From a virus (taxonomy: Duplodnaviria > Caudoviricetes), in the IMG/VR virus record IMGVR_UViG_3300009183_000095, positions 666 to 64,665 of that record: a stretch of DNA of 64,000 bases; one strand, 5' to 3'. The translations under genes and the position numbers were made by a program. The notes under the pieces were generated by a model, which was not told where the DNA came from, ran no database searches, and saw nothing but the letters and a program-made list of their open reading frames with translations. How positions within the stretch are numbered: position 1 is the first letter of the stretch; every line of letters begins with the position of its first letter. Shown piece after piece: positions 1 through 64,000 of the stretch.

Positions 1-2
1 TC

Positions 3-398
3 ATTCAGCAGCTACACCGCACCTACCCATCCTACTCTGTGGACAGGCAATACCATATCAAGAAGCAATTTGGATGGAAGTATCTTACTGATGAACAGCG
101 TGAGGAGAATAGGAAGAAGATCTCCCGCTCCCTATCCGGCCTATTGAAGACCGATGAGCATAAGAGAAAGATATCTGAGTCTCGTAAAGGTAGGTCTAAC
201 TTCAAGGGTAAGAGACATCGTGATGATTCCAAGCGTCTCATTATGCATGGGAGGGGTGATCGAGATCCTATCCAGGGCCGTCGTTGGTGCTTTAATCCTT
301 TGACCGGCCAAGAGAAAAGGCAGTACGAACTGCCTTTGGGTTATAGATGGGGACGTAATCCTGAATGGAAAGATTACCTCAAGAGCGCCTCATTCTAG
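3..398 (+). CDS. NUMOD3-motif DNA-binding protein, homing-endonuclease-related (5' truncated by the window)
   Basis: Two NUMOD3-like segments (TDEQREENRKKISRSLSG; KTDEHKRKISESRKG...KGKRH). The frame is open from base 3, so the start lies outside the window. Confidence 0.6.
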   Translation: MQQLHRTYPSYSVDRQYHIKKQFGWKYLTDEQREENRKKISRSLSGLLKTDEHKRKISESRKGRSNFKGKRHRDDSKRLIMHGRGDRDPIQGRRWCFNPLTGQEKRQYELPLGYRWGRNPEWKDYLKSASF

Positions 399-753
399 CC
401 ACCTCCACCGCCTCATCATCTGAAAAGATAGGTACCAGGTTGGACTTATGCATCGTTGCAATACCCTTGACCATATTACCAGTATAGACTTTGGGGGCGG
501 CTTTGGCCGTCGAACCCAACCCAGTATCTAACGAAGGATGATGCTGTACCTCCCTGACGTATGGCTTGGATACGATAGGGGTTAGAATGGAGGATAGTTT
601 CCGGCCTGATAGATGATTGGTATTAGAGTAAGTAGACCTATACTTCTTTTCCAACTCGGCATTCTGTAATCGTAATGCTTCCTTGGAGCGGGCAAGCGCT
701 TTTTTGGCCTTCTTCGTGTTGCGCGAAGAGGTATTGGTATAGATCAAAGCCAT
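379..753 (-). CDS. conserved hypothetical protein of T4-like phages
   Basis: 124 aa, GGAGG SD; C-terminal motif YTGNMVKGIATMHKSNLVPIF...ARMRR recalled from T4-like phage hypotheticals. Confidence 0.7.
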   Translation of the reverse strand: MALIYTNTSSRNTKKAKKALARSKEALRLQNAELEKKYRSTYSNTNHLSGRKLSSILTPIVSKPYVREVQHHPSLDTGLGSTAKAAPKVYTGNMVKGIATMHKSNLVPIFSDDEAVEVARMRRS

Positions 754-792
754 TCACTTCCTCCATTCTAAAGATCATTATAACCTTATTCT

Positions 793-1014
793 TTATTCAG
801 AGCCAACCATCAATATGACGGTCTGTGATTGCTCATCGGCTATCGTTCGAACGGGCTTCTGATGATTCCTCATCATCAACTCTTTATAATTCATGTCAAT
901 ACCTCTGGTCACTAACTCCCAATCACTAGGGAGGGGTTGGTCGGGATAGGCCATCTTGAACCCCGCCCTTACCGCTATCAACAACGGTTGTGTAATTTCT
1001 AATGTAATTTGCAT
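793..1014 (-). CDS. hypothetical protein
   Basis: Start moved to ATG at 1014 (AAGGA SD); the longer 1062 start overlaps the upstream gene. Confidence 0.55.
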   Translation of the reverse strand: MQITLEITQPLLIAVRAGFKMAYPDQPLPSDWELVTRGIDMNYKELMMRNHQKPVRTIADEQSQTVILMVGSE

Positions 1015-1025
1015 TGTGGTTTCCT

Positions 1026-1211
1026 TTATTGTTTGTCTTCCCATCTCCATCCGAAGATCCATTCAATCATCTTCCTGTGAAACCATTTAGGCTTCTTCGT
1101 CAATCCTATCTTCACATTGTCCGGCCATATGAGATATCCGGCAATAGGAGGGGGACCGTATATGGTCCACCCTTTAGGTTGATACACCTGGGTACTTCTG
1201 TTGTCTAACAT
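1026..1211 (-). CDS. hypothetical protein
   Basis: 61 aa ORF tightly packed after the ATPase stop. Confidence 0.55.
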   Translation of the reverse strand: MLDNRSTQVYQPKGWTIYGPPPIAGYLIWPDNVKIGLTKKPKWFHRKMIEWIFGWRWEDKQ

Positions 1212-1212
1212 A

Positions 1213-2106
1213 TTAAGCCTGAGTCAACATGTACTTGGCCAATTGCTCCCAGTTAGAGTTAGAAGTACGAATCTTGATTGTCTGGATGAGAGTTCGGAGT
1301 GAGATCTCCTTGGTCAACTCTTTGTTAGAACGAATCAAGTTCAATGCATCCCGCTTGAACTGCATAGGCACATTGCCCATGAATTGCTCAGTAGACATGA
1401 TCGTCTCCATTCGCTCGAGCTTCTGATCCAAAGACATCGACAGATCAATACACATCGAACGAGTCTTCAATGCCTGATTCAAATTCTCAGGAGACAAATT
1501 AGAGATGAAGATCACCCCACCCTTGAACTGGAATGAACGGGGCAAGTTAGGATCCCGCATCTCTGCATTCCATGAAATGATACGCTTATCATACGAATCC
1601 AATGCACCCTTCAACAGGTTCAACGCATCTGCATCCTTCAGAATAGAATCACAATCATCAAACACAATCACACTGTTACGGTTTTCATAAAGCAAACGGA
1701 ACAGCGCCCTGGCAGTAGAGAAACCCTTGACAACACTGAAACACTTCTCAGTCATCACCACCGTTCCATCATCGGCTTCTGATAAGATCACCGACATATC
1801 TTTCAGCCCGTTCTTGAGCAAAGACTCATACACCGTATAAGACTTACCCAAGCCTCCCTCACCAGTAATGATGACCGAGGGAGTTTGACGCTTGGCAACC
1901 ATCGTAGTCACGCTATCGACAAACGTAAAACGCTCATTGATAGGAAACTCAATCGATTGCTCTTTCTGCTTCTGTGCAACTATGACCGAGTCTTCGGCAT
2001 GCGATTTGAGCTGGCGCTCAACATAGTACTTAGAACTAGATTTAACAACCAATTTGTTGTTAGCGTAACCATGATACTTACCGTTAATCAATTCAATCTT
2101 AGTCAT
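1213..2106 (-). CDS. P-loop AAA-type ATPase (early gene)
   Basis: Walker A GEGGLGKS, Walker B VIVFDDCD; directly downstream of sigma70 promoters. Confidence 0.8.
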   Translation of the reverse strand: MTKIELINGKYHGYANNKLVVKSSSKYYVERQLKSHAEDSVIVAQKQKEQSIEFPINERFTFVDSVTTMVAKRQTPSVIITGEGGLGKSYTVYESLLKNGLKDMSVILSEADDGTVVMTEKCFSVVKGFSTARALFRLLYENRNSVIVFDDCDSILKDADALNLLKGALDSYDKRIISWNAEMRDPNLPRSFQFKGGVIFISNLSPENLNQALKTRSMCIDLSMSLDQKLERMETIMSTEQFMGNVPMQFKRDALNLIRSNKELTKEISLRTLIQTIKIRTSNSNWEQLAKYMLTQA

Positions 2107-2133
2107 ATCAACCTTTCATCATTTAATGTATCA

Positions 2134-2162
2134 ATTATAGGGAAAGTGGGAAATTAAAGCAA
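2134..2162 (-). promoter_or_regulatory. sigma70-type early promoter
   Basis: TTGCTT-N17-TATAAT on the minus strand. Confidence 0.8.
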
Positions 2163-2209
2163 GCTTTTTCTCCCTTCCTTCTAACCCTCTCTCCCTAACC
2201 AATGAATGA

Positions 2210-2238
2210 ATTATACTGAATGTCGGTAATTAAAGCAA
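2210..2238 (-). promoter_or_regulatory. second, tandem sigma70-type early promoter
   Basis: TTGCTT-N17-TATAAT with the same TTGCTTTAATT 5' block. Confidence 0.8.
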
Positions 2239-2257
2239 CTGATAAAAACCTCAATGA

Positions 2258-2270
2258 AATCAATGAGTTA
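2258..2270 (+). promoter_or_regulatory. putative IHF binding site
   Basis: AATCAATGAGTTA matches WATCAANNNNTTR, about 20 bp upstream of the promoter -35. Confidence 0.45.
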
Positions 2271-2296
2271 CACCTGTATCTCTGTGGCTAATAGAC

Positions 2297-2332
2297 AAAA
2301 AAATAGAGGATGACCAAGTCTCTCCCCTATTT
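2297..2332 (-). terminator. intrinsic terminator of the membrane-protein operon
   Basis: AAATAGGGGA...TCCTCTATTT stem running into a T tract on the minus strand, just after the stop at 2353. Confidence 0.65.
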
Positions 2333-2352
2333 CTCCCTATCTAGACGCTATT

Positions 2353-2895
2353 CTATAGAGGCATCCATAGCCAAATAGCTTGTGACATGAGCAATGCGGC
2401 TAGAGCACCAACAACTAATGATGCATCGTAGAGCTTATTGTTGACTGCCAAGATAGATGCCGTTAACAACACCACCGCTATCTGAAAGAGTGAGCCGGCG
2501 TATGTGTACCAAGGTGAACGTGTCTTGGCTACCGCTCTCTCTGCCTCCAACTTTCGAGCCTTATCCATTAGTTCCTTCTTTCCCTCCCCTGACTGGGGAT
2601 CGGATTCATATCTGGCTATCTTCTTCTCTAATGACTCAATCTTTCTTTTGTCACCCGCTCGTACGGCATCATCCAATGCCATCTCTGCCAATGTTCCTTT
2701 GATAGACTTAGCCTGATAGAATGCCCAGGTGTTGTTAGCATCAATAGTGTTGTTCAATACTTTGGAGGAGTTGCTCCCTCCCATGTAAGTATTGATAGCT
2801 AGTAAGGCGGCAAGCACAGTAATGACCCAGCCGGCTTTGTCCTTGATTAGAGCCTCTCGCTCACTTCTTGATAATGGTTTCTTTTCTTCTGCCAT
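2353..2895 (-). CDS. DUF4337-like multi-pass membrane protein
   Basis: N-terminal TM, WAFYQAKSIK motif, coiled coil, two C-terminal TMs. Confidence 0.7.
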   Translation of the reverse strand: MAEEKKPLSRSEREALIKDKAGWVITVLAALLAINTYMGGSNSSKVLNNTIDANNTWAFYQAKSIKGTLAEMALDDAVRAGDKRKIESLEKKIARYESDPQSGEGKKELMDKARKLEAERAVAKTRSPWYTYAGSLFQIAVVLLTASILAVNNKLYDASLVVGALAALLMSQAIWLWMPL

Positions 2896-2915
2896 GTTGT
2901 ACCTCTTTAGTTAAA

Positions 2916-3446
2916 TCATTTAGCTAGAGGATTGTCTAGCGCTCGTTGAATCTTTCTATCCATCTCTCGCTCTAACGTCTTTGCATTAGCCTCTGATTCT
3001 TTTCTAACTTGCCTTACCTCATCCCGCACCTCTTTAACTGCTTGATCGGCCTCTCTGGCCGATTGCTTGGCGCTTCTTTCAACTGTCTCAGTCACTCCCT
3101 CCAAACGTCTGATATCATTCTTCAGATCGTTTTTAATGTCACGAGTGTAATCGCTGGTCTTTGAGCTGTTTTCTTCAATGACAGCCAGCTTTTTATACAC
3201 CTCTGTTAGATCGGGGGATATGTATTCAGCTATCTTCTTCTTCATGCCCATGTAGTCTTTGTATACCTCAAACGTACCATATAGACCTCCTAGAACAGAT
3301 GATGCAATAGTAAAGGCAACCATCAACTTAGCAGGGGTGAACTCATAGCCACCGATGCTAATGACTGTATCTTTACTAGCGTACTTCTTTGCTGCTGCTT
3401 CTAGTTCGTCGACTTTTGCGTCAACACTTTTAATTTCTTCTGCCAT
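2916..3446 (-). CDS. single-TM coiled-coil protein
   Basis: TM LMVAFTIASSVLGGLYG followed by a long heptad region ending ALDNPLAK. Confidence 0.7.
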   Translation of the reverse strand: MAEEIKSVDAKVDELEAAAKKYASKDTVISIGGYEFTPAKLMVAFTIASSVLGGLYGTFEVYKDYMGMKKKIAEYISPDLTEVYKKLAVIEENSSKTSDYTRDIKNDLKNDIRRLEGVTETVERSAKQSAREADQAVKEVRDEVRQVRKESEANAKTLEREMDRKIQRALDNPLAK

Positions 3447-3447
3447 T

Positions 3448-3792
3448 TTAGTGATCCTTCATTGATCCGATTTTGTTTTTAATAGCCATTCTATCTTCCA
3501 GAATAGCGATGTGTTGACGATTTTCAAAAATTGAGTCACGATTCTTTTGGATTTCTTTTTCTAAGTCTTGGCGTAGTTTTTCGCGGGCTAATTCAGCACC
3601 ACTATTGCTTGCCTGTTTATTGTCTGTTGTTACAACTAAACTCACTTTCTGATTTAGAATGGTTACATCATGTTGTAATGAACCTAATGCATTGATCAGA
3701 TAACCAACTGATCCTAGTAGCAATGGTAAAATTGCAAACAATAACTTCTCTATAAACGCACCTTTTTGATCCTGCTTGTTTTCTTCTGACAT
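3448..3792 (-). CDS. single-TM coiled-coil protein
   Basis: TM LLFAILPLLLGSVGYLI plus coiled coil; GAGG SD. Confidence 0.7.
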   Translation of the reverse strand: MSEENKQDQKGAFIEKLLFAILPLLLGSVGYLINALGSLQHDVTILNQKVSLVVTTDNKQASNSGAELAREKLRQDLEKEIQKNRDSIFENRQHIAILEDRMAIKNKIGSMKDH

Positions 3793-3814
3793 CTTGTTTC
3801 CTCTTTATTATTTG

Positions 3815-4525
3815 TTATCTCCAATATTTGGAGTAGTCTAAATTATTCCAATGGTTATCATTATTTCTATTCCAAAAGTTCTTAATCAGATACCAAGCCA
3901 TCCCAAAGTATCCCATCTTTTTAAATCTTCTACTGTCCTGACCAAAATAATGTTTAATTAATTTGAACTTCTTTACATCATACATTTTTGATAAGAAAAA
4001 GTCTTCACTAGTGCCAAACTTTTCTGAAAATCCGCCCAATCTATCAAACTCACTCTTTCTTGTCAACATGAAAGCTCCAACAGCAAAGGGTACTTTATAC
4101 TTCATGAGATTGTTTATGAGATTAAAGATCATGAACCCTATCTGTGCTCTCATATCTCTATCATAACATTTAATGTTTAATCCAATTAAGTCTAAGTTGT
4201 TTGATTCTATCTCATCAACCGCATCACGAATAACATTAACATCAAAAAAGCGAACATCAGCATCGATGAATAGAATGTATGGAGTAGTTACTAACTCAGC
4301 GCCTCTATTCTTTGCAAAGCTAACTGGGCCCCCATCAATGATTTCTACATTCAATTTACCCTTTGTGATCTTAATAACCTCACGAGTATTATCTGTTGAA
4401 CAGTCAGCAATAATAATTCTGGTACTACCTATCAATTGATTACGAAGATGGGTCAATAGATACGCAATATAATCTTCCTCATTCTTACAAGGAATAACAA
4501 TAGTTATTTTATCACTTAACAGCAT
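3815..4525 (-). CDS. glycosyltransferase family 2
   Basis: IVIPCKNEE, DCSTDNT, FIDAD (DXD), GGFSE...SED motifs. Confidence 0.9.
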   Translation of the reverse strand: MLLSDKITIVIPCKNEEDYIAYLLTHLRNQLIGSTRIIIADCSTDNTREVIKITKGKLNVEIIDGGPVSFAKNRGAELVTTPYILFIDADVRFFDVNVIRDAVDEIESNNLDLIGLNIKCYDRDMRAQIGFMIFNLINNLMKYKVPFAVGAFMLTRKSEFDRLGGFSEKFGTSEDFFLSKMYDVKKFKLIKHYFGQDSRRFKKMGYFGMAWYLIKNFWNRNNDNHWNNLDYSKYWR

Positions 4526-4643
4526 ATGTATTTTTATGCTTAAGTGACTTCTTTAAGGCTTTGAACCACATTCTCTTTTCTTCTTTTTCATCATTAATTA
4601 GAATTGCCTGATACATCTTCTTTATTATCTTTCGTGATTTCAT
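4512..4643 (-). CDS. small basic protein, 43 aa (not in the ORF track)
   Basis: MKSRKIIKKMYQAILINDEKEEKRMWFKALKKSLKHKNTYAVK; fills the gap between its neighbours and overlaps both. Confidence 0.5.
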   Translation of the reverse strand: MKSRKIIKKMYQAILINDEKEEKRMWFKALKKSLKHKNTYAVK

Positions 4644-5388
4644 TATCGTTCTCCCTAGTCCATGTTACTATCTTCCATGTACCATCCTGGTGCTCTACCA
4701 AGGCAGTACAACTCTCAACCCAATCACCATCGTTCATATAAACAACATCATCTATCATCTTAATTTCTGCATGATGAATGTGTCCGCAGATCACCCCATC
4801 ATACCCTCTCTTCTTACAATATGCAGCTAGATTCTTTTCAAACTGAAATATAAAATCTACTGCTTTTTTAACTTGATGTTTAAGAAACTGGCTAAGGCTA
4901 AAGTACCCAAAACCAAAACGGCGACGAATCCAATTATATTTATTGTTGAGAGTAATAATAATGTCATATGCTTTGTCTCCTAAAAAAGATATCCAAGGTG
5001 CCAGTCTAGTAATTCCATCAAACAAATCACCATGTGTAATTAAATAATGCTTCCCGTCTACTCCTATATGCTCAGCTTGATTCTTTATCTCAATAAGCCC
5101 AAATGAAAAGCCATAAGGTATCATTGGTCGTAAAAATTCATCGTGATTGCCTGCAACATATACTACTCTTGTCCCGCGCTTGGCATGTCCAAGTATTCTG
5201 CGTACAACATTAGTATGACTTTGTTTCCATCGCCATTTGTTCTGTTGTATCTTCCAAGCATCAATTATATCACCAACAAGATATAAAGTCTCACAGGTAT
5301 TATTCTTTAGAAAATTATTGAGAGCCTCTGCCTTACAATCTTTAGTACCTAGATGTACATCAGAGATGAATATAGTCTTGTAATGCAT
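4594..5388 (-). CDS. calcineurin-like metallophosphoesterase, PlcP/LpxH2 type (putative phospholipase C)
   Basis: SDVHLG, GDIID, GNHD, HGD, GHIH, NDGDWVES; GNHD rather than the GNRD of true LpxH. Confidence 0.8.
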   Translation of the reverse strand: MHYKTIFISDVHLGTKDCKAEALNNFLKNNTCETLYLVGDIIDAWKIQQNKWRWKQSHTNVVRRILGHAKRGTRVVYVAGNHDEFLRPMIPYGFSFGLIEIKNQAEHIGVDGKHYLITHGDLFDGITRLAPWISFLGDKAYDIIITLNNKYNWIRRRFGFGYFSLSQFLKHQVKKAVDFIFQFEKNLAAYCKKRGYDGVICGHIHHAEIKMIDDVVYMNDGDWVESCTALVEHQDGTWKIVTWTRENDNEITKDNKEDVSGNSN

Positions 5389-6158
5389 TATCTTCCTATG
5401 TATTTTTTAGGTAGTGCTTCTTCTCTTCTTTGTTTCTCATTTTTTGGAAATAAATCAAATCCTAACTGAGGATATTTTCTCATTCTATCTTCTGCAACCA
5501 CTATCATTAAAATAAAAATAAACAATAACGTTACTATGAACCCGCCAATCCACCAAGTCCATACATAAACCTTCTTCATAAATTTAGCGTGTTCAACCTC
5601 TTCACGGTGCTGTCTGTCTATTTGCTTCTTTAACGCAATTGCTTGTCTTGCATTTAGTATATTTGATGTTTCTTGTACTTCAGTCCATAGCGCACCCAAC
5701 TCCTTAGGGCTCTGATATATCATTAACTCGCGGAGATCAATCTCCATTTGCTCTAACTTCTTCTTCATTAGTACTCTTTGTAGAGCACGACTACCTAAGG
5801 AAGTATCACCAGTGTATACTTGATATGACCTTTTTTCTTCTGCCTCAAATATAGCTATGCACTTGGCTTGATTATCAAAGAAAGCTCCTAGTTGCTGTCC
5901 TATCTCAAAGTAAATGTCCCCGGGATCTTTTTTATTTAGATCTTTTACTCTAGCTTTCTCTTCATTAAATTGTTTAATTGCCTCAGGAGGAGGCTTCTTT
6001 CCTTTGGCAGAATAGGCATTATGAAATTGGTTGTCTAGATCTTTAAGAACGTCTTTGACGTCCCCTGCTGCACCCTTTATATCTTTATAAAGTTTACAAC
6101 CAGCTTTAATAGCTGAAACAGCACCATTAGCTAGGGCAAATAAGGTTATTGGATCCAT
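5388..6158 (-). CDS. hypothetical helical protein with C-terminal TM
   Basis: N-terminus MDPITLFALANGAVSAIK, coiled coil, TM VYVWTWWIGGFIVTLLFIFILMIVV; TAATG coupling at both ends. Confidence 0.75.
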   Translation of the reverse strand: MDPITLFALANGAVSAIKAGCKLYKDIKGAAGDVKDVLKDLDNQFHNAYSAKGKKPPPEAIKQFNEEKARVKDLNKKDPGDIYFEIGQQLGAFFDNQAKCIAIFEAEEKRSYQVYTGDTSLGSRALQRVLMKKKLEQMEIDLRELMIYQSPKELGALWTEVQETSNILNARQAIALKKQIDRQHREEVEHAKFMKKVYVWTWWIGGFIVTLLFIFILMIVVAEDRMRKYPQLGFDLFPKNEKQRREEALPKKYIGR

Positions 6159-7834
6159 TACTTGCCTTCATATTGCATCTCCACCATTTCACTGTGCAGT
6201 CTATCACCTGGACCAAATAGTCTTCTTCCTACTCGAGCATTATCTATCACGCGCTGGTTCTTGTATACCTCATATGGTTTATAACTTACTCCATCTGGAA
6301 CAAATACTTTACCATATGCATCAAACCCTGGAGTGAAAGCCATAGCCTGTAGAACTACATTTTGCACCGCGATTTGCTGATCCATAGAAGCAACCTTGCC
6401 CATCTCATTAGCAAGATTCTTTCCTTTTTCTACTGCGTCTTTCTTTGCTGCTTCTGCTCTTCTTTCAGCAATTTCTTGTCTAGCTGATTTTTGAGGCGCT
6501 CCCTTTTCTCCAGCTCCAGCATTAGGTTGAGAGTTCGCTTGTTGATTTTGGTTTTGTGCTGGTGGTCCATCTTTTCTTTCCGCTTGTTGTGGCTGGGGTT
6601 GAGGTCCCCCTGACGATGATGATTGTTGTGGCTGTACTAACTGAACTGGAGCAGCAGGAGCAGCAGAGGAGTTAGTAGTTGTAGTTGTAGGAGTAATAGT
6701 CTTATCAACATTACTATCTCCAGTCTTAGAAACAGAAGTAGATACTGTTCCATCGTTGCCAACCGATGCTGATACGGTAGGTGCAGTTTGTGCTATTACG
6801 CCAGCAGTAGCTACAGTAGAGGCTATGCCCTGCTTTTCAAATACCATCTTTCTAGCATATGCCTCACTATAATTAGGACAATCCCTTGCATACAATCCAT
6901 CTAAACTACATTGCTGGGCTTTGTAAGCTGAGGCATAGTTAGGACATCTAGAATTGTATAATCCATTTAATGAGCATTGTTGATTGAAGTATGCTGTCTC
7001 GTAGCCCAGGCATGTTGTACTGTATAGGGCGTTCTGGCTGCATTGCAGGGAAAGATATGCTGAGGCGTATCCCGGACAACTTGGATCCGATAATGTGTTT
7101 ATCGTACACTGCTGGGTAAAAAAAGCAGCCGCGTACCCCGGACACGTAGCACTAGATAATGGGTTAGATGAACATAACTGCGCCTGGTAAGCAGCAGCGT
7201 AACCAGAGCAGGATGGAGAATATAAAGGATTGGAGTTACATGGATCGGATGTATAGTTCATAGTAAGAGAAGGATTTCTTACTTGTGGACCATAATAGCC
7301 AGCCCAGAATCTATTATCCTTACCCGTAAACGATATAGACATTGCATCTGTTGCTAAAAGACTATACTCATTAGTAAAATTTTGTGTACCAGTCTTTAAC
7401 TCAAACCCATCAGTAGCTCCATTGTAATTGTATGTGTAGGACTCAAGTACACTCTTACCTCTAAGAAGATTTACAGTACCAGCCAATGTGCCTGATTGTT
7501 GACCTGAGTTATTAATTTGCCAAGAATAATTATATCCCTGTATTTTAATACCAGAACCAGAAAGGTCAAGAGCATGTTGAATAGCAAATGCTTCAGCTCC
7601 TATAACCTGTGAAGCTGTACCAGGGGTGTATCCAAATATCAATGTGTTTGTGTTTTCATTGAAAGCAGGACCGGAACCTCCTCCAGAGGTTCCTCCATTT
7701 TGACCAGCTACCGATCCTTTCCATGCTTGAACGGTAGGGTTTAATATGTTCTCTGAAGTTAGAGATTGAGAATGTGCTTTAGGTAACACACAAGCTAAAG
7801 CAACTATGACCAAAAACCAGCTAAGGAATTTCAT
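6158..7834 (-). CDS. secreted Cys-repeat protein
   Basis: Signal peptide (MKFLSWFLVIVALACVLPKAHS), beta-rich domain, six 22-aa Cys repeats, Q/P/S/T-rich linker. Confidence 0.8.
   Translation of the reverse strand: MKFLSWFLVIVALACVLPKAHSQSLTSENILNPTVQAWKGSVAGQNGGTSGGGSGPAFNENTNTLIFGYTPGTASQVIGAEAFAIQHALDLSGSGIKIQGYNYSWQINNSGQQSGTLAGTVNLLRGKSVLESYTYNYNGATDGFELKTGTQNFTNEYSLLATDAMSISFTGKDNRFWAGYYGPQVRNPSLTMNYTSDPCNSNPLYSPSCSGYAAAYQAQLCSSNPLSSATCPGYAAAFFTQQCTINTLSDPSCPGYASAYLSLQCSQNALYSTTCLGYETAYFNQQCSLNGLYNSRCPNYASAYKAQQCSLDGLYARDCPNYSEAYARKMVFEKQGIASTVATAGVIAQTAPTVSASVGNDGTVSTSVSKTGDSNVDKTITPTTTTTNSSAAPAAPVQLVQPQQSSSSGGPQPQPQQAERKDGPPAQNQNQQANSQPNAGAGEKGAPQKSARQEIAERRAEAAKKDAVEKGKNLANEMGKVASMDQQIAVQNVVLQAMAFTPGFDAYGKVFVPDGVSYKPYEVYKNQRVIDNARVGRRLFGPGDRLHSEMVEMQYEGK
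6845..7240 (-). repeat. six tandem 22-aa (66-bp) repeats, C-x9-C-x2-Y-x2-A-[YF]
   Basis: CNSNPLYSPSCSGYAAAYQAQL / CSSNPLSSATCPGYAAAFFTQQ / CTINTLSDPSCPGYASAYLSLQ / CSQNALYSTTCLGYETAYFNQQ / CSLNGLYNSRCPNYASAYKAQQ / CSLDGLYARDCPNYSEAYARK. Confidence 0.9.
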
Positions 7835-8313
7835 TAGTCTTTAGTGCTTTTAATTATCTGAGGTTTACGTAATGGATTTGCTTCCCATAGCTCCTTTGCC
7901 TCAGAACCTATCTTACCATCTATAGGGCAAGGTGTACCAGCATTCATCATAGCAGTAAATACTCTTTCGTCTTGACAAAGAGTGGATACTGCTGCTACTT
8001 TCATTCCCATATCGTATAGGTTCTTAGACAACTTTAATCGCTCGCAATTCATATCACGAGTAGTTGATCCAAAAGACAATCCTAGGATTTGAGTTTGAAC
8101 TGCTCCTGATGCGCCTACCGTGCATAGATCGTTATTAATGCTCGTTATGGAAGGAGCAACTGCGGTAGGAGGTGGAGACTTAACTGTAGTAACGCTATTA
8201 CTACTTGAATCTGTCGTGCTTCTCGAAGTCGAATCAGTGACAATAGGATCTGCTGCTATTGCCAATTGCGAAAACATACCAAAGATAGCCACAACGGCGA
8301 TCTTTTTGTACAT
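7834..8313 (-). CDS. secreted four-Cys protein
   Basis: Signal peptide ending AIA, S/T-rich linker, DLC...NCERLK...LCQD...GTPCP. Confidence 0.8.
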   Translation of the reverse strand: MYKKIAVVAIFGMFSQLAIAADPIVTDSTSRSTTDSSSNSVTTVKSPPPTAVAPSITSINNDLCTVGASGAVQTQILGLSFGSTTRDMNCERLKLSKNLYDMGMKVAAVSTLCQDERVFTAMMNAGTPCPIDGKIGSEAKELWEANPLRKPQIIKSTKD

Positions 8314-8326
8314 TTTTTATTTCCTT

Positions 8327-8557
8327 TTATCTATTAAGCCACATCATTACAAATTTATTTGCTTGTATCTCGTTATCAAAAAAGTGTAGCTTGGTTTGTT
8401 TATTTATTGCGTGGTGCATAATAACAAAAATGGAATCCAAATTTGTCATTGAAGCTTTAATATACCAATCGCCTATTCTGACAGGCTCAACAGACGTCAA
8501 CTCCAACCCATTAAAGTTAGATACTGACGTTACAAATTGTTGTTTTTCTTGGGACAT
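8327..8557 (-). CDS. hypothetical protein
   Basis: 76 aa with strong AGGAGG SD. Confidence 0.65.
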   Translation of the reverse strand: MSQEKQQFVTSVSNFNGLELTSVEPVRIGDWYIKASMTNLDSIFVIMHHAINKQTKLHFFDNEIQANKFVMMWLNR

Positions 8558-8559
8558 AA

Positions 8560-8587
8560 AGCCTCCTCATCTTGTATTTAGGAGGCT
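8560..8587 (-). promoter_or_regulatory. late-promoter-like CCTAAATA inside an RBS-sequestering hairpin
   Basis: Minus strand AGCCTCCT-AAATACAAGATG-AGGAGGCT-TT-ATG: a perfect 8-bp stem whose 3' arm is the SD. Confidence 0.65.
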
Positions 8588-8605
8588 GAGTTGTTTGATA
8601 TGGTA

Positions 8606-9055
8606 TTATATTCCAAATTCTTCAACGTATCGGTAATAGAGGCCAGCCTCTCTTCCGAATGCTTCTATCTCCCAGGGCTCATCCCAATAACTAAGAGATT
8701 TATCGTTGTAAGTCTTGTCATGCCATCTTGTGGAGCGAGCACCACATATTCCATCTGACAACTCCCCTAGTGCAAATTGCTTTAGGTGAACCATCTCATG
8801 GGCAAGATTCTTTAGAAGATCTTCTTTTGTGGTTTTCTTGCAAAGCTGTATTCTAAACTCTTTAGTGGTTCTTGTCTTATCCATATACTCACAATAACCA
8901 GCTGCATCATCTTCAAGCTTATTCTTTAATTCTATTTCAAGATCAACTACTCTAAGGTATTTTTTTGGCATCAATATGGTAGCATAGAACTCAGCAGCTA
9001 TGGCGAGTTCATCTTTAAACTTCTTTGATCTATGACCTTGAACGCTGACTAACAT
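8606..9055 (-). CDS. zincin (HEXXH) metallopeptidase-like protein
   Basis: LAHEMVHLKQF and PWEIEA motifs; likely start at ATG 9055 after AAGGGA. Confidence 0.75.
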   Translation of the reverse strand: MLVSVQGHRSKKFKDELAIAAEFYATILMPKKYLRVVDLEIELKNKLEDDAAGYCEYMDKTRTTKEFRIQLCKKTTKEDLLKNLAHEMVHLKQFALGELSDGICGARSTRWHDKTYNDKSLSYWDEPWEIEAFGREAGLYYRYVEEFGI

Positions 9056-9247
9056 CTCGGTTCCCTTTAGATATCGGTAGTTGAAGGTCCTAGTAAAGTC
9101 CATTTCTCTAGGAGTCTTCCTTTTCTTCCAGGAGTCTCCAGAAAGTTGCTGGCCCTTCGTAGAGTGCAAGAAAAAAGTATATCGCATGAATTATTGTGTG
9201 TATAATTAAAAACGGGATAATCCAAATAGCATAATCAATAGCGCGTC

Positions 9248-10639
9248 TCATTGAAAGTCCTTAAAAACACTTTTATCAATTCGCCTCTCATTATTTATTC
9301 TTTCCCCGGCTTGAGAGGTATCAAAGACCGGCCTATCATCACTGATATTCTGCTGGGCTAGCTGTTCTACATTGAATAATTTCATTCTAGATTTATCTAC
9401 CCCTATAACGAACTTTCTATGAAATGATGGATCAGCATAACGGTTCTTTAACTGTTTAACCATGAATTGCCCTAGATCCTCCAATTCTTCTGAGGATATT
9501 AGCGCAAACATTAGGTCAGCTGTGGCAGGGAGTCCAAACGATTCTGAAGTATCTTCTAGTCCTACATCGGTATTGGAGTAACCCGAGCGAGTAGTCTGAG
9601 TAGCAGAAACAATAGGAACTTTAAATTCTACCGCCAATCCTCTTAACTCTTCAGCAATAGCCTTAATATAACTATAGGAATTAACGCTATTACCAAACTT
9701 CAGTCTAGAGCTTACACAGATATTAAGATAGTCGATATAGATGATATCAGGTTTAAAATTCCGTTTTAGCTTTAGTTCATTGAGTAGATGCCTGAAGTTA
9801 GCAGAACCAGCTGAAGCAGTGGGATACTCTTTAATAATGAGTTTACCAGTAGTTTTCTCTTTGACTCTATCTACCTTTCTCTCATATGCATCTTTAGGAA
9901 GCATCGATAGCATATCGATAGTCTCATTTAGAAGATTGGCATCGATACGCTCAGCAATCTTCTCCTCTGACATCTCTAACGTAATGTATAGTACATTATA
10001 TCCGGATGAGAGATTAGATGCAGCACAATGACACATGAAGAGAGACTTGCCAACCCCAGTACCAGCAAGAGCAATATTAAGGGTCTTAATTGGTAAACCA
10101 CCCTTTGTAATTTTATTGAAATATTCGAGATCAAACTCAACACGTTTTACCTTTGTATGATATGAATCGTACCGCTCTTCAAAGTCATCTAGATAATCAT
10201 GACCTATGCTTGTATCAAACGATACTCCTAGAGCTTCCGAAAGTATTTGTGGAATGCTTCCCTTGGACAGCTTCCCACTCTTATCATCTAGTATGTGAAT
10301 ACTTTCAGTGATAGCGTTAATGACTGCTTTATCTTGACAGAACTTCTCAGTACTATCTACTAGCCATTCTATATCATTATTCTCTTCTTTTAATTCACTT
10401 ACTAGATTTTTTATTTCATGCACGTCTTCATCAGACATACCTGTAATACTATCTGCCTCTATCCTTAACGCTGTAGGAGAAGGAGGCTTATTATATTTTT
10501 CTACGTACTCATTAACTAACTTAAACGTAGCTTTAGTTATTCTATCTCCAAAATACCCTTCCTTAAGAAAGGGGAGGACTTTCCTCAGATATTCCTCGTT
10601 GAATAGGAGATTGTTCAGAATCATCTTCTCTACCATCAC
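9248..10639 (-). CDS. gp41: replicative DNA helicase (T4 gp41)
   Basis: AGTGVGKS, ITLEMSEEKI, IDYLNIC, SATQTTR, SESFGLPATAD, QLKNRY. Confidence 0.97.
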   Translation of the reverse strand: MMVEKMILNNLLFNEEYLRKVLPFLKEGYFGDRITKATFKLVNEYVEKYNKPPSPTALRIEADSITGMSDEDVHEIKNLVSELKEENNDIEWLVDSTEKFCQDKAVINAITESIHILDDKSGKLSKGSIPQILSEALGVSFDTSIGHDYLDDFEERYDSYHTKVKRVEFDLEYFNKITKGGLPIKTLNIALAGTGVGKSLFMCHCAASNLSSGYNVLYITLEMSEEKIAERIDANLLNETIDMLSMLPKDAYERKVDRVKEKTTGKLIIKEYPTASAGSANFRHLLNELKLKRNFKPDIIYIDYLNICVSSRLKFGNSVNSYSYIKAIAEELRGLAVEFKVPIVSATQTTRSGYSNTDVGLEDTSESFGLPATADLMFALISSEELEDLGQFMVKQLKNRYADPSFHRKFVIGVDKSRMKLFNVEQLAQQNISDDRPVFDTSQAGERINNERRIDKSVFKDFQ

Positions 10640-10814
10640 TTTGTCTTTCCTTCCACGAATGATTAACTAATATTATAGTCTTATCATCATTAATTATCCA
10701 TTCAAGTTTATCGTCAGGTAACCAATCAGATAAGCTTCCTTCGGGGAATACAATATATTGTTCTCCGTTTGCATCTTCTTCTACTGTTGCAGTGAATATG
10801 TTATTTGATTTCAA
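10563..10814 (-). CDS. AbrB/MazE-like small protein
   Basis: TVEED..GE.YIVFP...W...D.LEW pattern. Confidence 0.55.
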   Translation of the reverse strand: MKSNNIFTATVEEDANGEQYIVFPEGSLSDWLPDDKLEWIINDDKTIILVNHSWKERQSDGREDDSEQSPIQRGISEESPPLS

Positions 10815-11136
10815 GTTGCTTTGCTTTCTCTAATTCAGAATCTGGAACATGAAACAATAGATCTGGATACATTTCTTTTGTCTTTTTTTCTAACTCTTTA
10901 AAATTAGGAGCTTGACAATAAAATTTACCCTCTTTAGAATACATGCAAAGAGTATCATCTCTAATCTCAATAGTTGCTCGAATGATTCCGGCCTCTGTCA
11001 TTGCTCTGTTAACTATCTGATCACATTCTTCATCAGATAGATCTTTCACATTTTTAGCTTTAAATTGAATGTAAGCTTCCCATACTATCCAGAATAGAAA
11101 AATGCCAAGCAACATCCCGTAACTAAAATCATTCAT
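10801..11136 (-). CDS. hypothetical protein with N-terminal TM
   Basis: N-terminal hydrophobic helix; overlaps both neighbours. Confidence 0.65.
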   Translation of the reverse strand: MNDFSYGMLLGIFLFWIVWEAYIQFKAKNVKDLSDEECDQIVNRAMTEAGIIRATIEIRDDTLCMYSKEGKFYCQAPNFKELEKKTKEMYPDLLFHVPDSELEKAKQLEIK

Positions 11137-11410
11137 TCTTTAAGTCTTTTTCTAAAGTTACAAACACTTCTATTTTCTTTTCAGAGGGCCAGGAAGAGCA
11201 ATAGTCGTTATCCACATCACATATTTGAATAACTTCCTCTTTAGAAACTACTCGATGAGTAACAATTTGTTCACCAATATGCTTTTGACTGAACTCTTTT
11301 GCCTCATTCATTGTAACTGTATCTAACGCGTACTCTGGATGATTATCTGGAGCCTCAACCACATAACGCATATGAAAAGAAGATACACATTCTACCATCA
11401 CTAAAGCCAT
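11129..11410 (-). CDS. conserved hypothetical phage protein
   Basis: GGAG SD; YALDTVTMNEAKEFSQKHIGEQI motif. Confidence 0.7.
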   Translation of the reverse strand: MALVMVECVSSFHMRYVVEAPDNHPEYALDTVTMNEAKEFSQKHIGEQIVTHRVVSKEEVIQICDVDNDYCSSWPSEKKIEVFVTLEKDLKNE

Positions 11411-11419
11411 AATATACTC

Positions 11420-11623
11420 CTAGATTTTTTTATTACAATTAAAACTATCAGTTCCCACTCTGAATGCATTAGCGTACTTACAGTTTAAAGATATTTCAAC
11501 TGAAGACATATGTGCTCCTAGATTATATCCTAAAAAGAATATTATAGCAATGAGTAATCCTGTCGGAGATACTTTTCGAAAGAAGGCCTTAACCCTCTTT
11601 GCCTCTCCGGGTAGAAAGATCAT
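11420..11623 (-). CDS. small membrane protein
   Basis: One TM and a C-terminal Cys pair; ATGA overlap with uvsX. Confidence 0.6.
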
Positions 11624-12675
11624 ACCTCTTCCGTTTCTTCCTCAACAGCAGGAACAAAACCAGTACCATAACTAAATTCTTTCTTTGCAGCTTCCTCTAG
11701 TTTTTGTAGTACCTCAGGGGTATAATACTTCTCAGGCTCCTCATTAATATTCTTACCAAAGACCTTTGATCCATCAGGAAGTTCGTATCGAGTAGATACC
11801 TTCTTAAAGATCCCATACTTCTCAGCCAAGTCTAATAATCCGAAGTATTTGTCGAGACCTTTGGAGTAAGTAAGTAGCACTTCTGCTTGGGCGTGCTCCT
11901 TGGATAACCTAGACTTATACATTCTGACTTTGATGACGTTTCCAACCACTTCTGTTCCATCTTTTTCTTTTCTTTTGGTGAGCATAGCAATAGTGCTAGC
12001 TGCGTATTTGAGTCCTGTTCCACCACCGAGCTCCTTCATAGGTACATAAGAACCGACCAAATCATATACGTGATTGGTCACCAACATCGGCACCTTAACC
12101 TTAGCCAGCTTCAGAGTAAGAACTCTAAAGGCAGCTTTAATGACCTGTGCCTTAGTCATATCTCTTGTATCCTTACCTTCTAAAGAATCTTCCATCTCTT
12201 TAGAGGTAGATAGTAAACCTAGACTATCCAGAACAAACATCATGGGAGGACGTTTATCTTCTGGTTGTTTATCGTATGCATCAATCATCTTGAGTGCATG
12301 AGTTTTAAATTTCTGAATGGTATCGGGTTCAGCAATAATAACTCTGGAGGTATCAATACCTCTTTCCTCCATCATTGCTTTAGTAACAGAAGCTTCAGTA
12401 TCATAATATACTACTCCGGCGTTTTTATTTTGCTCAAGGAAGGATCTGACGACCCCAAGAACGAAGTAAGTCTTACCAGTAGCGGACTCTCCTGCAAAAG
12501 CAGTAACTTTATTATCAGGTACGCCACCAAAGATGCTACCTGAGAGAACAGCATTGAGAATATAGCAACCAGTATCAATAAAGCCCCCAAACTCAGCACT
12601 ACCGTTGCCGTCAATGGCCATAGAAGTATCTTCATCCTTTAATTCCTCAACTAAGTTTCTAAAAAAATTACTCAT
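11620..12675 (-). CDS. uvsX: RecA-like recombinase UvsX
   Basis: [37 protein letters not shown]. Confidence 0.96.
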
Positions 12676-12848
12676 TGTATGCCCATTTCTATTTGTCGTT
12701 TATAAAGTTTGTCTAGCTCTTCCATTGCTAGTAGTATACCTATTGGAAGACTCATTTCTTTCTCAGCATCTCTTACTGCATTTGCAAGTGATCGTGATAG
12801 TCTTATTTCTTCAAAGGTTGTCAGTTTGTGGACTTCGAAGTTTTCCAT
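12672..12848 (-). CDS. small hypothetical protein, 58 aa (not in the ORF track)
   Basis: [25 protein letters not shown]...; AAGGAG SD and ATGA overlap with the uvsX start. Confidence 0.6.
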
Positions 12849-13041
12849 TATACGGCTCCTTATCTAATATATCAGGACTATTTTTTGCAAGCCTATCCAA
12901 ATCGTAAGTACTTGGGTAATGTCTCAAGCACCCTCTCGCCTTTTCCTTAACCTCTTTTGGCACTCTAGGAGTACGAATAAGCTCAATTAAAAATTTTTCA
13001 GTAAATGCTAATGCACGATATCTTTCATCTGGTAATGTCAT
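12811..13041 (-). CDS. BPSL0761-family-like small protein
   Basis: MTLPDERYRA...TPRVP...ARGCLRHYP signature. Confidence 0.7.
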   Translation of the reverse strand: MTLPDERYRALAFTEKFLIELIRTPRVPKEVKEKARGCLRHYPSTYDLDRLAKNSPDILDKEPYNGKLRSPQTDNL

Positions 13042-13964
13042 TAAAAGGTACCTCCATCATTTCCATTATCAAATATCTTAATTTTATCTTTATCAATCTC
13101 TATTTTACCGGCTTTTCGTTTTTCGTTCAACTCATGAGTTCTCTTCAGCCACAAAGGTACTCGTGACTTCTTTTCTTCCTCTTCTTGAACTGCTTTAACC
13201 ATAACATCAGCTATAGGGTCAGGTTTTCGTAACTGACTATTAGCGGCAATTAGTAATGCTAATGCTAAAGGATCAAATACAGCCACGATAAGAATAATAA
13301 CCCATCTAACAGCTTGATCTATGACAGAATCTGCTGAGTCACCATAGATGAGTTCAGCAATGTATTTAATAGGTCCAACTTCAGAAGCAATTTTTCTTAA
13401 TTCTGCTGCTATGGGAGCCTTCTCTTCATTTAGTCTTGTAACTCGTGCTTGTCCTTGGGATATTTCAGCCATGAAGCTAGAACGTTCCTTCTGCTGGCTC
13501 CTTCGTATCTGAAAAGCTCTTTCTGTTCCTTTATCATCCGACGTTCTAGCGATCGTCTGGTCGACTTGTTGATCAAGTTGTTGGAGGGCTCTTCTTGCTG
13601 CGTCAATGGTTTCTTTTTCATATTTTATCTTCTCGTCTATTAATGCAATCTTACTAGCAACATCCCCTGTAGGAACTGCCTGATCTAAATGTGCTTTAGA
13701 CAAGTAACCAAACGTACCCATAGAAGTTATAAGCATAAGAATACATACAGCAATTATTAAATAATACTTTATAGTTGCGGGAGCATTATGCCAATTTCTA
13801 TACACCCAAGACACAGCAACAATCTTAGACAGACCAAGCGAGCCTCCCATAATAACTATCGACCAATATGCCGATGGAAAGATCGTAGTCAGTCCTACAA
13901 TGGAGAAGTACTCAGCTACTCCGGATAGTAATAATGCTGTGAATAAGGTTATATGGTTAATCAT
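13041..13964 (-). CDS. multi-TM coiled-coil membrane protein (DUF4407-like)
   Basis: Three N-terminal TMs, TSMGTFGYLSKAH, coiled coil, EVGPIKYIAE, VFDPLA TM. Confidence 0.7.
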   Translation of the reverse strand: MINHITLFTALLLSGVAEYFSIVGLTTIFPSAYWSIVIMGGSLGLSKIVAVSWVYRNWHNAPATIKYYLIIAVCILMLITSMGTFGYLSKAHLDQAVPTGDVASKIALIDEKIKYEKETIDAARRALQQLDQQVDQTIARTSDDKGTERAFQIRRSQQKERSSFMAEISQGQARVTRLNEEKAPIAAELRKIASEVGPIKYIAELIYGDSADSVIDQAVRWVIILIVAVFDPLALALLIAANSQLRKPDPIADVMVKAVQEEEEKKSRVPLWLKRTHELNEKRKAGKIEIDKDKIKIFDNGNDGGTF

Positions 13965-14259
13965 TTACTATATTTTTCACCCTTAATATAAATGCGTTTA
14001 CCTTGGTTGTTCTATCAGGCCAATAAATGTATTCTTTATTATCGTCTTTAGCTAGATTTAAAAGCAACGGCATAATTGTCTTATACAACTGTTCTAGTTT
14101 ACCTTTATATGTTTCTTCAATAGCTTCTAGTTCTTTGGACTGGTTATTTACTTGCTGTTGAAGCATATTTTCACGTTCCTTCAACTCCTCCTCACTTACG
14201 GCTGAGAAGCCAAAGTCATTTTCATAATCATCTAATGATAGGTTTAGTTTGCTCTTCAT
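13957..14259 (-). CDS. conserved hypothetical protein downstream of gp43
   Basis: DFGFSAVSEEEL, PLL.NL, YIYWPDR; start at the ATGA overlap with the gp43 stop. Confidence 0.7.
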   Translation of the reverse strand: MKSKLNLSLDDYENDFGFSAVSEEELKERENMLQQQVNNQSKELEAIEETYKGKLEQLYKTIMPLLLNLAKDDNKEYIYWPDRTTKVNAFILRVKNIVND

Positions 14260-16799
14260 ACGAAGAATGCCTCCAATGTGTTTCGTTTTTCTGTTCTCCA
14301 TCCAATCGTTTCAAGAATAGATTGTAGAGGATCAATGAATGCTTTTTCAAATTGCTTATCATAATCAATGAGTCTATCTAGATCTAACTCTTTAGGTAAC
14401 TTACCTGGAGTAGAGATAACATGCTCACCCAAGTAGTTAGGAGTCTTGATATAGCAGAACTTAACCTTATCTCCTCTATGAATAAGGTCATACTTCTTAT
14501 CTAGTTTCTTTAACTTTAAGAAGTGATTATAAAGTATAGCACCCTTCACATGGATAGGGGTACCTAGTTTGAAAGGCTTGCCCTCATTTCTCTCTTCCCA
14601 TTTATCTATATCTTTACATCCCCGGGGAAAGGCTACCTCTTCAAACGGCAACGTAAAGAACTTATCTCTTGTCTTTTGAATAAACTCAATCACTTCATCT
14701 TCAGTAGATGTCATGATAAGATTAAAAGCTTCTTTAATCGAGTTCTTTACTACCTGAGGGGTAGAGCTTCTTACAGCCTCAACACCCATCATCTTTAATT
14801 TAGGCTCAGTATAACGAACACCCTCATTGTCATATACGTTAAGAATATATCTCTTCTTAGCAATAAAGATACCCTTGTCAGCAATTGCTTCTCGCTTCAT
14901 CTTCATCTTCTGTGCATATGCATTAACATACACTGCGAGCTCATCGTATCCCTTGTCTATGAAAGGCTCAAGCACTGAATTACAATAGGTATCAATCATA
15001 GTAATGATCTTGGCTTTATCAGGTATCTCTTTACCCTCAAACGCTTTCTTAATGAAAGGACCAAAGTCAATATACATGGAGTCAGTATCTACTGCAATAA
15101 CATAATCTACTTTATTAGTCTTTAGTACTTTATTAAAGTATTCATTGATTTTATCTTCCATCCAACGAATAGACAATTGACCAGACTTAGTAATAGACTC
15201 AGCAAAACGGGTATCAAACCAGCGAAAGTATTTGTTAGCTAAAGCACCATAAGCGGAGTTAAGTTGAATCTTTTTAGCCAGCTGCATATTATGGTAACGA
15301 GAGATTGCTTTTTCATTCTCGTAGTTATGATCTTTTTCATAGGCTTTTTTTGCCTCGATCATTTTATTTTTATATCGTACTCGATCGTTGTACATCTTCT
15401 CCATTAACTGTGGGAGAAAGCCTTGACGGTCTTTATCATAATAACACCCAGTTGCTGCTACAGCATAGTTCTGAGATAACATCTCATTACGAATACCTAG
15501 ATCGTTTAGTGCCCCATTCAGTATCTTATCTACTCCATCGGACGTAGCCAGGGAACTAAATGTGCCCTTATAAGTCTCTGGTGAAATATTATACTGCATG
15601 ATGAGGTGAGGGTATAGACTATTCAAGTCAAAAGATACAACCCACTCATGCATTCCTACTTGCGGATCTTTTACATAAGCACCTACAATAGGTTCGTCTT
15701 TTGTTCTTGATCTAACATCATTCATTGGTACTACTATGCCTTGATCAAGCAAGTAATTATGAATAATAATATCCCACATACGAACAGATGTAAAGGTGTC
15801 TAGGTAGTTAACTTTAGCATCGTATGCAATAGCAAGAACTTGCTCAATGAATTTGAGCTTATCCTCCATCTTATAAACCAGCTCTACATCTCGAATATTA
15901 TACTCGATATACTTCTGAAAGTCTTTCTCGTAAAAATCTGTAAGGTTCTCGTAACCAAGCGCTTGATAGTCTAACTTACGTTCACCAAGTACTACAAAGG
16001 CAATATGATCTAGCTTATAGGACTCCTGCATAGAGAAGGAAAACTTCTTATACAGTTGCATATAGTCAAGAATAGTAATACCAACAATTACCGGTATGTT
16101 ATAGACACGCCCAGCAATTTCAATTTCACGTTCACCTAATATGCCCCAGGGAGATAGTTTCTTTGGAGCTTCTGGTCCCAGTAGTCTTCCAATGCGATTG
16201 AGCATGTAAGGCATATCAAAGAACTCAACGTTCCACCCTGTAATAATATCAGGTAAGAACTGCTTGGTTCTCCAAACGGTAATGAACTTGTTTAGTAGAT
16301 CGTTTTCGTCTTTACACTTAAGATAGGTGATGTTTTCATTAGGTACTTTAAAATCAAAGTATCCAAATACTACTGACTTACCGTTTTTAGTGAGTGTAAT
16401 AGCAGTAACTGGTCTATCGGCTAGACTAATATCTGGAAAGCCTCCATCGGCTTCAATCTCAATATCGATAGTGACTACAGATACCAGTTTAGGGTCATAG
16501 TCAATCTCACCTTGATAGTAATCATTTATAAAGGTATAGACAAATTGATTAAGTCCGTATAGCTCTTTACCCGATACACCCTCATACTCTTTCATGTAGT
16601 TGCGGGCTTCGTAAACGCTATCAAACTCTTTTTTATAGACTGACTTACCAGAGAGAGTTTTATATTCCTCTTGGCTAGTCTTTGCATTAGTGAATAGATA
16701 GGGCTGGTAGGGAATAGCACGTTGAATACGCGTACCGTCTTCAAACCCTCTTAACAAAATCTCACTCTTATGTAAATGAACACTAGTATAAAAGTTCAT
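14256..16799 (-). CDS. gp43: family B DNA polymerase (T4 gp43)
   Basis: ExoI DIE, SFDLNSLYP, KIQLNSAYG, DTDS, KKRY. Confidence 0.98.
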   Translation of the reverse strand: MNFYTSVHLHKSEILLRGFEDGTRIQRAIPYQPYLFTNAKTSQEEYKTLSGKSVYKKEFDSVYEARNYMKEYEGVSGKELYGLNQFVYTFINDYYQGEIDYDPKLVSVVTIDIEIEADGGFPDISLADRPVTAITLTKNGKSVVFGYFDFKVPNENITYLKCKDENDLLNKFITVWRTKQFLPDIITGWNVEFFDMPYMLNRIGRLLGPEAPKKLSPWGILGEREIEIAGRVYNIPVIVGITILDYMQLYKKFSFSMQESYKLDHIAFVVLGERKLDYQALGYENLTDFYEKDFQKYIEYNIRDVELVYKMEDKLKFIEQVLAIAYDAKVNYLDTFTSVRMWDIIIHNYLLDQGIVVPMNDVRSRTKDEPIVGAYVKDPQVGMHEWVVSFDLNSLYPHLIMQYNISPETYKGTFSSLATSDGVDKILNGALNDLGIRNEMLSQNYAVAATGCYYDKDRQGFLPQLMEKMYNDRVRYKNKMIEAKKAYEKDHNYENEKAISRYHNMQLAKKIQLNSAYGALANKYFRWFDTRFAESITKSGQLSIRWMEDKINEYFNKVLKTNKVDYVIAVDTDSMYIDFGPFIKKAFEGKEIPDKAKIITMIDTYCNSVLEPFIDKGYDELAVYVNAYAQKMKMKREAIADKGIFIAKKRYILNVYDNEGVRYTEPKLKMMGVEAVRSSTPQVVKNSIKEAFNLIMTSTEDEVIEFIQKTRDKFFTLPFEEVAFPRGCKDIDKWEERNEGKPFKLGTPIHVKGAILYNHFLKLKKLDKKYDLIHRGDKVKFCYIKTPNYLGEHVISTPGKLPKELDLDRLIDYDKQFEKAFIDPLQSILETIGWRTEKRNTLEAFFV

Positions 16800-16830
16800 A
16801 CATTCCTTGAATTATAACTAACTGTAGTCG

Positions 16831-16859
16831 ATTATACAGCCTTTCAGCAATTAAATCAA
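16831..16859 (-). promoter_or_regulatory. sigma70-type promoter for gp43
   Basis: TTGATT-TAATT...-TATAAT, 17-bp spacer, TG immediately before the -10. Confidence 0.75.
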
Positions 16860-17176
16860 CCGTGAAGGGTTTGGGCAATTTGAATGCCAGATCCAAACAT
16901 CCTGTTGTAGTTATTTCGTAAGTCTAATGACGGGTCATGAGTGATAATTACAATCTCTGACTTAATTGTAAACGAAGAATCGTTTGAGTATGGGAGGAAG
17001 GGTGCAAGACCAAGACTTACTTGGGTCTGGGATTGTCCAGGTACCATGTAGATAGATGCAACATCTTCTAGTGTGATTGTACTGTTTAATTCAGAACGCT
17101 CTTTTAGCTTTCCGATAATTTCATCACCACTTAACAATTTTAAACAGATAATATCACCAATTGATTTGTTTTCCAT
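16856..17176 (-). CDS. conserved T4-like hypothetical protein (Sm-like fold predicted)
   Basis: LKLLSGDEIIG...GLAPFLPYS...YNRMFGSGI; usual position upstream of gp43. Confidence 0.75.
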   Translation of the reverse strand: MENKSIGDIICLKLLSGDEIIGKLKERSELNSTITLEDVASIYMVPGQSQTQVSLGLAPFLPYSNDSSFTIKSEIVIITHDPSLDLRNNYNRMFGSGIQIAQTLHG

Positions 17177-17190
17177 AATTAATCCTTAGA

Positions 17191-17209
17191 AGGGGGCATT
17201 GCGCCCCCT
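17191..17209 (-). terminator. GC-rich hairpin, probable terminator
   Basis: AGGGGGC-GCAAT-GCCCCCT followed by a short pyrimidine tail. Confidence 0.55.
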
Positions 17210-17224
17210 GTTTAGTTTCTGGGC

Positions 17225-17293
17225 TTACTTTTCTTTTGGAAAGTTAAGTTGTTCCCATTCTTCATCTGATACTGGCCACCAATAGATATTCAT
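17225..17293 (-). CDS. 22-aa micro-ORF
   Basis: MNIYWWPVSDEEWEQLNFPKEK; ATGA-coupled to the upstream micro-ORF. Confidence 0.4.
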   Translation of the reverse strand: MNIYWWPVSDEEWEQLNFPKEK

Positions 17294-17406
17294 CTTGAGT
17301 ATCTTTCTGCCTTATGTTTACGCATGAGGATAATACCTTCGATGATACCGTGGTAAGTATTATAGATGCCTTTTCCTACAGACTTAAAGAGTTTCAGCAA
17401 CGGCAT
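17290..17406 (-). CDS. 38-aa micro-ORF
   Basis: MPLLKLFKSVGKGIYNTYHGIIEGIILMRKHKAERYSR; GGAGG SD lies inside the hsp20 3' end. Confidence 0.45.
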   Translation of the reverse strand: MPLLKLFKSVGKGIYNTYHGIIEGIILMRKHKAERYSR

Positions 17407-17908
17407 CTTTTTCCTCCGGAGTCAATTGCTTGGCAGAGGAACGAGATGTTTTACTGGTTTCCTTAACCTCTATCTTCTTTGGCTTTTTGTGTTCGGGAAT
17501 AATTCTTTCCAGAGCAATCTTCAACATACCATTAAATAGTTCAGCATCTTTAATCTCAATTTGATCATTGAGAGCAAAGGTTCTGGTAAAATTGCGAGCA
17601 GCAATACCTTTGAAGATATAGTCAGTAGTGTCTTCTGACGTATTACCCTTAACAATCAATTTGTCTTCGGCGAACTCAATCTCAATGTCTTGTCTAGCAA
17701 AGCCAGCCACAGCCAATTCGATTGTATAGGTGTTCTCACCTGTTTTCTTGATATTGTATGGGGGGTAGTTGGGGATGTTTTTAGCAACATCATCGTGAAG
17801 CTTGGCCAATCTGTTGAATTGTTCATCGAAACCGACAAAGAATTTGTCAACGTCTTTGAATACAATAGAAGGGTTAAGCATAGCGTCAGGCATGAATTTT
17901 TGAATCAT
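17384..17908 (-). CDS. hsp20: small heat-shock protein Hsp20 (IbpA-like)
   Basis: NYPPYNI, IELAVAGF, GIAARNFTRTF, NGMLKIALERIIPE. Confidence 0.95.
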   Translation of the reverse strand: MIQKFMPDAMLNPSIVFKDVDKFFVGFDEQFNRLAKLHDDVAKNIPNYPPYNIKKTGENTYTIELAVAGFARQDIEIEFAEDKLIVKGNTSEDTTDYIFKGIAARNFTRTFALNDQIEIKDAELFNGMLKIALERIIPEHKKPKKIEVKETSKTSRSSAKQLTPEEKDAVAETL

Positions 17909-17914
17909 ATTGAT

Positions 17915-17999
17915 CTCCTTGTTAAGCGAGTTAAGTTAATATCCATCCCCGAAGGCGATGGATCGAGAAATATTTTACTAGCCTTCCTCGAACTGCTAG
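17915..17999 (-). ncRNA. structured 5' leader of hsp20: pseudoknot, UUCG hairpin and ROSE-like SD hairpin
   Basis: CUAGC/GCUAG stem whose loop UCGAGGAA pairs with downstream UUUCUCGA; AUCCAUCGCC-UUCG-GGGAUGGAU hairpin; CUCGCU-UAACA-AGGAG hairpin. Confidence 0.55.
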
Positions 18000-18015
18000 G
18001 TCTTTGCAGACATTT

Positions 18016-18023
18016 TATTTATA
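18016..18023 (-). promoter_or_regulatory. T4-type late promoter (hsp20)
   Basis: Exact TATAAATA. Confidence 0.7.
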
Positions 18024-18027
18024 TGCG

Positions 18028-18225
18028 TTACTTAGCTTCTTTTTCAGCTTTTCTTGCATTTCTTACTTCTGTAATTTCATTACGCATTGCCTTAATTAAT
18101 TTAGACATATTTTGTAATGACTTACGAGCACGGGTTCCAGCGGCGTTATTCCCCTTTTCAAACTTTTCGTTTTCAAATAAGAAGTCTTCCATTTCTTTCT
18201 GGAGTAGATCTACATTTTTTTCCAT
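18028..18225 (-). CDS. Hc1-like (histone H1-like) small basic protein
   Basis: KFEKGNNAAGTRARKSLQ motif. Confidence 0.7.
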   Translation of the reverse strand: MEKNVDLLQKEMEDFLFENEKFEKGNNAAGTRARKSLQNMSKLIKAMRNEITEVRNARKAEKEAK

Positions 18226-18229
18226 TTTA

Positions 18230-18640
18230 TTACCTCATGTTATTATCACTTCTTGGCTTTTTGCCAATATTATATTTGGTCACTAGTTCCCACTCATTCT
18301 TTTCTTTGTAAGGAAGAACTTTAATTTGTGAGAGCATAGCTACCGGCTCTTTGGACTTAATGGGGTCTATAAGTTGTACAAGTCCCCATTCAGCAATCAA
18401 ATTTGCAATGCTATTTCTTCTTGCTTTATCTTCATCAGAGAAGTCCGATGGTTTTCCATCTAACAAGAACAATTCTTTAAAGTGCACAATATAGTACCGG
18501 CCTTGTTTATGAAGGATATGGCAAGATTGATATAGTCTTTGGTCTTTTTTTGAGGCTACGCCGATTCGAGTCAAGGTCTCTCTTACTTTAAGAAAGTCAT
18601 CTTCACTCTTTAATCTAACCTCCACTAGAGAGTCTAACAT
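18230..18640 (-). CDS. regA: translational repressor RegA
   Basis: DDFLKVRETLTRIG, LYQSCHILHKQGRYYIVHFKELF. Confidence 0.96.
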   Translation of the reverse strand: MLDSLVEVRLKSEDDFLKVRETLTRIGVASKKDQRLYQSCHILHKQGRYYIVHFKELFLLDGKPSDFSDEDKARRNSIANLIAEWGLVQLIDPIKSKEPVAMLSQIKVLPYKEKNEWELVTKYNIGKKPRSDNNMR

Positions 18641-19021
18641 TTATCCACCTTTTTGTAATTTTTGTTTTATCATATCGAGCTGCTGGGGGGATAATAACGC
18701 TAGAGCCTGGAGAGCCTTTTCATTGCTGTATCCATAGTATTCTTTAACCATCTCTAAACCATTAATATCCTGCTTCTTCACCCATTTAGCAAATCGTTTT
18801 TGGGGTCTTATGCTATTTAGCAGATAATGAAATTGTAATTTCTTATCTAGGAAGTGGTGTTCGTTTATAGAGTTAGCGTATAGAATGGTATCCTTAAAGT
18901 ATGAAAATGCCTTATTAACCATCCACGGATTATATCCCGTCTCGGCTAACTGCTCATTATCAGAATTACTAATTATATCTTTATGACTATTAATTGCGTT
19001 TACATATTCAAACGGATTCAT
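18641..19021 (-). CDS. gp62: clamp loader small subunit (gp62)
   Basis: YNPWMVNKAFS, KRFAKWVK, VKEYYGYS.EKA; synteny with gp44 and regA. Confidence 0.92.
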   Translation of the reverse strand: MNPFEYVNAINSHKDIISNSDNEQLAETGYNPWMVNKAFSYFKDTILYANSINEHHFLDKKLQFHYLLNSIRPQKRFAKWVKKQDINGLEMVKEYYGYSNEKALQALALLSPQQLDMIKQKLQKGG

Positions 19022-19272
19022 AATTTAATCTCTTTGTATTCACGAGGATTATCTAGACTAACTTCACTTTCAGTTTCAATCCATACTCTTGCCCCGCAAC
19101 TTAGAGGCTTATCAGGGGAGTAAATAACCTTACTTGGACCATTGATAGTGACGCCATCGGCATAACGATTGGACTTACTAGTTTTCACCGTAAAAACTGG
19201 AACGCGTTCATCTGTATCAACCTTACGATTGTGCCTGATGTACGCCTGGTTTACGTGAATACGAGTCTTCAT
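19018..19272 (-). CDS. conserved hypothetical phage protein
   Basis: IHVNQ..IR.N and PLSCGARVWIET motifs. Confidence 0.75.
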   Translation of the reverse strand: MKTRIHVNQAYIRHNRKVDTDERVPVFTVKTSKSNRYADGVTINGPSKVIYSPDKPLSCGARVWIETESEVSLDNPREYKEIKL

Positions 19273-20204
19273 TTGAACTCACATTCCACCATAATCTCAG
19301 TCAAGCAGGCAAGCATATTAATCTCTGCATCAGCTACAAAAGCAGCCTTATACTGATAGTCAGCTACAATTAAAATCAATTGAGGTATGCTAGACGGCTT
19401 AAGGAATTGAGCGGCAGAGTCGTAAAGTTTTCTAAAGAACGGTGCACTATCTAAATCATTATTCTCTCCAATCCAAGTACGAACGGATGTGAAATTTTTA
19501 TCTTTAAGATAAGAGATGAGTGTCTTTAGAGATTCATCTTGAAAGTTGGTAAGCATACCAGTATCAATTTTACCGGTAGCAGAATAGCGCTGGAGTTCGT
19601 TAAGAGTCTTTCTAAAGTCTGGAAAGTATTTTTCTACTACTCCTGCAACAGCTTTCTGATCATACTCTACATTCTCAAAACCAAGAATATCAACAACTCG
19701 TTTATAGAAAGCAGTAGCAATCTTTGGTCGTTCATCTTTAGGAATACTAAACTCAATGACGCTACACCTAGAGTGTAGTTCAGGGATAATTCTATTCTTG
19801 TAATTACAAGTTAGAATGAAGCCACAGTTCCTCGAAAACTCTTCCATAAAGTTTCGTAGAGCGGGCTGAGTAGAGTTAGGATTTAAGTAATCAGCTTCGT
19901 CGATAATAACATATTTACGACCACCAACAAGACTAACAGTGGATGCAAATGACTTAATATCGTTCCTAAGAGTGTCAATATTTCCATATAACGATCCGTT
20001 TATCATATAATAATCACAACCGATCTCGTCCATCATTGCACGAGCTACAGTCGTCTTACCTACCCCAGCCTTACCGGTAAGAATAAGGTTAGGAACATTA
20101 TCCTGCTCAATAAACTTCTTAAATGTTGCTTTATACTCAGCAGGTAAAATAGTATCTTCTATTTTGTGAGGGCGATACTTTTCAACCCAAAGAAATTCAT
20201 CCAT
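19269..20204 (-). CDS. gp44: clamp loader large subunit (gp44)
   Basis: LWVEKYRP, GKAGVGKTT, IIDEAD, SRC. Confidence 0.97.
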   Translation of the reverse strand: MDEFLWVEKYRPHKIEDTILPAEYKATFKKFIEQDNVPNLILTGKAGVGKTTVARAMMDEIGCDYYMINGSLYGNIDTLRNDIKSFASTVSLVGGRKYVIIDEADYLNPNSTQPALRNFMEEFSRNCGFILTCNYKNRIIPELHSRCSVIEFSIPKDERPKIATAFYKRVVDILGFENVEYDQKAVAGVVEKYFPDFRKTLNELQRYSATGKIDTGMLTNFQDESLKTLISYLKDKNFTSVRTWIGENNDLDSAPFFRKLYDSAAQFLKPSSIPQLILIVADYQYKAAFVADAEINMLACLTEIMVECEFK

Positions 20205-20229
20205 ATTAACTCCATAATAAAAAAATCAA

Positions 20230-20883
20230 TTAACCAAAAGTAGAATTAGCTTCAGTTGCAAGCCAATACGTAACATCCTTACCCTTAAATTCAGAAATAC
20301 TATTTTTAGAGATACTTACAGAATAGTCCCCTGGGAGCATCTTCAAATTATCTGCTCTAAAGATCATTCTAAATTTTAGATCAGTCTGTCCTAATGTAAT
20401 ACGAAAATCATCTGAGGTAGGATTTTTAGAGTCCATAGCTTGTAGATAAATTTCTCCATCCTGTCCTACTACCGCAAGCTCGGGTAGTTGCATTACACCC
20501 ATAGCCCTCATTGTACTGGCTAATTGTACTTCTTGCAACTCAAATTTGATCTCACACTCAGGCATCTTGATGTCTTTAGCAGGAGTAACAACTAAGGACG
20601 GATCTGCAAATGTAAATTTAACTTTCTGTCCTCCTCCTTTAACCACCATAAAGTTAGTATTAATATCTAACTCGGGAGAATTAAACAGAGATAGTACGCT
20701 TAGAAATTTAGAGATGTCATAGATAGCAAAATTAGAATCAATTTGCTCACCAATGGTTGCTTTAGCCATCATCGTTTTATTCGGGGTACAGGTAGTTAAG
20801 CTGTTCCCCGGTTTAAACACTATAGATGGATTAATCGTTGAAAAGTTTTTCAAAACTTGTAATGTTCTTCCTTCAATTTTCAT
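20230..20883 (-). CDS. gp45: DNA sliding clamp (gp45)
   Basis: LKNFSTINPSI, FAIYDISKFL, NLKMLPGDY, YWLATE. Confidence 0.95.
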   Translation of the reverse strand: MKIEGRTLQVLKNFSTINPSIVFKPGNSLTTCTPNKTMMAKATIGEQIDSNFAIYDISKFLSVLSLFNSPELDINTNFMVVKGGGQKVKFTFADPSLVVTPAKDIKMPECEIKFELQEVQLASTMRAMGVMQLPELAVVGQDGEIYLQAMDSKNPTSDDFRITLGQTDLKFRMIFRADNLKMLPGDYSVSISKNSISEFKGKDVTYWLATEANSTFG

Positions 20884-20905
20884 AATATAGACCTTTCAGT
20901 TATTG

Positions 20906-21871
20906 TTACGCTTGTGCTAGCTTCTTTTCTTTTTTAAGTTGTCCTACATCTGCGGTAGCCGATGCACCAATCTGCGCTAGATCGATTAATGAACCACCAA
21001 ATACATAACTACCAACGTGCTGTAGTTTCATCCAAGGACAGAACCATACCTTACAACCCATCTTCTCTACATTGTAACAGAACATATAGTCCTCAGATAG
21101 ATAGCGCTTCGAAGCTGTTTTTTCAGCAGTTAGTAACAGCTTGGCTAGTTCTTGAACTCCTTCAGACTTACCTTCAGCTACATCGGTCATAATTTTATGA
21201 AGAGCTTCTGGGCTATAACCTCTATCGATGATACAGTCAAAGTAGGCCATAATCTGTCTAGAGCCATCAAAATGTTCTGTACGAACATGATCAGGTTTAT
21301 ATTTTTGATTAGGATACACTTGATCGTATTTTGCAAAAACAGACTTCTTAATCATCATAAAGCCTGTACCAATTTCCATCACCTGTACTGGCTCTCCAAG
21401 AGGAATCTCTCTTTGACCTGATGCAGGATTAAAGACATAATCACCAACGAAGTTTTCAAGCTTGTTAGGATCTTCATCTGCGAAACCCTTATCAACAGCG
21501 TGCTTGATCTTCTCCCATGAAATACATTTCTTAGGATAAGGTCCTCCAATAACATCGTAAGGGCTATCATCGGTCTGCATTGCCATCATAGCAATAACAT
21601 CTTGCGGATTAAATCCAATATCACTATCAATGAACATCAAGTGAGTGGCATCACTTCGAATAAATTCATCCACACAATAGTTACGTGCACGAGTAATTAA
21701 TGACTCATTAAACAAATAGTATAGTTGTAGAGGAATACCGTACTTGGCACAAAAAGCAGATAAGTCTGCTACCGAGCGAGTATAGAGACCAGCACATTGG
21801 CCGCCATACATCGGTGTGGCTACAAATAATTTTTTCTTCTGTAGCTCTTCAATATTAATTTCTAGTTGCAT
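20906..21871 (-). CDS. GT-A fold glycosyltransferase-like protein
   Basis: LFVATPMYGG, ESLITRARN, LMFIDSDIGF (DXD), GTGFMMI, YLSEDYMFC. Confidence 0.75.
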   Translation of the reverse strand: MQLEINIEELQKKKLFVATPMYGGQCAGLYTRSVADLSAFCAKYGIPLQLYYLFNESLITRARNYCVDEFIRSDATHLMFIDSDIGFNPQDVIAMMAMQTDDSPYDVIGGPYPKKCISWEKIKHAVDKGFADEDPNKLENFVGDYVFNPASGQREIPLGEPVQVMEIGTGFMMIKKSVFAKYDQVYPNQKYKPDHVRTEHFDGSRQIMAYFDCIIDRGYSPEALHKIMTDVAEGKSEGVQELAKLLLTAEKTASKRYLSEDYMFCYNVEKMGCKVWFCPWMKLQHVGSYVFGGSLIDLAQIGASATADVGQLKKEKKLAQA

Positions 21872-22370
21872 GCTCTACTCCATATTTTTTATCGTGTTGT
21901 TTATTAATGCCGTAGTCACCATCATAGGATGAAAGAGCTTCAGCGTCGAAAAGTAAAAATTGACCAATTCGTGTGCCCTTCTTGATACGAGCAGGACCAA
22001 TAGTCACATGTAATACACCTGCCATTACTCCGTGATAACCCGAATCATATAAGCCAGATGTAATGAATAATCCATTTCTATTTAAAGTAGAACGAGTAAT
22101 AACCCACCCTGCTTCATTCTCACCCACCTTAATAACGTTCTCCATAACAATTTCATAACTTCCTACTGGAAGGAAAAAATAGCCGGAAGTATCGGGAGTC
22201 ATCTCGAAAGACGTACCTCGATGTTTTTTGTGGTCGTTGGAAATTTCAAAAGGATCGGTATTGATAACAAAGACTTTATCTAGTCTAAGATCTACCGCAT
22301 TGGGCTGGCTGTCGCCATCTAATATATTAGTAAGCTCTGATCTTGAATTAAGACCAAGTATGTGTTTCAT
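21855..22370 (-). CDS. trimeric dCTP deaminase/dUTPase family protein
   Basis: QPNAVDLRL, RSTLNRNG, YDSGYHG, RIGQ; likely start MKHILG at 22370. Confidence 0.85.
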   Translation of the reverse strand: MKHILGLNSRSELTNILDGDSQPNAVDLRLDKVFVINTDPFEISNDHKKHRGTSFEMTPDTSGYFFLPVGSYEIVMENVIKVGENEAGWVITRSTLNRNGLFITSGLYDSGYHGVMAGVLHVTIGPARIKKGTRIGQFLLFDAEALSSYDGDYGINKQHDKKYGVEHATRN

Positions 22371-22374
22371 TAAG

Positions 22375-23004
22375 TCATTCTCCAAAATAATAAGGATTTT
22401 CAACTGTCTTAAAAGCATAGACAGGTTCCATAGTGTTGTCAAGGAACTTCATTCTAATTACATTATTAGGTTGAGTCGGTTGGCTACCATCGAACTTAGT
22501 CGATGAAATATTTAGCTCTTCGTCCACGAACATCGGGGATATTTCATTTCTAAATAAAAATAATTTTCTTTCTTTTTGAAGTAGACAGCTAAAGGTACCG
22601 TCCATTTCGTTAAGCGCGCTCCAGCCCCTACTAAGATCTACTAGCATGATAAGGGTATCCCAGTTAATATAAGCTGGATATTTTTCTGCCCTCAATTTCT
22701 CAATTACAGATGCTTTAATAATCCCGTTATGCCACAAATACCATCCGTTCAATATAGCTGGATGTATGGAGGTTGTATCTTTCGTATCAGAAGTAGGAGC
22801 TTGTACGTGCACAATTCCATAATAATACTCAGGTACATCGATTTTATCTAGATTAATGGGACCAAGTTGCTGAGATACAATATTTAGTGTACCTGTACCG
22901 TAGTTAAATAAAGAAAAAGAATGGGAGTGTTGTCCTCGATAAGAATTGAGTTCAACTAACTCCCTAAGTTTTTTAGTATTTTTAGACCCTACAATAGCAC
23001 ACAT
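22375..23004 (-). CDS. stand-alone class II (Ntn) glutamine amidotransferase
   Basis: N-terminal MC nucleophile (MCAIVG), YRG, HP, WHNGII. Confidence 0.8.
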   Translation of the reverse strand: MCAIVGSKNTKKLRELVELNSYRGQHSHSFSLFNYGTGTLNIVSQQLGPINLDKIDVPEYYYGIVHVQAPTSDTKDTTSIHPAILNGWYLWHNGIIKASVIEKLRAEKYPAYINWDTLIMLVDLSRGWSALNEMDGTFSCLLQKERKLFLFRNEISPMFVDEELNISSTKFDGSQPTQPNNVIRMKFLDNTMEPVYAFKTVENPYYFGE

Positions 23005-23507
23005 TAGTCTTTACCTTGAATAAATGCTTGAACGGCTATTATAGTAGCTTTTGGTTCAATATGCAAGTGCCCATTTCCTCCTTGCTGAATGAACTTATGA
23101 ATGACATCTACAGTATCATCAATCATGAATGATTGAGAGTTAGCGTATCCAGATTTAAACCGTCTTCCTGGAACTGTAACAACCGGATATTCAATATTGT
23201 TTTTCAAGCACCATTGCATCTTTTGTAATGATACCTCGGTATGTCTGTCAAAGCCTCCAGTAGAAGTAAGAATACTTTTTTGGATGCTTTTAGGTGTTTG
23301 ATGTAAGTAGTCAAGCAGCTCGTCCATACCGGGAAACTTATCTAGATTTTTAAATCCATCATCATCTACAAATTGATGCCAGTACTTAGTATAGAGACCC
23401 TTTTCTTTTTGGTCTCTTACCTCTTTAGGAGAGATGCCAAATCTCTCTTCATATGTCTTTTCAAAATTGGATAAGACACCATCCATATCAATATAAATTG
23501 TTCTCAT
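23004..23507 (-). CDS. HAD-family 5'(3')-deoxyribonucleotidase-like protein
   Basis: IYIDMDGVL, ILTS, K..W, MIDD. Confidence 0.85.
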   Translation of the reverse strand: MRTIYIDMDGVLSNFEKTYEERFGISPKEVRDQKEKGLYTKYWHQFVDDDGFKNLDKFPGMDELLDYLHQTPKSIQKSILTSTGGFDRHTEVSLQKMQWCLKNNIEYPVVTVPGRRFKSGYANSQSFMIDDTVDVIHKFIQQGGNGHLHIEPKATIIAVQAFIQGKD

Positions 23508-23516
23508 ATTTCACCA

Positions 23517-24281
23517 TTACGTAATAAGATAACTCCACGGGATTTGTTTAGCATAAGGAATGGGATCAACCATCTTTGCTTTAATAAAATTCTGAATACG
23601 CTCACTACACGAAGGACACTCTCCGCAACTCTCACCTACTGGTGTAGGATTATAGCAGGTCAATGTGAACTCAAGTTTAACATCACCAATCTCTTTAGCA
23701 ATCTCAATCTCTTGATACTTAGACAATAGACTAAAAGGAGCTTCTAGTTTTACTTTATGAGTCCTATTTTGATTAGCAACTGCGTTCATCGAGTCAACAA
23801 ACTTCTGAGTAGTATCCCAGTACCCATACTCATCATGTACTTGCAATCCAGTAAATACATGAGAGGCTTTATTAGCTTCAGCGAAAGAAAAAGCCAGAGA
23901 GTTAAGAATCATATTCCTAAACGGTACATAAGTCTTTGGCTGAGGATCTCCTAACACATCTTTAATAGTAGGCATCGCAACATTAGTACCACCAATATTA
24001 GCAGACATGTTTTTAGCAATTTCACCTAGAATATTAAGATCGAGAATCTTATGCTCAATGCCAAGATACTCACAAGTAGAAGCTGCCATCATCAACTCTC
24101 GTTTCTGCTTCTGCCCATAATCATATGATAGAGCAAACACTCGTTTATTACCATACTTCTTAGCCAAGATATAAGTCATAATGGTACTATCCATACCACC
24201 AGACAATACACTAACTACGTTTTCGTTTGTTTCCGGTAGACTTTGCAGAGCTTGTTGTAGGTTCATATTTTTCTCCATCAT
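23517..24281 (-). CDS. queC: 7-cyano-7-deazaguanine synthase QueC
   Basis: SGGMDST, YDYGQ, YVPFRNMI, TCY...CGECPSC. Confidence 0.95.
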   Translation of the reverse strand: MMEKNMNLQQALQSLPETNENVVSVLSGGMDSTIMTYILAKKYGNKRVFALSYDYGQKQKRELMMAASTCEYLGIEHKILDLNILGEIAKNMSANIGGTNVAMPTIKDVLGDPQPKTYVPFRNMILNSLAFSFAEANKASHVFTGLQVHDEYGYWDTTQKFVDSMNAVANQNRTHKVKLEAPFSLLSKYQEIEIAKEIGDVKLEFTLTCYNPTPVGESCGECPSCSERIQNFIKAKMVDPIPYAKQIPWSYLIT

Positions 24282-24549
24282 CCTTTAATTCTTGTCCGTA
24301 TAATTTAATTTCATATTCTGCTCTATTTACTTCTTTTATTTCGTAAGTATTGTTAAGTGACTCTTCAAACTTCTTCCACGAATTAAGATTGTACCCTCTA
24401 CATGGTATTTCGTAAGAAAACCCATCTGACATCTTAGCCGTCATTATAAAATACGCGTCCCGATCAACTTTAGGTTCTTGTTTTTTATTTGTTGTCGTCG
24501 GCGTGATTATAGGCTTTTTGTTTGAGGGCTTCAACATAGATTGCGGCAT
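24211..24549 (-). CDS. hypothetical protein (start uncertain)
   Basis: Fills the gap between queC and the upstream gene; the true start may be downstream of 24549. Confidence 0.5.
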   Translation of the reverse strand: MPQSMLKPSNKKPIITPTTTNKKQEPKVDRDAYFIMTAKMSDGFSYEIPCRGYNLNSWKKFEESLNNTYEIKEVNRAEYEIKLYGQELKDDGEKYEPTTSSAKSTGNKRKRS

Positions 24550-24700
24550 CCAATAACTCCTCCTGTAAGTGAATAAGCCATTGTAATGTAGATAAGTCGT
24601 CTCTTTCTGTTGTTACACCGTACTTCTTATACCCTGCTTCCATTCTAGTTTTGAGCATGTTGGATACGCGTTGTACATTGGGGTCGATCCATTTTTCCAT
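24485..24700 (-). CDS. small all-alpha NTP pyrophosphohydrolase-like protein (MazG superfamily)
   Basis: G.KKYG...DL...WL.HLQEELLDAAIY with an EExxD metal motif. Confidence 0.55.
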   Translation of the reverse strand: MEKWIDPNVQRVSNMLKTRMEAGYKKYGVTTERDDLSTLQWLIHLQEELLDAAIYVEALKQKAYNHADDNK

Positions 24701-25629
24701 TATTGTCTCGCAGTCTTAGTACACGGTATGTTATGAGATGCAATATTAGCAATACCATCAATTAAGAAAGTATTAGAAGCTCGTATAGGATTAATATCAA
24801 TACCACCACGGCGAGTATATAAACAAGTAACCAATAGTTCGGTAGGCTCTAACATATCATGTAATCGTTTATAGATGCATTCACAAATCTCTTCATGAAA
24901 ATGATTCTCTCGTCTCATAGACACAATATACTGCAATAGAGACTCAGGGGTAACTGTTTTCTTACCTCTAATATGAATATAAACATCGCCCCAGTCCGGC
25001 TGATTAGTTACTCTACAGTTCGATCGCAACGAAGAAGATCTCCACTTATCAGCATAGCGCCCGGAGCTGTCTACTACTTGTAGTATCTCTGGGCTCTCGT
25101 TATAGTGAGAAAAGTCAATCTCTTCTACATTAACAAAATCTTCTAGGGAAACAAAATCACCATTCAATGGTCTTTGAGTATCAAAGTCACCGGTAAATAT
25201 ACTACAATGTACTTTTCCTCCAACTGCTTCACTCATATGTCTTTCAATGGTCTCCTGAACGTTATACAGACCATCCCAGGTCCACATCGTCTTTGCCATA
25301 TTATAAGAGTTTAAATAAAGCTTAACAGACTTTGACTCAACAATATTAGGAGTATCAGAGCTATAAGCGAACTTAAGCCAGCCAGAGACAGGAAAGCCGT
25401 TAACCATAAGAGTGGAAAACTCATAAGCGTTCCATGCATCTGCTCCAACAAACGGAAGAGATTCCTCTTCAATATCATACTGCGTACGATTAAGTTTGCG
25501 CGGTACAGCAACCAAAAGACTTGCATCGACCTCATCAGGTGTGACATATGGCTTAACAATAGACCCATCTCCTGCCTTTCCTAAATGAACAGAAACTAGT
25601 TTATTTAATTCTTCTTGATTATCACTCAT
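24700..25629 (-). CDS. queF: NADPH-dependent preQ0 reductase QueF (bimodular type II)
   Basis: QueF motif VESKSVKLYLNS, catalytic LRSNCRVTNQPDWG, FHEEICE, YTRRGGIDINP. Confidence 0.95.
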   Translation of the reverse strand: MSDNQEELNKLVSVHLGKAGDGSIVKPYVTPDEVDASLLVAVPRKLNRTQYDIEEESLPFVGADAWNAYEFSTLMVNGFPVSGWLKFAYSSDTPNIVESKSVKLYLNSYNMAKTMWTWDGLYNVQETIERHMSEAVGGKVHCSIFTGDFDTQRPLNGDFVSLEDFVNVEEIDFSHYNESPEILQVVDSSGRYADKWRSSSLRSNCRVTNQPDWGDVYIHIRGKKTVTPESLLQYIVSMRRENHFHEEICECIYKRLHDMLEPTELLVTCLYTRRGGIDINPIRASNTFLIDGIANIASHNIPCTKTARQ

Positions 25630-26162
25630 TAGCGTCCTTCCAAAAAATTCATAATTGTTGTAACTCTATCTCTAACAGTACCTTTAACTCGTTGCATAGG
25701 TAATTTTCTTTTTTCTATCTGATGTTCAAATAGATCAGCAATCTTATCTCTAAACTTCGTATCAGTACTTCTCGTTCCATCATCCACAATATCAAATTCA
25801 GGTTCAATATAAAATACATGATCGTACATCGGCCATACTTTATCAAATACTTGATTAACATACTCTAACGTTGGCTGATTAATATGAGCAAGATTATACA
25901 GGTAGTAAGAATAAACTACCCCATCTAATACAGTACGATCAGTAAGCATATCGTTATGAAGAAAGACATTAACAATATGCTCATTCATAATTAAACGCTG
26001 AGTATTATCATTACCTTGCTCATTGATCGGTAACCCATACCCCTTCACCCTGCGTGTTACTTCATCGCAGATAGTATATTTTTCAAATAATTTTTCCGAG
26101 CGCAAAGCATTAAGTAGAGTAGTTTTACCTACCGACTGCGCCCCACTAATTCCAATTCTCAT
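25629..26162 (-). CDS. NadR/AAA_28-like P-loop nucleotide kinase
   Basis: GAQSVGKTTL, DRTVLDG, DDGTR. Confidence 0.8.
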   Translation of the reverse strand: MRIGISGAQSVGKTTLLNALRSEKLFEKYTICDEVTRRVKGYGLPINEQGNDNTQRLIMNEHIVNVFLHNDMLTDRTVLDGVVYSYYLYNLAHINQPTLEYVNQVFDKVWPMYDHVFYIEPEFDIVDDGTRSTDTKFRDKIADLFEHQIEKRKLPMQRVKGTVRDRVTTIMNFLEGR

Positions 26163-26709
26163 TTAATAGTAACCTCGTCTTTATAAAATCAACCCATAGT
26201 TGTATGGATATAAATTTTAGTTTAGTACATAGTGAGTCAAGCGTCTCACCCTCTTCAATGCTGCATGTTTGAATACGTAGAATCTGCCCTGCGTCTACTT
26301 CAGGTACTACACTATGAATTACAGTTCCAGTGGAGGGAAGTTTTAGATCTAAAGCTTTCTGTTGAGGATCTTTACCTTTAAGAGATGGGTAAGTTACTAT
26401 GTCGCCTGGATGTCCGTTGAATATATTGAACTCATTACAAATATGTTCCGGTAATATTCTAAGATATCCGTGAAGAGTAATAATCCAAGAAGCTTCTATT
26501 TCGTACCTAACAAATGACATTATATCATCATGCTTTAACTTTACAACATTGTAAGTTTGCATATCTGGATGCCATTTACTCTCATCCATATTATTTGTAA
26601 GAACTATAGACGGTTGGTATCCTAGGTTATCACTTATACCTACAATCTCCGATCCAGTCTGACTGAATAAAGCTACCCAACCGGCCTTACGTATAACATG
26701 GTTACCCAT
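26146..26709 (-). CDS. PurN-like formyltransferase (candidate DpdN-type preQ1 formyltransferase)
   Basis: LFSQTGS, HGYLRILP, NGHPG, GTVIH.V..EVDAG (catalytic N/H/D retained); likely start 26709. Confidence 0.8.
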   Translation of the reverse strand: MGNHVIRKAGWVALFSQTGSEIVGISDNLGYQPSIVLTNNMDESKWHPDMQTYNVVKLKHDDIMSFVRYEIEASWIITLHGYLRILPEHICNEFNIFNGHPGDIVTYPSLKGKDPQQKALDLKLPSTGTVIHSVVPEVDAGQILRIQTCSIEEGETLDSLCTKLKFISIQLWVDFIKTRLLLNENWN

Positions 26710-27490
26710 TAACAATCGCTCTAAAGCACTCGACGTTATAGGTAATTCTGTTGAGAGTGTCATTATCAACCTCGCTATTAATCATAGTATAAAGTTTCTG
26801 AGAAGGTTTATCCTCTAGACCCTTATCACCATTATATCTTATTCCTTTTAATCCTGCAACTACTGGATTTGACGTATCAATAGAATCAATCCAAGTATAG
26901 CCTCTATATGATTCAAACTCCTGAGGTAGTCCACATCCAAGTAGGTGATGTGGCTTGTCTTGATTAATGATATCATTAGCTAACATATAGTGAATGAGTG
27001 CATCTCGCCCGTACATGTAATGATGAAACTTAGTAGGTAGTTTACCATTGACATCTTCATTTACAAAGAAAGAATAATCAAACGAAATAGCTATCTTATC
27101 AACATAAGATTCAATCTCTTGATAGCACCAAATAATTTCGTCTAAAGTTTTGCCTTGCACCACACCAATACATTGACCCGGTAGATCATGTAGCCAATTC
27201 TTAACGTTAGCAACTGTCTTTTCCGCTCCCTCTAACACATCGGGAATAATAAAAGCAGTAGGATGTAGATATTCGATCCACTTACAGTACTTGTTTTCAT
27301 CAAATGCTTCGCCGAGTTCAAAGATAGAGTTATCTAAAATAATTTCACGACCTTTATTCTTTGCCTTTACAAACAGATCTCGATATTCTTCACTCTCTTC
27401 AAACAAGTGAACTAGGGCATAATCATAATCAGTAACTTCCTGTATGCGAGGAAAAATAGAGATGGGGGCTTCGTGGGCAATCTTAATCAT
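26702..27490 (-). CDS. divergent TGT-fold transglycosylase (DpdA-like)
   Basis: IILDNS, IPDV, GVVQG, HHLLG and SIDTS occur in TGT/DpdA motif order; no C-terminal Zn site; embedded in the que cluster. Confidence 0.7.
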   Translation of the reverse strand: MIKIAHEAPISIFPRIQEVTDYDYALVHLFEESEEYRDLFVKAKNKGREIILDNSIFELGEAFDENKYCKWIEYLHPTAFIIPDVLEGAEKTVANVKNWLHDLPGQCIGVVQGKTLDEIIWCYQEIESYVDKIAISFDYSFFVNEDVNGKLPTKFHHYMYGRDALIHYMLANDIINQDKPHHLLGCGLPQEFESYRGYTWIDSIDTSNPVVAGLKGIRYNGDKGLEDKPSQKLYTMINSEVDNDTLNRITYNVECFRAIVNG

Positions 27491-27881
27491 TAAAATTATA
27501 CTCCTGTTGTTTTCTTACACGTTCACGTTCACGTTTTTGATAGTACTTTGTACCGAGAAATTCCATCTTTTGAATAATCTCGTTTACCTGCTCTTTGGAT
27601 AGCATAACAATTTCAGTTACTCCACCAATTTTTTCTTCAATCCAAAGATTCTTAGGATAGAATGTTTTGAAGGTCTCTTCAACCCCCTTCATCTCATCCA
27701 ATGGGCCAGCAACAGTTTTCATGATTTTAATTTCCCACTTGTCATACTGCTCAGGCTCATACTTGAACCTCTCCGCAGCATCCCAATTGGATGTATGACC
27801 AAACTTATAGAAGTCTATCTGTTTGGTTTCCTTGTTCGTGAACCTTGCAAGATACATCTTGCCTATCTTCTCCGTCATCAT
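27483..27881 (-). CDS. GIY-YIG/T5orf172-like hypothetical protein
   Basis: MYLARF...FYKFGHT...ERF...E pattern; start after GAGG SD. Confidence 0.5.
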   Translation of the reverse strand: MMTEKIGKMYLARFTNKETKQIDFYKFGHTSNWDAAERFKYEPEQYDKWEIKIMKTVAGPLDEMKGVEETFKTFYPKNLWIEEKIGGVTEIVMLSKEQVNEIIQKMEFLGTKYYQKRERERVRKQQEYNFND

Positions 27882-28122
27882 AACTACCTCTCTCACGTTG
27901 TTCAAATTTCTTTTCTTGTATTGTTTTCTCGCCCCAAACACGTCTAGGGTTTGAACATAATAAACATTTAGGATTACCGCAATTCATTGCATGATGTTTA
28001 GCAAACTTATGAGGTTCTTTTACAGGTACTCCAAATTCTTTTGCAATCTTTACCTGTCTTTTTATTTGCACTTCCTCTTGATGGAGACGTTTGCTGTGTT
28101 TTTGTTTATCTTCTTCATGCAT
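27805..28122 (-). CDS. conserved hypothetical protein with Cys/His motif
   Basis: KHHAMNCGNPKCLLCSNPRR; AGGAG SD. Confidence 0.65.
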   Translation of the reverse strand: MHEEDKQKHSKRLHQEEVQIKRQVKIAKEFGVPVKEPHKFAKHHAMNCGNPKCLLCSNPRRVWGEKTIQEKKFEQRERGSYDDGEDRQDVSCKVHEQGNQTDRLL

Positions 28123-28131
28123 ATTTTCTCC

Positions 28132-28419
28132 TTAAAATGTCATTCTAATTAGCCCTATAGTATCAATAGTGGTTAACAGGATGTAGTTAGCCAACATGCC
28201 AAATGATTTCCGAGTATAACTAGCCCAAGCGTACATAGCGCAACCACTAATCCAAACAGGATAAAGAGCCAGTAGGGGAGGATTAGGCACGGTAAGCGCC
28301 ATTGTAATCGAACACCCAATACTAATAGCCCAAGCGAGCAACTCAACAACAAAACGAAGCTTGTTAGAAGTCCAGTCATCTTTTATCCATTCAAGTGTAG
28401 GTCTGAATATATCCAGCAT
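28132..28419 (-). CDS. small three-TM membrane protein
   Basis: Three hydrophobic segments; TAATG coupling. Confidence 0.7.
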   Translation of the reverse strand: MLDIFRPTLEWIKDDWTSNKLRFVVELLAWAISIGCSITMALTVPNPPLLALYPVWISGCAMYAWASYTRKSFGMLANYILLTTIDTIGLIRMTF

Positions 28420-28700
28420 TAGACTTTCTTACCTTCCCCTGCAAGGAAGTAATTGGTTACTTTAGTCATCATAGTGGTTTTGGACTGTACAGCTTGAATT
28501 ATATTGATAAACTTCTGTTTGGTTTCTTTCTTACCTGTAGAAGCTTCAATAGCTTGAATGCAGAGGTTACGGAAATCCTCCACATGCATGACGGTATAGT
28601 TATCGAAGATATTTTTTATCATGTCTTCGCCTATTCCGTCATGTTTGACGCGAGCCTTAGAGCTGGTCTGAGTAGTTGTAATCACGGTAGTTCCTTTCAT
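28419..28700 (-). CDS. hypothetical protein
   Basis: Directly downstream of a sigma70 promoter. Confidence 0.65.
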   Translation of the reverse strand: MKGTTVITTTQTSSKARVKHDGIGEDMIKNIFDNYTVMHVEDFRNLCIQAIEASTGKKETKQKFINIIQAVQSKTTMMTKVTNYFLAGEGKKV

Positions 28701-28711
28701 AATGATGATTC

Positions 28712-28740
28712 ATTATAGTATACTACCGAAATTAAAGCAA
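28712..28740 (-). promoter_or_regulatory. sigma70-type early promoter
   Basis: TTGCTTTAATT...TATAAT, 17-bp spacer; same family as the promoters at 2134 and 2210. Confidence 0.8.
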
Positions 28741-28748
28741 CAGATTTT

Positions 28749-29459
28749 TTATAGGCCTTTTCCATACGATTGCTGTAGCGCTATGTTATCGAAAAATTCT
28801 TTCTTTACTGACGCGTCATGAAATTGACCGTGTAGTACTGTCGTTTGAGTAAGTGAACTATGAGCCATAATTCCTCGGTTCTCACAACACCCGTGAGTAG
28901 CTTGGACATATACACCCACATCCTTACTATCGGTAGATGCAATTATTTCTCTAGCAATGTCGTTGCAGAGCTCTTCCTGTAACGTTCCACGGCGAGCACA
29001 CCATTGAGCGATTCTAGTATATTTAGATAAGCCAATAAGTTTATTAGCGGCGATAATCCCGATGTATGCCACACCAGATACAGGCTGGTGATGATGACTG
29101 CACATAGAGCGCAATTCGCTACGGACAACTAGCATACCTTCGTAACGGTCTTGCGAGTCATTAGGAAAAGCGGTTGCTGTAGGTCTGTGGTCATATCGCC
29201 CTGCCATTATTTCATTAAAGTACATTTTAGCAAGGCGCTTGGCTGTACCTCTACTATTAGGATCGTTTTCACGGTCAATTAATAATACATCCAAAACTTT
29301 TTCAAACGCTTCTGTAGCTTCTGTAATTAGTGTCTGTTTAGTAATATCATCACCAACATACTCACTAATATTATCTCCAGCCCAGAAGCGCTTACCATCA
29401 GATTTCATTCGTTTGCGAATAACTTGTGATAGATTTTTTTCCATAATACCCTCAGTCAA
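28749..29459 (-). CDS. folE: GTP cyclohydrolase I
   Basis: SMCSHH, IGLSKYTRI, ARRGTLQEEL, HGCCENRG. Confidence 0.96.
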   Translation of the reverse strand: MTEGIMEKNLSQVIRKRMKSDGKRFWAGDNISEYVGDDITKQTLITEATEAFEKVLDVLLIDRENDPNSRGTAKRLAKMYFNEIMAGRYDHRPTATAFPNDSQDRYEGMLVVRSELRSMCSHHHQPVSGVAYIGIIAANKLIGLSKYTRIAQWCARRGTLQEELCNDIAREIIASTDSKDVGVYVQATHGCCENRGIMAHSSLTQTTVLHGQFHDASVKKEFFDNIALQQSYGKGL

Positions 29460-30000
29460 TTAGATTCTCTTTCCACTCACGGTGACCTTCTCTATATGCC
29501 ATATTGCTAATAGTCTCTCTTACCTCTACTCTATAGCACCAAAGGCGTTCTGCTTCACTAGGTCCCCACATATCTGGAATATATACTCCATTAACGTATC
29601 GGTAGAGCATATCAGAAAGACCTTCACAACCAAGCTTTGGAAGAATAGTTAACTTAGCCATCTTTTTATCTTGCAAAAGTTTAAACGTTTCTAACTCTGG
29701 GTCATCTTCAGCTACTAATAAAGTATGATCAAACTGATCTTCTAAAATTCCTTTTAGTTCTTTTAGACCGCCATAATCAGCAGCCCAGTTGCGTACATCA
29801 AGATCATCAGTACCAAAAAAGAATCTCATAGAAAAACTATAACCATGAATTAAGTTACAATGGGAGTCTGCTCTCCATTGACGATATGCACATGGAAATG
29901 CATTGTGATATTCTTTAGTACTCGTATACTTGTATTGTACTGGGTGACGTAAATACTGTCTATGGTCGCTTACTACTGGTGTTCCAAAATCATCTGACAT
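29452..30000 (-). CDS. queD: QueD / PTPS-family synthase (atypical His ligands)
   Basis: HCNLIHGYS, DYGGLK, FDHTLL, VEVRET; position in the cluster. Confidence 0.85.
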   Translation of the reverse strand: MSDDFGTPVVSDHRQYLRHPVQYKYTSTKEYHNAFPCAYRQWRADSHCNLIHGYSFSMRFFFGTDDLDVRNWAADYGGLKELKGILEDQFDHTLLVAEDDPELETFKLLQDKKMAKLTILPKLGCEGLSDMLYRYVNGVYIPDMWGPSEAERLWCYRVEVRETISNMAYREGHREWKENLID

Positions 30001-30024
30001 ACTGTTCTCCTGTGTTTATTTTCA

Positions 30025-30438
30025 TTATACCTTTTCCCACCAAAAGTCTATCCAATTGGTTATGATTTGTCTATCAATCATCCATCCCCAATAATTCGGC
30101 TTAAATGATTGACCGGAGTTATAAACGAGGCTTGCAGTGTCTACATGACCATGAATAGCTATAATTTCCTGCATCGTCTGACCTGTATCAACTATATCAT
30201 CAACGAGCAATATTTTATCGTTTAACTTAAATCCTAAATCAATTACAGTGGGTTCATTCTTTGACCAATGTAACGCTTGAAAGGGGATGTTCATTTTATG
30301 GCTTAATGCCACAGCAGGTATTACACCCCCTCTTGCAATACCTACAATACAATCATATTTTTTACCTGATTTTTCTACACTCTCAGCTATTCGATTTACA
30401 TCACGTGTAAATGCTTCAAAGTTATAAAATAAGTTCAT
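30025..30438 (-). CDS. type I purine phosphoribosyltransferase (Gpt-like)
   Basis: IARGG..PA, PRPP motif ILLVDDIVDTGQT, C-terminal WIDFWWE. Confidence 0.9.
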   Translation of the reverse strand: MNLFYNFEAFTRDVNRIAESVEKSGKKYDCIVGIARGGVIPAVALSHKMNIPFQALHWSKNEPTVIDLGFKLNDKILLVDDIVDTGQTMQEIIAIHGHVDTASLVYNSGQSFKPNYWGWMIDRQIITNWIDFWWEKV

Positions 30439-31292
30439 TAAGTACCCCATTCATTTTTAAAGAGAGGCACTTGTAGTCTATCAGAATATCTGAAACCTTT
30501 TTTCATTGCAAGATCTGCAACAGCTCTGTTGTTCATATGGTATACAGACTCTACACCACCAACAGGCATCAAATAAACCGGTCCATTAAAGCCATAGTCA
30601 CGATATGCCTCAACCGCGCGACTTGCTTCATCTGCATCTTCTTGTGTTGCTACTACAAACTTCAGATAGGTATAGCCAATGCCACTATAAGCGGATACTA
30701 CCTTTGGTTGAATTGCTTCTTCCCATGACTCACCTGATACAGATAGTTTAGGTGATACGGAGAAGGTAAGGCTGCTATATTCTCTATCGTTAACGAAAGT
30801 CCATTCGTTAAGATATTCTTTAAGAGAATCAGAGAGAGGTTGAGTACCGTTAGTTTCAAACGTTAACTCTTTTAGACCCCTCATACATGGCTGTAGTAGA
30901 AGGTCAGGGTATGCACGTTGCCAACCCAGTAGAGGTTCACCGCCGGTGATTACGAGATGTTCGTCTTTCCATTCCTTGTGCGGTAGAAGATCAACAATTG
31001 AAGTGGCAAGACTATCAACAGGTACAACAGGGCTAAGATGCTTAAAGCGCACATCCCAGCTAGCATAACTATCACACCCGGTAGATACCAAAGGGAGTGC
31101 TTTATACTCTGTGTAATTTTCGGGGTTGATTTTAAGGTGCTCATCACTTTTTTGTCCTTTCGGCATACCAAAACCTGAGCATGTGAAGTTACATCCAAAT
31201 GTTCTTAGGAACACGGACGGGACGCCCATATAGCGACCTTCACCTTGAATGGAGTAGAATAACTCCGCGACTTTAAGTTTCTGCAATCTCAT
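30438..31292 (-). CDS. queE: 7-carboxy-7-deazaguanine synthase QueE (radical SAM)
   Basis: ELFYSIQGEG, FLRTFGCNFTC...GCDS, VITGGEP, ETNGT, SPKL. Confidence 0.93.
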   Translation of the reverse strand: MRLQKLKVAELFYSIQGEGRYMGVPSVFLRTFGCNFTCSGFGMPKGQKSDEHLKINPENYTEYKALPLVSTGCDSYASWDVRFKHLSPVVPVDSLATSIVDLLPHKEWKDEHLVITGGEPLLGWQRAYPDLLLQPCMRGLKELTFETNGTQPLSDSLKEYLNEWTFVNDREYSSLTFSVSPKLSVSGESWEEAIQPKVVSAYSGIGYTYLKFVVATQEDADEASRAVEAYRDYGFNGPVYLMPVGGVESVYHMNNRAVADLAMKKGFRYSDRLQVPLFKNEWGT

Positions 31293-31896
31293 CTCCTAGT
31301 TTACGTGGAAGGGCACGTGATAAGTTATGTAGGCTACCTACAGCTCTTTTCACTTGTCTGTCTCGAATTTTTTTCTGTCTTAACGCTCTATCTAAAAGTA
31401 GTTTATGAGCTCTTGTAGTATAGTCTATTCCATTTAAATGATCCAGCTCATGTAGGATACACCTGGCTGTCATACCAATAAACTTCTCCGTTACAGTCTC
31501 TCCTGTGTACTTGGTATAACGTACTTTGATAATAGCTGGGCGTTTAATTTTAACAAAGAACCCTGGGCGAGATAAGCACCCCTCCTCTAGGGAATTCTCT
31601 TCCATGGATGTATCAATTAATTTAGGATTAAACAATGCAAGAGGGGCTTGTGAATGTAATACAAACACACTATAAGGAATGCCTACTTGATTGGCTGCTA
31701 ATCCTAGCCCGTTATACTTTGACATAGTAGCAATTAAATTATTTGCTAACTCGGCAGGGTTCATAGGAGGGTTTTTAAAATCAAATCTCTCCGTAGGCTT
31801 ATGCAGTATAGGATTAGTACAAGGTAGTACATCGTAAATAGTTGGCTCCGGAGGCTTGGGAGCATCTACTATTTCATAATTCATTGTTTCAGTCAT
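31273..31896 (-). CDS. def: peptide deformylase
   Basis: GLGLAANQVG, EGCLS, HELDHLNG. Confidence 0.95.
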   Translation of the reverse strand: MTETMNYEIVDAPKPPEPTIYDVLPCTNPILHKPTERFDFKNPPMNPAELANNLIATMSKYNGLGLAANQVGIPYSVFVLHSQAPLALFNPKLIDTSMEENSLEEGCLSRPGFFVKIKRPAIIKVRYTKYTGETVTEKFIGMTARCILHELDHLNGIDYTTRAHKLLLDRALRQKKIRDRQVKRAVGSLHNLSRALPRKLGDEIAET

Positions 31897-33608
31897 TGTG
31901 ATATCCTCGAAAAGTTCTTATGTTTCTCAAACTTAATTACACTGTCAAACTTATCAAACAGCTGATCACCTTTGTGACTAATAATAAAAATATTAGTATC
32001 ACCGGTAATAGTGCTGATGATCTTTAAAAACTCGTCTGTGCCAGCGTTATCCAAAGACGAGTCAAACACTTCATCCATTATGAGAAGATTAGTACTAGCA
32101 CTATTGCGAAGCTTAGCCACAGCTCTCCAGGTAAATAGTAGAGCCAAGTCAATTCGCATCTTCTCACCCTCTGAAAAACTCTCGTAACTAAATTCATCTC
32201 TAAACCTCGACTTTATCTTCTCTTCAAAATTTTCATTCAATTCAAAGTTAACAAAGAAGTCCATGGCCGCCAGGTACTTGTTGATCAACTTATTCATTAC
32301 TGGAATATATTGTTTAATAATTTTAGTTTTAATGCCAGAATCTTTTAATAATAACTGTGCTACATCCAACACTCCTTTATCAGTTACAAGATCTTCTTTG
32401 AGTTTAATCATATCACCTAACTCAATTTTTAACTGTTTTAATTCATCAGAAGTGTCTTCATTAGATGTATTACTACCTTGTAGCTTAACTATTTCATTTT
32501 TAATATCTGTTATGAATTGGTTCCAGGTCGTAACCTGTACATTTAAGTTAGATATTTGTTGATTACAAGTGGATATGTCATTTAATATATTATTGATAGT
32601 CTCTAGACGGGTATTAAGAGCACAATACTCTTCCTCAAGTTTGGTTTTTCCTTCATTGATTTCAGTAACTTGGGTAGTGTCTCGTTCAATAATCTCTTGT
32701 TTATGCGAATGTTCAATCCCCTGGCGGCATGTTGGACAATCGTTATGTTCTTGAAAGAACGAAAGTTCTTTTTCAAGCTTGCTAAGTCGTTGATCAATCT
32801 GGGCGCCCAAGGTATCCAACTTTTTGATTTTTTGCCGTACTGAATCTTTATCAGAAATAGAATGATTGGCAATTTCAAGTAATTTTGAAATTCTATTGAT
32901 GTCACTGTTCGCTGTTTGAATTTGACCATTGTATTCCTCGATCTTTTCTTCTTTCTGCTTTATTATTTCATCAGTATTGGCTTTGAGTACATTAATATGT
33001 TTCTTTAATATAACAATCTTCTCACCATTAGATTTAATATTATAGTCAGTATCGGTAATAGAATTTCTATTCTCTGTTACTTTTTCTTTAAGTAATGTAT
33101 TCATTGTAGAGAAAATCTGAATATCTAATAGGTCCTCAATCACCTCTCTTCTATGCATTGCTGACAACTGCATGAACGGAACAAACGATGCACTACCTAA
33201 TACTACAATTTGACTAAATGACTTATGATTGAGACGGAGAATATTTCTCTCGAACATCTCTTGATACTCTTTTGACTCAGCATCTTGGTTGAGCATATTA
33301 CCGTCTTGGTAAATTTCAAACAAAGTCGGCTTGATGCCTCTCTTAATAGTAAAGTTTCTTTTACCAATAGAAAAATCCAGATGAACTTCTAAGCCCTTCT
33401 GGTTAATGGCATTTACTAGTTGAGGTTTATTAATCTTACGAAACGGCTTACCGTATAAAGCAAACGATAAAGCATCTAAGATGGTAGACTTACCCGCACC
33501 ATTCTCACCTACTATTAACGTTGACTTAGTCTTTGTGAAATCAATCTCTGTGAAAGTATTTCCAGTTGATAGAAAGTTCTTCCACTTAATATTTTTGAAA
33601 TAAATCAT
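31893..33608 (-). CDS. gp46: recombination ATPase, Rad50/SbcC-like (gp46)
   Basis: GENGAGKS, CPTC zinc hook, FSEGE signature, MDEVFD. Confidence 0.96.
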   Translation of the reverse strand: MIYFKNIKWKNFLSTGNTFTEIDFTKTKSTLIVGENGAGKSTILDALSFALYGKPFRKINKPQLVNAINQKGLEVHLDFSIGKRNFTIKRGIKPTLFEIYQDGNMLNQDAESKEYQEMFERNILRLNHKSFSQIVVLGSASFVPFMQLSAMHRREVIEDLLDIQIFSTMNTLLKEKVTENRNSITDTDYNIKSNGEKIVILKKHINVLKANTDEIIKQKEEKIEEYNGQIQTANSDINRISKLLEIANHSISDKDSVRQKIKKLDTLGAQIDQRLSKLEKELSFFQEHNDCPTCRQGIEHSHKQEIIERDTTQVTEINEGKTKLEEEYCALNTRLETINNILNDISTCNQQISNLNVQVTTWNQFITDIKNEIVKLQGSNTSNEDTSDELKQLKIELGDMIKLKEDLVTDKGVLDVAQLLLKDSGIKTKIIKQYIPVMNKLINKYLAAMDFFVNFELNENFEEKIKSRFRDEFSYESFSEGEKMRIDLALLFTWRAVAKLRNSASTNLLIMDEVFDSSLDNAGTDEFLKIISTITGDTNIFIISHKGDQLFDKFDSVIKFEKHKNFSRISQ

Positions 33609-34087
33609 GCACTAAACCACTCCGGTATCGGTCTGTTGGTCCATCTTGCAAAAGATGCTTTAGCCCCAACGTAATAATTTTTATATGATTGAATTGTACT
33701 TTGGTGTTTGTACTCATCAGGCATGGCGGGAGGTGGATCTGACCACTCTGCATTAACTATATTGGAGGGAGGGTCGTAGAGGATGTTAATTAGTCCTTCA
33801 CGCTCTACCTTATGCACCTTACCATATCGATGAGTATACTCCTTACACAACTCCCTTAACAACATCCATAACCAATTATAATGTTCTTTATTGGTCCTCA
33901 CCCATACAGCCGATGGATGATTTTTATGGGTCAATTTATAGATAGGCTTTATTACCTGATCTCCATCTAGCATATGATGGGCGTTAGATAGAAGTTGTGC
34001 AGTCTCCAATATCATTTTAACAACATGCTTATCACAATGTTGTTGTGCACATGTCGCAGGGTCATAATCAAGATAAAATATATTCAC
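33605..34087 (-). CDS. pyrimidine-dimer DNA glycosylase (DenV) family protein
   Basis: MNIFYLD, DKHVVKMILETAQLL, THKNHPSAVW, EYT.RYGK.H. Confidence 0.7.
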   Translation of the reverse strand: MNIFYLDYDPATCAQQHCDKHVVKMILETAQLLSNAHHMLDGDQVIKPIYKLTHKNHPSAVWVRTNKEHYNWLWMLLRELCKEYTHRYGKVHKVEREGLINILYDPPSNIVNAEWSDPPPAMPDEYKHQSTIQSYKNYYVGAKASFARWTNRPIPEWFSA

Positions 34088-34090
34088 GGA

Positions 34091-35149
34091 TTACTCCAAT
34101 GTTAATGCCTCATTGTATAGACTTCTTAATAAATTTTCCAGCTTTTGTTTGTCAGCTTTAAGTTCTAACTGATCTACGTACTTGTTAAGGATAGTCAGAG
34201 TATCTTCTGCCTCGTTAACTATGTCCTCGTCATCCTCTAAATTTAAGTTCAAATGATCCTCAACAACTTGTAGATCAACCACTCCGGCCTTTTCCAGTCT
34301 ATCGATGTACATATCAAACCAGGTGGGGTTAATTTTATTGGTAACAATTACTTTAACAATACAACCTTTATACTGACTAAGGTCCATGGATACAATTTCA
34401 GTCATCGTAGCATTGATATCATCGTACCATACTTTATGGAACATCTCAAATGGATTCTTTATAAATTGTAACTCTCTTGTTTCTGTATCCAGTATATGAA
34501 AACCTTTTGGATCAGACCAATCAGACCAAGTCATCTCATAAGGCGTACCGGTATAGGTGATATTACGTCTTGTGGAGCGGTGGTGGTAGTGACCAGATAT
34601 AACAAGGTCGAACTTATCAAATATACTAGGATCAAGCCCCTCATCGTTTACTGCTCCTTTGTACATCTCAAACCCTTGTATCTCAAAATGACCGCAAACG
34701 ATTTGAGCTTTTGATTTATGTAACGCATCTATTACTACATTATAGTTGTCATTACAAATCCATGGAACAGTAAGAATATCTACTCCGTCAAATTCTAGCA
34801 GGGTAGGTTCGTTAATACACTTTATGTTGTGATACTCACCTAATAGTAGATTGGGTGAGTTAACATCATTGGTATTCTTAAAGTAAGTATCGTGATTGCC
34901 TGTCAATAAACAAGCAGTATACTCGTTGTTGATTCGTTCAAAGAAGTACTCTTTTGCACCACTCAACGTATTGAAGTTAATAAACTTTCTTCTATCAAAT
35001 ACATCACCTAACTGAATGATGTGAAGGATGTTATTTTTTTCTAGATAGGGAAAGAACACTTCGTTGTAGAATTTACGGAAGTGTTCTTGAAATATTGGAC
35101 TATCACCTCTAGCCCCAAAATGTGTATCACCTAGGATTGCTATCTTCAT
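34091..35149 (-). CDS. gp47: recombination nuclease, Mre11/SbcD-like (gp47)
   Basis: GDTHFG, LGDVFDRRK, GNHD, SGHYH. Confidence 0.96.
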   Translation of the reverse strand: MKIAILGDTHFGARGDSPIFQEHFRKFYNEVFFPYLEKNNILHIIQLGDVFDRRKFINFNTLSGAKEYFFERINNEYTACLLTGNHDTYFKNTNDVNSPNLLLGEYHNIKCINEPTLLEFDGVDILTVPWICNDNYNVVIDALHKSKAQIVCGHFEIQGFEMYKGAVNDEGLDPSIFDKFDLVISGHYHHRSTRRNITYTGTPYEMTWSDWSDPKGFHILDTETRELQFIKNPFEMFHKVWYDDINATMTEIVSMDLSQYKGCIVKVIVTNKINPTWFDMYIDRLEKAGVVDLQVVEDHLNLNLEDDEDIVNEAEDTLTILNKYVDQLELKADKQKLENLLRSLYNEALTLE

Positions 35150-35717
35150 CTACAATATCCTCGCTTAAAATAATATCGTCATCTTCCATAAACTTTTCGA
35201 GACCCTTTTTACGCTTGACTCTTTTCTTATCAAGCCCTTCCTCAAAGCTTTTAATAAATTCTGAAATACTTTCATTATCTACATCAACATATACAGGTAC
35301 AAAGTCTCCATCTTCAAACTCACCTTGCTCTACCAGCGTATTCATAATAAGAGAATTCTCTACTGTCTTGTGCTTGATATAGAGTTGTTTCTTTTCTTTT
35401 TGTATTCTTCGAAGAAATGCAAAATAGATAATTTGCGTAAAGTAAGCAAAAGGATTATTCGATTTATCAGGATCAAAATTATCAATGTAGCAAATACAAT
35501 TCTCAATTCCATCTGATACCATTTCTTCCCTATACGAGTAGTTAATGAAGTTAGGCTTCATAGAGAGTCTATTAGCGATCATTAACATACACTCGCCCAG
35601 ATACCTAGGTATGACCGGCTTGGGAGTGCTATTCTTTTTTGATTCGATGACGGCGTTTCGATATTCTACTATCGACGCAAGCATCAACTTGTTATCTACG
35701 TAATGGTTATCTGACAT
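35127..35717 (-). CDS. gp55: late-transcription sigma factor (gp55)
   Basis: HYVDN, NFINYSYREEMVSDGIENC, NPFAYFTQI...AFLRRI.KEK. Confidence 0.96.
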   Translation of the reverse strand: MSDNHYVDNKLMLASIVEYRNAVIESKKNSTPKPVIPRYLGECMLMIANRLSMKPNFINYSYREEMVSDGIENCICYIDNFDPDKSNNPFAYFTQIIYFAFLRRIQKEKKQLYIKHKTVENSLIMNTLVEQGEFEDGDFVPVYVDVDNESISEFIKSFEEGLDKKRVKRKKGLEKFMEDDDIILSEDIVDEDSNPR

Positions 35718-35742
35718 TTATACTTTCACTTTCAACAGAGTT

Positions 35743-35771
35743 ATTATAATGGTACATAAAATAAAAATCAA
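35743..35771 (-). promoter_or_regulatory. sigma70-type promoter for gp55
   Basis: TTGATT-N17-TATAAT. Confidence 0.7.
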
Positions 35772-35773
35772 CT

Positions 35774-36169
35774 TTAATTAATTGTCACACGACCTTTAAT
35801 TCTTTCGACCATGGCCATAGTAGCTTCTACTTCTTCTTCTGACATCTCTACAGGCTGAGCGGCATCATTTAATTCTTCATTGATCATTTTGTCAACGTTT
35901 TCTTGAATGACTCTTAATGCGTTATCATAGTAGTTAAGCATACCTTTTTTAGGTATAGCAATTGCAATAATATGACCACGATCAAAGGTAATGTCTTGAT
36001 CGTCAGCAAAGGGAATGAACCGTTGAATTGATACTGAAGGGGTATGGTTGGGGCTCTTCATGAAGTAGTTCAACTGTAGGGGATTTGTTACGTCAATGTG
36101 GGTTGTGTTGGAATTGCTTATCACACCGACAATCTCGGCACCACTAGATAATTTGATTAAGGATACCAT
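35774..36169 (-). CDS. conserved hypothetical protein between uvsW and gp55
   Basis: IKLSSGAEIVG...NPL pattern; usual synteny. Confidence 0.75.
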   Translation of the reverse strand: MVSLIKLSSGAEIVGVISNSNTTHIDVTNPLQLNYFMKSPNHTPSVSIQRFIPFADDQDITFDRGHIIAIAIPKKGMLNYYDNALRVIQENVDKMINEELNDAAQPVEMSEEEVEATMAMVERIKGRVTIN

Positions 36170-37628
36170 CGTTACTCCTGAGATTTACTGAGTATATTTT
36201 ATAATTAAATTTTTCTTCATTGTATATCTTCATTCTTTCAGCGAAGTGAAGTAGTGTATGATTCTTTTTTGTTTTCCAACTCAAATCATCAGCTAGGTCA
36301 TACAGTACAGCCTCCGTTTTAAAGTCACCTTTACGAAGACCTCGCCCTATAGATTGCAGTGTTCTAATTCTAGATTTGCTGGGGCTGGCAAATATAATAT
36401 TATGTAGGTTACGTATATTTACACCAGTACTGAACGTACCATAAGAAGCTACTATGATTGCTTTCTTTTCTTGCTCTACCGCTTGTCTAATATCTTCTCT
36501 TTTAAACCCATCTACAGTACCGTCTACATAGAATACTTTATTGTTATCAGAACCAGCGAGAATCAGTTTAAACAGGTTCTGTCCTTGATCTATAGTCTTG
36601 AATAAGACTAGTGTGTTCCCTTTGAGAGACAAGGAGAGATTACGGATAAACTCATTTCTCTCTACACTCTTGGCTAAGAAGTCCGTCTCTGTAGGGTAAT
36701 CACAACCTTTGTATTGTTGCTTAATGCTGTCTTCATAATTTAGAACTATGGCTCTAATATTAAGTTCGGATAGATGCTTCTGTTCTATAAGCTCAGCTGT
36801 AGTGGTTACTCTTCTAGTTGTGCCAAAAAGACCTTGTAATACTAGCTCATGGGTTTGTGATCCATCTAAGGTACCAGTGAATCCAAACCTATATGGACAA
36901 TCAACTAGTTTAGTAAGTATATCGGTCAGGCATTTTGCTTTGAATAGATGAGCTTCATCTCCTATTACACAATGGTATTGCTCAAACCATTCCTTTGGTA
37001 ACTTGTATATGGATTGCCAAGTAGTTACGACGAATGGTTGATCAGTATCTTTTTCTTGACCTGAAAATATTTTATGTACTTTACCTTTAACTAGTCCATA
37101 GTCTTCAAAGTCAGATGCCATTTGATGTACAAGGGAGGTAGTAGGTACTACTATGAGAACTTTTTTCTTTTTAGACTCATACAATCTACATAACAAGTAA
37201 ATAATTAGTGACTTACCTGATGCGGTGGGAGATAATAATAATGCACGCTTCTTTCTTACGGCGTGAGTGAAGGCTTCTAGCTGGTAATCTCTTGGAGTTT
37301 TATTGGTGGGTAGTTTAAGTTTTTTACAGAACTTTTCTACCTCAGCAAGAGAAATATTTTGATCACCAAAATCACTTCCTTCATGATATGTAATTTCGTA
37401 TTCTCTTTCTTTACAGAAATTTTCTACATGCTCTCTTAACCCAGCATACACCAAGTGTGTAGCAGTAGAAAATAATCTTATCTTACCATCCCATACTCTT
37501 CTCTTGTATGCTGGAGAAAAGCGTGCACCGGGTACGGCAAAAGTAAAGTACTCAGAAAGCTCTCTTGCGATGTCTTGTTCGCAGTGAACTTTAATATAAA
37601 CTTCTGAATACTTCTCTATTGATATCAT
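36144..37628 (-). CDS. uvsW: SF2 helicase UvsW
   Basis: PRDYQ, SPTASGKS, GDEAH, GFTGT, QSIGRGLR. Confidence 0.96.
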   Translation of the reverse strand: MISIEKYSEVYIKVHCEQDIARELSEYFTFAVPGARFSPAYKRRVWDGKIRLFSTATHLVYAGLREHVENFCKEREYEITYHEGSDFGDQNISLAEVEKFCKKLKLPTNKTPRDYQLEAFTHAVRKKRALLLSPTASGKSLIIYLLCRLYESKKKKVLIVVPTTSLVHQMASDFEDYGLVKGKVHKIFSGQEKDTDQPFVVTTWQSIYKLPKEWFEQYHCVIGDEAHLFKAKCLTDILTKLVDCPYRFGFTGTLDGSQTHELVLQGLFGTTRRVTTTAELIEQKHLSELNIRAIVLNYEDSIKQQYKGCDYPTETDFLAKSVERNEFIRNLSLSLKGNTLVLFKTIDQGQNLFKLILAGSDNNKVFYVDGTVDGFKREDIRQAVEQEKKAIIVASYGTFSTGVNIRNLHNIIFASPSKSRIRTLQSIGRGLRKGDFKTEAVLYDLADDLSWKTKKNHTLLHFAERMKIYNEEKFNYKIYSVNLRSNDGILNQII

Positions 37629-38059
37629 GCACCAACCTTAAACTTCTCCCAGTCTACAGCAGCTTTAATCTGATAGCCTCTAGCAGGGAGTGACTTAATT
37701 ATAGATTCTACAAACTCTACTTTGTCACGTTGTAGGTCTGCTCTTGCGGAAAGCTTTGCTATGTCAGGATCACTTTCCAAGTACATAGGAATATCTGATC
37801 GAAGTATTCTTAGAGGGTTAGGCTCCCAGTGATTGCTTCTTAGCTCTTCTTCACTGATAGTACCTGCGTAGTATTCGTATTTGAGACGTTTAAGATTAAT
37901 CATCTGGTACTCAAGCGACCGTAACTGTGTTCGTTCGGCGGCAAATATTTGATAGTATTTGGAATGCAGTTGAGGGATGCGTAAGGACTCTTCACCTAAT
38001 TCAGTACGGTCGATGCATGCATCACGTTCCCACAATTTTTGAATTTCATCAAGCTTCAT
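37625..38059 (-). CDS. uvsY: recombination mediator UvsY
   Basis: W..D..ID, IPQLHSKY, YEYY.G, RGYQIK.AVDW.KF. Confidence 0.92.
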   Translation of the reverse strand: MKLDEIQKLWERDACIDRTELGEESLRIPQLHSKYYQIFAAERTQLRSLEYQMINLKRLKYEYYAGTISEEELRSNHWEPNPLRILRSDIPMYLESDPDIAKLSARADLQRDKVEFVESIIKSLPARGYQIKAAVDWEKFKVGA

Positions 38060-38085
38060 AATTAATCCACGAGTAAATAATGTAT

Positions 38086-38114
38086 ATTATAACTGAAATG
38101 AATCTTTAAATCAA
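38086..38114 (-). promoter_or_regulatory. sigma70-type promoter for uvsY
   Basis: TTGATT-N17-TATAAT. Confidence 0.7.
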
Positions 38115-38657
38115 GTGCTCTATTTCGTATCTCTGTACATTGAATGACACTGACGCATTAACATAATCTACATCAGTCATAGTAGAGTCAAAGTTAATGT
38201 CTGTTAATGTAATTGGATAGATGTCTTTAAAGTTAATGTTAACGATTGGATTTTTTGCACTAGATAGAATTGTCAGGGTAGCATCTGAATATACACCCTT
38301 ACCTGAACCTTGTTGTTGTTGTCCTGTAGCAGTGTTGCCTCTAGATAGAGCATTACTTTTATATTGATCAAAGTTATCGGGAAAGCCGATTGCTCTAATC
38401 CAATTATAAACTTCTAAGTAATTGCGTAGTTCCTCGTCTACTCTAAATGTAATCTGAAGTATACCGTACGTTAAATGGTCACCAGCAATTGCCAGTTTAG
38501 AGAAAGGGGTAGGGACTTGAGTTTCACCCAAAGTCAAAGACGGAACATTAACCGATTGCACAAAGAAGTTTACCCCTGGCGTTCTTTGGATTTGAAATTT
38601 AAATCCTAACGGGGATAAGAAGTTTGAATTAGTAGGTATATTTGTGATTGCGCTCAT
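38106..38657 (-). CDS. gp3: tail completion / tube terminator (gp3)
   Basis: NFLSPLGFKF, P.V.FFVQSVNVP, F.VDE.L.NY.E, SDATLTIL. Confidence 0.9.
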   Translation of the reverse strand: MSAITNIPTNSNFLSPLGFKFQIQRTPGVNFFVQSVNVPSLTLGETQVPTPFSKLAIAGDHLTYGILQITFRVDEELRNYLEVYNWIRAIGFPDNFDQYKSNALSRGNTATGQQQQGSGKGVYSDATLTILSSAKNPIVNINFKDIYPITLTDINFDSTMTDVDYVNASVSFNVQRYEIEHLI

Positions 38658-38662
38658 ACGAT

Positions 38663-38670
38663 TATTTAGG
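38663..38670 (-). promoter_or_regulatory. late-promoter-like CCTAAATA, 5 nt before the gp3 ATG
   Basis: CCTAAATA-ATCGT-ATG with no SD. Confidence 0.55.
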
Positions 38671-38671
38671 C

Positions 38672-38703
38672 AAAAAAAAGCCCCGCTTTTTAAGACGGGG
38701 CTT
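38672..38703 (-). terminator. intrinsic terminator after gp23
   Basis: AAGCCCCG...CGGGGCTT stem followed by a T tract. Confidence 0.85.
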
Positions 38704-38740
38704 CAAGTGCGCTTGTTATTATTATTTTTTAACGCTAATC

Positions 38741-40084
38741 TTACATTAGGTTGTTAACGAGTACACGGCGATAGTATAAGTTACTATTCTCAGTGATACG
38801 TCCTAAACCTTCTGTTCCACCTTCAGCAAACGGATTAGCAACCATACCGTAACGGGTCTTGAAGCCAATCTTAGGTTGGAAAGTGTCTTGATCAACTGCA
38901 CGAACCATTTGTAGAGGAACGTATGGGCAGTAGAACAAACCAGCGTCAAATGCAGAAGAACCTTTGTAACCCATCAAGAAGAAGTTACCACCGGCATATG
39001 GGTCGATGTAAACACGAATACGACCGTTTAGAACACCTGCGAAAGTGTTACCAGTGTCATCTACTTGTAGGTTATTGCTGTTAAGAGCAGGAGCGTAGTC
39101 AAGTACACCAGCCATTTGCAATGCAGACGCTACATCTGAAGAGCAAAGAACGATGTTACCTTTTCCACGACGTGTATCTTTTGCAATTTGGTTAGCTTCA
39201 CGCTCTAATTGGAACATTAAGCCTTTAAATTTCTCAACTGACCAACGACCGTTAGAGTCGGTGTCTAAGTCGAAAATACCTGATGTTGTTGTACCAGCGG
39301 TAGCACCACGAGCAGCAGAAACATAAATTGTACGAATAACTTCGCGGTTAATTTCAGCTAAAATTTCAGCAGAAAGAATGTTTGACAATTCTGTTTCAGC
39401 ATCAAGACCGTGAATTGCTTTCAAGTCTTGAGCAAGTTCCATTGAGTACTCAGCTTTTAGAGCACGTGACTTAGCTGTCACAGTAACCTTCTCGATAGAG
39501 AAAGCCATTTGTGGGAAAGCTAATGATGCGTTAGAGCCTAGGTATTCTGCAGACGCTGTTGATAGACCACCGGCAAAGTTAACGTTTGCAGATTGTGCTA
39601 GCAAGGTTGTGTTTGCGCCAGAACCTGTGTTACCAACTTGTGTGTTACCAATTTGGTTACCACCGCCAACGATTGTTGAGAAGGCTGTGTTAACTTCATT
39701 GTAGAAAGTTTCTGTAGCTGTTTGGTTAGCGTAACGAGCACGCATTGCGAAGATAAGACCAGTAGGTCCAGTCATTGGCTGAACGCCGCAGATATCATAC
39801 GCAATCAAGTTTGGCATTGCACGGCGAACTAGAGAGATCAATACAGGGTCAAATGTATCAATAGCACTAGAACCGTCACCAGCTTGAACCGAGTTAACAG
39901 GTTGATTTGCTTCAAACAACTGTTGGCTTCCACGAACCTGATTACCAGCCTCGCTTAGAGCTCTTTCAGTGTTTTCTAAGATTGTAGCAGTTACTGCGCG
40001 CTTATGCGGATCCTTGATCGATTCTAGATCTGGATGCTCGAGTACAGGCTGCCATTTTTTTTGAATTTCTTCATTTAAGTACAT
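38741..40084 (-). CDS. gp23: major capsid protein (gp23)
   Basis: DPVLISLVRRAMP, GVQPMTGPTGLIFAMR, SRALKAEYS.ELAQDLKAIHGLDAE, FQPKIGFKTRYG. Confidence 0.99.
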   Translation of the reverse strand: MYLNEEIQKKWQPVLEHPDLESIKDPHKRAVTATILENTERALSEAGNQVRGSQQLFEANQPVNSVQAGDGSSAIDTFDPVLISLVRRAMPNLIAYDICGVQPMTGPTGLIFAMRARYANQTATETFYNEVNTAFSTIVGGGNQIGNTQVGNTGSGANTTLLAQSANVNFAGGLSTASAEYLGSNASLAFPQMAFSIEKVTVTAKSRALKAEYSMELAQDLKAIHGLDAETELSNILSAEILAEINREVIRTIYVSAARGATAGTTTSGIFDLDTDSNGRWSVEKFKGLMFQLEREANQIAKDTRRGKGNIVLCSSDVASALQMAGVLDYAPALNSNNLQVDDTGNTFAGVLNGRIRVYIDPYAGGNFFLMGYKGSSAFDAGLFYCPYVPLQMVRAVDQDTFQPKIGFKTRYGMVANPFAEGGTEGLGRITENSNLYYRRVLVNNLM

Positions 40085-40120
40085 GTGAGTTTCCCTTCCT
40101 TGTTAAAATTGGGTTATTTT

Positions 40121-40128
40121 TATTTATA
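40121..40128 (-). promoter_or_regulatory. T4-type late promoter (gp23)
   Basis: Exact TATAAATA. Confidence 0.85.
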
Positions 40129-40132
40129 ATTA

Positions 40133-41104
40133 TTATTTTTTAGCGGTACGAGAAATGGCTTGCATGTAGCGAGCTACCACTGGATCCGATGAACCAACTT
40201 TCTTTTCGGCTTCTGGTTCCTGAGCAGTCTCAACTTCACTCTCAACAATATCGCTGCCTGCTTGCTTATTAGTAAAATAGTTTTCTTTAACGATTTCTAA
40301 TTTACGTTTATAAGTTTTTTCATCAATGTATTCAACGCCCTCGGCTAGAGTCTCGAATTTCTCTACTTGAGTAGCAGCAAGACCTTCAGCAACTTCAGCA
40401 AAAATAACTTGCTTGGTGTAACTGTCTACCTGCTTCTTCAGATCGATATTGTCTTGAACAGCTTCGTTGAGTTTTTGATCCAGCTCTTCCACTTGCTGTG
40501 ATAGGGTCTCTACCACATCAACTTTCTCTAGAGGGATGTCAATATAATTCTCTTCGAATAGTTGCTTAAGTCCGGCGATAAACTCTTCAGTAATTTCGCC
40601 TTTTAATGAACTTTCAACAGCTAGCTCGTTTTGCTCCATCCACTCTGCAACAACGTAGTTTAGATATTCATCAATGCGTGCATTGGTTTCTTCTACGAAT
40701 GTTGTTACCTGCTCTTCTAATTGTTCTTGGTGTTCTTTTTCGATTTGCTCTTTAAGCTCATCAACCTTGGCGTTGACAGCTGCTTCGAAAATTGTGGTAG
40801 CTTTTTCTTTGAACTCTTCAGAAAGCTCCTCACCGTCAAATAACACAGCCATGTCTTCTTTCATAGAGACAGATGCTTTGTTCTTTGCAGAAGAGTCTGT
40901 AGTAGCTTTAGAGTTATTCTCTGAGCTAGTCTCTTCTTGGCCAGGGTTGTTTGGATCCTGAATCTTGTTCATGGCTTCCCCGTTAGATAGGTTAGACTTG
41001 GGAAGAGTAGCGCGAACACCGGTTGGATCAGCTGACATAGCTTTGCCAGTTTGACCACCACCAGATTCCACCTTCTCTTCAATTTTTTGTTTTTCTTTCA
41101 ACAT
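40133..41104 (-). CDS. gp22: prohead core scaffold (gp22)
   Basis: LSEEFKEKATTIFEAAV, YLNYVVAEW, acidic coiled coil; synteny. Confidence 0.93.
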   Translation of the reverse strand: MLKEKQKIEEKVESGGGQTGKAMSADPTGVRATLPKSNLSNGEAMNKIQDPNNPGQEETSSENNSKATTDSSAKNKASVSMKEDMAVLFDGEELSEEFKEKATTIFEAAVNAKVDELKEQIEKEHQEQLEEQVTTFVEETNARIDEYLNYVVAEWMEQNELAVESSLKGEITEEFIAGLKQLFEENYIDIPLEKVDVVETLSQQVEELDQKLNEAVQDNIDLKKQVDSYTKQVIFAEVAEGLAATQVEKFETLAEGVEYIDEKTYKRKLEIVKENYFTNKQAGSDIVESEVETAQEPEAEKKVGSSDPVVARYMQAISRTAKK

Positions 41105-41133
41105 ATTGGACTCCTGTGTAGGGATTTATTTAC

Positions 41134-41141
41134 TATTTATA
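41134..41141 (-). promoter_or_regulatory. T4-type late promoter (gp22)
   Basis: Exact TATAAATA. Confidence 0.8.
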
Positions 41142-41144
41142 ATT

Positions 41145-41804
41145 CTAAACCTTTGATAGATGCTTAAGAAAGTTTTCGAATACTTTAATTTTTACTTCTT
41201 CTAAATTTCTTGAAGAAGCGCGCTTGACTTCTTTATGCATTTCTTCTATCTGATGTGCTTTTAGGATTCCATTATCCCAAACCCATTCAACACCCTCCAT
41301 AATACCTCTTACAAAGGCATCAGGGGCAGATGGATCTGCTACAATATCGGCGGCAGTAGCAAGATAAAAATCATCCTGCACCTCCATCACACCGCTCTTT
41401 GTTTCCTTTAGAGAACCCATGCCTCTAGAAGAAACTCCTAACTGTGCACCCTCTTCGATTAAGCTTTTAACTATGTTTCCATAAGGGGTGTCTAGTATCT
41501 TTGCCTTGCCTATGACATCATTGCCTTCTAATTTTAACGATTTAATCATATGGCTGGCGCGCTCGAGATTAATGGTAGGACCGGATGGATGTCCTAACTC
41601 ACCATAAGCACGATTCTTTTCGACGTATTCTTTATTATAACGACCAAGTTCTTTTTCCATAATGTGTTTACGATAAACACGATTATTTCTATTGGCTTGC
41701 TCTGTCTGCATGAACACACCGTGTATATAGAAGTCTTTTTTACCTGATTCTTTTTGTTCAACCAGGTAGTCAACTTCTTCAACTAATTCGGTAAAGAGCT
41801 TCAT
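41145..41804 (-). CDS. gp21: prohead protease (gp21)
   Basis: NRN.RVY, GELGHP, GVSSRGMGS, DIVADPSAPDA. Confidence 0.97.
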   Translation of the reverse strand: MKLFTELVEEVDYLVEQKESGKKDFYIHGVFMQTEQANRNNRVYRKHIMEKELGRYNKEYVEKNRAYGELGHPSGPTINLERASHMIKSLKLEGNDVIGKAKILDTPYGNIVKSLIEEGAQLGVSSRGMGSLKETKSGVMEVQDDFYLATAADIVADPSAPDAFVRGIMEGVEWVWDNGILKAHQIEEMHKEVKRASSRNLEEVKIKVFENFLKHLSKV

Positions 41805-41813
41805 GTGTTTTCC

Positions 41814-42107
41814 TTAAAGGTATGCAACCGAGGTTGCTCTAATAGTGTCCGCTGCAGATACAAAAGCTCCTGATACCTGGATGGTATCTGTTGGTAGCTT
41901 AACAATGTATTCTTGGCTAAAATTTGTAGAATGGTGTCCAAGTGTAAAGGTTGCTTTTACAGAACCAGTGTTCGAGGCCAATTGAATAAGACAAGAATTT
42001 GAACCATCTAAATTAACGAGCCTAACTAACGAAGCGGAGCTGACGTTGCTAGCTGCAGTATTAACAATAGATACTTCAGATGATAGTATTTTAATTACTT
42101 CTGCCAT
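41814..42107 (-). CDS. small beta-rich virion protein, paralog A
   Basis: Located in the head cluster; similar along its length to the 42116-42397 protein. Confidence 0.7.
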   Translation of the reverse strand: MAEVIKILSSEVSIVNTAASNVSSASLVRLVNLDGSNSCLIQLASNTGSVKATFTLGHHSTNFSQEYIVKLPTDTIQVSGAFVSAADTIRATSVAYL

Positions 42108-42115
42108 AAATCCTC

Positions 42116-42397
42116 TTATAAACTGTATGCAACACTGGTTGCTAAAGTGGTACTTACACCGCTAGTCAACAGTTTATCTGTTGGATCTTTTACTAGAATC
42201 AATCTTGCGAAATCAGTACCTTTATGTCCTAATGTAGTAGTAGCCTTTGTTGAGCCGTTTGCGTAAGTAAGACTTATCACACTAGATATGGACGCGCTGG
42301 TGTTAACGAGTCTTACTAGCACGGCTCCACTAACCGTATTACCAACAGTATTTGAAAGAGAAATCTCTGATGATAATACTTTTAAGGTACTAGCCAT
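42116..42397 (-). CDS. small beta-rich virion protein, paralog B
   Basis: Shares K.LSSE.S..NT, LVRLVN, TLGH, VK.PTD and ATSVAY with paralog A. Confidence 0.7.
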   Translation of the reverse strand: MASTLKVLSSEISLSNTVGNTVSGAVLVRLVNTSASISSVISLTYANGSTKATTTLGHKGTDFARLILVKDPTDKLLTSGVSTTLATSVAYSL

Positions 42398-43025
42398 TTA
42401 CAGCCTCTTTATCGTTACTATCTAACTCAAGCAATTTGATAATTTCTTCTGATTGACCTGATTCAACTAACTCTAACATAGCTTGTCTGTTCTCTTCTGA
42501 GAGTACAGAAAATAATTCTAATAGTTTAACAGTACTATCTGATACTTCTGCCTCTTCTTTTGCTAGAACAGGCTTTGCATATTCACCTTGTTGAAGAATT
42601 TGATCATGTATGTCTTGCAACTGGCGATGAATGTGTTTAATATCACCAACATGACCCCAATGGGCTTGACCTTGGTTGTAACCTTTTTTATCAGTTACTG
42701 CACTGTAGTGTTTGGAAAGACCGCCATGTATATTCTTTAACAGTTTAGCAGCATCGGAGTGGTATTTTTCAAACTGTGCATGTGACTGTTCACCCTCTTG
42801 AATTGGTTCTGCCTCTTCGTATACCTTTTCGTCTTCACCTTGATCGTAGCCGTGCTTTTCTTCTTTACGTTTAACGGTCTTTACATTAGTAGCTTGAAAC
42901 ACATCGTCTTTATTGCCATTTCTATCGGCAGTCTTAACGACAATATGTTTATCCATAAACTTCTGCTCATCGCCAGCTTTAGGTCTATAGACCTCAAGCA
43001 TTTTTTTAAGCGTCTTGGCCATCAT
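42390..43025 (-). CDS. prohead core / internal protein (gp68 position)
   Basis: Between gp20 and gp21; several hydrophobic-X-E putative gp21 cleavage sites. Confidence 0.6.
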   Translation of the reverse strand: MMAKTLKKMLEVYRPKAGDEQKFMDKHIVVKTADRNGNKDDVFQATNVKTVKRKEEKHGYDQGEDEKVYEEAEPIQEGEQSHAQFEKYHSDAAKLLKNIHGGLSKHYSAVTDKKGYNQGQAHWGHVGDIKHIHRQLQDIHDQILQQGEYAKPVLAKEEAEVSDSTVKLLELFSVLSEENRQAMLELVESGQSEEIIKLLELDSNDKEAVNG

Positions 43026-43230
43026 TTTCCCCTTGGGTTACTTCGGTAGCATCTTCTTCTGCTGATTTGACTTCTTGATCGCCAAACATATTCTTTGCAA
43101 ACTGTGCTTTCTTTTCCTGCACAGCATCGTAGACCTTATCCATCATTAGCTGATTGAAATGATCTTTAAAAGTAGAAGGTTCTGCATCTACCGCTGAGTT
43201 AATTAAATCTGCGACTGTAATAGTTGTCAT
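43006..43230 (-). CDS. small acidic prohead core protein (gp67-like)
   Basis: Directly after the portal gene; F...M..K....K...A..MF pattern and acidic tail. Confidence 0.65.
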   Translation of the reverse strand: MTTITVADLINSAVDAEPSTFKDHFNQLMMDKVYDAVQEKKAQFAKNMFGDQEVKSAEEDATEVTQGENDGQDA

Positions 43231-43254
43231 TAAGTTGTCTCCAATGATATTTAT

Positions 43255-44853
43255 TTATTGCTGTTCTTGAGGTGGTAATTCTTGAGAAGGCTGCCCTGGC
43301 ATTCCAGGTTGTCCAGGCATACCTGGTTGTCCTTGTCCGTCAACAGCCGTTTGATATTGTTGGATTTCCATTTCATCAGAAATTTCTTCATCCATTTCTT
43401 CAATATCATCTTCTGTTTGCATTAATATATTTTTGCGAATCCATGTATGAGAGTAATATTTACCTGCGTAAGGATCTATTTCCTGAAGCACGGCAAGTCT
43501 CTCTTTCATCACATCTATGTTTTTAAGTTCGGCAAAGAAGTTGTCTTGTGCATACTCAAATTTAATAGATTGACCAAAGGTTTTCCAATCATCGGTGGTA
43601 ATAATACCCTTAAGAATTAGTTGTCTCTCTAGCGACTTAAGGAACAGCTGGTTAAATTTACCTCTTAGTCTATTAACAAATTTGGAAAACTTAACCTCAT
43701 CACGAGTAATCTCTGTTGAACGACCCATATTAAAGGATGCGTCATTCTGTAATCTAGTAGGCGGAACGTTAAGAGCTTGTAGAAGTTTCTTTTGAAAATA
43801 TTCTACATCTGTCATCTCGCCTAGGTTTTGACCACCTGGTAGAGTTGTAATTTCCGTACCTCGATTACCTTCACGTCTAGGAAGCCAGTAGTCTTCCATC
43901 ATTGTCATAAATTTACGATCATCTCTGATCTCTCCAGACGCTTGATCGTAAACAATTTTATTCTTATGGCGTTGCATCATATCACGAAGATATTGTTCAG
44001 CCTTCATCTTTGGAAGATTACCTACATCGATGTAGAATATTCTTCTTTCAGGTGCTCTAGATACTCTGTAAATAACAGTAGCATCTTCTAATGTACGCAA
44101 TTGATTTAAGGATTTAATTGCTTTATGTAAATAGGAAAGAACGTTTGTATTATTCTTATCCATTAAACCAGAAACTACATGTACAATACTATCTTTTGCA
44201 ATTCTTAATCCAGTGGTAGTAGCGCCAGGATTAGGATTACCTGCACCCCAATTAGCCTTATCATTATAAATGTAGTACTCTTTACTTACACCGGTAAGGG
44301 TGGCTTGAGTAGATGGATCTTTTTTCTTTTTGACCTCTCTGATTTTACGAATCTTACGAGGGTCAATATATCTTAATTCTTTAAGTCCTTGACGAGGGTC
44401 TTTCTCATCAATAATAGCATGGTAGTATAATCTTCCGTCTACGTACCAGCGTCTAAAAATTTCATATGCTTGATTGTTAAAGTTAAGAAGCGTTAGAATA
44501 TTATCAAATTCTGTTTTAATTAACTTCTTAACGTTAGCACCAACCTCAACATCATCTAAAACAATATCAACTACATCTTTTTCTTTTTCTACTACTATAG
44601 CTTCATTAACTATATCATCAACGGCAGAATCTATTTCCGGATGTTGAGCCATTTCTCTATAACGGGTAACAAGCTCGGACTCGGTTCTAGCTGAACCTTC
44701 TAAGTCAACATACGTCCCATAAACGCCACCGGCAGCAACAACAACAGCACCATCCGTATCGTCCGATTTAGGGACGAAGGATTTCTGCCTGTCATCAACA
44801 AGCTGCTGCTCTTCTTGGGTGCGGCGTATTTCAAAGCCGAAAAAATTTGCCAT
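43255..44853 (-). CDS. gp20: portal protein (gp20)
   Basis: WYVDGR, YLHKAIK, IYRVSRAPERRIFYIDVGNLPK.KAEQY, EDYWLPRREG.RGTEI. Confidence 0.98.
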   Translation of the reverse strand: MANFFGFEIRRTQEEQQLVDDRQKSFVPKSDDTDGAVVVAAGGVYGTYVDLEGSARTESELVTRYREMAQHPEIDSAVDDIVNEAIVVEKEKDVVDIVLDDVEVGANVKKLIKTEFDNILTLLNFNNQAYEIFRRWYVDGRLYYHAIIDEKDPRQGLKELRYIDPRKIRKIREVKKKKDPSTQATLTGVSKEYYIYNDKANWGAGNPNPGATTTGLRIAKDSIVHVVSGLMDKNNTNVLSYLHKAIKSLNQLRTLEDATVIYRVSRAPERRIFYIDVGNLPKMKAEQYLRDMMQRHKNKIVYDQASGEIRDDRKFMTMMEDYWLPRREGNRGTEITTLPGGQNLGEMTDVEYFQKKLLQALNVPPTRLQNDASFNMGRSTEITRDEVKFSKFVNRLRGKFNQLFLKSLERQLILKGIITTDDWKTFGQSIKFEYAQDNFFAELKNIDVMKERLAVLQEIDPYAGKYYSHTWIRKNILMQTEDDIEEMDEEISDEMEIQQYQTAVDGQGQPGMPGQPGMPGQPSQELPPQEQQ

Positions 44854-44869
44854 AATGTCCTCAATAGGC

Positions 44870-44887
44870 GGGCGGCCGAAGCCGCCC
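44870..44887 (-). other. extra-stable C(UUCG)G hairpin between gp19 and gp20
   Basis: GGGCGGC-TTCG-GCCGCCC on the minus strand with no U tract; likely an mRNA stabiliser or weak terminator. Confidence 0.6.
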
Positions 44888-44893
44888 TATATT

Positions 44894-45445
44894 TTAAGAT
44901 CCACCAGCATTACCAGTAATACCACCTGATACTTCATGGTAGTCATACTGGAATGTTACGGTGAATTCTTCAATTTGATCAGTTGAATTCCAATCCACGT
45001 CAATAGGTGAAATTTCAGAAGGGTAAATGCCACTGAACGTATATGTTCTAATAGGATTACCCGTTTTAGAATATTGTGTAACTTGTGCTGATGATTTATA
45101 TAGGAGAGGGGATGCAGATCCAAACAATCTTACGTTTCCTTGTAAGGAGTTAATCTTGTTTGACCACTCTTCCATAGAGTTACGAATCAAAAAGTCTTCG
45201 TCGTTTATTACAGTAACTGTCCACTGTCCAAACGTTCTGTCGCCAGCCAGTCTAATCTTTCTACCAAAGTAAGGTACTTCAATTGTACCTAAAGTAGAAG
45301 GTGGAATCTGAGCTGCTCTAACCAGGAACGGAACCTTGATATCGGCTACTGAGTTAGCTGGGTTAGTAATCGTTACCTGGAAAAGACTATTTCTAGCCCC
45401 TCCCAAGGTTAACTGACTTCTAATCTCGTTTACATTAAATGCCAT
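44894..45445 (-). CDS. gp19: tail tube protein (gp19)
   Basis: GGAR..LF, GDRTF..WTVTV.NDEDF, IEEFTVTF.YD. Confidence 0.96.
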   Translation of the reverse strand: MAFNVNEIRSQLTLGGARNSLFQVTITNPANSVADIKVPFLVRAAQIPPSTLGTIEVPYFGRKIRLAGDRTFGQWTVTVINDEDFLIRNSMEEWSNKINSLQGNVRLFGSASPLLYKSSAQVTQYSKTGNPIRTYTFSGIYPSEISPIDVDWNSTDQIEEFTVTFQYDYHEVSGGITGNAGGS

Positions 45446-45474
45446 GTTTTGTTCTCCTTGTTATTAGTTATTTA

Positions 45475-47592
45475 TTAGAACTGTCCAACAACTTCGGAGA
45501 ATTCAACACCTGTTCTAACAGCTGTAAAGTTCAGCTGGATGTAATTAATAGACTTAGCAGGCTTAATGTAAATATCGCCAACAAATTCATTCCTGTCAAT
45601 TACTTCAGGAGTGTTGTTTGTCTCGTCGCACACGACTTTAAAGTCGTAGATACCACGTCTACCCTGAACATCACGTAGGAATGGTTCTACCAAGTTTCTG
45701 AACTGTGCTCTGGTGAATTCGTCGTTGAATTCAAACATGGTAAACTTAGCGGCTGTAGAGATTGCTTTTTCTAGAACAATGAACAGACGACGCACGTTAA
45801 TACGATCGAATGCAGATGTCTTATTCAACAATGTCTTATCGCCATATAAGATGGTACCTTGACCAGGGAACGTAACAACAGGATTGATACTGTTCTTATA
45901 CAGAACATCTCTTTCACTCTTGTTAGGATTGTAGGCAAGCTTAACCACATTCTTAATAGCGCCTCTGTTGAAGCCAGCAGGTGAGAACCAAGGATCCCTT
46001 GTATCATCTGTTCGAACACATAGACCGGCAACATCACCGTTCAATGGAATGTATCGATACAAGTCGTTGTATTTGTCGTACTGATATTTGTAACCGGAAT
46101 CTAGTACGGCATAAGAGGTTGGAGTTACAGCATTTCTAAATGTAACTACCTTATCTACTTCATCTGCTGCAGCATTTAAGACTACTGCTTCTTTATACGG
46201 TGATATAAAAGCAACGCAATCTTTTCTTGTTTCGCAAATATTGTCGATAATGTAATTAGCTACTTGTGTGTTAGATGTGCCGCCTCTTGCTTTACCAGCA
46301 AGAATTAACGAAATATCTACACTCTCAGAAGACTTGAAGAAGTCATAACCTGAAGTTAGTTCGGTAACTGGAATAGAACCTTCGTCAGACCCATCTGAAC
46401 CACCAACAAAAGATTGTGATAGTGGTAAGTTGTTAGCTTGACTTGCCATATAAACAGCAGTGTTAGTATAACCAGATGCTCTGTTTACGTTGTAGTACAC
46501 ATACTTGGATGTAGAGTTAATAACATCCTTAATATGAAGTGAAGCTCCATCTTCGGTCTTTGCATCAGTTGCTCTTGAAAGCCCTTGATAGGCTTCTAGA
46601 ATTGTACCTGGAACACCAGTAAACTGTCCGTCTTCATCCTCAACAACCACGTGCACCTGATCGACAGCTGCAGAGTTACCAAAGTTTTGAACATAAGGTG
46701 AAGTACCTGGTGCTGCATCTACGTTAAGTGCATACTCCCAATAACGTTTTAGATAACCAGCAGATGTAGTTAGAACGTTAGCAACAGAAATGTTACCGTA
46801 ATCAGAAAGTGTAAACTTGCTCTCAACGTTTACAGTTACGTATGCGTGAGTAGAGTTTGTAGTAGTTGTTCCAATAGATGAAACTTTAACCAGCTTAGTG
46901 CCGATAGAGGTATTACCTAGTTCGATCAAGTCACCAACAGTTAGCAAGTCTCTTAGAGTATTAACTCTAGTAGTAGCTTCACTTAAAATACCGGTTGATG
47001 AATTAGCAACTTTAAGAGTTACTGTATTGGCACCAGTATTAGCAACAATACTTGTTAGCTGACCGTTAGAGCTTAAATTAGCATTACCTCCGGTTAGCGA
47101 GGTATTTGAAAAATATGTGTTTGGAGTATCACAAACAGATATCTTTAACGAATTACCTAGTGCGCCTGGGTAGCGAGCAATGTAGCGAACGTTAGTTTCA
47201 CCACCGATAGCTGATTGTACAGTAGAGTCGTCAATCTGATCATCATTTTTGATAATTAAGCTTGAATTTGTGGTAACTGCACCTACGTTTGCATAAGCAG
47301 AAAGTACACCAGTGACACCAGTGGCGTCAGCAGTGTTTGCCGCTCTAACTACATATAGCTTGTTACCATATGATAGAAAGTTGGCGGCAGTAAAGAATGT
47401 TTCAGGGTTTAAATTGGTAGGCTTACCAAAACGCTGAACTAGTGTTGATTCAGAATCGATTAGAATACGCTTGTCGATAGGTCCCCAACGAAACACGCCG
47501 GCAAAGGCGCCTTCAGTTGTAGAAACCGCAGGAACAACCGTAGTCAAGTCAATTTCAGTTATATTTACGCCTGGACTAACTTGAAATGGCAT
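45475..47592 (-). CDS. gp18: tail sheath protein (gp18)
   Basis: FQVSPGV...EIDLT, PWFSPAG.NRG, FDRINVRRLF, IKPAKSINYI.LNF. Confidence 0.98.
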   Translation of the reverse strand: MPFQVSPGVNITEIDLTTVVPAVSTTEGAFAGVFRWGPIDKRILIDSESTLVQRFGKPTNLNPETFFTAANFLSYGNKLYVVRAANTADATGVTGVLSAYANVGAVTTNSSLIIKNDDQIDDSTVQSAIGGETNVRYIARYPGALGNSLKISVCDTPNTYFSNTSLTGGNANLSSNGQLTSIVANTGANTVTLKVANSSTGILSEATTRVNTLRDLLTVGDLIELGNTSIGTKLVKVSSIGTTTTNSTHAYVTVNVESKFTLSDYGNISVANVLTTSAGYLKRYWEYALNVDAAPGTSPYVQNFGNSAAVDQVHVVVEDEDGQFTGVPGTILEAYQGLSRATDAKTEDGASLHIKDVINSTSKYVYYNVNRASGYTNTAVYMASQANNLPLSQSFVGGSDGSDEGSIPVTELTSGYDFFKSSESVDISLILAGKARGGTSNTQVANYIIDNICETRKDCVAFISPYKEAVVLNAAADEVDKVVTFRNAVTPTSYAVLDSGYKYQYDKYNDLYRYIPLNGDVAGLCVRTDDTRDPWFSPAGFNRGAIKNVVKLAYNPNKSERDVLYKNSINPVVTFPGQGTILYGDKTLLNKTSAFDRINVRRLFIVLEKAISTAAKFTMFEFNDEFTRAQFRNLVEPFLRDVQGRRGIYDFKVVCDETNNTPEVIDRNEFVGDIYIKPAKSINYIQLNFTAVRTGVEFSEVVGQF

Positions 47593-47642
47593 TTTTTTCT
47601 CCCTTCAGAGGTTTTAATCATTACAGTAAGACTGTCTTATTC

Positions 47643-47650
47643 TATTTATA
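47643..47650 (-). promoter_or_regulatory. T4-type late promoter (gp18)
   Basis: Exact TATAAATA. Confidence 0.85.
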
Positions 47651-47664
47651 AATCTAAGGATTTA

Positions 47665-49329
47665 TTATTTTTGCATCCAATTTTCGATAGATTCACCGAC
47701 TAAATCGGTTATTCTTTCTTGACGATGATAAGGATCCATTAATTTTTCAATATCAATTGGATCAATTACATCAGAATTATCGTTATAGATGCCAAAAGGT
47801 GTCAGTTCATCTTCGAGTCTCTGTATGTTTTCTTCTTGAAATAGTTTTCTAATATCCGTTGCCATCAATTCTCTAAAATAACCTTGGTCTACTAACCACG
47901 AGAATATAACGCAACACATGACCAAATCGTCATTACCCTCTTCGGCTTCGTACGATGGCCCCTTGGCTACAAATCTAAACATCTCCTGTAAAGTTTCGTA
48001 GTCATTAATAATCAGCTTATCATTCTCAATCAATGATTTAAAATTAGAGCATCCAAGCTTTTTAACTGTCTTAGTAGTTCTAACTCCAGCATGTGCCCCG
48101 CTCCCAAACCCCGAGCTTATGATTACGCCTTTGGTTTGACTTGTAGCGGTAAATAGCATTTGTTCATATTCAAGATCATGATATAATATATCGGCTACCT
48201 GCTGTCCTACATCGTTAGTTTCAACCAATACAATTGAATTATTGTAATGCTTGGCTACCTGTCTGATGACTGCTGGGTAGTTTAATGGATCAATAGTTTT
48301 ATTTCGATATGTAAATACGTCTTTAAATGGATACTCGGTCACATCAAATATCTTGAATGCAGAGTAATCTCCATCTTTACCTCTTGCCGTATCTACTGCT
48401 GTTACATAAAATCTATCGGGTTCCGGCTCCTCATAAACCTTGTAATTCTCGTCTGCCTTAAGTGGATCATTATAAGACAGTTGTCTTAATTTTGTTCCTG
48501 AAATAAGGGTGGCTGACGATCCTAAAAATTCACATTCAAACTCCTGTCTAAATTGCTCTTCAGAAGTATTTCTAATGGTTTCTTCTTTCCAGGCTTGATC
48601 TCTACCTGGAACATCAGACCAATGTACATCAATTCTCTTATAACTGTTTCTTCCCTTCTCACTATCATTCCACAATTTGTAAAATAAGTTGAGTCCATTA
48701 GGGGTTGATGTTATAATAACTTTGGTGGTTTCACCTGATGATATAGTTGGATATACAGATGAAAAGAAACTACTCTGTATATTAGACGGAACGAACGCAA
48801 ATTCATCTAGGTAAATTAAGTTCTGAGACGTACCACGGATGGCAGAAGAAGCGGTTGAGCTTGCTTGGATCTCAGATCCATTTTCCAGTTTAATATTACC
48901 TTTATTCCATTCTACAATACCCTGCTGCAGCCATTTTGGTAAATGTTCATACGCAAGTTGTATTCTAGAAAGGATCTCTACTGCCTGAGCCTCTTTGTTA
49001 GCAAGAATCGCTATTGAGTACTGTTCATTGAACAACACACTCCACAACATAAACCCGACCACGGTTGTAGTTTTACCAACCTGTCGAGGCATTTTACAAA
49101 TAGTAAAGCGCTCTCTATAGAAGGTACTAAGCATATCCTTTTGAAAGGAGTATGGCTCAAATGGTACCAATCCTCTATCAACGTGAACAATCTTAACATA
49201 ATTTTCAATAAAGTATACCGGATCTCTGGCACACCTAATATATTCTTTGACTTGTTCAGGTGTCCATTCTATCTGGACATCACTTCGTTTTAGATTCCTG
49301 TTACCAAGGTACGTATCATTTTTGCTCAT
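47665..49329 (-). CDS. gp17: terminase large subunit (gp17)
   Basis: PRQVGKTT, IYLDEFAF, STPNG, FRQEFECEF, DDLVM. Confidence 0.98.
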   Translation of the reverse strand: MSKNDTYLGNRNLKRSDVQIEWTPEQVKEYIRCARDPVYFIENYVKIVHVDRGLVPFEPYSFQKDMLSTFYRERFTICKMPRQVGKTTTVVGFMLWSVLFNEQYSIAILANKEAQAVEILSRIQLAYEHLPKWLQQGIVEWNKGNIKLENGSEIQASSTASSAIRGTSQNLIYLDEFAFVPSNIQSSFFSSVYPTISSGETTKVIITSTPNGLNLFYKLWNDSEKGRNSYKRIDVHWSDVPGRDQAWKEETIRNTSEEQFRQEFECEFLGSSATLISGTKLRQLSYNDPLKADENYKVYEEPEPDRFYVTAVDTARGKDGDYSAFKIFDVTEYPFKDVFTYRNKTIDPLNYPAVIRQVAKHYNNSIVLVETNDVGQQVADILYHDLEYEQMLFTATSQTKGVIISSGFGSGAHAGVRTTKTVKKLGCSNFKSLIENDKLIINDYETLQEMFRFVAKGPSYEAEEGNDDLVMCCVIFSWLVDQGYFRELMATDIRKLFQEENIQRLEDELTPFGIYNDNSDVIDPIDIEKLMDPYHRQERITDLVGESIENWMQK

Positions 49330-49690
49330 TCTGTCGTTTTAAGAATTGTTGTAATTCGGTAGTACTACCAACAAATAAGTTGTTATTGATAGTTTTTGGT
49401 TGATGTGGATCACTGGCTTCAATATCTTTTTGCTTTTTCTTTAATTCAAGCAAATCTTTATTTATTTCAGCCATGTTTTTGATAAGAGTGGCAGCCACTT
49501 CGTAAGCACGAGGATGTTGTGACATGCCAGCCACATCTAATATACCGTTGAGTGCTTCGTTGCCTTTCTCTATGATGTTAATCATATTGCCGCGAGCATA
49601 CTCGTAATCATTTGGAGTTTTTTCCAAAATAACTTCTGTCTTCTTATCCGGTAACGGCATTAAATCTAATGCCTGATCAATTTGTTTCAT
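49316..49690 (-). CDS. gp16: terminase small subunit (gp16)
   Basis: DYEYAR.N, HPRAYEV, NNNLFVGST.ELQ. Confidence 0.93.
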   Translation of the reverse strand: MKQIDQALDLMPLPDKKTEVILEKTPNDYEYARGNMINIIEKGNEALNGILDVAGMSQHPRAYEVAATLIKNMAEINKDLLELKKKQKDIEASDPHQPKTINNNLFVGSTTELQQFLKRQNEQK

Positions 49691-50502
49691 ACACTACTCC
49701 TGGTTATCACATAATCCCAATCAGTATTAGAGGCAATTGTAGATCTATCAACAGTTAGAGAGGCATTGGTAGTAGCAGTACCGTTAGCCAATTGACCTGG
49801 ATAAACTGTAACGTTTTCTTCTGGAAGGGATGTTATATCTGTAGTTGAATAGAAGTTAGTGTTGGCAAGAGTAATAATACCAGATCTGGTAATTGGACCA
49901 AATAAGTAAGTCTTCATAGTGAAGTCTAAAGTCCAAATTATTATTCTTCTTTCGTCAGCAGCACCTTCATAATTATCTTGTACCGTTACGTTATTAATAA
50001 TGGTAGGAATATCTAAAGCGAGATTTATTTCAGGAATCAATTGAACGGTAGCTGTCCATTCAGGAGAAAAATAAGGAAGAATTTGTTCAACAATTCTTGT
50101 TCCATCTTCAGCATTTCTTACCATAATATTCAATGAAAATCCAATATTGTATGGTACTGGATTATATACGTAGCGATTTTGTGTTGCTGGATCATCACCA
50201 GTAGTAGTTGCTTTTACTCTAAACTTATTAACGGTAGGCAATTTACGCTGAGGGTCGTATTGTAGTGATGTCATCTCAAATGACATTCTAGGTAATATTA
50301 CTGCAACCGGTCTTGTTAAAGAGGGGTCAGCTACTACTCTTGAAAGAGTCTTCTCTTTCGGTCCGTAAGTAATAGGAACCTTAACTGTCTGCACCTCAAC
50401 CCCGCTACTATCGTCTCTAGTAATAAAGATATCGTTAAACAAAGTACCAAAAAGAATTACATTTTTTCTTAATGTCTTATGATAGAAGGTATGTCCAAAC
50501 AT
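49687..50502 (-). CDS. gp15: tail sheath stabiliser / head-tail joining protein (gp15)
   Basis: FYH..LRK....FGTLFN, LPRMSFE, PVPYN, EQILPYF.P. Confidence 0.95.
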   Translation of the reverse strand: MFGHTFYHKTLRKNVILFGTLFNDIFITRDDSSGVEVQTVKVPITYGPKEKTLSRVVADPSLTRPVAVILPRMSFEMTSLQYDPQRKLPTVNKFRVKATTTGDDPATQNRYVYNPVPYNIGFSLNIMVRNAEDGTRIVEQILPYFSPEWTATVQLIPEINLALDIPTIINNVTVQDNYEGAADERRIIIWTLDFTMKTYLFGPITRSGIITLANTNFYSTTDITSLPEENVTVYPGQLANGTATTNASLTVDRSTIASNTDWDYVITRSSV

Positions 50503-51233
50503 TAGAACGTACCCCCTTCACTGAAAGGATCTATTTCACTAAAATCCATAAATTCATCTGATTCAGTTTCTATTTCATCATTATCTGCGGTTGGGTCCAT
50601 TAAATTCTCATCAAAGTTTTCATTAAGCAATCTAGACCCGTCCTCTAATAGTATAGAGTAGGGATTACTATCTTCAGTATAGATACCAAAGTTAGTAGAG
50701 GTAAGATTAAAGTTTCTGTAGATATTATCAATAGCTGTAATACCAGTATTGAATTGTTGACCACTGTATTCGAATAATTCACATACTAGATCAAAGGTCT
50801 GTAGTGAACCTAATTGATAGAATATTGCTTCATGCTCAACAAATTTAATCTCATAAAGCTTGTTATTGATTGGAAAGAATATTAAATCACCTTCATTAGG
50901 TCTTACCAGTCTAGCGCTCGCTCCTACTTCGTCGTGGAATACTCTTCTGGATATAGTGAAGGTAATTCTATCTCTTATTTCAAGATTAAATTTAGTTAAT
51001 AGATCTCCATCCCCCTCAAACCCTTGTACATTTTTAATGTACATTTCAACAAAGAACGGTTTATTGTATTGAGCTAGAGGATCTTCTCCGTAAATACCAT
51101 CGTATGCCACCAGTGTCTTAGGCATATAATACATGTCCATGCCGTACATCCTAATAGACTCAATTATTAAATTTTCTATTAATAATTGTTCTTGGCTGGA
51201 CTGGTAGTTGTTGAAGAAGACATTTGTTGGCAT
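50502..51233 (-). CDS. gp14: neck protein (gp14)
   Basis: EQ.LIE.L..ESI..YG, RPNEGDLI.FP, FVEHE..FYQLG, DFSE.DPF. Confidence 0.95.
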   Translation of the reverse strand: MPTNVFFNNYQSSQEQLLIENLIIESIRMYGMDMYYMPKTLVAYDGIYGEDPLAQYNKPFFVEMYIKNVQGFEGDGDLLTKFNLEIRDRITFTISRRVFHDEVGASARLVRPNEGDLIFFPINNKLYEIKFVEHEAIFYQLGSLQTFDLVCELFEYSGQQFNTGITAIDNIYRNFNLTSTNFGIYTEDSNPYSILLEDGSRLLNENFDENLMDPTADNDEIETESDEFMDFSEIDPFSEGGTF

Positions 51234-51234
51234 G

Positions 51235-51978
51235 TTATCCTATCATATCCATTGCTGGAAGAGAAAGATTAGTAACCATTTGATATTCCATCTCTTTAAT
51301 CTCAGCATCTGCTTCTTCGTATATTTTTTGCCCGTTAAATTGAACACCACCTGGTAATTGTAGACCTTCAAACTTTTTCAAGTTATTACCCCACTGCCTT
51401 TTAATAAGAGCGGTACAGTAATTACCTAACCAACGATCACCCCAGGCGTCGTTGTAAATATCCGGATCTACTACTTGATATGCTTCTACTACTACAAATT
51501 GCCCGGTTTCAATCTTATCCATATCCATATCTAACCACAACTGGTTTCTATGTCTATTGTATCTGATAGGATTTTGACCAACCAGCATTTCTTGCACCAT
51601 ACCTAAATGCTGCATAACCATGTAATAAGGTACCATGGATACTGATGTTAGAGTGTATAAATCGTTTAACGCTATTTGATAACGAATATTAAATAGATCT
51701 TGAGTGCCAACTGTAACATCACCAATTGGAAAAATACGAACAGCCCCTATAATGTTTTGGGGTAGTGTAATGTATTTGTTTGCTTTATCAGTATCGGTCA
51801 TTTGATACTTGTAGTAGATTCTTTCGGAACCATCAAAGTGATAATCCCAATAGTATTTAAGAGCTTCGTCGATGCGATCATCTACTTGATCATCATCGAC
51901 GTTAATCTCTATAACTGGTTTGCCTAGTTTTCTAAGGCAATATTCTTTAAATTCGTCGCGAGAGGTTGGAATGGCCAT
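51235..51978 (-). CDS. gp13: neck protein (gp13)
   Basis: YCLRKLGKPVIEINVDDDQ, KRQWG.NL.KF.G.QLPGG. Confidence 0.96.
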   Translation of the reverse strand: MAIPTSRDEFKEYCLRKLGKPVIEINVDDDQVDDRIDEALKYYWDYHFDGSERIYYKYQMTDTDKANKYITLPQNIIGAVRIFPIGDVTVGTQDLFNIRYQIALNDLYTLTSVSMVPYYMVMQHLGMVQEMLVGQNPIRYNRHRNQLWLDMDMDKIETGQFVVVEAYQVVDPDIYNDAWGDRWLGNYCTALIKRQWGNNLKKFEGLQLPGGVQFNGQKIYEEADAEIKEMEYQMVTNLSLPAMDMIG

Positions 51979-52005
51979 ACTAACTCCTTTTAAGAGTATT
52001 TATGG
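51974..52005 (-). promoter_or_regulatory. late-promoter-like CATAAATA overlapping an imperfect hairpin over the gp13 SD and ATG
   Basis: CCATA-AAT-ACTC-TTAAAAG-GAGT-TAG-TATGG on the minus strand. Confidence 0.45.
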
Positions 52006-52016
52006 TATCGCGATTA

Positions 52017-52421
52017 TTAAGGTTTAGCCGGCCAGTTCAATTCGAACGGGTCTTGGCCGGACTGTGGTAGGTCCCTTAATGCTTGAATATATGTTAAAAC
52101 AGGGGTAATGTTTTCTGACGGAGTAGCGTTAATTGCCACTTGTTGATTATATCGATCAACTCTCCAAAGAACTTCTTGCATTCTCTTTTCGCGCTCAACC
52201 CTTATTTCTCTCCACTTTAATTCATTATCCAGATACCATTGTTTGCTTTCAAAATTCCAAGAATGGTAGTCTGAAGGTCTCATTGGTACAGATGGGTCTT
52301 CATACCTTCTTGGAGATCCTTGATAGTATTCTAAAGTGACCGAATCTACATACGTCTGCATTGTAACTACAGACGAATTCTGTTGTATGAATTGACTAAT
52401 TTGTGATGGTAGATCTGCCAT
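52017..52421 (-). CDS. tail fibre assembly chaperone-like protein
   Basis: W..IR.ER, Y.QALRDLPQ....P....WP.KP C-terminus; follows the fibre gene. Confidence 0.8.
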   Translation of the reverse strand: MADLPSQISQFIQQNSSVVTMQTYVDSVTLEYYQGSPRRYEDPSVPMRPSDYHSWNFESKQWYLDNELKWREIRVEREKRMQEVLWRVDRYNQQVAINATPSENITPVLTYIQALRDLPQSGQDPFELNWPAKP

Positions 52422-52422
52422 T

Positions 52423-55400
52423 TTAGTATCCTGTCATTGTTGGAAGTAACACGATTCTGTAGAAGTTGTTTTGAGTCAACGAACCTACCGTAAACGAGTT
52501 AGCAGTAAACGTTGTTAGTGCTGTAGTAGTATGGGAAACGTTACCGGTTGCACCATAGAACGCACCGTAGTTAATTACCCATCCTGCCATAGGTGTCCAT
52601 GGTAAGTATAAGTTCTTAGTTACAGAGGTTGCAGCAGCTTTAAATACTCCAGAATCGTATACAGCGTTAAATGTTGCTGGCTTCCAGTTTCTAACAGTGC
52701 TCATACCACCTAGAGTAATTTCACCTAAGCTATGGTATTGAGAGTTAGATCCAGGTCTGTAATATGTTTTTATTAAACCGTTTATATTACTACTATATTG
52801 ATTTGGTAAATTAAATCCAGTTCCTGTACCATTATTAAATCTTACATCTGGAGACATTACTACCCCGGCATTCCAAGAAGAATCATACACGCTACTAGAA
52901 ATGTAAGTATTAACAAAATGGTATTGATCGGCATATGCCCAGCCCTGTTGTGCATGAGCATATGCATTACCTTGTAGTGCTTCACCGTTCACATACAAAG
53001 ATGGTGCTATTGTATATGTGGTGTTAGTTGCAATAGTATTGATTGTATTCTGGCTCAATGTAACAGTAGCGCCACCACCATTAGTTCTAGAAATAGAAGT
53101 AATGTACATATATTGGCCGTTAGTTGCATTACTAGAAACAAGACCGGTGCCAGTCAAGGTATAGTTTCTACGTAATCTTCTAATTGCTTGATTGTTAGTT
53201 GTATTAGAAGCAATTGTCATTGTTGTAGAGTTATTAGCGAACGTAGCACCCAATGTAAAGTTCGGGAAGCCAGTTGCGTCTAATGCTGTATACATCAATA
53301 GGGTATTACCAGCCAAGTTAGCAGAAATTTCATGACCTGTTGGGCAGTAAATTCTAAACTTAGATAGCGGTTGGAATGTCATGGTAATGTTATTTCCAAG
53401 CGCGGAGGCATTTGCGGTACTCTCAGTGTACATAGAATACAACGTAGTAGTCGTGTCACCAACATTGAAGTAGCAGAAAGTAGCTGCTGGAATACCAGTA
53501 CCTGTTACATAGTAATAACCTGGTGCATGGGCCCATGAGGCTGTTGGGAATACAGTATTACCAGAATATAGGTACATTGTAGAATTGCTCGCCAATGTAT
53601 TGGCTGTACGGGTAAACGATGCACCGCTGTTAGCTGGGTTAGAGTATTCAATACTGTAAATATGGGAACCAATTGGTATACCGTTACCTTGAACACCAGT
53701 TCCTACCGGAACCCATTGCATACCGTTTGCACTGTAAGTATAGCAGTTAACAATAGATGAAGCAAACGTAGGTGAGGCTGGATTATCGTAGTTAGAGTTA
53801 GAAGCAAATACAGGGGTAATAGTTAATGCATTGTTAACCATATGCTTATGAGCAACGTATGGTCCCCCTTCTACCTCTATTGTTCCAACGAACCCGTTAA
53901 GGGCAGATGCTGTAGTGCTTAATGCACCTAAAGTAAGGGTTGTAAGTGAATTCATGCCTGCAGCAACAGTACCACCGTAGTTCCAAACCGGTATACCGTC
54001 TATAGTCATAGAGGTAGAATTGAATGGATTTTGAGGGTTATGAGAAACAACTAATTCATGTTCTGCTTCATCACCAAAATCGATAATATTTGGTGGTTGG
54101 AATGCACTTAATAGATCCCAGGTAGAACCAGTAGATGACAAATAAACAGTAAGTCGTCTATCACCTGCATTAGTAGTATTAGCTAATGCACCGTATTGTA
54201 TGTAGATACCTGAAGTACCACCGGAGACTGACGCCAGCGTACGGATAGCTTGCACAGCACTGTTAACATAGTTCTTGTTAATATCACTGATACGGAATCT
54301 AAATCTTGTTGACCATGGACGACCCAAGACAGATCTTGAACCATAAATTTCATAACCGGCTGGAATAGCGGCGGTTGCATTCATATGGTTAAAGTGGAAT
54401 CTGTTAGAGTAATAATGAGGTGAATTATTAGGAGCAGCAACTACCCCTACACCTCTCATCATAATATCAGATACTTGAGAGTTAGCATCGCTGCCAGTAT
54501 AAGACCAACCACCTGCAGCTAATGCAGCTGCAGCACCGGTGATAACTTGGTCTCTAAGCTTCCAAGGAGTTTGTATAATGTTAGGAGTTAAACTGTTAGT
54601 ATTAGCCAGGTAATCGTAGTAACCTGCATTATGCATGTTGGGCAAGTATACTGATAGATCGGAAGTATTAGCTGACTTAATAAACAAGTTAGCCATACCA
54701 CCTTCAGTACCTATTACAGTCCAAGAGCCTGTACCGTCTACAGAATAAGGAGTAAATTTATATGGTAATGCAAATGTTCCAGTACCCGACCTTGTAGATC
54801 TCTTACCTACGTGTCTAATATATGTTGCTGTTGCATCTGTAGGTGCAGTTCCTTCATAATATAACTGGAACGGTTGTTTGTGATTAATTAAAATAAATCC
54901 AAACGTATTGTATAGAGGTGTAAAGAAGGAATTAGAAAAATAGTTGGCAGGTAATTGATATGGAGGAGTATTAATAGGTGCATATCTACCTCTCAAGACA
55001 TCATAGCTTGGTTCAGTGTTACCTTTAACAGAGTATACAAGGTTGGCAGACCCGGCTACCGATAGGTAGAATACTCGAGAAGAGCCTGAGTTTGGACGGG
55101 CAAAGTTAGTTGGGGTTACTACGTATGGCGAACCTATAGTACCAGCACCAGAAATAGTACATACAGTATTTGGATAATGATTAGTTTTTACCCATCCATC
55201 AGTATATGGACCAGCAAAGTCTAAATAGGTACCGGAAGTATTAGCAGCTAATTGAGATGCCCATGTAAAGCCATATTGAGATATATCAATTAAATAAGCA
55301 TTACTATTGGCATCATTAGTCATTGCGTAGAAAGAAGATATTACTGTATTAGTAGACTCCCCTACAGCATCAGTAGCGCCATCTTTTGTATATGCTAATT

Positions 55401-57186
55401 CAATTAAACCTGACCAGTTAGTAAATGTAACGTGGTTGTTAAGTGAGTTGAAAGTACCGGACTGACTAAACAAAGACTGAGCTACAGAACTGCTCAAACC
55501 ATTTGGCTGTGAATTCCATACCCCGTAGGTGGTGAATCTATCTCTTATGTCTTGCAATACTATATTAGCATCAGGTGAATGATCAATAATTAATTCATCT
55601 TCGGTATGTCTATATAGACTGTTAGTAGTATCATATAGTAAATAATACTTTTTAAACCAATTATGTCCCCAGTAATCGTTGGTGATTAAGGCACTAACGT
55701 ATGAGTTAGCGCCGCTGCCAGATGGAAGCACTGGTAATGCATTTTGGTTAGTATAGTCTATACCGTTGAATGAGTTACCTTGGGCTTGTACACCTGGGTA
55801 AATACCCTCAGTTGGGAACGGTACACTATTAGCTTTAAAGTTACCAAGATATAGATCAGCAGATTGATTGTATAGGTATCTTGCTGAACCTTGAACTGCA
55901 TCACCTTTTTGGCCTTGAGAGCCGGTACTACCAGTGGCGCCAACCTCACCTTTTTGACCTTTGTCGCCTTTGGAACCAGCAGATGAAAGATATACAACAG
56001 CGTTGTTAGTGGCAGCTACACCAGTATTAGATACTAATGTAGCACTGAAGGTTTGGAATGGAACAGGTGCAGCAGTGTTAGTAACTGCTGCACCGGTAGG
56101 AACATATACAGCATAGTTAGTAGCATTAGAGTACACAGTCATTGGCAAACCGTTGCCTGCCAGATATGAAATATAAGTGTTTTCAGACGTTAGAGAAGAA
56201 TTACTTGAAATATAAACGTTACCGCCACTGTAGGAAAAGACAACGTTAGAATAAACTACATTTCCTTGTTGTATTAATACTTCATCTAGATACCATTTTT
56301 GGTATTGTATATAAGGGTTTGAACCGATACCTTGGAAGTTTTGAACCAAAGTAAAGTAATTGGTATTACCAGAAGAAGGTATAAAGGTGTTATCTATTAC
56401 TGAGTTGGTCCAAGCCCCAGCCGACAAGCTTAAGCTGCCTAAAAGACTAACTGCGGATGAATTAACGGAGTATACACGTACAGGGTAAGTATTGGTCCAA
56501 TCGGAGTTAGCTCCTGCCAAAATATTCAGTCTAAGTAATGTATTTGATCCAAAGGTAGATGAGTTAAGGTTCTTAGAAACTATAGACCTTAAAACATAAT
56601 AATTACTTGTGTAAAATCCAGAATCGTAGTAAACATAACCATTAGAAAATCCAATATATGTACCGTCTGAACCAGCGGGAGCAGTAATGTTAGTATTAGA
56701 TAGGTACCCATATGAGTTTGAAACGTACCCAGCATTGTAAGATTGTATGCTATAACTACTAGTCCAAGATGACCCAGTAGTAGTATTCTGCCATGCACTT
56801 ACAAAGTTGGCACTATTTGCGCCATTATTCATATCATCATTTAAGGCAGTTACAAGAGTTGTAAATCCAATAGCTTGCGTAGCAGTAATAGGGAAGACAT
56901 TTGCATATGTTCTGGCAGTAATTTGACCTACTAAACCAGAGCCTGCAGGTCCAGTGGCACCGGTCGATCCAGTCGATCCTGTATCCCCTTTAGCCCCCGT
57001 CGATCCTGTATCACCTTTATCCCCCTTAGTTCCAGCGCCAACTTCACCTTTGGCACCTGTCGAGCCGGTACTACCAGTGGCGCCAACCTCACCTTTAAGG
57101 CCTTTGTCGCCAAGTTCACCTTTTTGGCCTTTTTCGCCTTTAGGGATGTTGTTTTGAATTAAATCTGTTAAATTTATAGTTGCCAT
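52423..57186 (-). CDS. long tail fibre / receptor-binding protein with collagen-like segments
   Basis: Two Gly-X-Y tracts, N/S/T-rich beta domains, adjacent chaperone gene. Confidence 0.8.
55919..55953. repeat. 35-bp exact direct repeat, copy 1
   Basis: gagccggtactaccagtggcgccaacctcaccttt, identical to 57062-57096. Confidence 0.9.
57062..57096. repeat. 35-bp exact direct repeat, copy 2
   Basis: Identical to 55919-55953; encodes [11 protein letters not shown] in the collagen tract. Confidence 0.9.
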
Positions 57187-57189
57187 ATA

Positions 57190-60100
57190 TTATGCCTGAC
57201 TCTCTGTCCAAGAAATACGACCGGTAATTTGAAACGGATTAGTTGCCGTAACCGTTGAAGGATCTTCTACCAGTCTTGCCGTTATTGTTAGTACATCCGG
57301 ACCATCCGGATAAGCGTTATCTCCACCCAATATAGCGTTTCCTAATGTTGCTACTTCGCCTAATGTCAATGATGTTGCAGTCTGTGTACGAGCTGTGTTA
57401 CCTGAGGAGCCTTGTGCACGGAAAGAATAAACCTTAACACCGCTAGTTGATGAATTCAAAGAATCATGGTAAATAACTTGTGATAAACTAGGAGGATTTA
57501 CTCGAACCCAGTTACTACTATCGATACGTGAATTTAATACCAAAGAAACCTCAACGGAATGCGTAGTTAAAATACTGACACTAGAAAGTATAAGCTGCAT
57601 TCTATTTATAATTTCGCGCTCACCTAAGCTTCCAATAGTGCCAGAATCTACAGATGGCGATAATCTAATAGAAATTAAAGGTATGTCATAAACTAATGAA
57701 TCTTGACCGGCAGTAATTGTATATGTAGAAGCTTGTCCTGCCGATGCTGCTGCGGTAGGTGCAGAATCTATCATCATTAATGTTCTATAGCCAATCGAGG
57801 TACCGTTAGCATACTTAATAGGGTAGCTTGGTTGATATGGCTGATATGGAATAATCTTATTAGAAGTTGGTAGTGTAGTTTTTGTTCCGGCTGGAATATT
57901 ATTACCAGAAATAGGCAACCCTGTAGCTACTGATGAAAGAGTAGCAGCAGGTGTAATTACTGTTACTGCATAACCCACAGACAATAAACCGTTATTTGAG
58001 ACGTATGGCTGAGAAGTACCTTCAATATAACCGGAGAACGTAATTTGTGAATTTCCAGTAAACGTTAATTGATTACCTGAAGCAGTAAATAAGTAAGCTT
58101 TATCATCATCGTATCTACCATCCATAATAACCGATGTGCCCCAGTGAGCTAGAGCTGGTACGTAAGAAGGAGAACCAGAACTAGATACTTCGTATCTACA
58201 AGGTAAGTTACCCGATCTTAGATAAGCTTCTGTTTTCTGGTTATTGTGAATGAATTCGTGAACATACTGAACACGACCCTCTGTATCTTTAAATCCAAAT
58301 CTAACCTTACCGGCACCATACCAAGAATAATCAATGTACGCCATTTGAATTTTGTGTATATCTAGAGTATATCCGGTAGGACCGGTTCCATCACACTCAT
58401 CTATAGTCCAACTAGACTGCGCAGTACGGGTTGTTTCTGTAAGGGTAACTATTATGTTAGAGGCGCTAGTACCTCTATAAAAAGGTGAAATATTAAAAGA
58501 AGTATCGCTGTTTACTTGTAGTACCTTATAGCTCTGACCTTTAATAACAACATAATCACCTGCACTTATTTGAGATGAATAAAGTGTACCAGAACCAGTA
58601 ACTAACCCGCTTTTAAAGCTTACCGTAGCTGTACCGCTTAATTGACTTGTACTAGATCTTCTACATGCATATAAACTGTTTCCATCATACTCCCAAAATA
58701 ATCCGTTTTGATCATCAAATAATCCTAACCTTAAAGCACAATTATTCCAGGAATTAACGTAGTACTGTACCTTACCTCCAGCGGTTGTTCCTGATGGACC
58801 TCCAGATTGATTAACAGTAATAGAGAATGTATATGGATCAACAACTGTAATGTAGTAGCTTTGATTCCATCCTGAGTCAGTGGCTCCAGAAATGGTTACT
58901 TGAGAGCCGGTAGCTAATCTATGTGGATTACGAGTATATACGGTTCCAGTTGCCGACCCTCCACTGTATGATGTTCTTGTTAAACTATCAATTACAGTTG
59001 AAGGTGAGAAGTTAATGGCTAGTGATACTTGAATGCCTTTACCTGATTGGTAACGGAAATATTTTCTAGTTTGTCTAATCATCGTACTAGACGGATTAGT
59101 ACTTGGAATTAGTTCTACCCCTCCATCATATGGTCTATGTAAAGCAAACCCATCAGACCTTAAGTATAATTGAGTTTTAATACTGTAAGCTAGGCCAGTT
59201 CCGTTAGCGGGAGCTGAATCATTTACTGACATACTAGTCTTAGAAAACACAGCGTTAACAGTGGTAGAAAATGTATTACCTAATGTAAAGAAAGCATTAG
59301 CAGTAATAGAAATACCAGCACCTCCTGTTGCAGGTACTACAATACCGTTTATATCTGAATTGATTGCATCAAAGTAAGTATTGTAAATTCTAAATTGGTT
59401 GGTTGGTGTAACTGTATTAGAAACGTTTACATAATAGAATGTATTGGTTTGTATTGAAACACCAGTATTAGTATTAAACTTAATAGCTGTACCATCAATA
59501 GACATATTGTGGGCGGCATTGACGATAAACGTACCGTTGGTGGTATTAGCATCTGTACAAGTTAGAAGAGCTGTATTACCGGGGTAATAAATTTTAAGTG
59601 AACTGCCTTTCTTATAATAAGCAGTAAAGTTAGTACCATTACCTGTGATTGTTTTTGTATTAGCGGTTACGTTAACGTTACCATATCCTAATGGTTCCCC
59701 AATCATAGAATTAGTAGATAGAGTGTGAACCCCGGACCCGGTAGTAGATAAGTTTACTAAATTTTGGGATAATAATGCATCTGTTTTTGTATATGACAAA
59801 TACACCCAATCATTAGTTAACTTAATAACGTAATAATTTGTATTGTTTGCAAGTCCTCCGCCAATAGCTGACCCAGTAGTTGAGTAAGTAACTTGAGTAC
59901 CAGTTCTCATTCTGTGATCTGGGATAAAGATGGCAGAATTTGTTAGGTTAACCGCGGAGTTTCCAGAAAAGTTTTTAATTCTATTAAATACAGCTTTACC
60001 CGCATACATTGTAAAAGATGTAGAGTTTGACGTTGCATTAATTGTATATACACCGTCACTAGAGCCAACATTCTCATTGGTAATAAGTTGTGTACCTTGG

Positions 60101-62184
60101 GATGCAGTGGTTAAATCAAACATTTCAGCTTGAAGAAATACTCCATTACCAGATAGAGGATATCCAATAGGTACAACATCGGCAGTATTAGAAGATGTAG
60201 CACCAGCTGATGACCAGAAAAGTGTAAATGTGTTAGTAGTATCGGCTTTTACGAAATAATGTTGACCGGATTTTAATCCCCCAATAGGGACAGATGCAGT
60301 ATACTTAATACCTTTACCTGTAGAATATCCGTGTAGGTTAGCTAGGAAGACGTTTGCAGTTGCACCTAGTGTTACAAAGGTAGTATTCTGAACAACGGTT
60401 AAGTTAGCTGTTGAGTAGCCGTTAGATGTATTGGCAAGTTTAAAGCGATCAGTAGTACTAGCAAATACATAATATGTAAAACCATTACTTAATCCCCCAA
60501 TTGCTGTATTACCTTCTGTAGTGTATATAACGGCAGTACCATCGGTCATACCATGATTGGCATAATAAATGGATTCGTTATTTGCTTCTGCACGCTTAGA
60601 AGAAAACAACAAATTAGCAGTTCCTACATCTTGTATTTCTACCTCGTTGCCTGAAGCTACTGAAAGAAGTTTAAATCTATCATTGTCATATTTACGAACA
60701 ACGTAATTAGAATATAGAGCAAGAGTTTGAGGTACAGTATTGGTACCGGTACCTAGTGTTAGAGTGACAATGTCATTATCTGTAAATCCATGATTAGCAT
60801 ATCTAATAGTATTCTTTGACGCTATAGTACTGACAGGCATTAAGAAGCCACCTTGCACATTATTAGCTGCAAGGTTAGTAATAGATCCGCCAGTAGATGT
60901 ACCATAGTTAAATTCGTACGCACTGAATTGTTGTTTAGAATAATAAATTTTATAATCTGCAGCTGCTCTATTATTAATAGAGCGTGAATAACTAGAAACA
61001 TTTCCAGAACCTGCAGTATGTCCCACAAACACTACGGGGTTATTTTGAAGTGCAGACCATCCCAGATTGGCTCCTATGGTAACTGAATCTCTACCGGTAG
61101 ATGTATTTGCTGCTGTAAGAGGATATACTCTAAAAAATGCATGGGGCTGACCAATAACATTAACATCTGACTCACCAAGAGCAAAATTAATAGTGTTGCC
61201 GTATGCCCCAGCACTATCAGGCCCGATTAAAACTAATGTGATTGCAGATCCATTATTAGTACTGCCGTTTATATAATATACTTGATGATCAATTACAGTA
61301 GTGTCGATATTATTTGATGTAGCACCTTTAGCATATAGCCAGTACTCCCCTACATTAGGTACAGTTCCATTAAAATCATTTAAGATTAATGAAGAATTTA
61401 TTTTAGAATATGTTCCAAATGTAAAAGTATTTGTAGCTTTATAATCTGTGGGTTGAATGGCAGTCCATTCATAGTCAGTATTACCAGAACCGGATTTGGT
61501 ATTTGCTACTACATTATAAGCAATAGTTGCGTAACCGTTTACAGTAACTTCTGTATTAGCATTAAAGAAAAATTTAGTTGTACCAATGCTATTAAGCATG
61601 TACAATGATGTTTGAGCTATAAGACCGGAAGGGTAAGTAGTTTCAACTAAGAATTGAGAATTAGCACTTTGCTCAGTAGTAATATTAACTAAATCGTCAA
61701 TATCAAATAGTGAGCCTTGATATACAGAACCTGGATAGATTTCTGTATATGTGTCTTTTACTGAACCTGTAATATTAAGAGCATTTTTAGCTCTGTATGT
61801 AAATATAGTTGCACTAGGAACTGTATCAACTATAAAAGTTCCGTCACAGGTAATTTTTGTAGTACCAATAACAATGATTGGTGAGCCTGGGTTTAAGTTA
61901 TGGGGTAGACCTGTAGTAACGGTTACTTTATTACTTCCATTTGTTACTTGAATATCACCAAATGTAAGAGTATCGTCACCTTGACGAGCAAAAAAAGTAG
62001 GAATGTTATTTACTAGTTCTAGGGTTTCCCATCTAGTGGCTTGAAGACCATATTCAAAGTCAGTATCAATTAGCGCCTCGGGCTGACTAACTCTGAGCTT
62101 GGAAACGGGATCATACAAAGCCTCAACTGGCTTGAATGTTACATCTCCGCTTATTCCTGATGCATCTATTGAATCTAACGACAT
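57190..62184 (-). CDS. large virion structural / fibre-associated protein with repeated beta modules
   Basis: 1664 aa; about seven H-[GNR]-x3-[GD]-x2-[VI] modules; N-terminal KLRVSQPEALIDTDFEYG. Confidence 0.75.
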   Translation of the reverse strand: MSLDSIDASGISGDVTFKPVEALYDPVSKLRVSQPEALIDTDFEYGLQATRWETLELVNNIPTFFARQGDDTLTFGDIQVTNGSNKVTVTTGLPHNLNPGSPIIVIGTTKITCDGTFIVDTVPSATIFTYRAKNALNITGSVKDTYTEIYPGSVYQGSLFDIDDLVNITTEQSANSQFLVETTYPSGLIAQTSLYMLNSIGTTKFFFNANTEVTVNGYATIAYNVVANTKSGSGNTDYEWTAIQPTDYKATNTFTFGTYSKINSSLILNDFNGTVPNVGEYWLYAKGATSNNIDTTVIDHQVYYINGSTNNGSAITLVLIGPDSAGAYGNTINFALGESDVNVIGQPHAFFRVYPLTAANTSTGRDSVTIGANLGWSALQNNPVVFVGHTAGSGNVSSYSRSINNRAAADYKIYYSKQQFSAYEFNYGTSTGGSITNLAANNVQGGFLMPVSTIASKNTIRYANHGFTDNDIVTLTLGTGTNTVPQTLALYSNYVVRKYDNDRFKLLSVASGNEVEIQDVGTANLLFSSKRAEANNESIYYANHGMTDGTAVIYTTEGNTAIGGLSNGFTYYVFASTTDRFKLANTSNGYSTANLTVVQNTTFVTLGATANVFLANLHGYSTGKGIKYTASVPIGGLKSGQHYFVKADTTNTFTLFWSSAGATSSNTADVVPIGYPLSGNGVFLQAEMFDLTTASQGTQLITNENVGSSDGVYTINATSNSTSFTMYAGKAVFNRIKNFSGNSAVNLTNSAIFIPDHRMRTGTQVTYSTTGSAIGGGLANNTNYYVIKLTNDWVYLSYTKTDALLSQNLVNLSTTGSGVHTLSTNSMIGEPLGYGNVNVTANTKTITGNGTNFTAYYKKGSSLKIYYPGNTALLTCTDANTTNGTFIVNAAHNMSIDGTAIKFNTNTGVSIQTNTFYYVNVSNTVTPTNQFRIYNTYFDAINSDINGIVVPATGGAGISITANAFFTLGNTFSTTVNAVFSKTSMSVNDSAPANGTGLAYSIKTQLYLRSDGFALHRPYDGGVELIPSTNPSSTMIRQTRKYFRYQSGKGIQVSLAINFSPSTVIDSLTRTSYSGGSATGTVYTRNPHRLATGSQVTISGATDSGWNQSYYITVVDPYTFSITVNQSGGPSGTTAGGKVQYYVNSWNNCALRLGLFDDQNGLFWEYDGNSLYACRRSSTSQLSGTATVSFKSGLVTGSGTLYSSQISAGDYVVIKGQSYKVLQVNSDTSFNISPFYRGTSASNIIVTLTETTRTAQSSWTIDECDGTGPTGYTLDIHKIQMAYIDYSWYGAGKVRFGFKDTEGRVQYVHEFIHNNQKTEAYLRSGNLPCRYEVSSSGSPSYVPALAHWGTSVIMDGRYDDDKAYLFTASGNQLTFTGNSQITFSGYIEGTSQPYVSNNGLLSVGYAVTVITPAATLSSVATGLPISGNNIPAGTKTTLPTSNKIIPYQPYQPSYPIKYANGTSIGYRTLMMIDSAPTAAASAGQASTYTITAGQDSLVYDIPLISIRLSPSVDSGTIGSLGEREIINRMQLILSSVSILTTHSVEVSLVLNSRIDSSNWVRVNPPSLSQVIYHDSLNSSTSGVKVYSFRAQGSSGNTARTQTATSLTLGEVATLGNAILGGDNAYPDGPDVLTITARLVEDPSTVTATNPFQITGRISWTESQA

Positions 62185-62185
62185 T

Positions 62186-64000
62186 TTAGCTCCGTACGTA
62201 CATTAAGTATCTAGCTACTATTTTTAACCCTGTTTTTGGTTTGCCATTTAAAGACAATGTAGTACCTGATGCTGTATATGCATTGGTTGCTCCCGGGGTT
62301 TGAAGCACCCCACCAATTGTAAGAGATAATTGATTTTCGCTGGTTACGCTATGTGAAAGTGTAAAGGTATTTGAAGTACCATTACCTGTAAATATATCCG
62401 GTGAATATTTAGGTATGAGTGTATCTAATCCAGAAAGCTCACCCGAGGAACCTTTTTCACCTTTTGTTCCTAGGGTAGTGATTAACTTCCAATCACTTAC
62501 ATTATATAAGAATTGAAGCGAAACACCTTCTATGTCTACTACTGTATTTGATGTACTACCACCAATTGTACTGCCATTGCCATAAACGTTTAATCCAATA
62601 ACCTTGCCTGCAATATAGACAGCATCACCAGTACTTGGTCCTGATGGTAACGAGATAGTAAACGCACCACCAGTTGTATCGGCTAGAATTCTATCTTGAC
62701 TGACAGCTGTATAATTAGACGTACGTCTTACCCAGAATGGATAACTATCACCCTTTTGTCCAAGGGCTGCAAATAAATTCCAATCACCATTCAAATAAGT
62801 TAGCGTGATGCTTATAGTACTATAATTAACTACAACATCATTAGATGATCCTGATATAGTATGACCATTACCAGCAATTATTAAACCTTGGGTTTGCCCT
62901 TCTATGTAAACAGAATTACCATCGGTAGGACTAGCGGGTAGTGTAACTGTGAATGCTCCGCCAGTAGTATTTACAAGAACTCTATCTTCTAGATTAGCAG
63001 TATAATTAGCCGTCTTAGTAATCCAAAGAGGAATGTTATCCCCCTTATCGCCCTTAACACCTAATGTAGTGTATAGCTTCCAGTCCCCACTTAAATATGT
63101 AAATGTAAGAGCGACACCAGAAGTATCGATAACAACATCATTAGTTGTACCGTTAATAGTCTTACCGTTTCTTGCAACAGTACAACCATACGAACTACCG
63201 GAAATATAAACCGAATCGCCGTTTGTAGGTGATGTTGGTAAGGTAATCGTAAATACACCACCAGAACTATCAATTAAAATTCTATCTTCTGATTGCGCGC
63301 TGTAGTTGGATGTTTTTACCATCCACAGAGGAATATTATCCCCTTTTTGTCCTTTGGTGCCCAACGAAGTAGTTAATACCCAGTTACTATTATAGTATAC
63401 TAGATCAACCGTAAGGTCATTTACATCACAATATACGTCACTAGAACTGCCGTTGATAGTATGCCCATTACCGGCTAGAGTTAGTCCGCTGGTCTTACCA
63501 GTTAGCTTAACTACATCACCTGGCCCAGGAGTCAATGGAAGGGTAATTGTAAATGCACCACCTGACGCATCTACATATAATTTGTCTCCATCGGAAGCAG
63601 TGTATGTGGTGGTTTTGACAACATAAGGTATATTACTTTCGCCCTGTTCACCCTTGGCACCTGATGGACCTAAATTAGTTGTAAGCTCCCAAGATGTACT
63701 TACATACGCAAATGTAAGTGAGACATTATTTGCATTAACAACAATGTCATCAGTACCACCTTCAATTGGGTTACCATTACGAGCAATAGTAACGCCTCCA
63801 ACATTGCCCAATACCTCTACAACATCACCATTAGCTGGGGTTGGAGGTAAGGTAACGGTAATTGAATTATTTGATACTATTAAGCGTTGATTAGATGCTG
63901 CAGTATAATTATTTGAAACATATACAGTGGTAGTTTCTGATTGACCTTTTTGGCCCTTGTCGCCTGTTGCGCCTGTATTACCAGTAGCGCCTGTATTACC
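62186..64000 (-). CDS. tail fibre protein with gp34-like repeats and collagen linkers (5' truncated by the window)
   Basis: Frame is open to base 64000; five roughly 100-aa repeats (D..GG.FTITLP..P..GD.V) separated by G-x-K-G triplets. Confidence 0.8.
   Translation of the reverse strand, partial: GNTGATGNTGATGDKGQKGQSETTTVYVSNNYTAASNQRLIVSNNSITVTLPPTPANGDVVEVLGNVGGVTIARNGNPIEGGTDDIVVNANNVSLTFAYVSTSWELTTNLGPSGAKGEQGESNIPYVVKTTTYTASDGDKLYVDASGGAFTITLPLTPGPGDVVKLTGKTSGLTLAGNGHTINGSSSDVYCDVNDLTVDLVYYNSNWVLTTSLGTKGQKGDNIPLWMVKTSNYSAQSEDRILIDSSGGVFTITLPTSPTNGDSVYISGSSYGCTVARNGKTINGTTNDVVIDTSGVALTFTYLSGDWKLYTTLGVKGDKGDNIPLWITKTANYTANLEDRVLVNTTGGAFTVTLPASPTDGNSVYIEGQTQGLIIAGNGHTISGSSNDVVVNYSTISITLTYLNGDWNLFAALGQKGDSYPFWVRRTSNYTAVSQDRILADTTGGAFTISLPSGPSTGDAVYIAGKVIGLNVYGNGSTIGGSTSNTVVDIEGVSLQFLYNVSDWKLITTLGTKGEKGSSGELSGLDTLIPKYSPDIFTGNGTSNTFTLSHSVTSENQLSLTIGGVLQTPGATNAYTASGTTLSLNGKPKTGLKIVARYLMYVRS

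Follow-up and report, generated by a model that had tools for sequence, protein, structure and literature searches.

A PlcP-family phosphoesterase linked to a short GT2 glycosyltransferase in T4-like phages: a candidate viral route from phospholipid to glycolipid

Why would a large phage carry a metallophosphoesterase and a glycosyltransferase side by side, and could the two enzymes act together on the membrane lipids of the infected cell? Phosphorus is limiting in lakes and oceans alike, and the genome of a large phage takes up much of it compared with what a small host cell contains. The known phage answers to this limitation are uptake genes such as pstS. An earlier note on the locus had proposed something different, a viral module for remodelling membrane lipids, and here we examine that proposal by homology searches, structure prediction and comparison of related loci.

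The locus and its phage setting

The window, that is, the whole 64,000-nucleotide stretch analysed, comes from an IMG/VR virus record of 64,665 b with a CheckV completeness of 36. It encodes T4-type replication and recombination proteins (gp41 helicase, UvsX-like recombinase, DNA polymerase, clamp and clamp loaders), further T4-type proteins (RegA, gp46/47, gp55, UvsW and UvsY) and T4-type structural and packaging proteins (major head protein, portal, sheath, tube and terminase). Five DNA sequencing runs from four studies contain the stretch; the two best share 0.43–0.44 of words, and one of these is labelled as a freshwater metagenome. None of the sequencing runs listed that contain it is an RNA run, and a megablast search of positions 3000–9000 found no match among GenBank phages. 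The carrier is a fragment of a freshwater T4-like phage.

Both genes were confirmed as open reading frames on the minus strand, the metallophosphoesterase (MPE) with its GNHD and NDGDWVES motifs directly adjoining the GT2, as the earlier note had described them. The features of the region are as follows.

2353..3792, minus strand: three small genes 3' of the GT2 gene, encoding p114, p176 and a DUF4337 protein (ORFs)
2353-2895, minus strand: DUF4337 membrane protein with three hydrophobic segments (Pfam, hydropathy scan)
3448-3792, minus strand: p114, with one N-terminal TM segment (hydropathy scan)
3815..4525, minus strand: short GT2 (GT-A fold) glycosyltransferase, 236 aa (ORF, PF00535)
4526..4593, minus strand: 68-nt spacer from esterase to GT2 (sequence read)
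4594..5388, minus strand: PlcP-family metallophosphoesterase, predicted phospholipase C, 264 aa (ORF, Pfam Metallophos)
5388..6158, minus strand: p256, a 256-aa protein with one C-terminal TM segment, its stop overlapping the esterase start in TAATG (ORF, hydropathy scan)
6158..7834, minus strand: p558, a 558-aa protein with an N-terminal signal-like segment (ORF, hydropathy scan)
7834..8313, minus strand: p159, a 159-aa signal-peptide protein, phrog_20531 (ORF, PHROG, hydropathy scan)

The proposed operon of membrane and secreted proteins agrees with the co-directional, tightly packed arrangement of this block, with overlapping TAATG junctions at p256/MPE, p558/p256 and p159/p558, and with the TM and signal-peptide calls, all of which were made with a simple hydropathy scan. 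The same scan detected no hydrophobic TM or signal segment in the esterase, the GT2 or p176, the last of which is coiled-coil-like. No family match was found for p256 or p558 in Pfam, NCBIfam or PHROG; p558 contains six tandem Cys-containing repeats of about 22 aa and a low-complexity stretch rich in S, T, P and Q. A scan of positions 2000–9400 yielded 20 promoter-like sites against 21.9 expected, none above chance, and 6 terminator-like sites against 3.9 expected, an uninformative number, with no signal above chance in the spacer.

Related phage loci were gathered in two sets, 80 for the esterase and 78 for the GT2. A contig scan with narrow peptide patterns had returned 2 loci only, and a wider genome search was used instead. 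Because the sets partly overlap and hold near-identical contigs, the counts given below are not counts of independent events. Homologues of the flanking genes recur near the phage esterase in a minority of the 80 loci: p256 (within 6 kb) and DUF4337 in 25 each, p114 in 13, p558 and p176 in 9 each, and p159 in 7. The DUF4337 protein is 83% identical to a copy in a 360-kb phage record.

The pair might come from cellular DNA that was wrongly assembled or binned into a viral contig, or be a passenger gene in decay. Such an origin would suit one metagenome-assembled contig, L004, in which the esterase–GT2 pair lies beside pyrG and kdsA, as well as the JGI annotation, in which homologues of the esterase are named LpxH. 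Against it, T4-type replication genes stand on both sides of the pair within one contig, both ORFs are intact with invariant catalytic residues, and close relatives of the module occur in at least 592 viral contigs, among them a 359,563-b viral record rated 100% complete; pyrG and kdsA were found in 0 of 80 and 0 of 78 phage loci. We consider this explanation very improbable. Metagenomes hold thousands of near-identical proteins. Among genomes related to L004, the GT2 is present in only 1 of 41, and 3 of the other 40 have only an esterase of 47–50% identity; the L004 lineage, tried as a donor or host, is therefore not the ancestral source among the genomes searched.

The esterase and its family

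The esterase matches Pfam Metallophos (PF00149; E 1e-11, 46.1 bits, cut-off 21.5) and bears the motifs 'VAGNHDEF', with GNHD at residues 80–83, and 'MNDGDWVES' (residues 218–226). Against the LpxH equivalog models it scores well below the cut-offs, with 50.7 bits for NF003743 (cut-off 134) and 37.8 bits for TIGR01854 (cut-off 190.35). It is 20–21% identical to LpxH, and the alignment places the His of its GNHD opposite the Arg of GNRD in the LpxH of Escherichia coli and of genome G006, an Arg said in PMC5016852 to be universal among LpxH.

A Pseudomonas aeruginosa protein whose gene precedes and overlaps that of an Agt1-type GT4 shares 55.3% identity with the esterase (E 5e-79), and the sole homologue in the Sinorhizobium meliloti chromosome 48.8% (E 3e-69). 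From gene context and the description in print, we take these loci to be PA3219 and SMc00171. The PA3219–PA3218 arrangement was validated via mutants and enzyme assays, as described in PMC8528852. The criterion for PlcP in the field is a BLASTP E<1e-40 against MED193 PlcP, as worded in PMC4796936; the E values above lie well beyond it, with the P. aeruginosa and S. meliloti proteins standing in for MED193 PlcP.

In a tree of 57 rows, built by a quick search without bootstraps and with several long branches flagged, three LpxH proteins are split off by a branch of length 5 with 100% SH-aLRT support. The window esterase, 13 phage rows and a paralogue from G006 form a clade with 99% support, nested among PlcP rows, with the S. 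meliloti and P. aeruginosa proteins among them. Both genome G006 and genome G265 encode, in addition to a true LpxH (290 and 334 bits, respectively), a PlcP-like paralogue (40 and 57 bits), so that genomes with true LpxH keep the PlcP-like protein as a second gene. Homologues of the esterase at E<=1e-10 occur in 156 of 401 Pseudomonadota genomes. By these sequence comparisons the esterase is a member of the PlcP family and not an LpxH, an identity that we rejected on its scores, the His in GNHD and the separate clade. The earlier note had preferred PlcP to LpxH and had named a phylogeny as a check; the cut-offs, identities and tree placement agree with that preference. Given the close grouping with PlcP, membership of LpxG is unlikely.

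Seven metal ligands (D10, H12, D40, N81, H119, H203 and H205) line up with those of LpxH as given in PMC5016852, and these seven together with H82 of GNHD are invariant across 38 family members; the putative dinuclear metal site is thus intact. A structure model of the esterase (pLDDT 84.8) has LpxH proteins as all of its best 23 PDB matches (Z 17.7–19.4). The LpxH entries align over about 190–210 residues, against about 155–160 residues for core-only esterases (Z at most 15.7), and the model has a helical insertion at residues 120–194, where pLDDT is 54–86. As modelled, the esterase carries an LpxH-like helical 'lid' insertion between its catalytic motifs. It shares with LpxH the superfamily, the overall fold including this insertion and the aligned ligands, and differs from it in identity, equivalog score, the His for Arg and clade.

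The glycosyltransferase partner in phages and bacteria

The GT2 matches Glycos_transf_2 (PF00535; E 6e-18, 65.8 bits, cut-off 23.3) and looks active, residues D88, D90 and D175 being invariant in 56 sequences. Its model (pLDDT 95.7) adopts a GT-A fold, with a 41-residue C-terminal tail that contains 11 W/Y/F and 8 K/R residues against 3 D/E. The best structural match, PcManGT (6yv7, Z 21.3), is nearly tied with many other GT2 enzymes (Z 18–21). Searches with Foldseek, VIA-align and ESM Atlas returned only generic GT2 neighbours, with no acceptor indicated, and close fold matches (Z 19–21) include enzymes with very different acceptors. The score against TIGR04283, a short GT2 family named 'arsenosugar biosynthesis glycosyltransferase', is 60.9 bits, below its cut-off of 182. 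Distant bacterial relatives, 25–33% identical, adjoin DedA/VTT-LssY_C membrane proteins and not plcP. The GT2 is close to phage-restricted.

Several of these matches could be read as signs of an envelope disguise, in which the GT2 would be a polyprenyl-phosphate glycosyltransferase of the GtrB/DPM1 type that, with the esterase and its neighbours, alters LPS or another surface glycan. Among PHROG families the GT2 matches 'GtrB-like O-antigen conversion' best (E 6.3e-8), although the match spans residues 6–161, the catalytic domain only; PcManGT is a membrane-associated mannosyltransferase of the polyprenyl-phosphate type; the DedA/VTT neighbours of the distant relatives and the membrane and signal-peptide proteins around the pair point the same way. 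Pelagimyophage glycosyltransferases have been proposed as host-surface modifiers, a suggestion made in PMC7029224 that favours such a role here. The GT2, however, lacks C-terminal TM helices in the hydropathy scan, no GtrA- or GtrC-like partner was detected among the neighbours scanned with Pfam, NCBIfam and PHROG, the structural ranking barely separates PcManGT from unrelated GT2 enzymes, and the membrane genes around the pair show only a loose association with it, as the counts of 7 to 25 of 80 loci illustrate. The esterase falls in the PlcP and not the LpxH clade, and 29 of 80 loci replace the GT2 by an Agt-type GT4, whose relative in P. aeruginosa uses diacylglycerol according to PMC8528852. 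We regard this reading as unlikely. Under it, the substrate of the esterase would be a nucleotide-linked or pyrophosphate-linked lipid, and the gain a block to superinfection or the masking of a receptor.

The gene that follows the phage esterase is a GT2 in 49 of 80 loci and a GT4 in 29, with both in none and neither in 2. This GT4 has GT4 Pfam domains and aligns with P. aeruginosa Agt1 over 338 aa at 38.8% identity (E 6e-81); it thus shows the features of an Agt in the exact position of the GT2. Agt1 makes glucosyl-diacylglycerol, and in PMC8528852 it is reported to have formed its glycolipid even on its own, from the small pool of native diacylglycerol. The glycosyltransferase in the window belongs to GT-A families only, and no GT4 homologue was found in the window (best E 0.56). 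Mapped on the esterase tree, the partner switched between GT2 and GT4 most parsimoniously 11 times, at least 3 of the switches being forced by well-supported branches. Seen from the GT2, an esterase gene lies within 3 kb in all 77 loci with enough flanking DNA; across the 78 loci it is directly upstream in 72, directly downstream in 4 (diverged pairs) and 1.7 kb away in 1, and 1 has no room. The linkage persists at 38–65% GT2 identity and with the gene order swapped. In the other phage loci the gap between esterase and glycosyltransferase ranges from -34 to +175 nt, with an overlap of a few bases in about half. The exchange with an Agt-like GT4 and the unbroken linkage both lend support to the lipid-remodelling idea of the earlier note. 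From this pattern, we infer that the GT2 has taken the place of Agt without being its orthologue, and predict that it is the glycosyltransferase for the lipid product of the esterase.

The same loci bear on the possibility that the two enzymes share no pathway, the esterase alone scavenging lipid phosphate or weakening the membrane to time lysis, and the GT2 being merely co-inherited. The 2 loci with neither glycosyltransferase fit that idea, as do the homologues of Pelagibacter phage Mosig and of S-SRM01, which have no adjoining glycosyltransferase, and the failure of fold and ESM Atlas searches to point to an acceptor. Co-inheritance would not readily explain why the linkage holds in 77 of 77 loci despite divergence and swapped order, why GT2 and GT4 alternate so strictly, or why the genes frequently overlap, and in bacteria, too, plcP operons pair the enzyme with agt or dagK. 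We think it improbable that the enzymes act apart. In that case the targets of the GT2 could be, for example, a phage protein, a small molecule or DNA.

Enzymes that consume diacylglycerol, encoded by agt, pgt, btaAB or dagK, are characteristic of PlcP neighbourhoods. Among the best 30 bacterial plcP loci, we found a GT4 neighbour in 14, a diacylglycerol kinase in 4, and PhoU and a PstS-like protein in 1 each. None of the 30 has a GT2 neighbour, and no glycosyltransferase there resembles the phage GT2. These neighbours match the plcP contexts described in PMC4796936 and PMC13691135. The claim that the bacterial partner is usually a GT4 thus stands, and with 14 of 30 against 0 of 30 the pairing with a GT2 is unusual, but it needs correcting in one respect, since GT-A-fold partners do occur in bacteria: in Pannonibacter, a GT21 gene follows a distant PlcP-like homologue. 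The phage GT2 weakly passes the Pfam GT21 cut-off (PF13506; 26.9 bits against 21.7), yet BLASTP detected no similarity to the Pannonibacter protein (E 20), which has 381 aa against the 236 aa, without TM segments, of the phage enzyme. Other GT-A-fold diacylglycerol glycosyltransferases, rhizobial Pgt of GT21 and cyanobacterial MgdA (the latter a GT2), likewise combine this fold with a DxD motif.

A further sequence, 'Bacteriophage sp.' MT836169.1 (44% identical), was not kept among the phage examples. There the esterase gene lies between those for tyrosyl-tRNA synthetase, a Glyco_trans_1_3 glycosyltransferase and polyphosphate kinase, a neighbourhood like that of Parabacteroides.

The proposed pathway and its meaning

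The reading that we prefer, with a probability of about 0.7, is that the pair forms a phage-borne two-step pathway from phospholipid to glycolipid, a version of the membrane-lipid renovation of bacterial PlcP. After infection, the esterase would act on the cytoplasmic side of the inner membrane and split glycerophospholipids of the host (PG, PE or PC) into diacylglycerol and a phosphorylated head group, which could supply phosphate for making the nucleotides and DNA of the phage. The C-terminal helices of the GT2, aromatic and basic in character, would keep the enzyme at the membrane, where it would move a sugar from a nucleotide-sugar onto diacylglycerol; GT2 enzymes invert, so that the product would be a beta-glycosyl-diacylglycerol. 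This glycosylation would remove the bilayer-disturbing diacylglycerol and may keep the membrane intact until lysis.

The closest known system is the bacterial PlcP–Agt operon, as found in P. aeruginosa (PA3219–PA3218), SAR11 HTCC7211, Phaeobacter MED193 and Burkholderia cenocepacia (plcP-agt-dagK). For MED193, PMC4796936 describes a plcP deletion in which the formation of glycolipid was rescued. The phage module resembles it in the esterase family, with 55% identity to the P. aeruginosa protein, the same clade and the same metal ligands, in the order of esterase then glycosyltransferase, often overlapping, and in the GT4, 39% identical to Agt1, of 29 of the 80 related phage loci. It differs in being carried by lytic-type T4-like and jumbo phages and not by cells, and in having, in the window and in 49 of the 80 loci, a 236-aa GT2 instead of a GT4. 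GT2 enzymes are inverting and have a GT-A fold, whereas GT4 enzymes are retaining and have a GT-B fold. Like the pstS, phoH and phoA genes of cyanophages and pelagiphages, the esterase gene derives from a host, is carried by T4-like phages of aquatic habitats and plausibly lightens the phosphorus demand of replication, and the Mosig homologue (49.8% identical) divergently adjoins a gene annotated as 'putative phosphate ABC transporter'. Unlike those genes, the esterase and GT2 are proposed to form a two-enzyme pathway on the cell's own membrane lipids and not an uptake system; neither pstS nor phoH was found by Pfam or PHROG in the annotated parts of the window.

More tentatively, the short phage GT2 may represent a new class of diacylglycerol glycosyltransferase, soluble, inverting, of about 236 aa and anchored through its aromatic and basic tail, that arose or spread in phages, repeatedly displaced Agt and makes a beta-linked glycolipid foreign to the host. 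Besides mining the phosphorus of host lipids, the phage would then rebuild the membrane of the infected cell with a virus-specific lipid, in a way comparable to the use of sphingolipids by giant algal viruses, and such a lipid could alter the susceptibility of the cell to other phages or to grazers. We find this broader idea doubtful.

We found no published description of a phage-borne PlcP–glycosyltransferase pathway, and the phage esterase appears in print, as far as we found, only as 'lpxH' entries in AMG lists. What is new here is the linkage of esterase and glycosyltransferase and the exchange of GT2 and GT4 across phage loci. Should the proposed pathway hold, it would correct a widespread mis-annotation of this gene in AMG surveys as 'LpxH / lipopolysaccharide biosynthesis', and the GT2 would be a compact candidate enzyme for glycolipid synthesis.

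If the pathway operates as proposed, a phage would dismantle the phospholipids of its host and put sugar lipids in their place, in the first case of virus-directed membrane-lipid replacement that we found for a bacterial virus. Given at least 592 viral contigs and thousands of metagenome proteins, the module is abundant and could therefore affect how lipid-based markers of phosphorus stress are read in freshwater. The internal recycling of host phospholipids into sugar lipids would then be a phage strategy against phosphorus limitation distinct from uptake.

The esterase–GT2 locus in a T4-like phage

The window is a piece of a T4-like myovirus genome, drawn from an IMG/VR virus record of 64,665 b with a CheckV completeness of 36. 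It encodes replication and recombination proteins (gp41-type helicase, UvsX-like recombinase, DNA polymerase, clamp, clamp loaders and RegA), further T4-type proteins (gp46/47, gp55, UvsW and UvsY) and structural and packaging proteins (major head protein, portal, sheath, tube and terminase). The two best-matching public DNA runs, one of them labelled freshwater metagenome, share 0.43–0.44 of sampled words. A 7-deazaguanine gene set points to base modification in the phage's DNA.

2353–2895 (-): DUF4337 membrane protein
3815–4525 (-): GT2 glycosyltransferase, 236 aa
4594–5388 (-): metallophosphoesterase, 264 aa, with GNHD and NDGDWVES
6158–7834 (-): ORF of a 558-aa signal-peptide protein, with repeats at 6815–7210
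23517–31292 (-): 7-deazaguanine (queuosine/archaeosine-type) set of QueC-like, two GTP cyclohydrolase, QueD-like, QueE-like and phosphoribosyltransferase genes
31273–31896: peptide deformylase, after the 7-deazaguanine set

The earlier note had described the esterase as lying beside a GT2 among genes for membrane and secreted-type proteins, and both ORFs and this block were found. A spacer of 68 nt runs from the esterase to the GT2, TAATG overlaps join the genes upstream of the esterase, and the same block encodes TM and signal-type proteins; export signals are absent from the esterase and the GT2. The 558-aa protein, which had no family match in Pfam, NCBIfam or PHROGs, contains six tandem repeats of ~22 aa with two Cys each (pattern ...C-[PSL]-[GN]-Y-x-x-A-Y...Q-C), followed by a low-complexity stretch rich in S/T/P/Q and then by a charged C-terminal region.

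Family placement of the esterase and its bacterial relatives

The esterase belongs to the PlcP family and not to LpxH, the name that public annotation gives to its relatives. Both curated LpxH equivalog models fall far short of their cut-offs, with 50.7 bits against 134 and 37.8 against 190.35, and the closest LpxH in a PDB sequence search (E 7.6e-5) matches the N-terminal half only. Named PlcP references were taken from chromosomal records within PLSDB. The 3.7-Mb Sinorhizobium meliloti record holds a single homologue (48.8% identity, E 3e-69) near AHL synthase and LuxR genes, which we take to be SMc00171, reportedly the first PlcP. This record, of 3,719,350 b (CP090106.1, L119), is labelled 'plasmid pSymB' in PLSDB, though its size and content look chromosomal, and several Pseudomonas aeruginosa 'plasmids' of 96–167 kb there also carry chromosomal-looking genes. 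A P. aeruginosa record encodes a 270-aa homologue (55.3%, E 5e-79) overlapping a GT4 gene downstream, the arrangement that PMC8528852 describes and validates for PA3219 (PlcP) with PA3218 (Agt1, which makes glucosyl-diacylglycerol).

Esterase homologues (E<=1e-10) occur in 156 of 401 sampled Pseudomonadota genomes, nearly always as a single copy. Two genomes, G006 and G265, carry a true LpxH (290 and 334 bits) and an esterase-type second gene that scores weakly (40 and 57 bits), and four more have an esterase-type gene without a true LpxH. In a 57-row likelihood tree, obtained by a quick search without bootstraps and with long branches flagged, a branch with 100% SH-aLRT support sets apart the LpxH proteins of Escherichia coli, G006 and G265, while the window esterase, 13 phage relatives and the G006 paralogue fall in a 99% clade that lies within a set of rows to which the S. 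meliloti and P. aeruginosa proteins belong. The esterase's seven metal ligands line up with the LpxH ligands, and the residue right after the metal-ligand Asn is His, a position that is Arg in all LpxH according to PMC5016852. The scores, references, phylogeny and this residue thus bear out the earlier preference for PlcP over LpxH.

The esterase was modelled with a pLDDT of 84.8, which drops in the insertion, and the model's 23 best PDB matches are all LpxH entries (Z 17.7–19.4, about 190–210 residues aligned). Esterases with the core alone are well separated from these, reaching Z 15.7 at most over about 155–160 residues. This longer and higher-scoring alignment indicates that the modelled esterase has the helical lid that in LpxH holds acyl chains.

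A scan of 88 ORFs next to the 30 best bacterial homologues placed a GT4 at 14 loci, a diacylglycerol kinase at 4, PhoU at 1 and a PstS-like binding protein at 1, and a GT2 at none of the 30, also by tblastn. A GT2 pairing is therefore unusual for bacteria, where the partner is usually GT4, as had been anticipated. Elsewhere, a PlcP homologue adjoins polyphosphate kinase and Ppx in Mitsuaria sp. 7 (L148), and one in genome G073 (L096) adjoins a GT4 and an acyltransferase that combines Acetyltransf_5 with Acyltransf_2, the two-domain layout of the ornithine-lipid synthase type. The 12-kb record MT836169.1 (L239, 'UNVERIFIED: Bacteriophage sp.') was rejected as a phage on its Bacteroidales-like gene content: it encodes tyrosyl-tRNA synthetase, a PlcP-like esterase, a Glyco_trans_1_3 glycosyltransferase and polyphosphate kinase, and its esterase–glycosyltransferase pair matches that of Parabacteroides distasonis. 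Neighbours of the GT4, diacylglycerol kinase, PhoU and PstS type are those of plcP neighbourhoods described in PMC4796936 and PMC13691135.

Linkage of esterase and glycosyltransferase in phages

A scan of IMG/VR for the esterase gave at least 599 pattern matches and at least 592 confirmed relatives, the best 80 of which (80–87% identical) lie on contigs that vary widely in size. One of these, a 359,563-b record with a completeness rating of 100%, has a gene for a diverged gp41-like helicase as well. Immediately downstream of the esterase, 49 of the 80 loci carry a window-type GT2, 29 a GT4 of ~335 aa, none both and 2 neither. This GT4 shows the Pfam domains of GT4 enzymes, and its identity to the P. 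aeruginosa Agt1-type protein is 38.8% over 338 aa (E 6e-81). Mapped on a 99-row esterase tree, the two partner types require 11 label changes (shuffled mean 23.8), at least three of them forced by well-supported branches. Esterases more than 80% identical have thus exchanged their partner repeatedly.

The converse search from the GT2 found 79 viral loci, reduced to 78 after one weak match was dropped. The esterase lies directly upstream in 72, directly downstream in 4 diverged pairs (GT2 38–61%, esterase 36–45% identical) and 1.7 kb upstream in 1; the remaining contig has no room for it. Both sets share contigs and near-duplicates, so the counts are of contigs, not events. The linkage is tight and survives rearrangement, with the glycosyltransferase alternating with Agt, and the phage pair is a conserved module with two interchangeable partners. 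Flanking membrane genes are much more loosely linked to the esterase (7 to 25 of 80 loci). The DUF4337 gene lies within 6 kb in 25 of 80, and its product is 83% identical in the 359,563-b record (L060:3036–3581), which otherwise shares little with the window; a few membrane genes seem to be moving among unrelated freshwater phages. In that record (CheckV 100), the esterase–GT2 pair is followed by genes for an Fe/Mn superoxide dismutase, a LysM-GH19 lysin, NifU and two IscA-like Fe-S assembly proteins.

The pair also occurs in G005, a low-GC, 0.8-Mb MAG labelled Gammaproteobacteria (contigs C80 and C104; loci L004, L233, L234 and L238). At L004 the esterase is 82% and the GT2 73% identical to the window pair, the flanks carry TilS/NifU-like genes and pyrG-kdsA, and G+C is uniform at ~30%; the MAG esterase is split over two contig ends. 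This could reflect phage-to-cell transfer, a hint of the host or an assembly chimera. The GT2 occurs in just 1 of the 41 related genomes searched, and the MAG lineage was rejected as the source.

The GT2 and a proposed role in lipid turnover

Judged from conserved residues, the active sites of both enzymes are intact: in the GT2, D88 and D90 (DxD) and D175 are invariant in 56 relatives down to 29% identity. The protein has a confidently modelled GT-A fold (pLDDT 95.7) and no TM segment, and its last 41 residues include 11 aromatic and 8 basic ones, a tail that may anchor it at the membrane interface. The GT2 is nearly confined to phages: its closest Atlas clusters are viral throughout (100%), and the 401 Pseudomonadota genomes yield at best a match of 33% identity, with 19 of them reaching E<=1e-8. 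The distant bacterial relatives are short and TIGR04283-like. A VTT/DedA-domain membrane protein follows the GT2 in 6 of 10 loci examined, in 5 of these 6 fused to LssY_C (L121–L125 and L128, from G149, G305, G160, G311, G109 and G275; GT2 25–33% identical to that of the phage), a conserved pair with a likely membrane-lipid role.

The GT2 model has only generic PDB matches, led by PcManGT (Z 21.3) ahead of many GT2 at Z 19–20; the enzyme may act on polyprenyl phosphate. Bacterial operons pair plcP with a diacylglycerol consumer, which PMC13691135 argues prevents diacylglycerol build-up. Pelagibacter phage Mosig (L001, MT647606.1, 6894–8729) has a 49.8% esterase homologue, annotated putative UDP-2,3-diacylglucosamine hydrolase, divergently adjacent to and about 150 bp from a 'putative phosphate ABC transporter' gene, a position that links it to phosphate stress; no glycosyltransferase adjoins it, and the Mosig announcement mentions neither lipid nor phosphate. 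Synechococcus phage S-SRM01 has a 39.7% homologue among photosynthesis genes. The annotated parts of the window contain no other phosphate genes.

No phage-encoded PlcP appeared in the titles or abstracts of open literature on PlcP and phage, nor plcP in the literature searched on viral auxiliary metabolic genes (AMGs); all these searches were limited to open-access articles proper. The papers found to join lipid remodelling or renovation with AMG, phosphorus or bacteriophage concern hosts only, and no virus-encoded diacylglycerol glycosyltransferase under phosphate limitation was described in the literature searched. In the accessible viral literature 'lpxH' is only an AMG-list entry (Lake Baikal and an offshore marine site), and the available text of the pelagimyophage survey PMC7029224 has neither LpxH nor the esterase–GT2 pair. 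The phage pair would be a form of the known PlcP pathway with a new partner, the GT2.

Most likely, the phage pair would convert phospholipid to glycolipid and release phosphate for phage DNA synthesis. At the membrane's inner face the esterase would split host phospholipids, yielding diacylglycerol and a phospho-head group, and the GT2 would turn the diacylglycerol into glycosyl-diacylglycerol; the freed phosphate would feed phage DNA synthesis and the membrane would remain intact.

What the first reader, a model, noticed from the sequence alone, without database searches (positions are those of the whole stretch)
23004..30438. Nucleotide-pool enzymes suggest a pre-replicative route to replace dG
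Seen: a Gpt-like PRTase between queE and queD, a P-loop kinase coupled to queF, an EExxD pyrophosphatase-like ORF and a HAD 5'-nucleotidase beside queC. Established: phages that fully substitute a base (hmC in T4, Z-genome phages) make the modified dNTP and destroy the canonical one. Inference: the PRTase or TGT-like enzyme makes a deazaguanine nucleotide, the kinase phosphorylates it, the pyrophosphatase and HAD deplete dGTP/dGMP, and gp43 incorporates the analogue. This predicts near-complete rather than motif-specific substitution.
Basis: inference. Interest (0 to 1): 0.8.

Follow-up and report, generated by a model that had tools for sequence, protein, structure and literature searches.

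The report
Phage formyl-preQ1 guanine-replacement island, DpdA3 type
An uncultured T4-like phage carries the known gene set that replaces every guanine in phage DNA with a formylated 7-deazaguanine, and the kinase and nucleotide-hydrolase genes that travel with its base-swapping enzyme suggest, without proving, that the swap is made on free nucleotides before the DNA is copied.

Summary
All four ORFs exist as described. Two hold as named: a small 6-oxopurine-type PRTase and an AAA_28 P-loop kinase with a deoxynucleoside-kinase/TMPK-like fold. The HAD is a generic large-phage 5'(3')-deoxyribonucleotidase-like gene. The 71-aa "EExxD" ORF matched no pyrophosphatase family in any test.

Near-complete substitution is therefore supported by homology.

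Pre-replicative or not stays open; the published view is post-replicative. My evidence leans pre-replicative. Of 49 non-redundant DpdA3 loci, 46 carry a kinase-type gene within 3 kb, from three unrelated families (AAA_28, T4 gp1-like DNMK, DUF3310 as in the T7 gp1.7 dGMP/dTMP kinase). A kinase-DpdA3 fusion exists. Of 23 loci, 22 carry a dUTPase/DCD-like or MazG-like gene. Of 18 DpdA1 control loci, 1 has any of these.

I read DpdA3 as the base-swapper on dGMP and the PRTase as a guanine recycler, not the nucleotide maker. PRTase and HAD are dispensable accessories.

This scan reached the same DpdA3-kinase reading before on other DNA (117 notes).

The parts
30438..31292 (-). QueE-like radical-SAM 7-carboxy-7-deazaguanine synthase
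   Evidence: NCBIfam QueE models at about 6e-12, below the curated cut-offs. Conserved at this position in relatives.
30025..30450 (-). Small 6-oxopurine-type phosphoribosyltransferase. Read here as a guanine recycler (inferred); an accessory gene.
   Evidence: PF00156 5.4e-15. PDB 1vdm purine PRTase 5e-10. Present in 38 of 66 clusters that have QueE and FolE. 0 of 18 DpdA1 loci carry it.
29452..30000 (-). QueD-like 6-carboxytetrahydropterin synthase
   Evidence: TIGR03367 7e-7, below the cut-off. 35% identical to the QueD region of phage immuto.
28749..29459 (-). FolE (GTP cyclohydrolase I)
   Evidence: tblastn gives 40% identity to the annotated GTP cyclohydrolase of immuto_2-6A and 66-85% to relatives. 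No family scan was run on it.
27483..28700 (-). Four small ORFs (152, 105, 95 and 93 aa; one membrane-like) of unknown function between FolE and DpdA3
   Evidence: ORFs. The 152- and 93-aa ORFs have no Pfam or PHROG hit of note. They are conserved only in the closest relatives.
26702..27490 (-). DpdA3-type TGT-fold 7-deazaguanine transglycosylase. Proposed to swap guanine for the deazaguanine base; the substrate level (dGMP or DNA) is unresolved.
   Evidence: 53% identical to the annotated DpdA of immuto and 37% to the CP220 homologue. AF2 pLDDT 97. Foldseek top hits are TGTs at E 5e-8. Invariant D53, D84, H182, G185, D205, P209 in 61 sequences.
26146..26769 (-). DpdN-like PurN-family formyltransferase (preQ1 to formyl-preQ1)
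   Evidence: PF00551 8.5e-9. 49% identical to the DpdN region of immuto. Fused to DpdA3 in P0169, P0191 and P0273.
25629..26162 (-). AAA_28 P-loop kinase with a dNK/TMPK-like fold. Proposed kinase for the modified dNMP (inferred).
   Evidence: PF13521 2.2e-15. Fold. Lies between DpdN and QueF in 54 of 76 loci. Sits 42 nt after DpdA3 in CP220. Fused to DpdA3 in P0275.
24700..25629 (-). Bimodular QueF (preQ0 to preQ1)
   Evidence: PF14819 1e-28 and PF14489 6e-20.
24485..24700 (-). Not shown to be a pyrophosphatase.
   Evidence: Lies between QueF and QueC in 25 of 58 loci. 190 phage records hold homologues.
23517..24281 (-). QueC (7-cyano-7-deazaguanine synthase)
   Evidence: TIGR00364 2e-51, 174.4 bits, above the 150.3 cut-off.
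23004..23507 (-). HAD 5'(3')-deoxyribonucleotidase-like protein. Accessory and generic to large phages.
   Evidence: phrog_2643 1e-27. NT5C sub-threshold. Present in 15 of 39 loci, 4 of 23 and 32 phage records without DpdA3.
22375..23004 (-). N-terminal-Cys (MCAIVGS) amidotransferase-like protein beside QueC. Probable glutaminase partner (inferred).
   Evidence: GATase_7 is weak at 0.0068. phrog_12378 3.6e-41. Conserved next to QueC.
21855..22370 (-). DCD/dUTPase-fold NTP pyrophosphatase-like protein (start taken at Met25 of the listed ORF). Candidate dGTP-removing enzyme, or an ordinary dUTPase.
   Evidence: PF22769 3e-13 and PF00692 5e-6. PDB dUTPase 9w59 1.5e-9. Present in 26 of 26 fully covered que islands and 0 of 3 islands without que genes.

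Best explanation
The four genes sit in a DpdA3/DpdN-type 7-deazaguanine island. The island lies in the variable gp46-gp45 slot of an uncultured T4-like phage. FolE, QueD, QueE, QueC (with a glutaminase-like partner) and QueF make the free base preQ1 from GTP. DpdN adds the formyl group, and the virion DNA is predicted to carry formyl-preQ1 in place of essentially all G. Up to here the reading rests on homology to a phage whose DNA was measured. The next steps are inferred, not shown. I propose that DpdA3 does not work on finished DNA. Instead it exchanges guanine for the deazaguanine base on a free deoxynucleotide, most likely dGMP. That dGMP would come from host-DNA breakdown or from dGTP hydrolysis by the neighbouring dUTPase/DCD-fold enzyme. 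The adjacent P-loop kinase would then rephosphorylate the modified dNMP, host NDP kinase would make the dNTP, and the family-B polymerase gp43 would incorporate it. This parallels the T4 triad of dCTPase, dCMP hydroxymethylase and dNMP kinase. The PRTase converts the released guanine to GMP. This pulls the exchange forward and feeds GTP back to FolE. The HAD nucleotidase and the 71-aa protein are non-essential accessories.
For: Identity of the system: synteny and 34-53% identity with immuto_2-6A, whose DNA lacks dG and holds fdPreQ1 (Cui 2023, section 18). The DpdA3 model has the TGT fold. Kinase linkage: of 76 IMG/VR loci with DpdN and QueF, 54 have the AAA_28 kinase between them. The other 22 have a DUF3310 protein at that spot. 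DUF3310 is the conserved domain of T7 gp1.7 (PF11753 4.5e-23; hhalign 94%). gp1.7 phosphorylates dTMP and dGMP (passage in PMC11897194). Of 16 QueC-less sister islands with a divergent DpdA3 (hhalign 98.1%), 13 have a T4 gp1-like DNMK (PF21448 3e-20) overlapping its end. Non-redundant count: 46 of 49 loci with at least 3 kb on both sides have a kinase-type gene within 3 kb, against 1 of 18 DpdA1 loci. In CP220 an HD+AAA_33 protein, DpdA3 and the AAA_28 kinase are consecutive genes. In phiST an AAA_18 P-loop gene abuts DpdA3. Fusions: AAA_28 kinase-DpdA3 (P0275, hhalign 99.8%) and DpdA3-DUF3310 (P0161). NTP-hydrolase linkage: 22 of 23 loci with at least 8 kb on both sides have a DCD-like or PRA-PH-like gene. 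MazG occurs in phiST, HD in CP220 and PRA-PH in immuto. The DCD-like gene is in 26 of 26 que islands and 0 of 3 non-que islands. Literature: a modified-dGTP route was 'proposed for Campylobacter phages' (Hutinet 2019 discussion). [quoted passage not shown]
Against: No experiment or computation here shows the substrate of DpdA3. Every characterised member of the TGT/DpdA superfamily acts on a polymer. [quoted passage not shown] Three of the 49 loci lack any of the three kinase types (L094, L171, L184). The DUF3310 proteins are only 84-122 aa and cover just the C-terminal third of gp1.7, so kinase activity is unproven. The kinase families were chosen after looking at the loci. The loci fall into only about four phage lineages, so the counts are not independent events. 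The kinases and PRTase can also be explained as guanine-to-GTP recycling. The DCD-like gene may be an ordinary dUTPase, and only 3 non-que islands were available as contrast. Structural proxies did not discriminate. DpdA3 is acidic (family median pI 5.24, n=250), but so is the validated DNA enzyme DpdA1 (pI 5.15-6.49, n=18), and both lack a Cys cluster. The window's record is a 36%-complete fragment, so gene absences cannot be read for the genome.
Confidence: 0.55

Rival explanations
1. The published view: DpdA3 is a highly efficient DNA transglycosylase that replaces G in already replicated phage DNA. The PRTase, the kinase and NDP kinase only recycle the large amount of released guanine back to GTP for FolE. 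The dUTPase/MazG/HD genes are ordinary house-cleaning enzymes.
For: Family precedent: DpdA1, DpdA2 and bacterial DpdA act on DNA, and Cui 2023 states this conclusion. The profile of the family aligns its HLLG...DTSNP segment to the solved DNA-guanine transglycosylase 7ui4, though only at E 0.16. The PRTase is of the guanine-salvage type. Neither pI nor Zn-site absence separates DpdA3 from DpdA1.
Against: Recycling to GTP needs a ribonucleotide GMP kinase. Yet two of the interchangeable kinase families are deoxynucleotide kinases (T4 gp1-like DNMK; DUF3310 of the T7 gp1.7 dGMP/dTMP kinase), and the third has a deoxynucleoside-kinase-like fold. The kinase is kept in 10 clusters that have QueE and FolE but lack the PRTase (L014-L016, L029, L058, L073, L074, L084, L087, L105). 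The kinase-DpdA3 fusion is hard to explain by recycling. DpdA1 loci, where guanine is also released, lack all these genes in 17 of 18 cases. DpdA3 gave no activity in the authors' E. coli DNA assay.
Confidence: 0.3
2. One reading: the PRTase couples the deazaguanine base to PRPP to give a ribonucleotide, the kinase makes the diphosphate, ribonucleotide reductase makes the deoxy form, and gp43 incorporates it. The HAD and the 71-aa protein deplete dGMP and dGTP.
For: PRTase homologues in the phage collection are concentrated in complete-replacement phages: 9 of 13 records are immuto or phiST-group. The PRTase is absent from 18 DpdA1 loci and 3 non-que islands.
Against: The PRTase is absent from 28 of 66 clusters and gave no tblastn hit in the 14 Campylobacter DpdA3 phage records. 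These include CP220, whose genome is reported as completely modified (Cui 2023 discussion). The route leaves the universal DpdA3 without a role. The PRTase keeps the D-x-D-[TS]-G string, whose second Asp contacts purine N7 in HGPRT/XGPRT by my recollection; a 7-deaza base has no N7. The 71-aa ORF is no recognisable pyrophosphatase. The HAD is generic and often absent. No RNR lies in the island, though the rest of the genome is unseen.
Confidence: 0.07
3. Nucleoside-level variant: the HAD (or a host nucleotidase) makes deoxyguanosine, DpdA3 acts as a deoxyribosyl-transferase on the nucleoside, and the kinase is a true deoxynucleoside kinase.
For: The top structural matches of the kinase are deoxynucleoside kinases. 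A HAD deoxyribonucleotidase-like gene is in this island. The ADG nucleoside was seen in infected C. jejuni (Cui 2023, section 17). Hutinet 2019 raised 'undetected 2'-deoxyribosyltransferases'.
Against: The HAD is present in only 4 of 23 well-covered loci. The replacing kinases DNMK and gp1.7-like are nucleotide kinases, not nucleoside kinases. Foldseek does not separate the dNK, TMPK and RNK folds well.
Confidence: 0.08

Closest known systems
[quoted passage not shown]
   Same: The same enzyme set and local order: PRTase, FolE, DpdA3, DpdN, AAA_28 kinase, QueF. Identities are 34-53%. The predicted product is the same, and complete dG replacement was measured in that phage.
   Different: The host phage is a T4-like myovirus with a family-B polymerase, not a family-A polymerase phage. 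The PRA-PH/MazG-like gene upstream of DpdA3 in immuto is missing here. This island instead has a DCD/dUTPase-like gene, a glutaminase-like gene, a HAD and the 71-aa ORF. No chemistry has been measured for this phage.
dADG system of Campylobacter phage CP220 and dDG system of Cellulophaga phage phiST (DpdA3 type)
   Same: A DpdA3 homologue (37% and 24% identity) directly flanked by P-loop kinase-type genes and an NTP-hydrolase-type gene. Complete replacement is reported for both (Cui 2023 discussion).
   Different: Those phages stop at CDG-derived bases and have no QueF or DpdN. CP220 shows no PRTase hit. Their hydrolases are HD or MazG, not DCD-like.
DpdA1 systems (Enterobacteria phage 9g and relatives)
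   Same: The same FolE/QueD/QueE/QueC precursor pathway and a compact TGT-fold DpdA without a Cys cluster.
   Different: Replacement is partial: about 27% in 9g per the Hutinet 2019 introduction and 0.1-30% for DpdA1 per Cui 2023. Of 18 loci, 17 have none of the kinase, PRTase or NTP-PPase-type genes. DpdA1 is accepted as acting on DNA.
Pre-replicative whole-base replacement pathways: T4 hmC (gp56 dCTPase, gp42 dCMP hydroxymethylase, gp1 dNMP kinase) and Z-genome phages (MazZ, DatZ, PurZ). Recalled, except that PMC8342488 appeared in a search listing.
   Same: It works like them under my reading: an NTP hydrolase removes the canonical dNTP and yields the dNMP, an enzyme modifies the dNMP, and a kinase restores the triphosphate. 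A T4 gp1-family DNMK replaces the AAA_28 kinase in sister islands.
   Different: The modifying enzyme would be a TGT-fold base exchanger rather than a thymidylate-synthase or PurA relative. No member of that superfamily is known to use a mononucleotide. Nothing is demonstrated biochemically.

Membership tests
DpdA3-type phage 7-deazaguanine DNA modification system (Cui 2023) | A DpdA3-subfamily transglycosylase gene | tested here: met
   53% identity over 100% of the length to the annotated DpdA of immuto_2-6A, and 37% to CP220. phrog_19058 1.4e-45. TGT fold at pLDDT 97.
DpdA3-type phage 7-deazaguanine DNA modification system (Cui 2023) | [quoted passage not shown] | tested here: met
   QueC is above the TIGR00364 cut-off. 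QueF is above both Pfam cut-offs. QueD and QueE are hit but below the NCBIfam cut-offs. FolE is supported only by tblastn similarity to annotated FolE.
DpdA3-type phage 7-deazaguanine DNA modification system (Cui 2023) | DpdN formyltransferase co-encoded with the pathway (fdPreQ1 branch) | tested here: met
   PF00551 8.5e-9, above the cut-off. 49% identity to the region encoding immuto DpdN. DpdN is present in 83 of 92 related loci.
DpdA3-type phage 7-deazaguanine DNA modification system (Cui 2023) | Virion DNA in which dG is replaced by the modified nucleoside | not testable with these tools
   The phage is uncultured. Only assembled contigs of public runs are available.
TGT/DpdA transglycosylase superfamily | (beta/alpha)8 TGT barrel with the catalytic Asp after the HLLG strand | tested here: met
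   Foldseek against TGTs gives E 5e-8 and TMq 0.59-0.68. D205 in 'DTSNP', H182 and G185 are invariant in 61 sequences. The segment aligns to 'IDSTTP' of DpdA 7ui4, but only at E 0.16.
TGT/DpdA transglycosylase superfamily | C-terminal zinc-binding subdomain (Cys cluster) of tRNA TGTs | tested here: not met
   The protein is 262 aa. No Cys is conserved except C122 (55 of 61) and C186 (43 of 61). The feature is also absent from DpdA1, so it does not separate DNA-acting members.
6-oxopurine phosphoribosyltransferase (Gpt/HGPRT-like) | Type I PRTase domain with the PRPP loop, scoring as an XGPRT/HGPRT equivalog | tested here: inconclusive
   PF00156 is above the cut-off. All NCBIfam equivalogs are far below their cut-offs, the best being XGPRT at 40.3 vs 138 bits. 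The closest solved relatives are purine PRTases. The D-x-D-[TS]-G string is kept in 11 of 11 relatives listed. Substrate was not tested.
MazG/HisE all-alpha NTP pyrophosphohydrolases (the 71-aa ORF) | Match to a MazG, PRA-PH or dUTPase_2 profile, or a four-helix fold with paired EExxE/ExxD metal motifs | tested here: not met
   0 Pfam hits at E<=5. The profile against PDB gives nothing below E 0.4. hhalign against PRA-PH-like neighbours of DpdA3 gives 0.09%. Only one EExxD string is present.
HAD 5'(3')-deoxyribonucleotidase (NT5C) | HAD motif I (DxDG) and a match to the NT5C profile | tested here: inconclusive
   The DMDGV string is at residues 7-11. phrog_2643 scores 1e-27. Pfam NT5C scores 14.3 bits against a cut-off of 24.8.
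P-loop nucleoside/nucleotide kinases (dNK / TMPK / NadR-RNK fold group) | Walker A motif, the fold, and the DR[ST/Y]-type substrate motif | tested here: met
   GAQSVGKT and the invariant D75-R76-T77. AAA_28 2.2e-15. Foldseek dCK, dAK, TMPK and RNK at E 3e-7 to 6e-6. The phosphate acceptor is unknown.

The most novel reading that the evidence does not exclude
DpdA3 is the first TGT-superfamily enzyme that exchanges the base on a free deoxynucleotide (dGMP) rather than in a polymer. Together with an interchangeable NTP pyrophosphatase (dUTPase-fold, MazG/PRA-PH or HD) and an interchangeable dNMP kinase (AAA_28, T4 gp1-like, T7 gp1.7-like or AAA_18), it forms a purine counterpart of the T4 dCTPase/hydroxymethylase/kinase triad. 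On this reading, all complete 7-deazaguanine genomes are made before replication, contrary to the published conclusion. The family is very common in environmental phages: 4487 homologues at E<=0.001.
Probability: 0.5. Interest if true: 0.8.

Novelty: new member of a known kind. Interest (0 to 1): 0.55.

Why it matters
Complete replacement of a canonical base is rare. Each known case (hmC, Z, dU, hmU) has taught how phages rewire dNTP pools and escape nucleases. For 7-deazaguanines the literature I could read says post-replicative, but the enzyme responsible for 100% replacement (DpdA3) has never been shown to work. A kinase and an NTP hydrolase are wired to DpdA3 across several unrelated phage lineages, with non-homologous enzymes filling the same slot and occasional fusions. 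This turns the question into a simple test: DpdA3 with dGMP and preQ1, with or without the kinase. It also names the helper genes that a heterologous reconstitution probably needs. If the reading is right, it offers an enzymatic route to 7-substituted 7-deaza-dGTPs and explains why the DpdA3 phages alone reach full substitution. For this window itself the result is ordinary: another member of a large environmental family.

Tried and rejected
Acidity of DpdA3 as a sign that it does not bind DNA: rejected. The window protein has pI 4.87 and the family median is 5.24 (n=250). The DNA-acting DpdA1 group is also acidic, at 5.15-6.49 (18 sequences).

Absence of a zinc subdomain as a discriminator: rejected, because DpdA1 lacks a conserved Cys cluster too.

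The 71-aa ORF as MazG-like, DUF3310-like or anything known: no support. One depositor's label 'ntP-ppase' on a homologue is only an annotation.

Bacillus phage BSTP annotations ('NadR', 'polynucleotide kinase') over the DpdA3-like gene suggested a fusion. The gene is a plain 262-aa DpdA3-like ORF. Its upstream neighbour is a P-loop protein with only sub-threshold dNK similarity (E 0.013), and I do not count it.

Whole-record search of five kinase-less (DUF3310-type) records for DNMK and AAA_28: no DNMK, and only sub-threshold P-loop matches. The records are 6-49% complete, so this says little.

The window's own record is a 64,665-nt fragment (36% complete). A DNMK search found nothing, and other absences cannot be read.

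Megablast of the island against the phage collection: no match.

Sequencing runs: 5 runs were listed, all kept as assembled contigs, with word shares of 0.75, 0.23, 0.18, 0.13 and 0.01. I did not lay them, because contigs cannot show base-calling errors at modified G. I draw no habitat or abundance conclusion.

Complex prediction of DpdA3 with the kinase returned 'no answer' (score 0.00, controls not run). It counts neither for nor against binding.

Literature: searches found no paper in the held library that links a kinase, PRTase or NTP hydrolase to DpdA3. The main texts of Cui 2023 and Hutinet 2019 contain 0 occurrences of 'kinase' and 'phosphoribosyl'. Crippen 2019 and Tran 2012 are not held, and I cite them only through others' text.

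Full report
WHAT IS THERE. The window is part of a T4-like myovirus. It encodes a family-B DNA polymerase (14256-16799), a gp41-type helicase, UvsX, UvsW, a gp47-like phosphoesterase and the gp23 capsid protein. The ORFs at 19269-20204, 20230-20883 and 31893-33608 correspond to gp44, gp45 and gp46, named through their homologue clusters in related loci (Pfam on representatives). The record that holds the window is a 64,665-nt viral contig estimated at 36% complete.

Between gp46 and gp45, all on the minus strand, the genes run in this order:
- peptide deformylase
- QueE
- a PRTase
- QueD
- FolE
- four small unknown ORFs
- a 262-aa TGT-like protein
- a PurN-family formyltransferase
- an AAA_28 P-loop kinase
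- a bimodular QueF
- a 71-aa ORF
- QueC
- a HAD protein
- an N-terminal-Cys amidotransferase-like protein
- a DCD/dUTPase-fold protein
- a glycosyltransferase-like protein

THE FOUR ORFS OF THE FINDING. All four exist at the stated places.
- The PRTase passes Pfam PF00156 (5.4e-15). It is closest to small archaeal purine PRTases (1vdm, 5e-10; Sulfolobus GpT-2), but it is far below every NCBIfam equivalog cut-off.
- The kinase passes AAA_28. Its AF2 model (pLDDT 88.6) is closest to deoxynucleoside kinases, then thymidylate kinases, the NadR ribosylnicotinamide-kinase domain and YorR. Its stop overlaps the QueF start by one base.
- The HAD matches the PHROG family annotated as 5'-3' deoxyribonucleotidase (1e-27), but Pfam NT5C only below threshold.
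- The 71-aa ORF is conserved. It matched nothing: no Pfam hit at E<=5, no PDB profile hit, only viral hypothetical neighbours in the Atlas, and hhalign probabilities of 0.5% against DUF3310 and 0.09% against true PRA-PH/MazG-like proteins. The pyrophosphatase reading rests on one EExxD string.

WHAT THE ISLAND IS. The 262-aa protein is a DpdA3. [quoted passage not shown] Its model (pLDDT 97) has the TGT barrel.

The immuto genome has the same block: QueD, QueE, PRTase, FolE, a 'hydrolase', DpdA3, formyltransferase, 'thymidylate kinase', QueF. Identities to the window proteins are 34-53%. I read the abstract and sections 17-19 and 21 of Cui et al. 2023. For that phage LC-MS found dA, dC, dT and formyl-preQ1 but no dG. 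The formyltransferase was named DpdN, and DpdA3 was called the subfamily that 'allows for complete replacement'.

The expected base here is formyl-preQ1.

The family is large. It has 4487 homologues at E<=0.001 in the 90% clusters, 1605 representatives at 50% and at least 541 places in IMG/VR.

PRE- OR POST-REPLICATIVE. Cui 2023 concludes that all 7-deazaguanine modifications are post-replicative because every such phage has a DpdA. It also reports that DpdA3 could not be tested successfully in E. coli, and that the ADG nucleoside was seen in the cytoplasm of infected Campylobacter. Hutinet 2019 (passages only) had mentioned a modified-dGTP route 'as proposed for Campylobacter phages'. Neither main text mentions a kinase or a PRTase. 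Supplements were closed.

I therefore asked what travels with DpdA3. From 92 IMG/VR loci I clustered all ORFs.
- Of 76 loci holding both DpdN and QueF, 54 have the AAA_28 kinase between them.
- The other 22 have an 84-122-aa DUF3310 protein at exactly that place (PF11753 2.6e-12).
- DUF3310 is the conserved domain of T7 gp1.7 (4.5e-23; hhalign 94%).
- RefSeq annotates gp1.7 as a nucleotide kinase. A held paper describes it as phosphorylating dTMP and dGMP (passage).

Loci anchored on gp46 instead gave 29 fully covered islands.
- 10 are of the window type. The kinase is in 10 of 10, PRTase in 7, HAD in 6, the 71-aa ORF in 10 and the DCD-like gene in 10.
- 16 are of a QueC-less type. Their divergent DpdA3 (hhalign 98.1%) is followed, with a 4-nt overlap, by a T4 gp1-family DNMK in 13 of 16 (PF21448 3e-20). 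PRTase is in 9 of 16 and the DCD-like gene in 16 of 16.
- 3 have no que genes. They have none of these genes and carry a thymidylate-synthase-like gene instead. One of them (L186) also carries a dCMP deaminase, an alpha-glucosyltransferase and a C5-methylase.

In named phages the same pattern holds.
- CP220 has HD+AAA_33, DpdA3 and the AAA_28 kinase as consecutive genes.
- phiST has MazG, DpdL, an AAA_18 P-loop gene and DpdA3.
- The immuto 'hydrolase' is PRA-PH-like.

A non-redundant recount with HMMs gave the following.
- 46 of 49 loci with at least 3 kb on both sides carry a kinase-type gene within 3 kb of DpdA3: AAA_28 in 33, DUF3310 in 9, DNMK in 5, and one locus has two.
- 22 of 23 loci with at least 8 kb on both sides carry a DCD-like or PRA-PH-like gene.
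- 18 DpdA1 loci (phage 9g and relatives) served as control: 1 had a DUF3310 gene and none had any of the other families.

Fused proteins exist:
- AAA_28 kinase-DpdA3 (P0275; one cluster on a 2.9-kb contig)
- DpdA3-DUF3310 (P0161)
- DpdA3-DpdN
- DpdA3-QueF

READING. Non-homologous kinases fill the same slot beside DpdA3. At least two of them belong to deoxynucleotide-kinase families. A non-homologous NTP hydrolase also accompanies DpdA3 in each lineage. This is most simply explained if the product of DpdA3 needs phosphorylating, which means DpdA3 exchanges the base on dGMP. That gives a purine analogue of the T4 dCTPase/hydroxymethylase/kinase logic.

On this reading the PRTase has its family's ordinary job: it turns the released guanine into GMP. 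That pulls a reversible exchange to completion and returns purine to FolE. This fits its being common but dispensable. It is in 38 of 66 clusters and was not found in the Campylobacter phages. It also keeps the D-x-D-[TS]-G string. The role of that Asp at purine N7 is my recollection, not a test.

The HAD is a generic large-phage gene. It has 32 phage records, none of them a DpdA3 phage, and it is in 4 of 23 loci.

WEAKNESSES.
- Nothing here shows a substrate.
- The loci come from about four lineages, and the kinase families were picked after inspection.
- The short DUF3310 proteins cover only the C-terminal third of gp1.7.
- Three loci have no kinase type.
- The recycling explanation (guanine to GMP to GDP to GTP) covers the PRTase and a kinase, though less well a deoxynucleotide kinase or the fusion.
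- The DCD-like gene may be a plain dUTPase.
- Charge and zinc-site comparisons did not separate DpdA3 from DpdA1.

STANDING. The island is a new member of a known system. The idea of a pre-replicative route is in print as a proposal for Campylobacter phages. I found the gene-linkage argument for it in no paper I could search. It has, however, been reached repeatedly by this scan on other genomes: 117 notes in at least 97 genomes, including the PRTase-as-recycler reading and a kinase-DpdA3 fusion. I obtained most of my counts and my first DpdA3 fusions before reading those notes. The kinase-DpdA3 fusion itself I looked for only afterwards.

Noticed in passing
L186:12258-18484, L161, L188 (relatives of window 20900-31900): The slot between gp46/deformylase and the glycosyltransferase-like gene/gp45 appears to be a swap site for DNA-modification cassettes. 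Three relatives lack all que genes. There they carry a thymidylate-synthase-like gene. L186 also has a dCMP deaminase, a T4-type DNA alpha-glucosyltransferase, an epimerase and a C5-cytosine methylase.
   Followed up: partly
L153:5426-11009 and 15 similar loci (L136, L137, L144, L149, L151, L152, L155, L156, L164, L166, L171, L173-L175, L184): A QueC-, QueF- and DpdN-less sister island: QueE, (PRTase), QueD, FolE, an HTH protein, two unknown ORFs (181 and 149 aa), a divergent 291-aa DpdA3-like protein, a T4 gp1-like DNMK and a DCD-like protein. It probably makes a CDG-derived base, and its product is unknown.
   Followed up: partly
L073:6176-6769 and cluster c28 in 19 loci of the polA (immuto-like) lineage: A non-specific DNA/RNA endonuclease (PF01223 3e-19) sits inside the que cluster between QueE and the PRTase. 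It could supply dNMPs from host DNA, or be safe only for G-free DNA.
   Followed up: no
P0271, P0272 (metagenomic proteins): DpdA3 fused to a complete bimodular QueF. This implies direct hand-over of the free base preQ1 to the exchanger.
   Followed up: partly
window 24485-24700; L032:6830-7348 (Pseudomonas phage PaMx25 gp64): The 71-aa domain has homologues in 190 phage records. These include Queuovirinae siphoviruses and 67 Flavobacterium phage records, sometimes inside a longer (172-aa) protein. No function is known.
   Followed up: partly
window 22375-23004: A stand-alone N-terminal-Cys amidotransferase-like protein (MCAIVGS..., phrog_12378) sits next to QueC in 32 related loci. It is probably the glutaminase that is fused to QueC in other phages.
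   Followed up: no
window 31273-31896: A peptide-deformylase-like ORF lies between gp46 and QueE. It is kept at that place in relatives with and without que genes. The name comes from its sequence motifs as I read them, and no family scan was run.
   Followed up: no
window 20906-21871: A glycosyltransferase-like protein (phrog_1574 3e-64; only weak Pfam GT hits) lies next to gp45. It is present both in que islands and in the three non-que islands, so it is backbone rather than part of the deazaguanine module.
   Followed up: no
phage collection, 89 Streptomyces phage records (e.g. NC_048723 67583-68119): More distant AAA_28 kinase homologues (26-30% identity) are annotated as thymidylate kinase and often sit next to a methyltransferase. 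I did not check whether they accompany another DNA modification.
   Followed up: no
L049:3793-4197: The single DpdA1-type control locus with a DUF3310-like gene (sub-threshold in Pfam at 22 vs 24 bits) has it between FolE and a divergent DpdA (40% identical to 9g). It is possibly an intermediate type.
   Followed up: no
ON615601.1 71323-71775 (Synechococcus phage BUCT-ZZ01): The best PRTase homologue among named phages (33% identity) lies beside a 'queuosine biosynthesis protein'. That phage gave no DpdA3 tblastn hit and also has a HAD homologue.
   Followed up: no

Follow-up and report, generated by a model that had tools for sequence, protein, structure and literature searches.

A DpdA3-subfamily protein in a 7-deazaguanine gene cluster of an uncultured phage: a possible base exchange on free deoxyguanosine nucleotides

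Does a compact viral relative of the tRNA-guanine transglycosylases (TGTs) exchange bases in finished DNA, or on a free nucleotide before it is polymerized? The question is raised by dpdA3 (26702..27490; this and all genes below are on the minus strand), a coding locus among 7-deazaguanine synthesis genes on an IMG/VR virus contig, predicted from sequence and model to encode a 262-aa DpdA3-subfamily 7-deazaguanine transglycosylase with a bare TGT-type barrel. We analyzed a 64,000-nucleotide stretch of this contig (the window). The full record is a 64.7-kb fragment, with an estimated completeness of 36%, of an uncultured T4-like phage. To our knowledge, every characterized TGT-superfamily enzyme works on a polynucleotide, and we know of no description of base exchange on a free nucleotide by a TGT-fold enzyme. 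We found no paper in the literature that determines the substrate of DpdA3. The window gene by itself is ordinary, another DpdA3 from an uncultured T4-like phage; the broader value lies in the DpdA3 family, which comprises more than 1600 clusters at 50% identity.

The open reading frame is real, starting with ATG preceded by AGGAG ~13 nt upstream. The motifs that the original prediction had placed in TGT order were all located (ILDNS at residue 51, PDV at 83, VQG at 111, HLLG at 182, and SIDTS at 203). As it had also stated, the C-terminal CxCxxC zinc site is missing: neither C.C..C nor C..C occurs in the 262 residues. There are five cysteines (69, 107, 122, 186, and 255), and C122 is the sole near-invariant one in the family alignment. 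The acidity judged by eye is borne out by a pI of 4.87 and a net charge of -16.7 at pH 7. The noted overlap with the formyltransferase gene exists: a start at the first TTG (26769) of that gene makes it 68 nt long, and a start at the ATG in position 26709 shortens it to 8 nt (ATGGGTAA). The ATG appears the likelier start because alignments of homologues and natural fusions to the formyltransferase begin only near residue 6-8, in the numbering of the ATG-started protein. On the other side, a 152-aa ORF of unknown function (27483..27941) shares 8 nt (ATGATTAA) with the start of dpdA3; it occurs at 14 of 80 related loci and has no Pfam family and only a weak PHROG match.

Judged by sequence, the protein is a member of the DpdA3 subfamily, which was named in 2023 (PMC10516641). 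These minimal TGT-fold barrels without a zinc site come from phages whose DNA carries a 7-deazaguanine at every G. Searches with tblastn matched the DpdA of Flavobacterium phage immuto (E 2e-76, 53.2% identity, 100% coverage), 14 records of Campylobacter phages of the CP220 type (36-37% identity; CP220 itself 1e-40, 37%), and Cellulophaga phage phiST (24% identity, E 5e-8), with coverage of 92-100% for immuto, CP220, and phiST. The protein also matches phrog_19058 (1.4e-45), and its structural match in BFVD is M4SLA5, the founding member from phiST (TM 0.85/0.86, E 7.8e-18). The original prediction had offered two classes, DpdA3-like or new; these matches uphold the first, and the second was dropped because the immuto DpdA3 is 53% identical. 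No Pfam (E <= 0.01) or NCBIfam family matches the protein, and a search of the entire 64.7-kb record with the TGT family PF01702 gave zero matches at E <= 1, with 14 of 14 control genomes matching. Among 4658 candidate proteins, 4487 match at E <= 1e-3, as do 1605 representatives of clusters at 50% identity. The family is nearly restricted to viral contigs: one genome for each of 185,579 species yielded 15 loci, all on metagenome-assembled contigs.

The model of DpdA3 (pTM 0.92, pLDDT 96.6) has the TGT-type barrel that had been anticipated. The best 50 Foldseek matches are TGT or ArcTGT without exception (E 5e-8 to 2e-6), and VIA-align places 231 of the 262 residues on a TGT barrel (rmsd 2.9 A, Z 17.6), leaving ~31 residues beyond the shared core. 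Three aspartates, D53, D84, and D205, are unchanged in 81 of 81 aligned relatives and belong to the 12 invariant positions of this alignment, whose members are 34-54% identical to the window protein. We propose that D53 is the acid/base, D84 recognizes the base, and D205 is the nucleophile. In bacterial DpdA the Asp triad is D95, D130, and D256 (PMC10164549). The best PDB sequence match is bacterial DpdA 7UI4, at a weak E of 0.12; it pairs HLLG...SIDTS with HLLG...SIDS and puts D205 on chain D276, which would be the Asp256 nucleophile of that study, assuming a 20-residue tag. An hhalign comparison with DpdA1, used solely to place D53, weakly pairs ILDNS with FLDSGAFS (E 0.022, probability 2.2, 49 columns). 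F57 lies four residues past D53, and F99 of bacterial DpdA lies four past D95; order and spacing suggest the equivalence of D84. The lack of a Pfam or NCBIfam match would suit a TGT relic, decayed or non-catalytic, that takes no part in DNA modification, but such a relic is extremely improbable given the confidently predicted fold, the invariant positions with their three Asp, the tight translational coupling on both flanks of dpdA3, and full-length relatives numbering in the thousands.

Which base would be inserted is suggested by the neighbors. DpdA3 is surrounded by a FolE-QueD-QueE-QueC-QueF-DpdN cluster syntenic with that of immuto, and the order FolE-DpdA3-DpdN-kinase-QueF is seen in immuto and in most of the 80 IMG/VR loci. 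On the upstream side we identified genes for GTP cyclohydrolase I (folE, 28749..29459; GTP_cyclohydroI 2.4e-37), CPH4 synthase (queD, 29452..30000; PTPS 7.3e-13), a small purine-type phosphoribosyltransferase (PRTase, 30025..30450; Pribosyltran 5.4e-15), and the radical-SAM CDG synthase (queE, 30438..31292; Radical_SAM 3.5e-4), syntenic with immuto QueE. On the other side lies the dpdN-like gene for a PurN-family formyltransferase (26146..26709 with the ATG start; the longest ORF extends to 26769), with matches to Formyl_trans_N (8.5e-9) and, below the cut-off, PurN (3e-10); DpdN was found in 75 of the 80 related loci. It is followed by a small P-loop nucleoside/nucleotide-kinase-like protein of the NadR ribosylnicotinamide-kinase type (25629..26162; AAA_28 2.2e-15, phrog_2107 'thymidylate kinase' 6.5e-25) and a bimodular NADPH-dependent preQ0 reductase (queF, 24700..25629; QueF_N 9.9e-29, QueF 6.3e-20, and TIGR03138 4.4e-69, below cut-off). 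Between queF and the preQ0 synthase gene queC (23517..24281; QueC 1.1e-54) is a conserved 71-aa ORF (24485..24700), present in 23 of the 80 loci; it matches PHROGs of unknown function (best 1.3e-17) and no Pfam or NCBIfam family.

The DNA of immuto contains formyl-preQ1 and lacks a dG peak (PMC10516641). Because the cluster is syntenic with that of immuto, we predict that the window phage carries formyl-preQ1 in place of all G, with the overlapping PurN-like DpdN as the putative formylation step. Such a genome should therefore withstand most restriction enzymes.

The fixed gene partners of DpdA3 hint that free nucleotides, rather than finished DNA, undergo the swap. We assign a probability of roughly 0.5 to a free deoxyguanosine nucleoside or nucleotide, instead of duplex DNA, being the substrate; this molecule would also be the deoxyribose donor. 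A dNTP hydrolase (in the window, a DCD/dUTPase-fold protein) would convert dGTP to dGMP, DpdA3 would swap the guanine for a 7-deazaguanine base, and the AAA_28 kinase would re-phosphorylate the exchange product. The phage polymerase would then incorporate the modified nucleotide, and the Gpt-like PRTase would return the released guanine towards GTP. At a shade below even odds, we tentatively extend this to the claim that DpdA3 is the first TGT-fold base exchanger whose substrate is a free deoxyguanosine nucleoside or nucleotide and that it constitutes, jointly with a dedicated kinase and an enzyme that cleaves dGTP, a pre-replicative pathway that builds 7-deazaguanine dNTPs and excludes dGTP. 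Such a pathway would account for 100% replacement being seen in DpdA3 phages and no others: as reported in PMC10516641, replacement is complete in all three that were measured (CP220, phiST, and immuto), versus at most 30% with other DpdA types. A modified-dGTP route was proposed earlier for the Campylobacter phages (PMC6884629).

Of 122 DpdA3 loci, 81 (representing 29 of 45 clusters at 70% identity) have a small kinase-like P-loop ORF on the same strand and no farther than 1.6 kb away. For comparison, background regions beyond 3 kb from DpdA3 contain 10 such ORFs among 671, and the count near 9g-type DpdA1, one narrow lineage of 5 clusters, is 0 of 71 loci. The 41 loci with no such ORF nearby make up 16 of the 45 clusters. 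One close subclade lacks the kinase in its DpdA3-DpdN-QueF arrangement. Several distant loci have, instead of the kinase, an uncharacterized neighboring protein of 162-177 aa; scans of three such proteins gave no family at the thresholds applied and, for one, only a sub-threshold Pfam match. In six of six lineages examined, namely the window and the cultured phages immuto, CP220, phiST, MA9V-3, and BSTP12, the kinase-like gene adjoins DpdA3 or has no more than DpdN and a single small ORF in between. A strict Walker-A pattern missed the AAA_18 kinase of phiST, and jackhmmer with three AAA_18-type seeds gave 9 further kinase matches. The word 'kinase' does not occur in the main text of PMC10516641, the supplements of which may list neighboring genes.

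Natural fusions join DpdA3 to the same partners. One protein (P0396) combines a kinase (residues 1-177) with DpdA3 (190-465), and others are fusions to the small-molecule enzymes QueF (P0392, P0393) and DpdN (P0170, P0192, P0394, L259); all are single metagenome gene calls, in which frameshift artefacts are possible. A complex prediction for DpdA3 and the kinase scored 0.00 against a mark of 0.32 and has no bearing either way. As a separate lead only, the C-terminal tail of P0228 has best Atlas scores of 0.83-0.84, with one cluster 33% DUF1599.

Genes resembling dNTP hydrolases also accompany DpdA3, with four different folds: DCD/dUTPase (the window, MA9V-3, and locus L259), MazG (phiST), PRA-PH (immuto), and HD (CP220). 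The window gene (21855..22442; DCD 3.1e-13, dUTPase 5.1e-6, and PRK02253 dUTPase 1.2e-23, below cut-off) probably starts at an internal ATG and encodes a candidate dNTP hydrolase. Besides the PRTase, the operon additionally carries a HAD-type 5'(3')-deoxyribonucleotidase-like protein (23004..23507; phrog_2643 1e-27, no Pfam family at E <= 0.01). Between this gene and that of the candidate hydrolase lies one for a stand-alone glutamine-amidotransferase-like protein (22375..23004; phrog_12378, of unknown function, 3.6e-41; GATase_7 merely 0.0068). The adjacent and fused kinase, the recurrence of dNTP-hydrolase-like partners with four folds, and the bare barrel, which has no room for DNA-binding insertions, all point towards a free nucleotide.

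DpdA3 may instead act after replication, binding phage DNA that has newly been copied, as duplex (or while transiently single-stranded), and swapping G for preQ1 or formyl-preQ1, and we give this a substantial probability, somewhat under an even chance. Post-replicative insertion is what the authors of the only paper on DpdA3 propose (PMC10516641), and it agrees with the homology to DNA-acting DpdA and RNA-acting TGT and the retention of the three Asp. Since bacterial DpdA needs the ATPase partner DpdB (PMC10164549), the P-loop protein could be a DpdB-like, ATP-dependent helper and not a kinase, or else an unrelated nucleotide-supply enzyme; likewise, ordinary dNTP supply could account for the DCD-like, nucleotidase-like, and PRTase genes. 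The loci with no kinase-like ORF nearby fit exchange on DNA, as does the DNA polymerase gene that often adjoins DpdA3 (BSTP12 and loci L259, L261, and L262) and likewise DpdA1 of phage 9g. However, post-replicative exchange leaves the kinase fusion, the recurrent dNTP-hydrolase-like genes with their four folds, the deoxyribonucleotidase-like gene, and the PRTase without a role, and it accords poorly with complete replacement, with the absence from the 262-aa barrel of DNA-binding insertions of the Ins1/Ins8 type, and with the heterologous tests of DpdA3 in E. coli, which yielded no DNA modification (PMC10516641).

Overall protein acidity does not separate the two. Acidity had been considered as an argument against DNA binding and was dropped, because DNA-acting DpdA1 is acidic too: the median pI is 5.24 for DpdA3-like proteins (n=253) versus 5.70 for 9g-type DpdA1 (n=120), of which 86% fall below pI 6. 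All 81 of the 81 family members have a net negative charge (median -11) on the beta-to-alpha loop face of the barrel, which leans towards a free nucleotide; the count is crude, comes from the DSSP string and not from 3D coordinates, includes the catalytic Asp, and has no comparator, since the DpdA1 model is poor (pLDDT 53.9).

The PRTase raises a further alternative, in which synthesis of the modified nucleotide does not involve DpdA3. In this route the PRTase would join 7-deazaguanine to PRPP, a kinase and ribonucleotide reductase would yield the dNTP, and DpdA3 would only clear residual G from DNA or modify tRNA. The biosynthesis of deazapurine nucleoside antibiotics proceeds on PRPP by way of a PRTase, and the purine-type PRTase inside the operon recurs in 35 of 80 close loci, in immuto, and in locus L104. 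We nevertheless consider this route improbable. Blastp finds no PRTase in 45 of the 80 loci, many of which are truncated, and none is annotated in the CP220, phiST, MA9V-3, and BSTP12 stretches; DpdA3 is the constant element. The best match of the window PRTase, a xanthine/guanine PRT (PRK09177 2.2e-10, below cut-off), suits guanine salvage equally, and DpdA3 lacks the zinc subdomain and other additions seen in tRNA TGTs.

If DpdA3 does act on free nucleotides, it would extend the TGT superfamily to a new type of reaction, account for complete guanine replacement, and offer an enzymatic route to 7-substituted 7-deaza-dGTPs. The window cluster provides a complete, small, and testable set of enzymes.

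The closest known system is that of immuto, which shares the order PRTase, FolE, DpdA3, formyltransferase, AAA_28 'thymidylate kinase', and QueF, a full-length similar DpdA3, and the same predicted product. It differs in having a PRA-PH/MazG-type hydrolase near DpdA3 where the window has a DCD-fold protein, and in a small ORF that separates DpdA3 from dpdN, genes that overlap directly in the window. The founding DpdA3 proteins are CGPG_00065 of phiST (dDG genome), with the same compact barrel, and gp056 of CP220 (dADG genome). Both phages have a kinase-like gene directly adjacent to DpdA3 (AAA_18 type in phiST) and a dNTP-hydrolase-like gene nearby; unlike the window phage, they insert another base and have no QueF or DpdN. 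Bacterial DpdA (Salmonella Montevideo, 7UI4) shares the HLLG...SID(S/T) block with the nucleophile Asp and the same proposed double-displacement chemistry (PMC10164549). Its deposited chain has 436 residues, compared with 262, and its Ins1 and Ins8 form a positive crescent for dsDNA (PMC10164549); it modifies <0.1% of G, according to PMC10516641.

The Z. mobilis TGT and P. horikoshii ArcTGT (1IQ8) share the (beta/alpha)8 core with DpdA3 (Z 17.3-17.6, rmsd ~3 A, 225-231 residues) at 12-14% identity. The tRNA TGTs carry a C-terminal CxCxxC...H zinc subdomain; DpdA3 has neither this nor their C-terminal RNA-binding domains, nor a PF01702 match. Nucleoside 2'-deoxyribosyltransferases exchange bases on a free deoxyribosyl donor via a covalent carboxylate intermediate. 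This reaction is like the one proposed for DpdA3, but the fold appears unrelated and the likeness is functional only; Hutinet et al. (2019) did not rule out 'undetected 2'-deoxyribosyltransferases'. No such fold is among the best 50 Foldseek matches listed for DpdA3. The hydroxymethylcytosine (hmC) pathway of T4 uses a dCTPase, a dCMP hydroxymethylase, and a dNMP kinase. Z-genome phages have MazZ, PurZ, and DatZ (PMC12783734). Like the pathway proposed here, both combine a dNTP hydrolase, a nucleotide-level modifier, and a kinase, and achieve complete base replacement; the likeness is one of function and not of homology, and the modifying step in the window phage would be a TGT-fold base exchange.

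The 262-aa protein encoded on the minus strand at 26702-27490 almost certainly belongs to the DpdA3 subfamily of 7-deazaguanine transglycosylases. No Pfam or NCBIfam model matches it; among PHROGs it hits phrog_19058 (function unknown; 1.4e-45) and, faintly, queuine tRNA-ribosyltransferase (0.004). A tblastn search of 50,697 phage records returned 29 records, with matches in Flavobacterium phage immuto (53% identity; annotated as DNA guanine transglycosylase), Campylobacter phages of the CP220 type (14 records; 36-37%), Chryseobacterium phage MA9V-3 (28%), Bacillus BSTP-type phages (27%), and Cellulophaga phiST-type phages (24%). Cui, Hutinet et al. defined DpdA3 on these phages (PMC10516641), and our gene is a further member of this already known subfamily. 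At E <= 1e-3, 4487 of 4658 candidates match; 1605 cluster representatives at 50% identity and at least 534 IMG/VR loci match. A survey of prokaryotes, with one genome from each of 185,579 species, yielded only 15 DpdA3 loci, all on metagenome-assembled contigs.

The original prediction described five motifs in TGT order, no zinc site, and an acidic protein. We located all five motifs (residues 51, 83, 111, 182, and 203), found no CxCxxC motif in the 262 residues, and computed a pI of 4.87 and a net charge of -16.7 at pH 7. The proposed TGT-like fold also held: an AlphaFold2 model built from an 81-sequence alignment is a very confident, compact eight-stranded barrel (pLDDT 96.6, pTM 0.92), and its best 50 PDB matches in Foldseek are all TGT or ArcTGT. 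VIA-align placed 231 of 262 residues (Z 17.6, rmsd 2.9 Å), and in BFVD the phiST protein matches the model with a TM of 0.85. Invariant positions include D53, E58, P83, D84, R162, H182, L184, G185, D205, and P209. The best PDB sequence match is bacterial DpdA 7UI4, a weak one (E 0.12) that places HLLG...SIDTS on HLLG...SIDS. Assuming a 20-residue tag on the deposited chain, D205 would then correspond to Asp256, the nucleophile of bacterial DpdA (PMC10164549). Comparison with the DpdA1 profile by hhalign places ILDNS on FLDSGAFS, also weakly (E 0.022). Each alignment is weak alone, and the two are consistent with one another and with the fold.

The gene shows translational coupling at either end: its start codon (ATG) overlaps the upstream ORF's stop by 8 nt (ATGATTAA), and its stop overlaps an ATG of the formyltransferase gene (ATGGGTAA). 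The predicted overlap with the formyltransferase stands in this form. Counting from the TTG at 26769, where the longest ORF begins, would give a 68-nt overlap, which is probably spurious; homologues and natural fusions first align with the formyltransferase at about residue 6-8 of the protein when it starts at the ATG. The upstream 152-aa ORF (27483-27941, minus strand) carries the motif GKMYL...FYKFGH...ERF, occurs in 14 of 80 related loci, and has a weak PHROG match and no Pfam family.

The operon lies on the minus strand. FolE, QueD, a PRTase, and QueE are encoded upstream; downstream are the PurN-like formyltransferase DpdN, an AAA_28 kinase-like protein, QueF, a 71-aa ORF, and QueC, and beyond QueC a deoxyribonucleotidase-like HAD protein, a GATase-like protein, and a DCD/dUTPase-fold protein. 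The stand-alone glutamine-amidotransferase-like protein (22375-23004; phrog_12378, function unknown, 3.6e-41) adjoins QueC although QueF is also encoded, and was found in 28 of 80 related loci. The 71-aa ORF (24485-24700), between queF and queC, is conserved in 23 of 80. Its PHROG hits fall in five families, all without an assigned function, and four of them reach 1e-10 or better; its earlier "MazG-like" label finds no backing in Pfam or NCBIfam. A peptide deformylase gene (31273-31896, minus strand; Pep_deformylase 6.2e-36) directly upstream of queE is syntenic in 28 of 80.

What does DpdA3 act on? On comparative evidence, we slightly favor a free deoxynucleotide or deoxynucleoside over dsDNA (probability roughly 0.5). 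The published view is post-replicative exchange on DNA, and none of the heterologous tests described there worked (PMC10516641). Exchange on dsDNA after replication ranks close behind, at a little under even odds. In bacterial DpdA, a positive dsDNA crescent is formed by insertions Ins1 and Ins8 (PMC10164549); only ~31 residues of the 262-aa protein lie outside the shared barrel core. A crude charge count, uncontrolled because it covers this family alone, gives the beta-to-alpha loop face a net negative charge in all 81 relatives. Overall acidity does not discriminate between the two readings.

Gene neighborhoods also bear on the question. Of the 122 DpdA3 loci whose flanks are long enough, 81 (29 of 45 clusters at 70% identity) have a small P-loop kinase-like ORF on the same strand no more than 1.6 kb away, compared with 0 of 71 loci of DNA-acting, 9g-type DpdA1, a narrow control because these form only 5 clusters. 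The background more than 3 kb from DpdA3 is 10 of 671 ORFs. In the window and the five cultured lineages, DpdA3 and the kinase-like gene are direct neighbors or have no more than DpdN and one small ORF between them. A dNTP-hydrolase-like gene also recurs nearby, in four unrelated folds (DCD/dUTPase, MazG, PRA-PH, and HD). Some points speak against a free-nucleotide substrate: 41 of the 122 loci have no nearby kinase, the P-loop protein might act as a helper in the manner of DpdB, and the enzymes of nucleotide metabolism may contribute to general supply.

Several distant loci (L114:6490-6996, L131:5448-5945, L151:2804-3334, and also L092, L110, and L137) instead encode, directly beside DpdA3, a conserved non-kinase protein (162-177 aa; motif LNYNQFRWWR...NGDFDYS). 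For the three copies scanned, no PHROG family matched and none in Pfam reached its cut-off; one copy has a sub-threshold YezG-like match (0.0018). In one distant clade, a pyrimidine-dimer DNA glycosylase homologue (L137:7777-8259; Pyr_excise 2e-16) is directly downstream of DpdA3.

Natural fusions bear on the substrate question as well: we identified one kinase::DpdA3 fusion (P0396, AAA_28 kinase N-terminal), two DpdA3::QueF fusions (P0392 and P0393), and four DpdA3::formyltransferase fusions. A further DpdA3 has a DUF3310 tail (P0162). P0392, P0393, P0396, and P0162 may be frameshift artefacts, as each is supported by a single metagenome gene call or a few of them. One formyltransferase fusion, on a Lachnospiraceae-labelled MAG contig (L259:4290-8823), sits in a run of five consecutive genes: a family A DNA polymerase, an AAA_28 kinase, the 454-aa fusion, a DCD/dUTPase-fold protein, and a Vut_1-family transporter. 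This transporter family includes the preQ0/preQ1 importer YhhQ; if the protein is an importer of that type, the phage may import the base instead of making it.

For Campylobacter phages, a modified-dGTP route was proposed before DpdA3 was discovered, and "undetected 2'-deoxyribosyltransferases" were explicitly left open (PMC6884629). Exchange on a free nucleotide, if true, would make DpdA3 that enzyme. Our literature search found no paper testing DpdA3 on free nucleotides, nor the idea in print. The closest likeness is to immuto, which shares the order FolE-DpdA3-DpdN-kinase-QueF with the window. Most of the 80 related IMG/VR loci share it too; by blastp, truncated loci included, DpdN occurs in 75, QueF in 71, FolE in 66, and the kinase in 52. 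Immuto DNA contains formyl-preQ1 and lacks a dG peak (PMC10516641). Given the shared gene order, formyl-preQ1 is therefore predicted in the window phage too.
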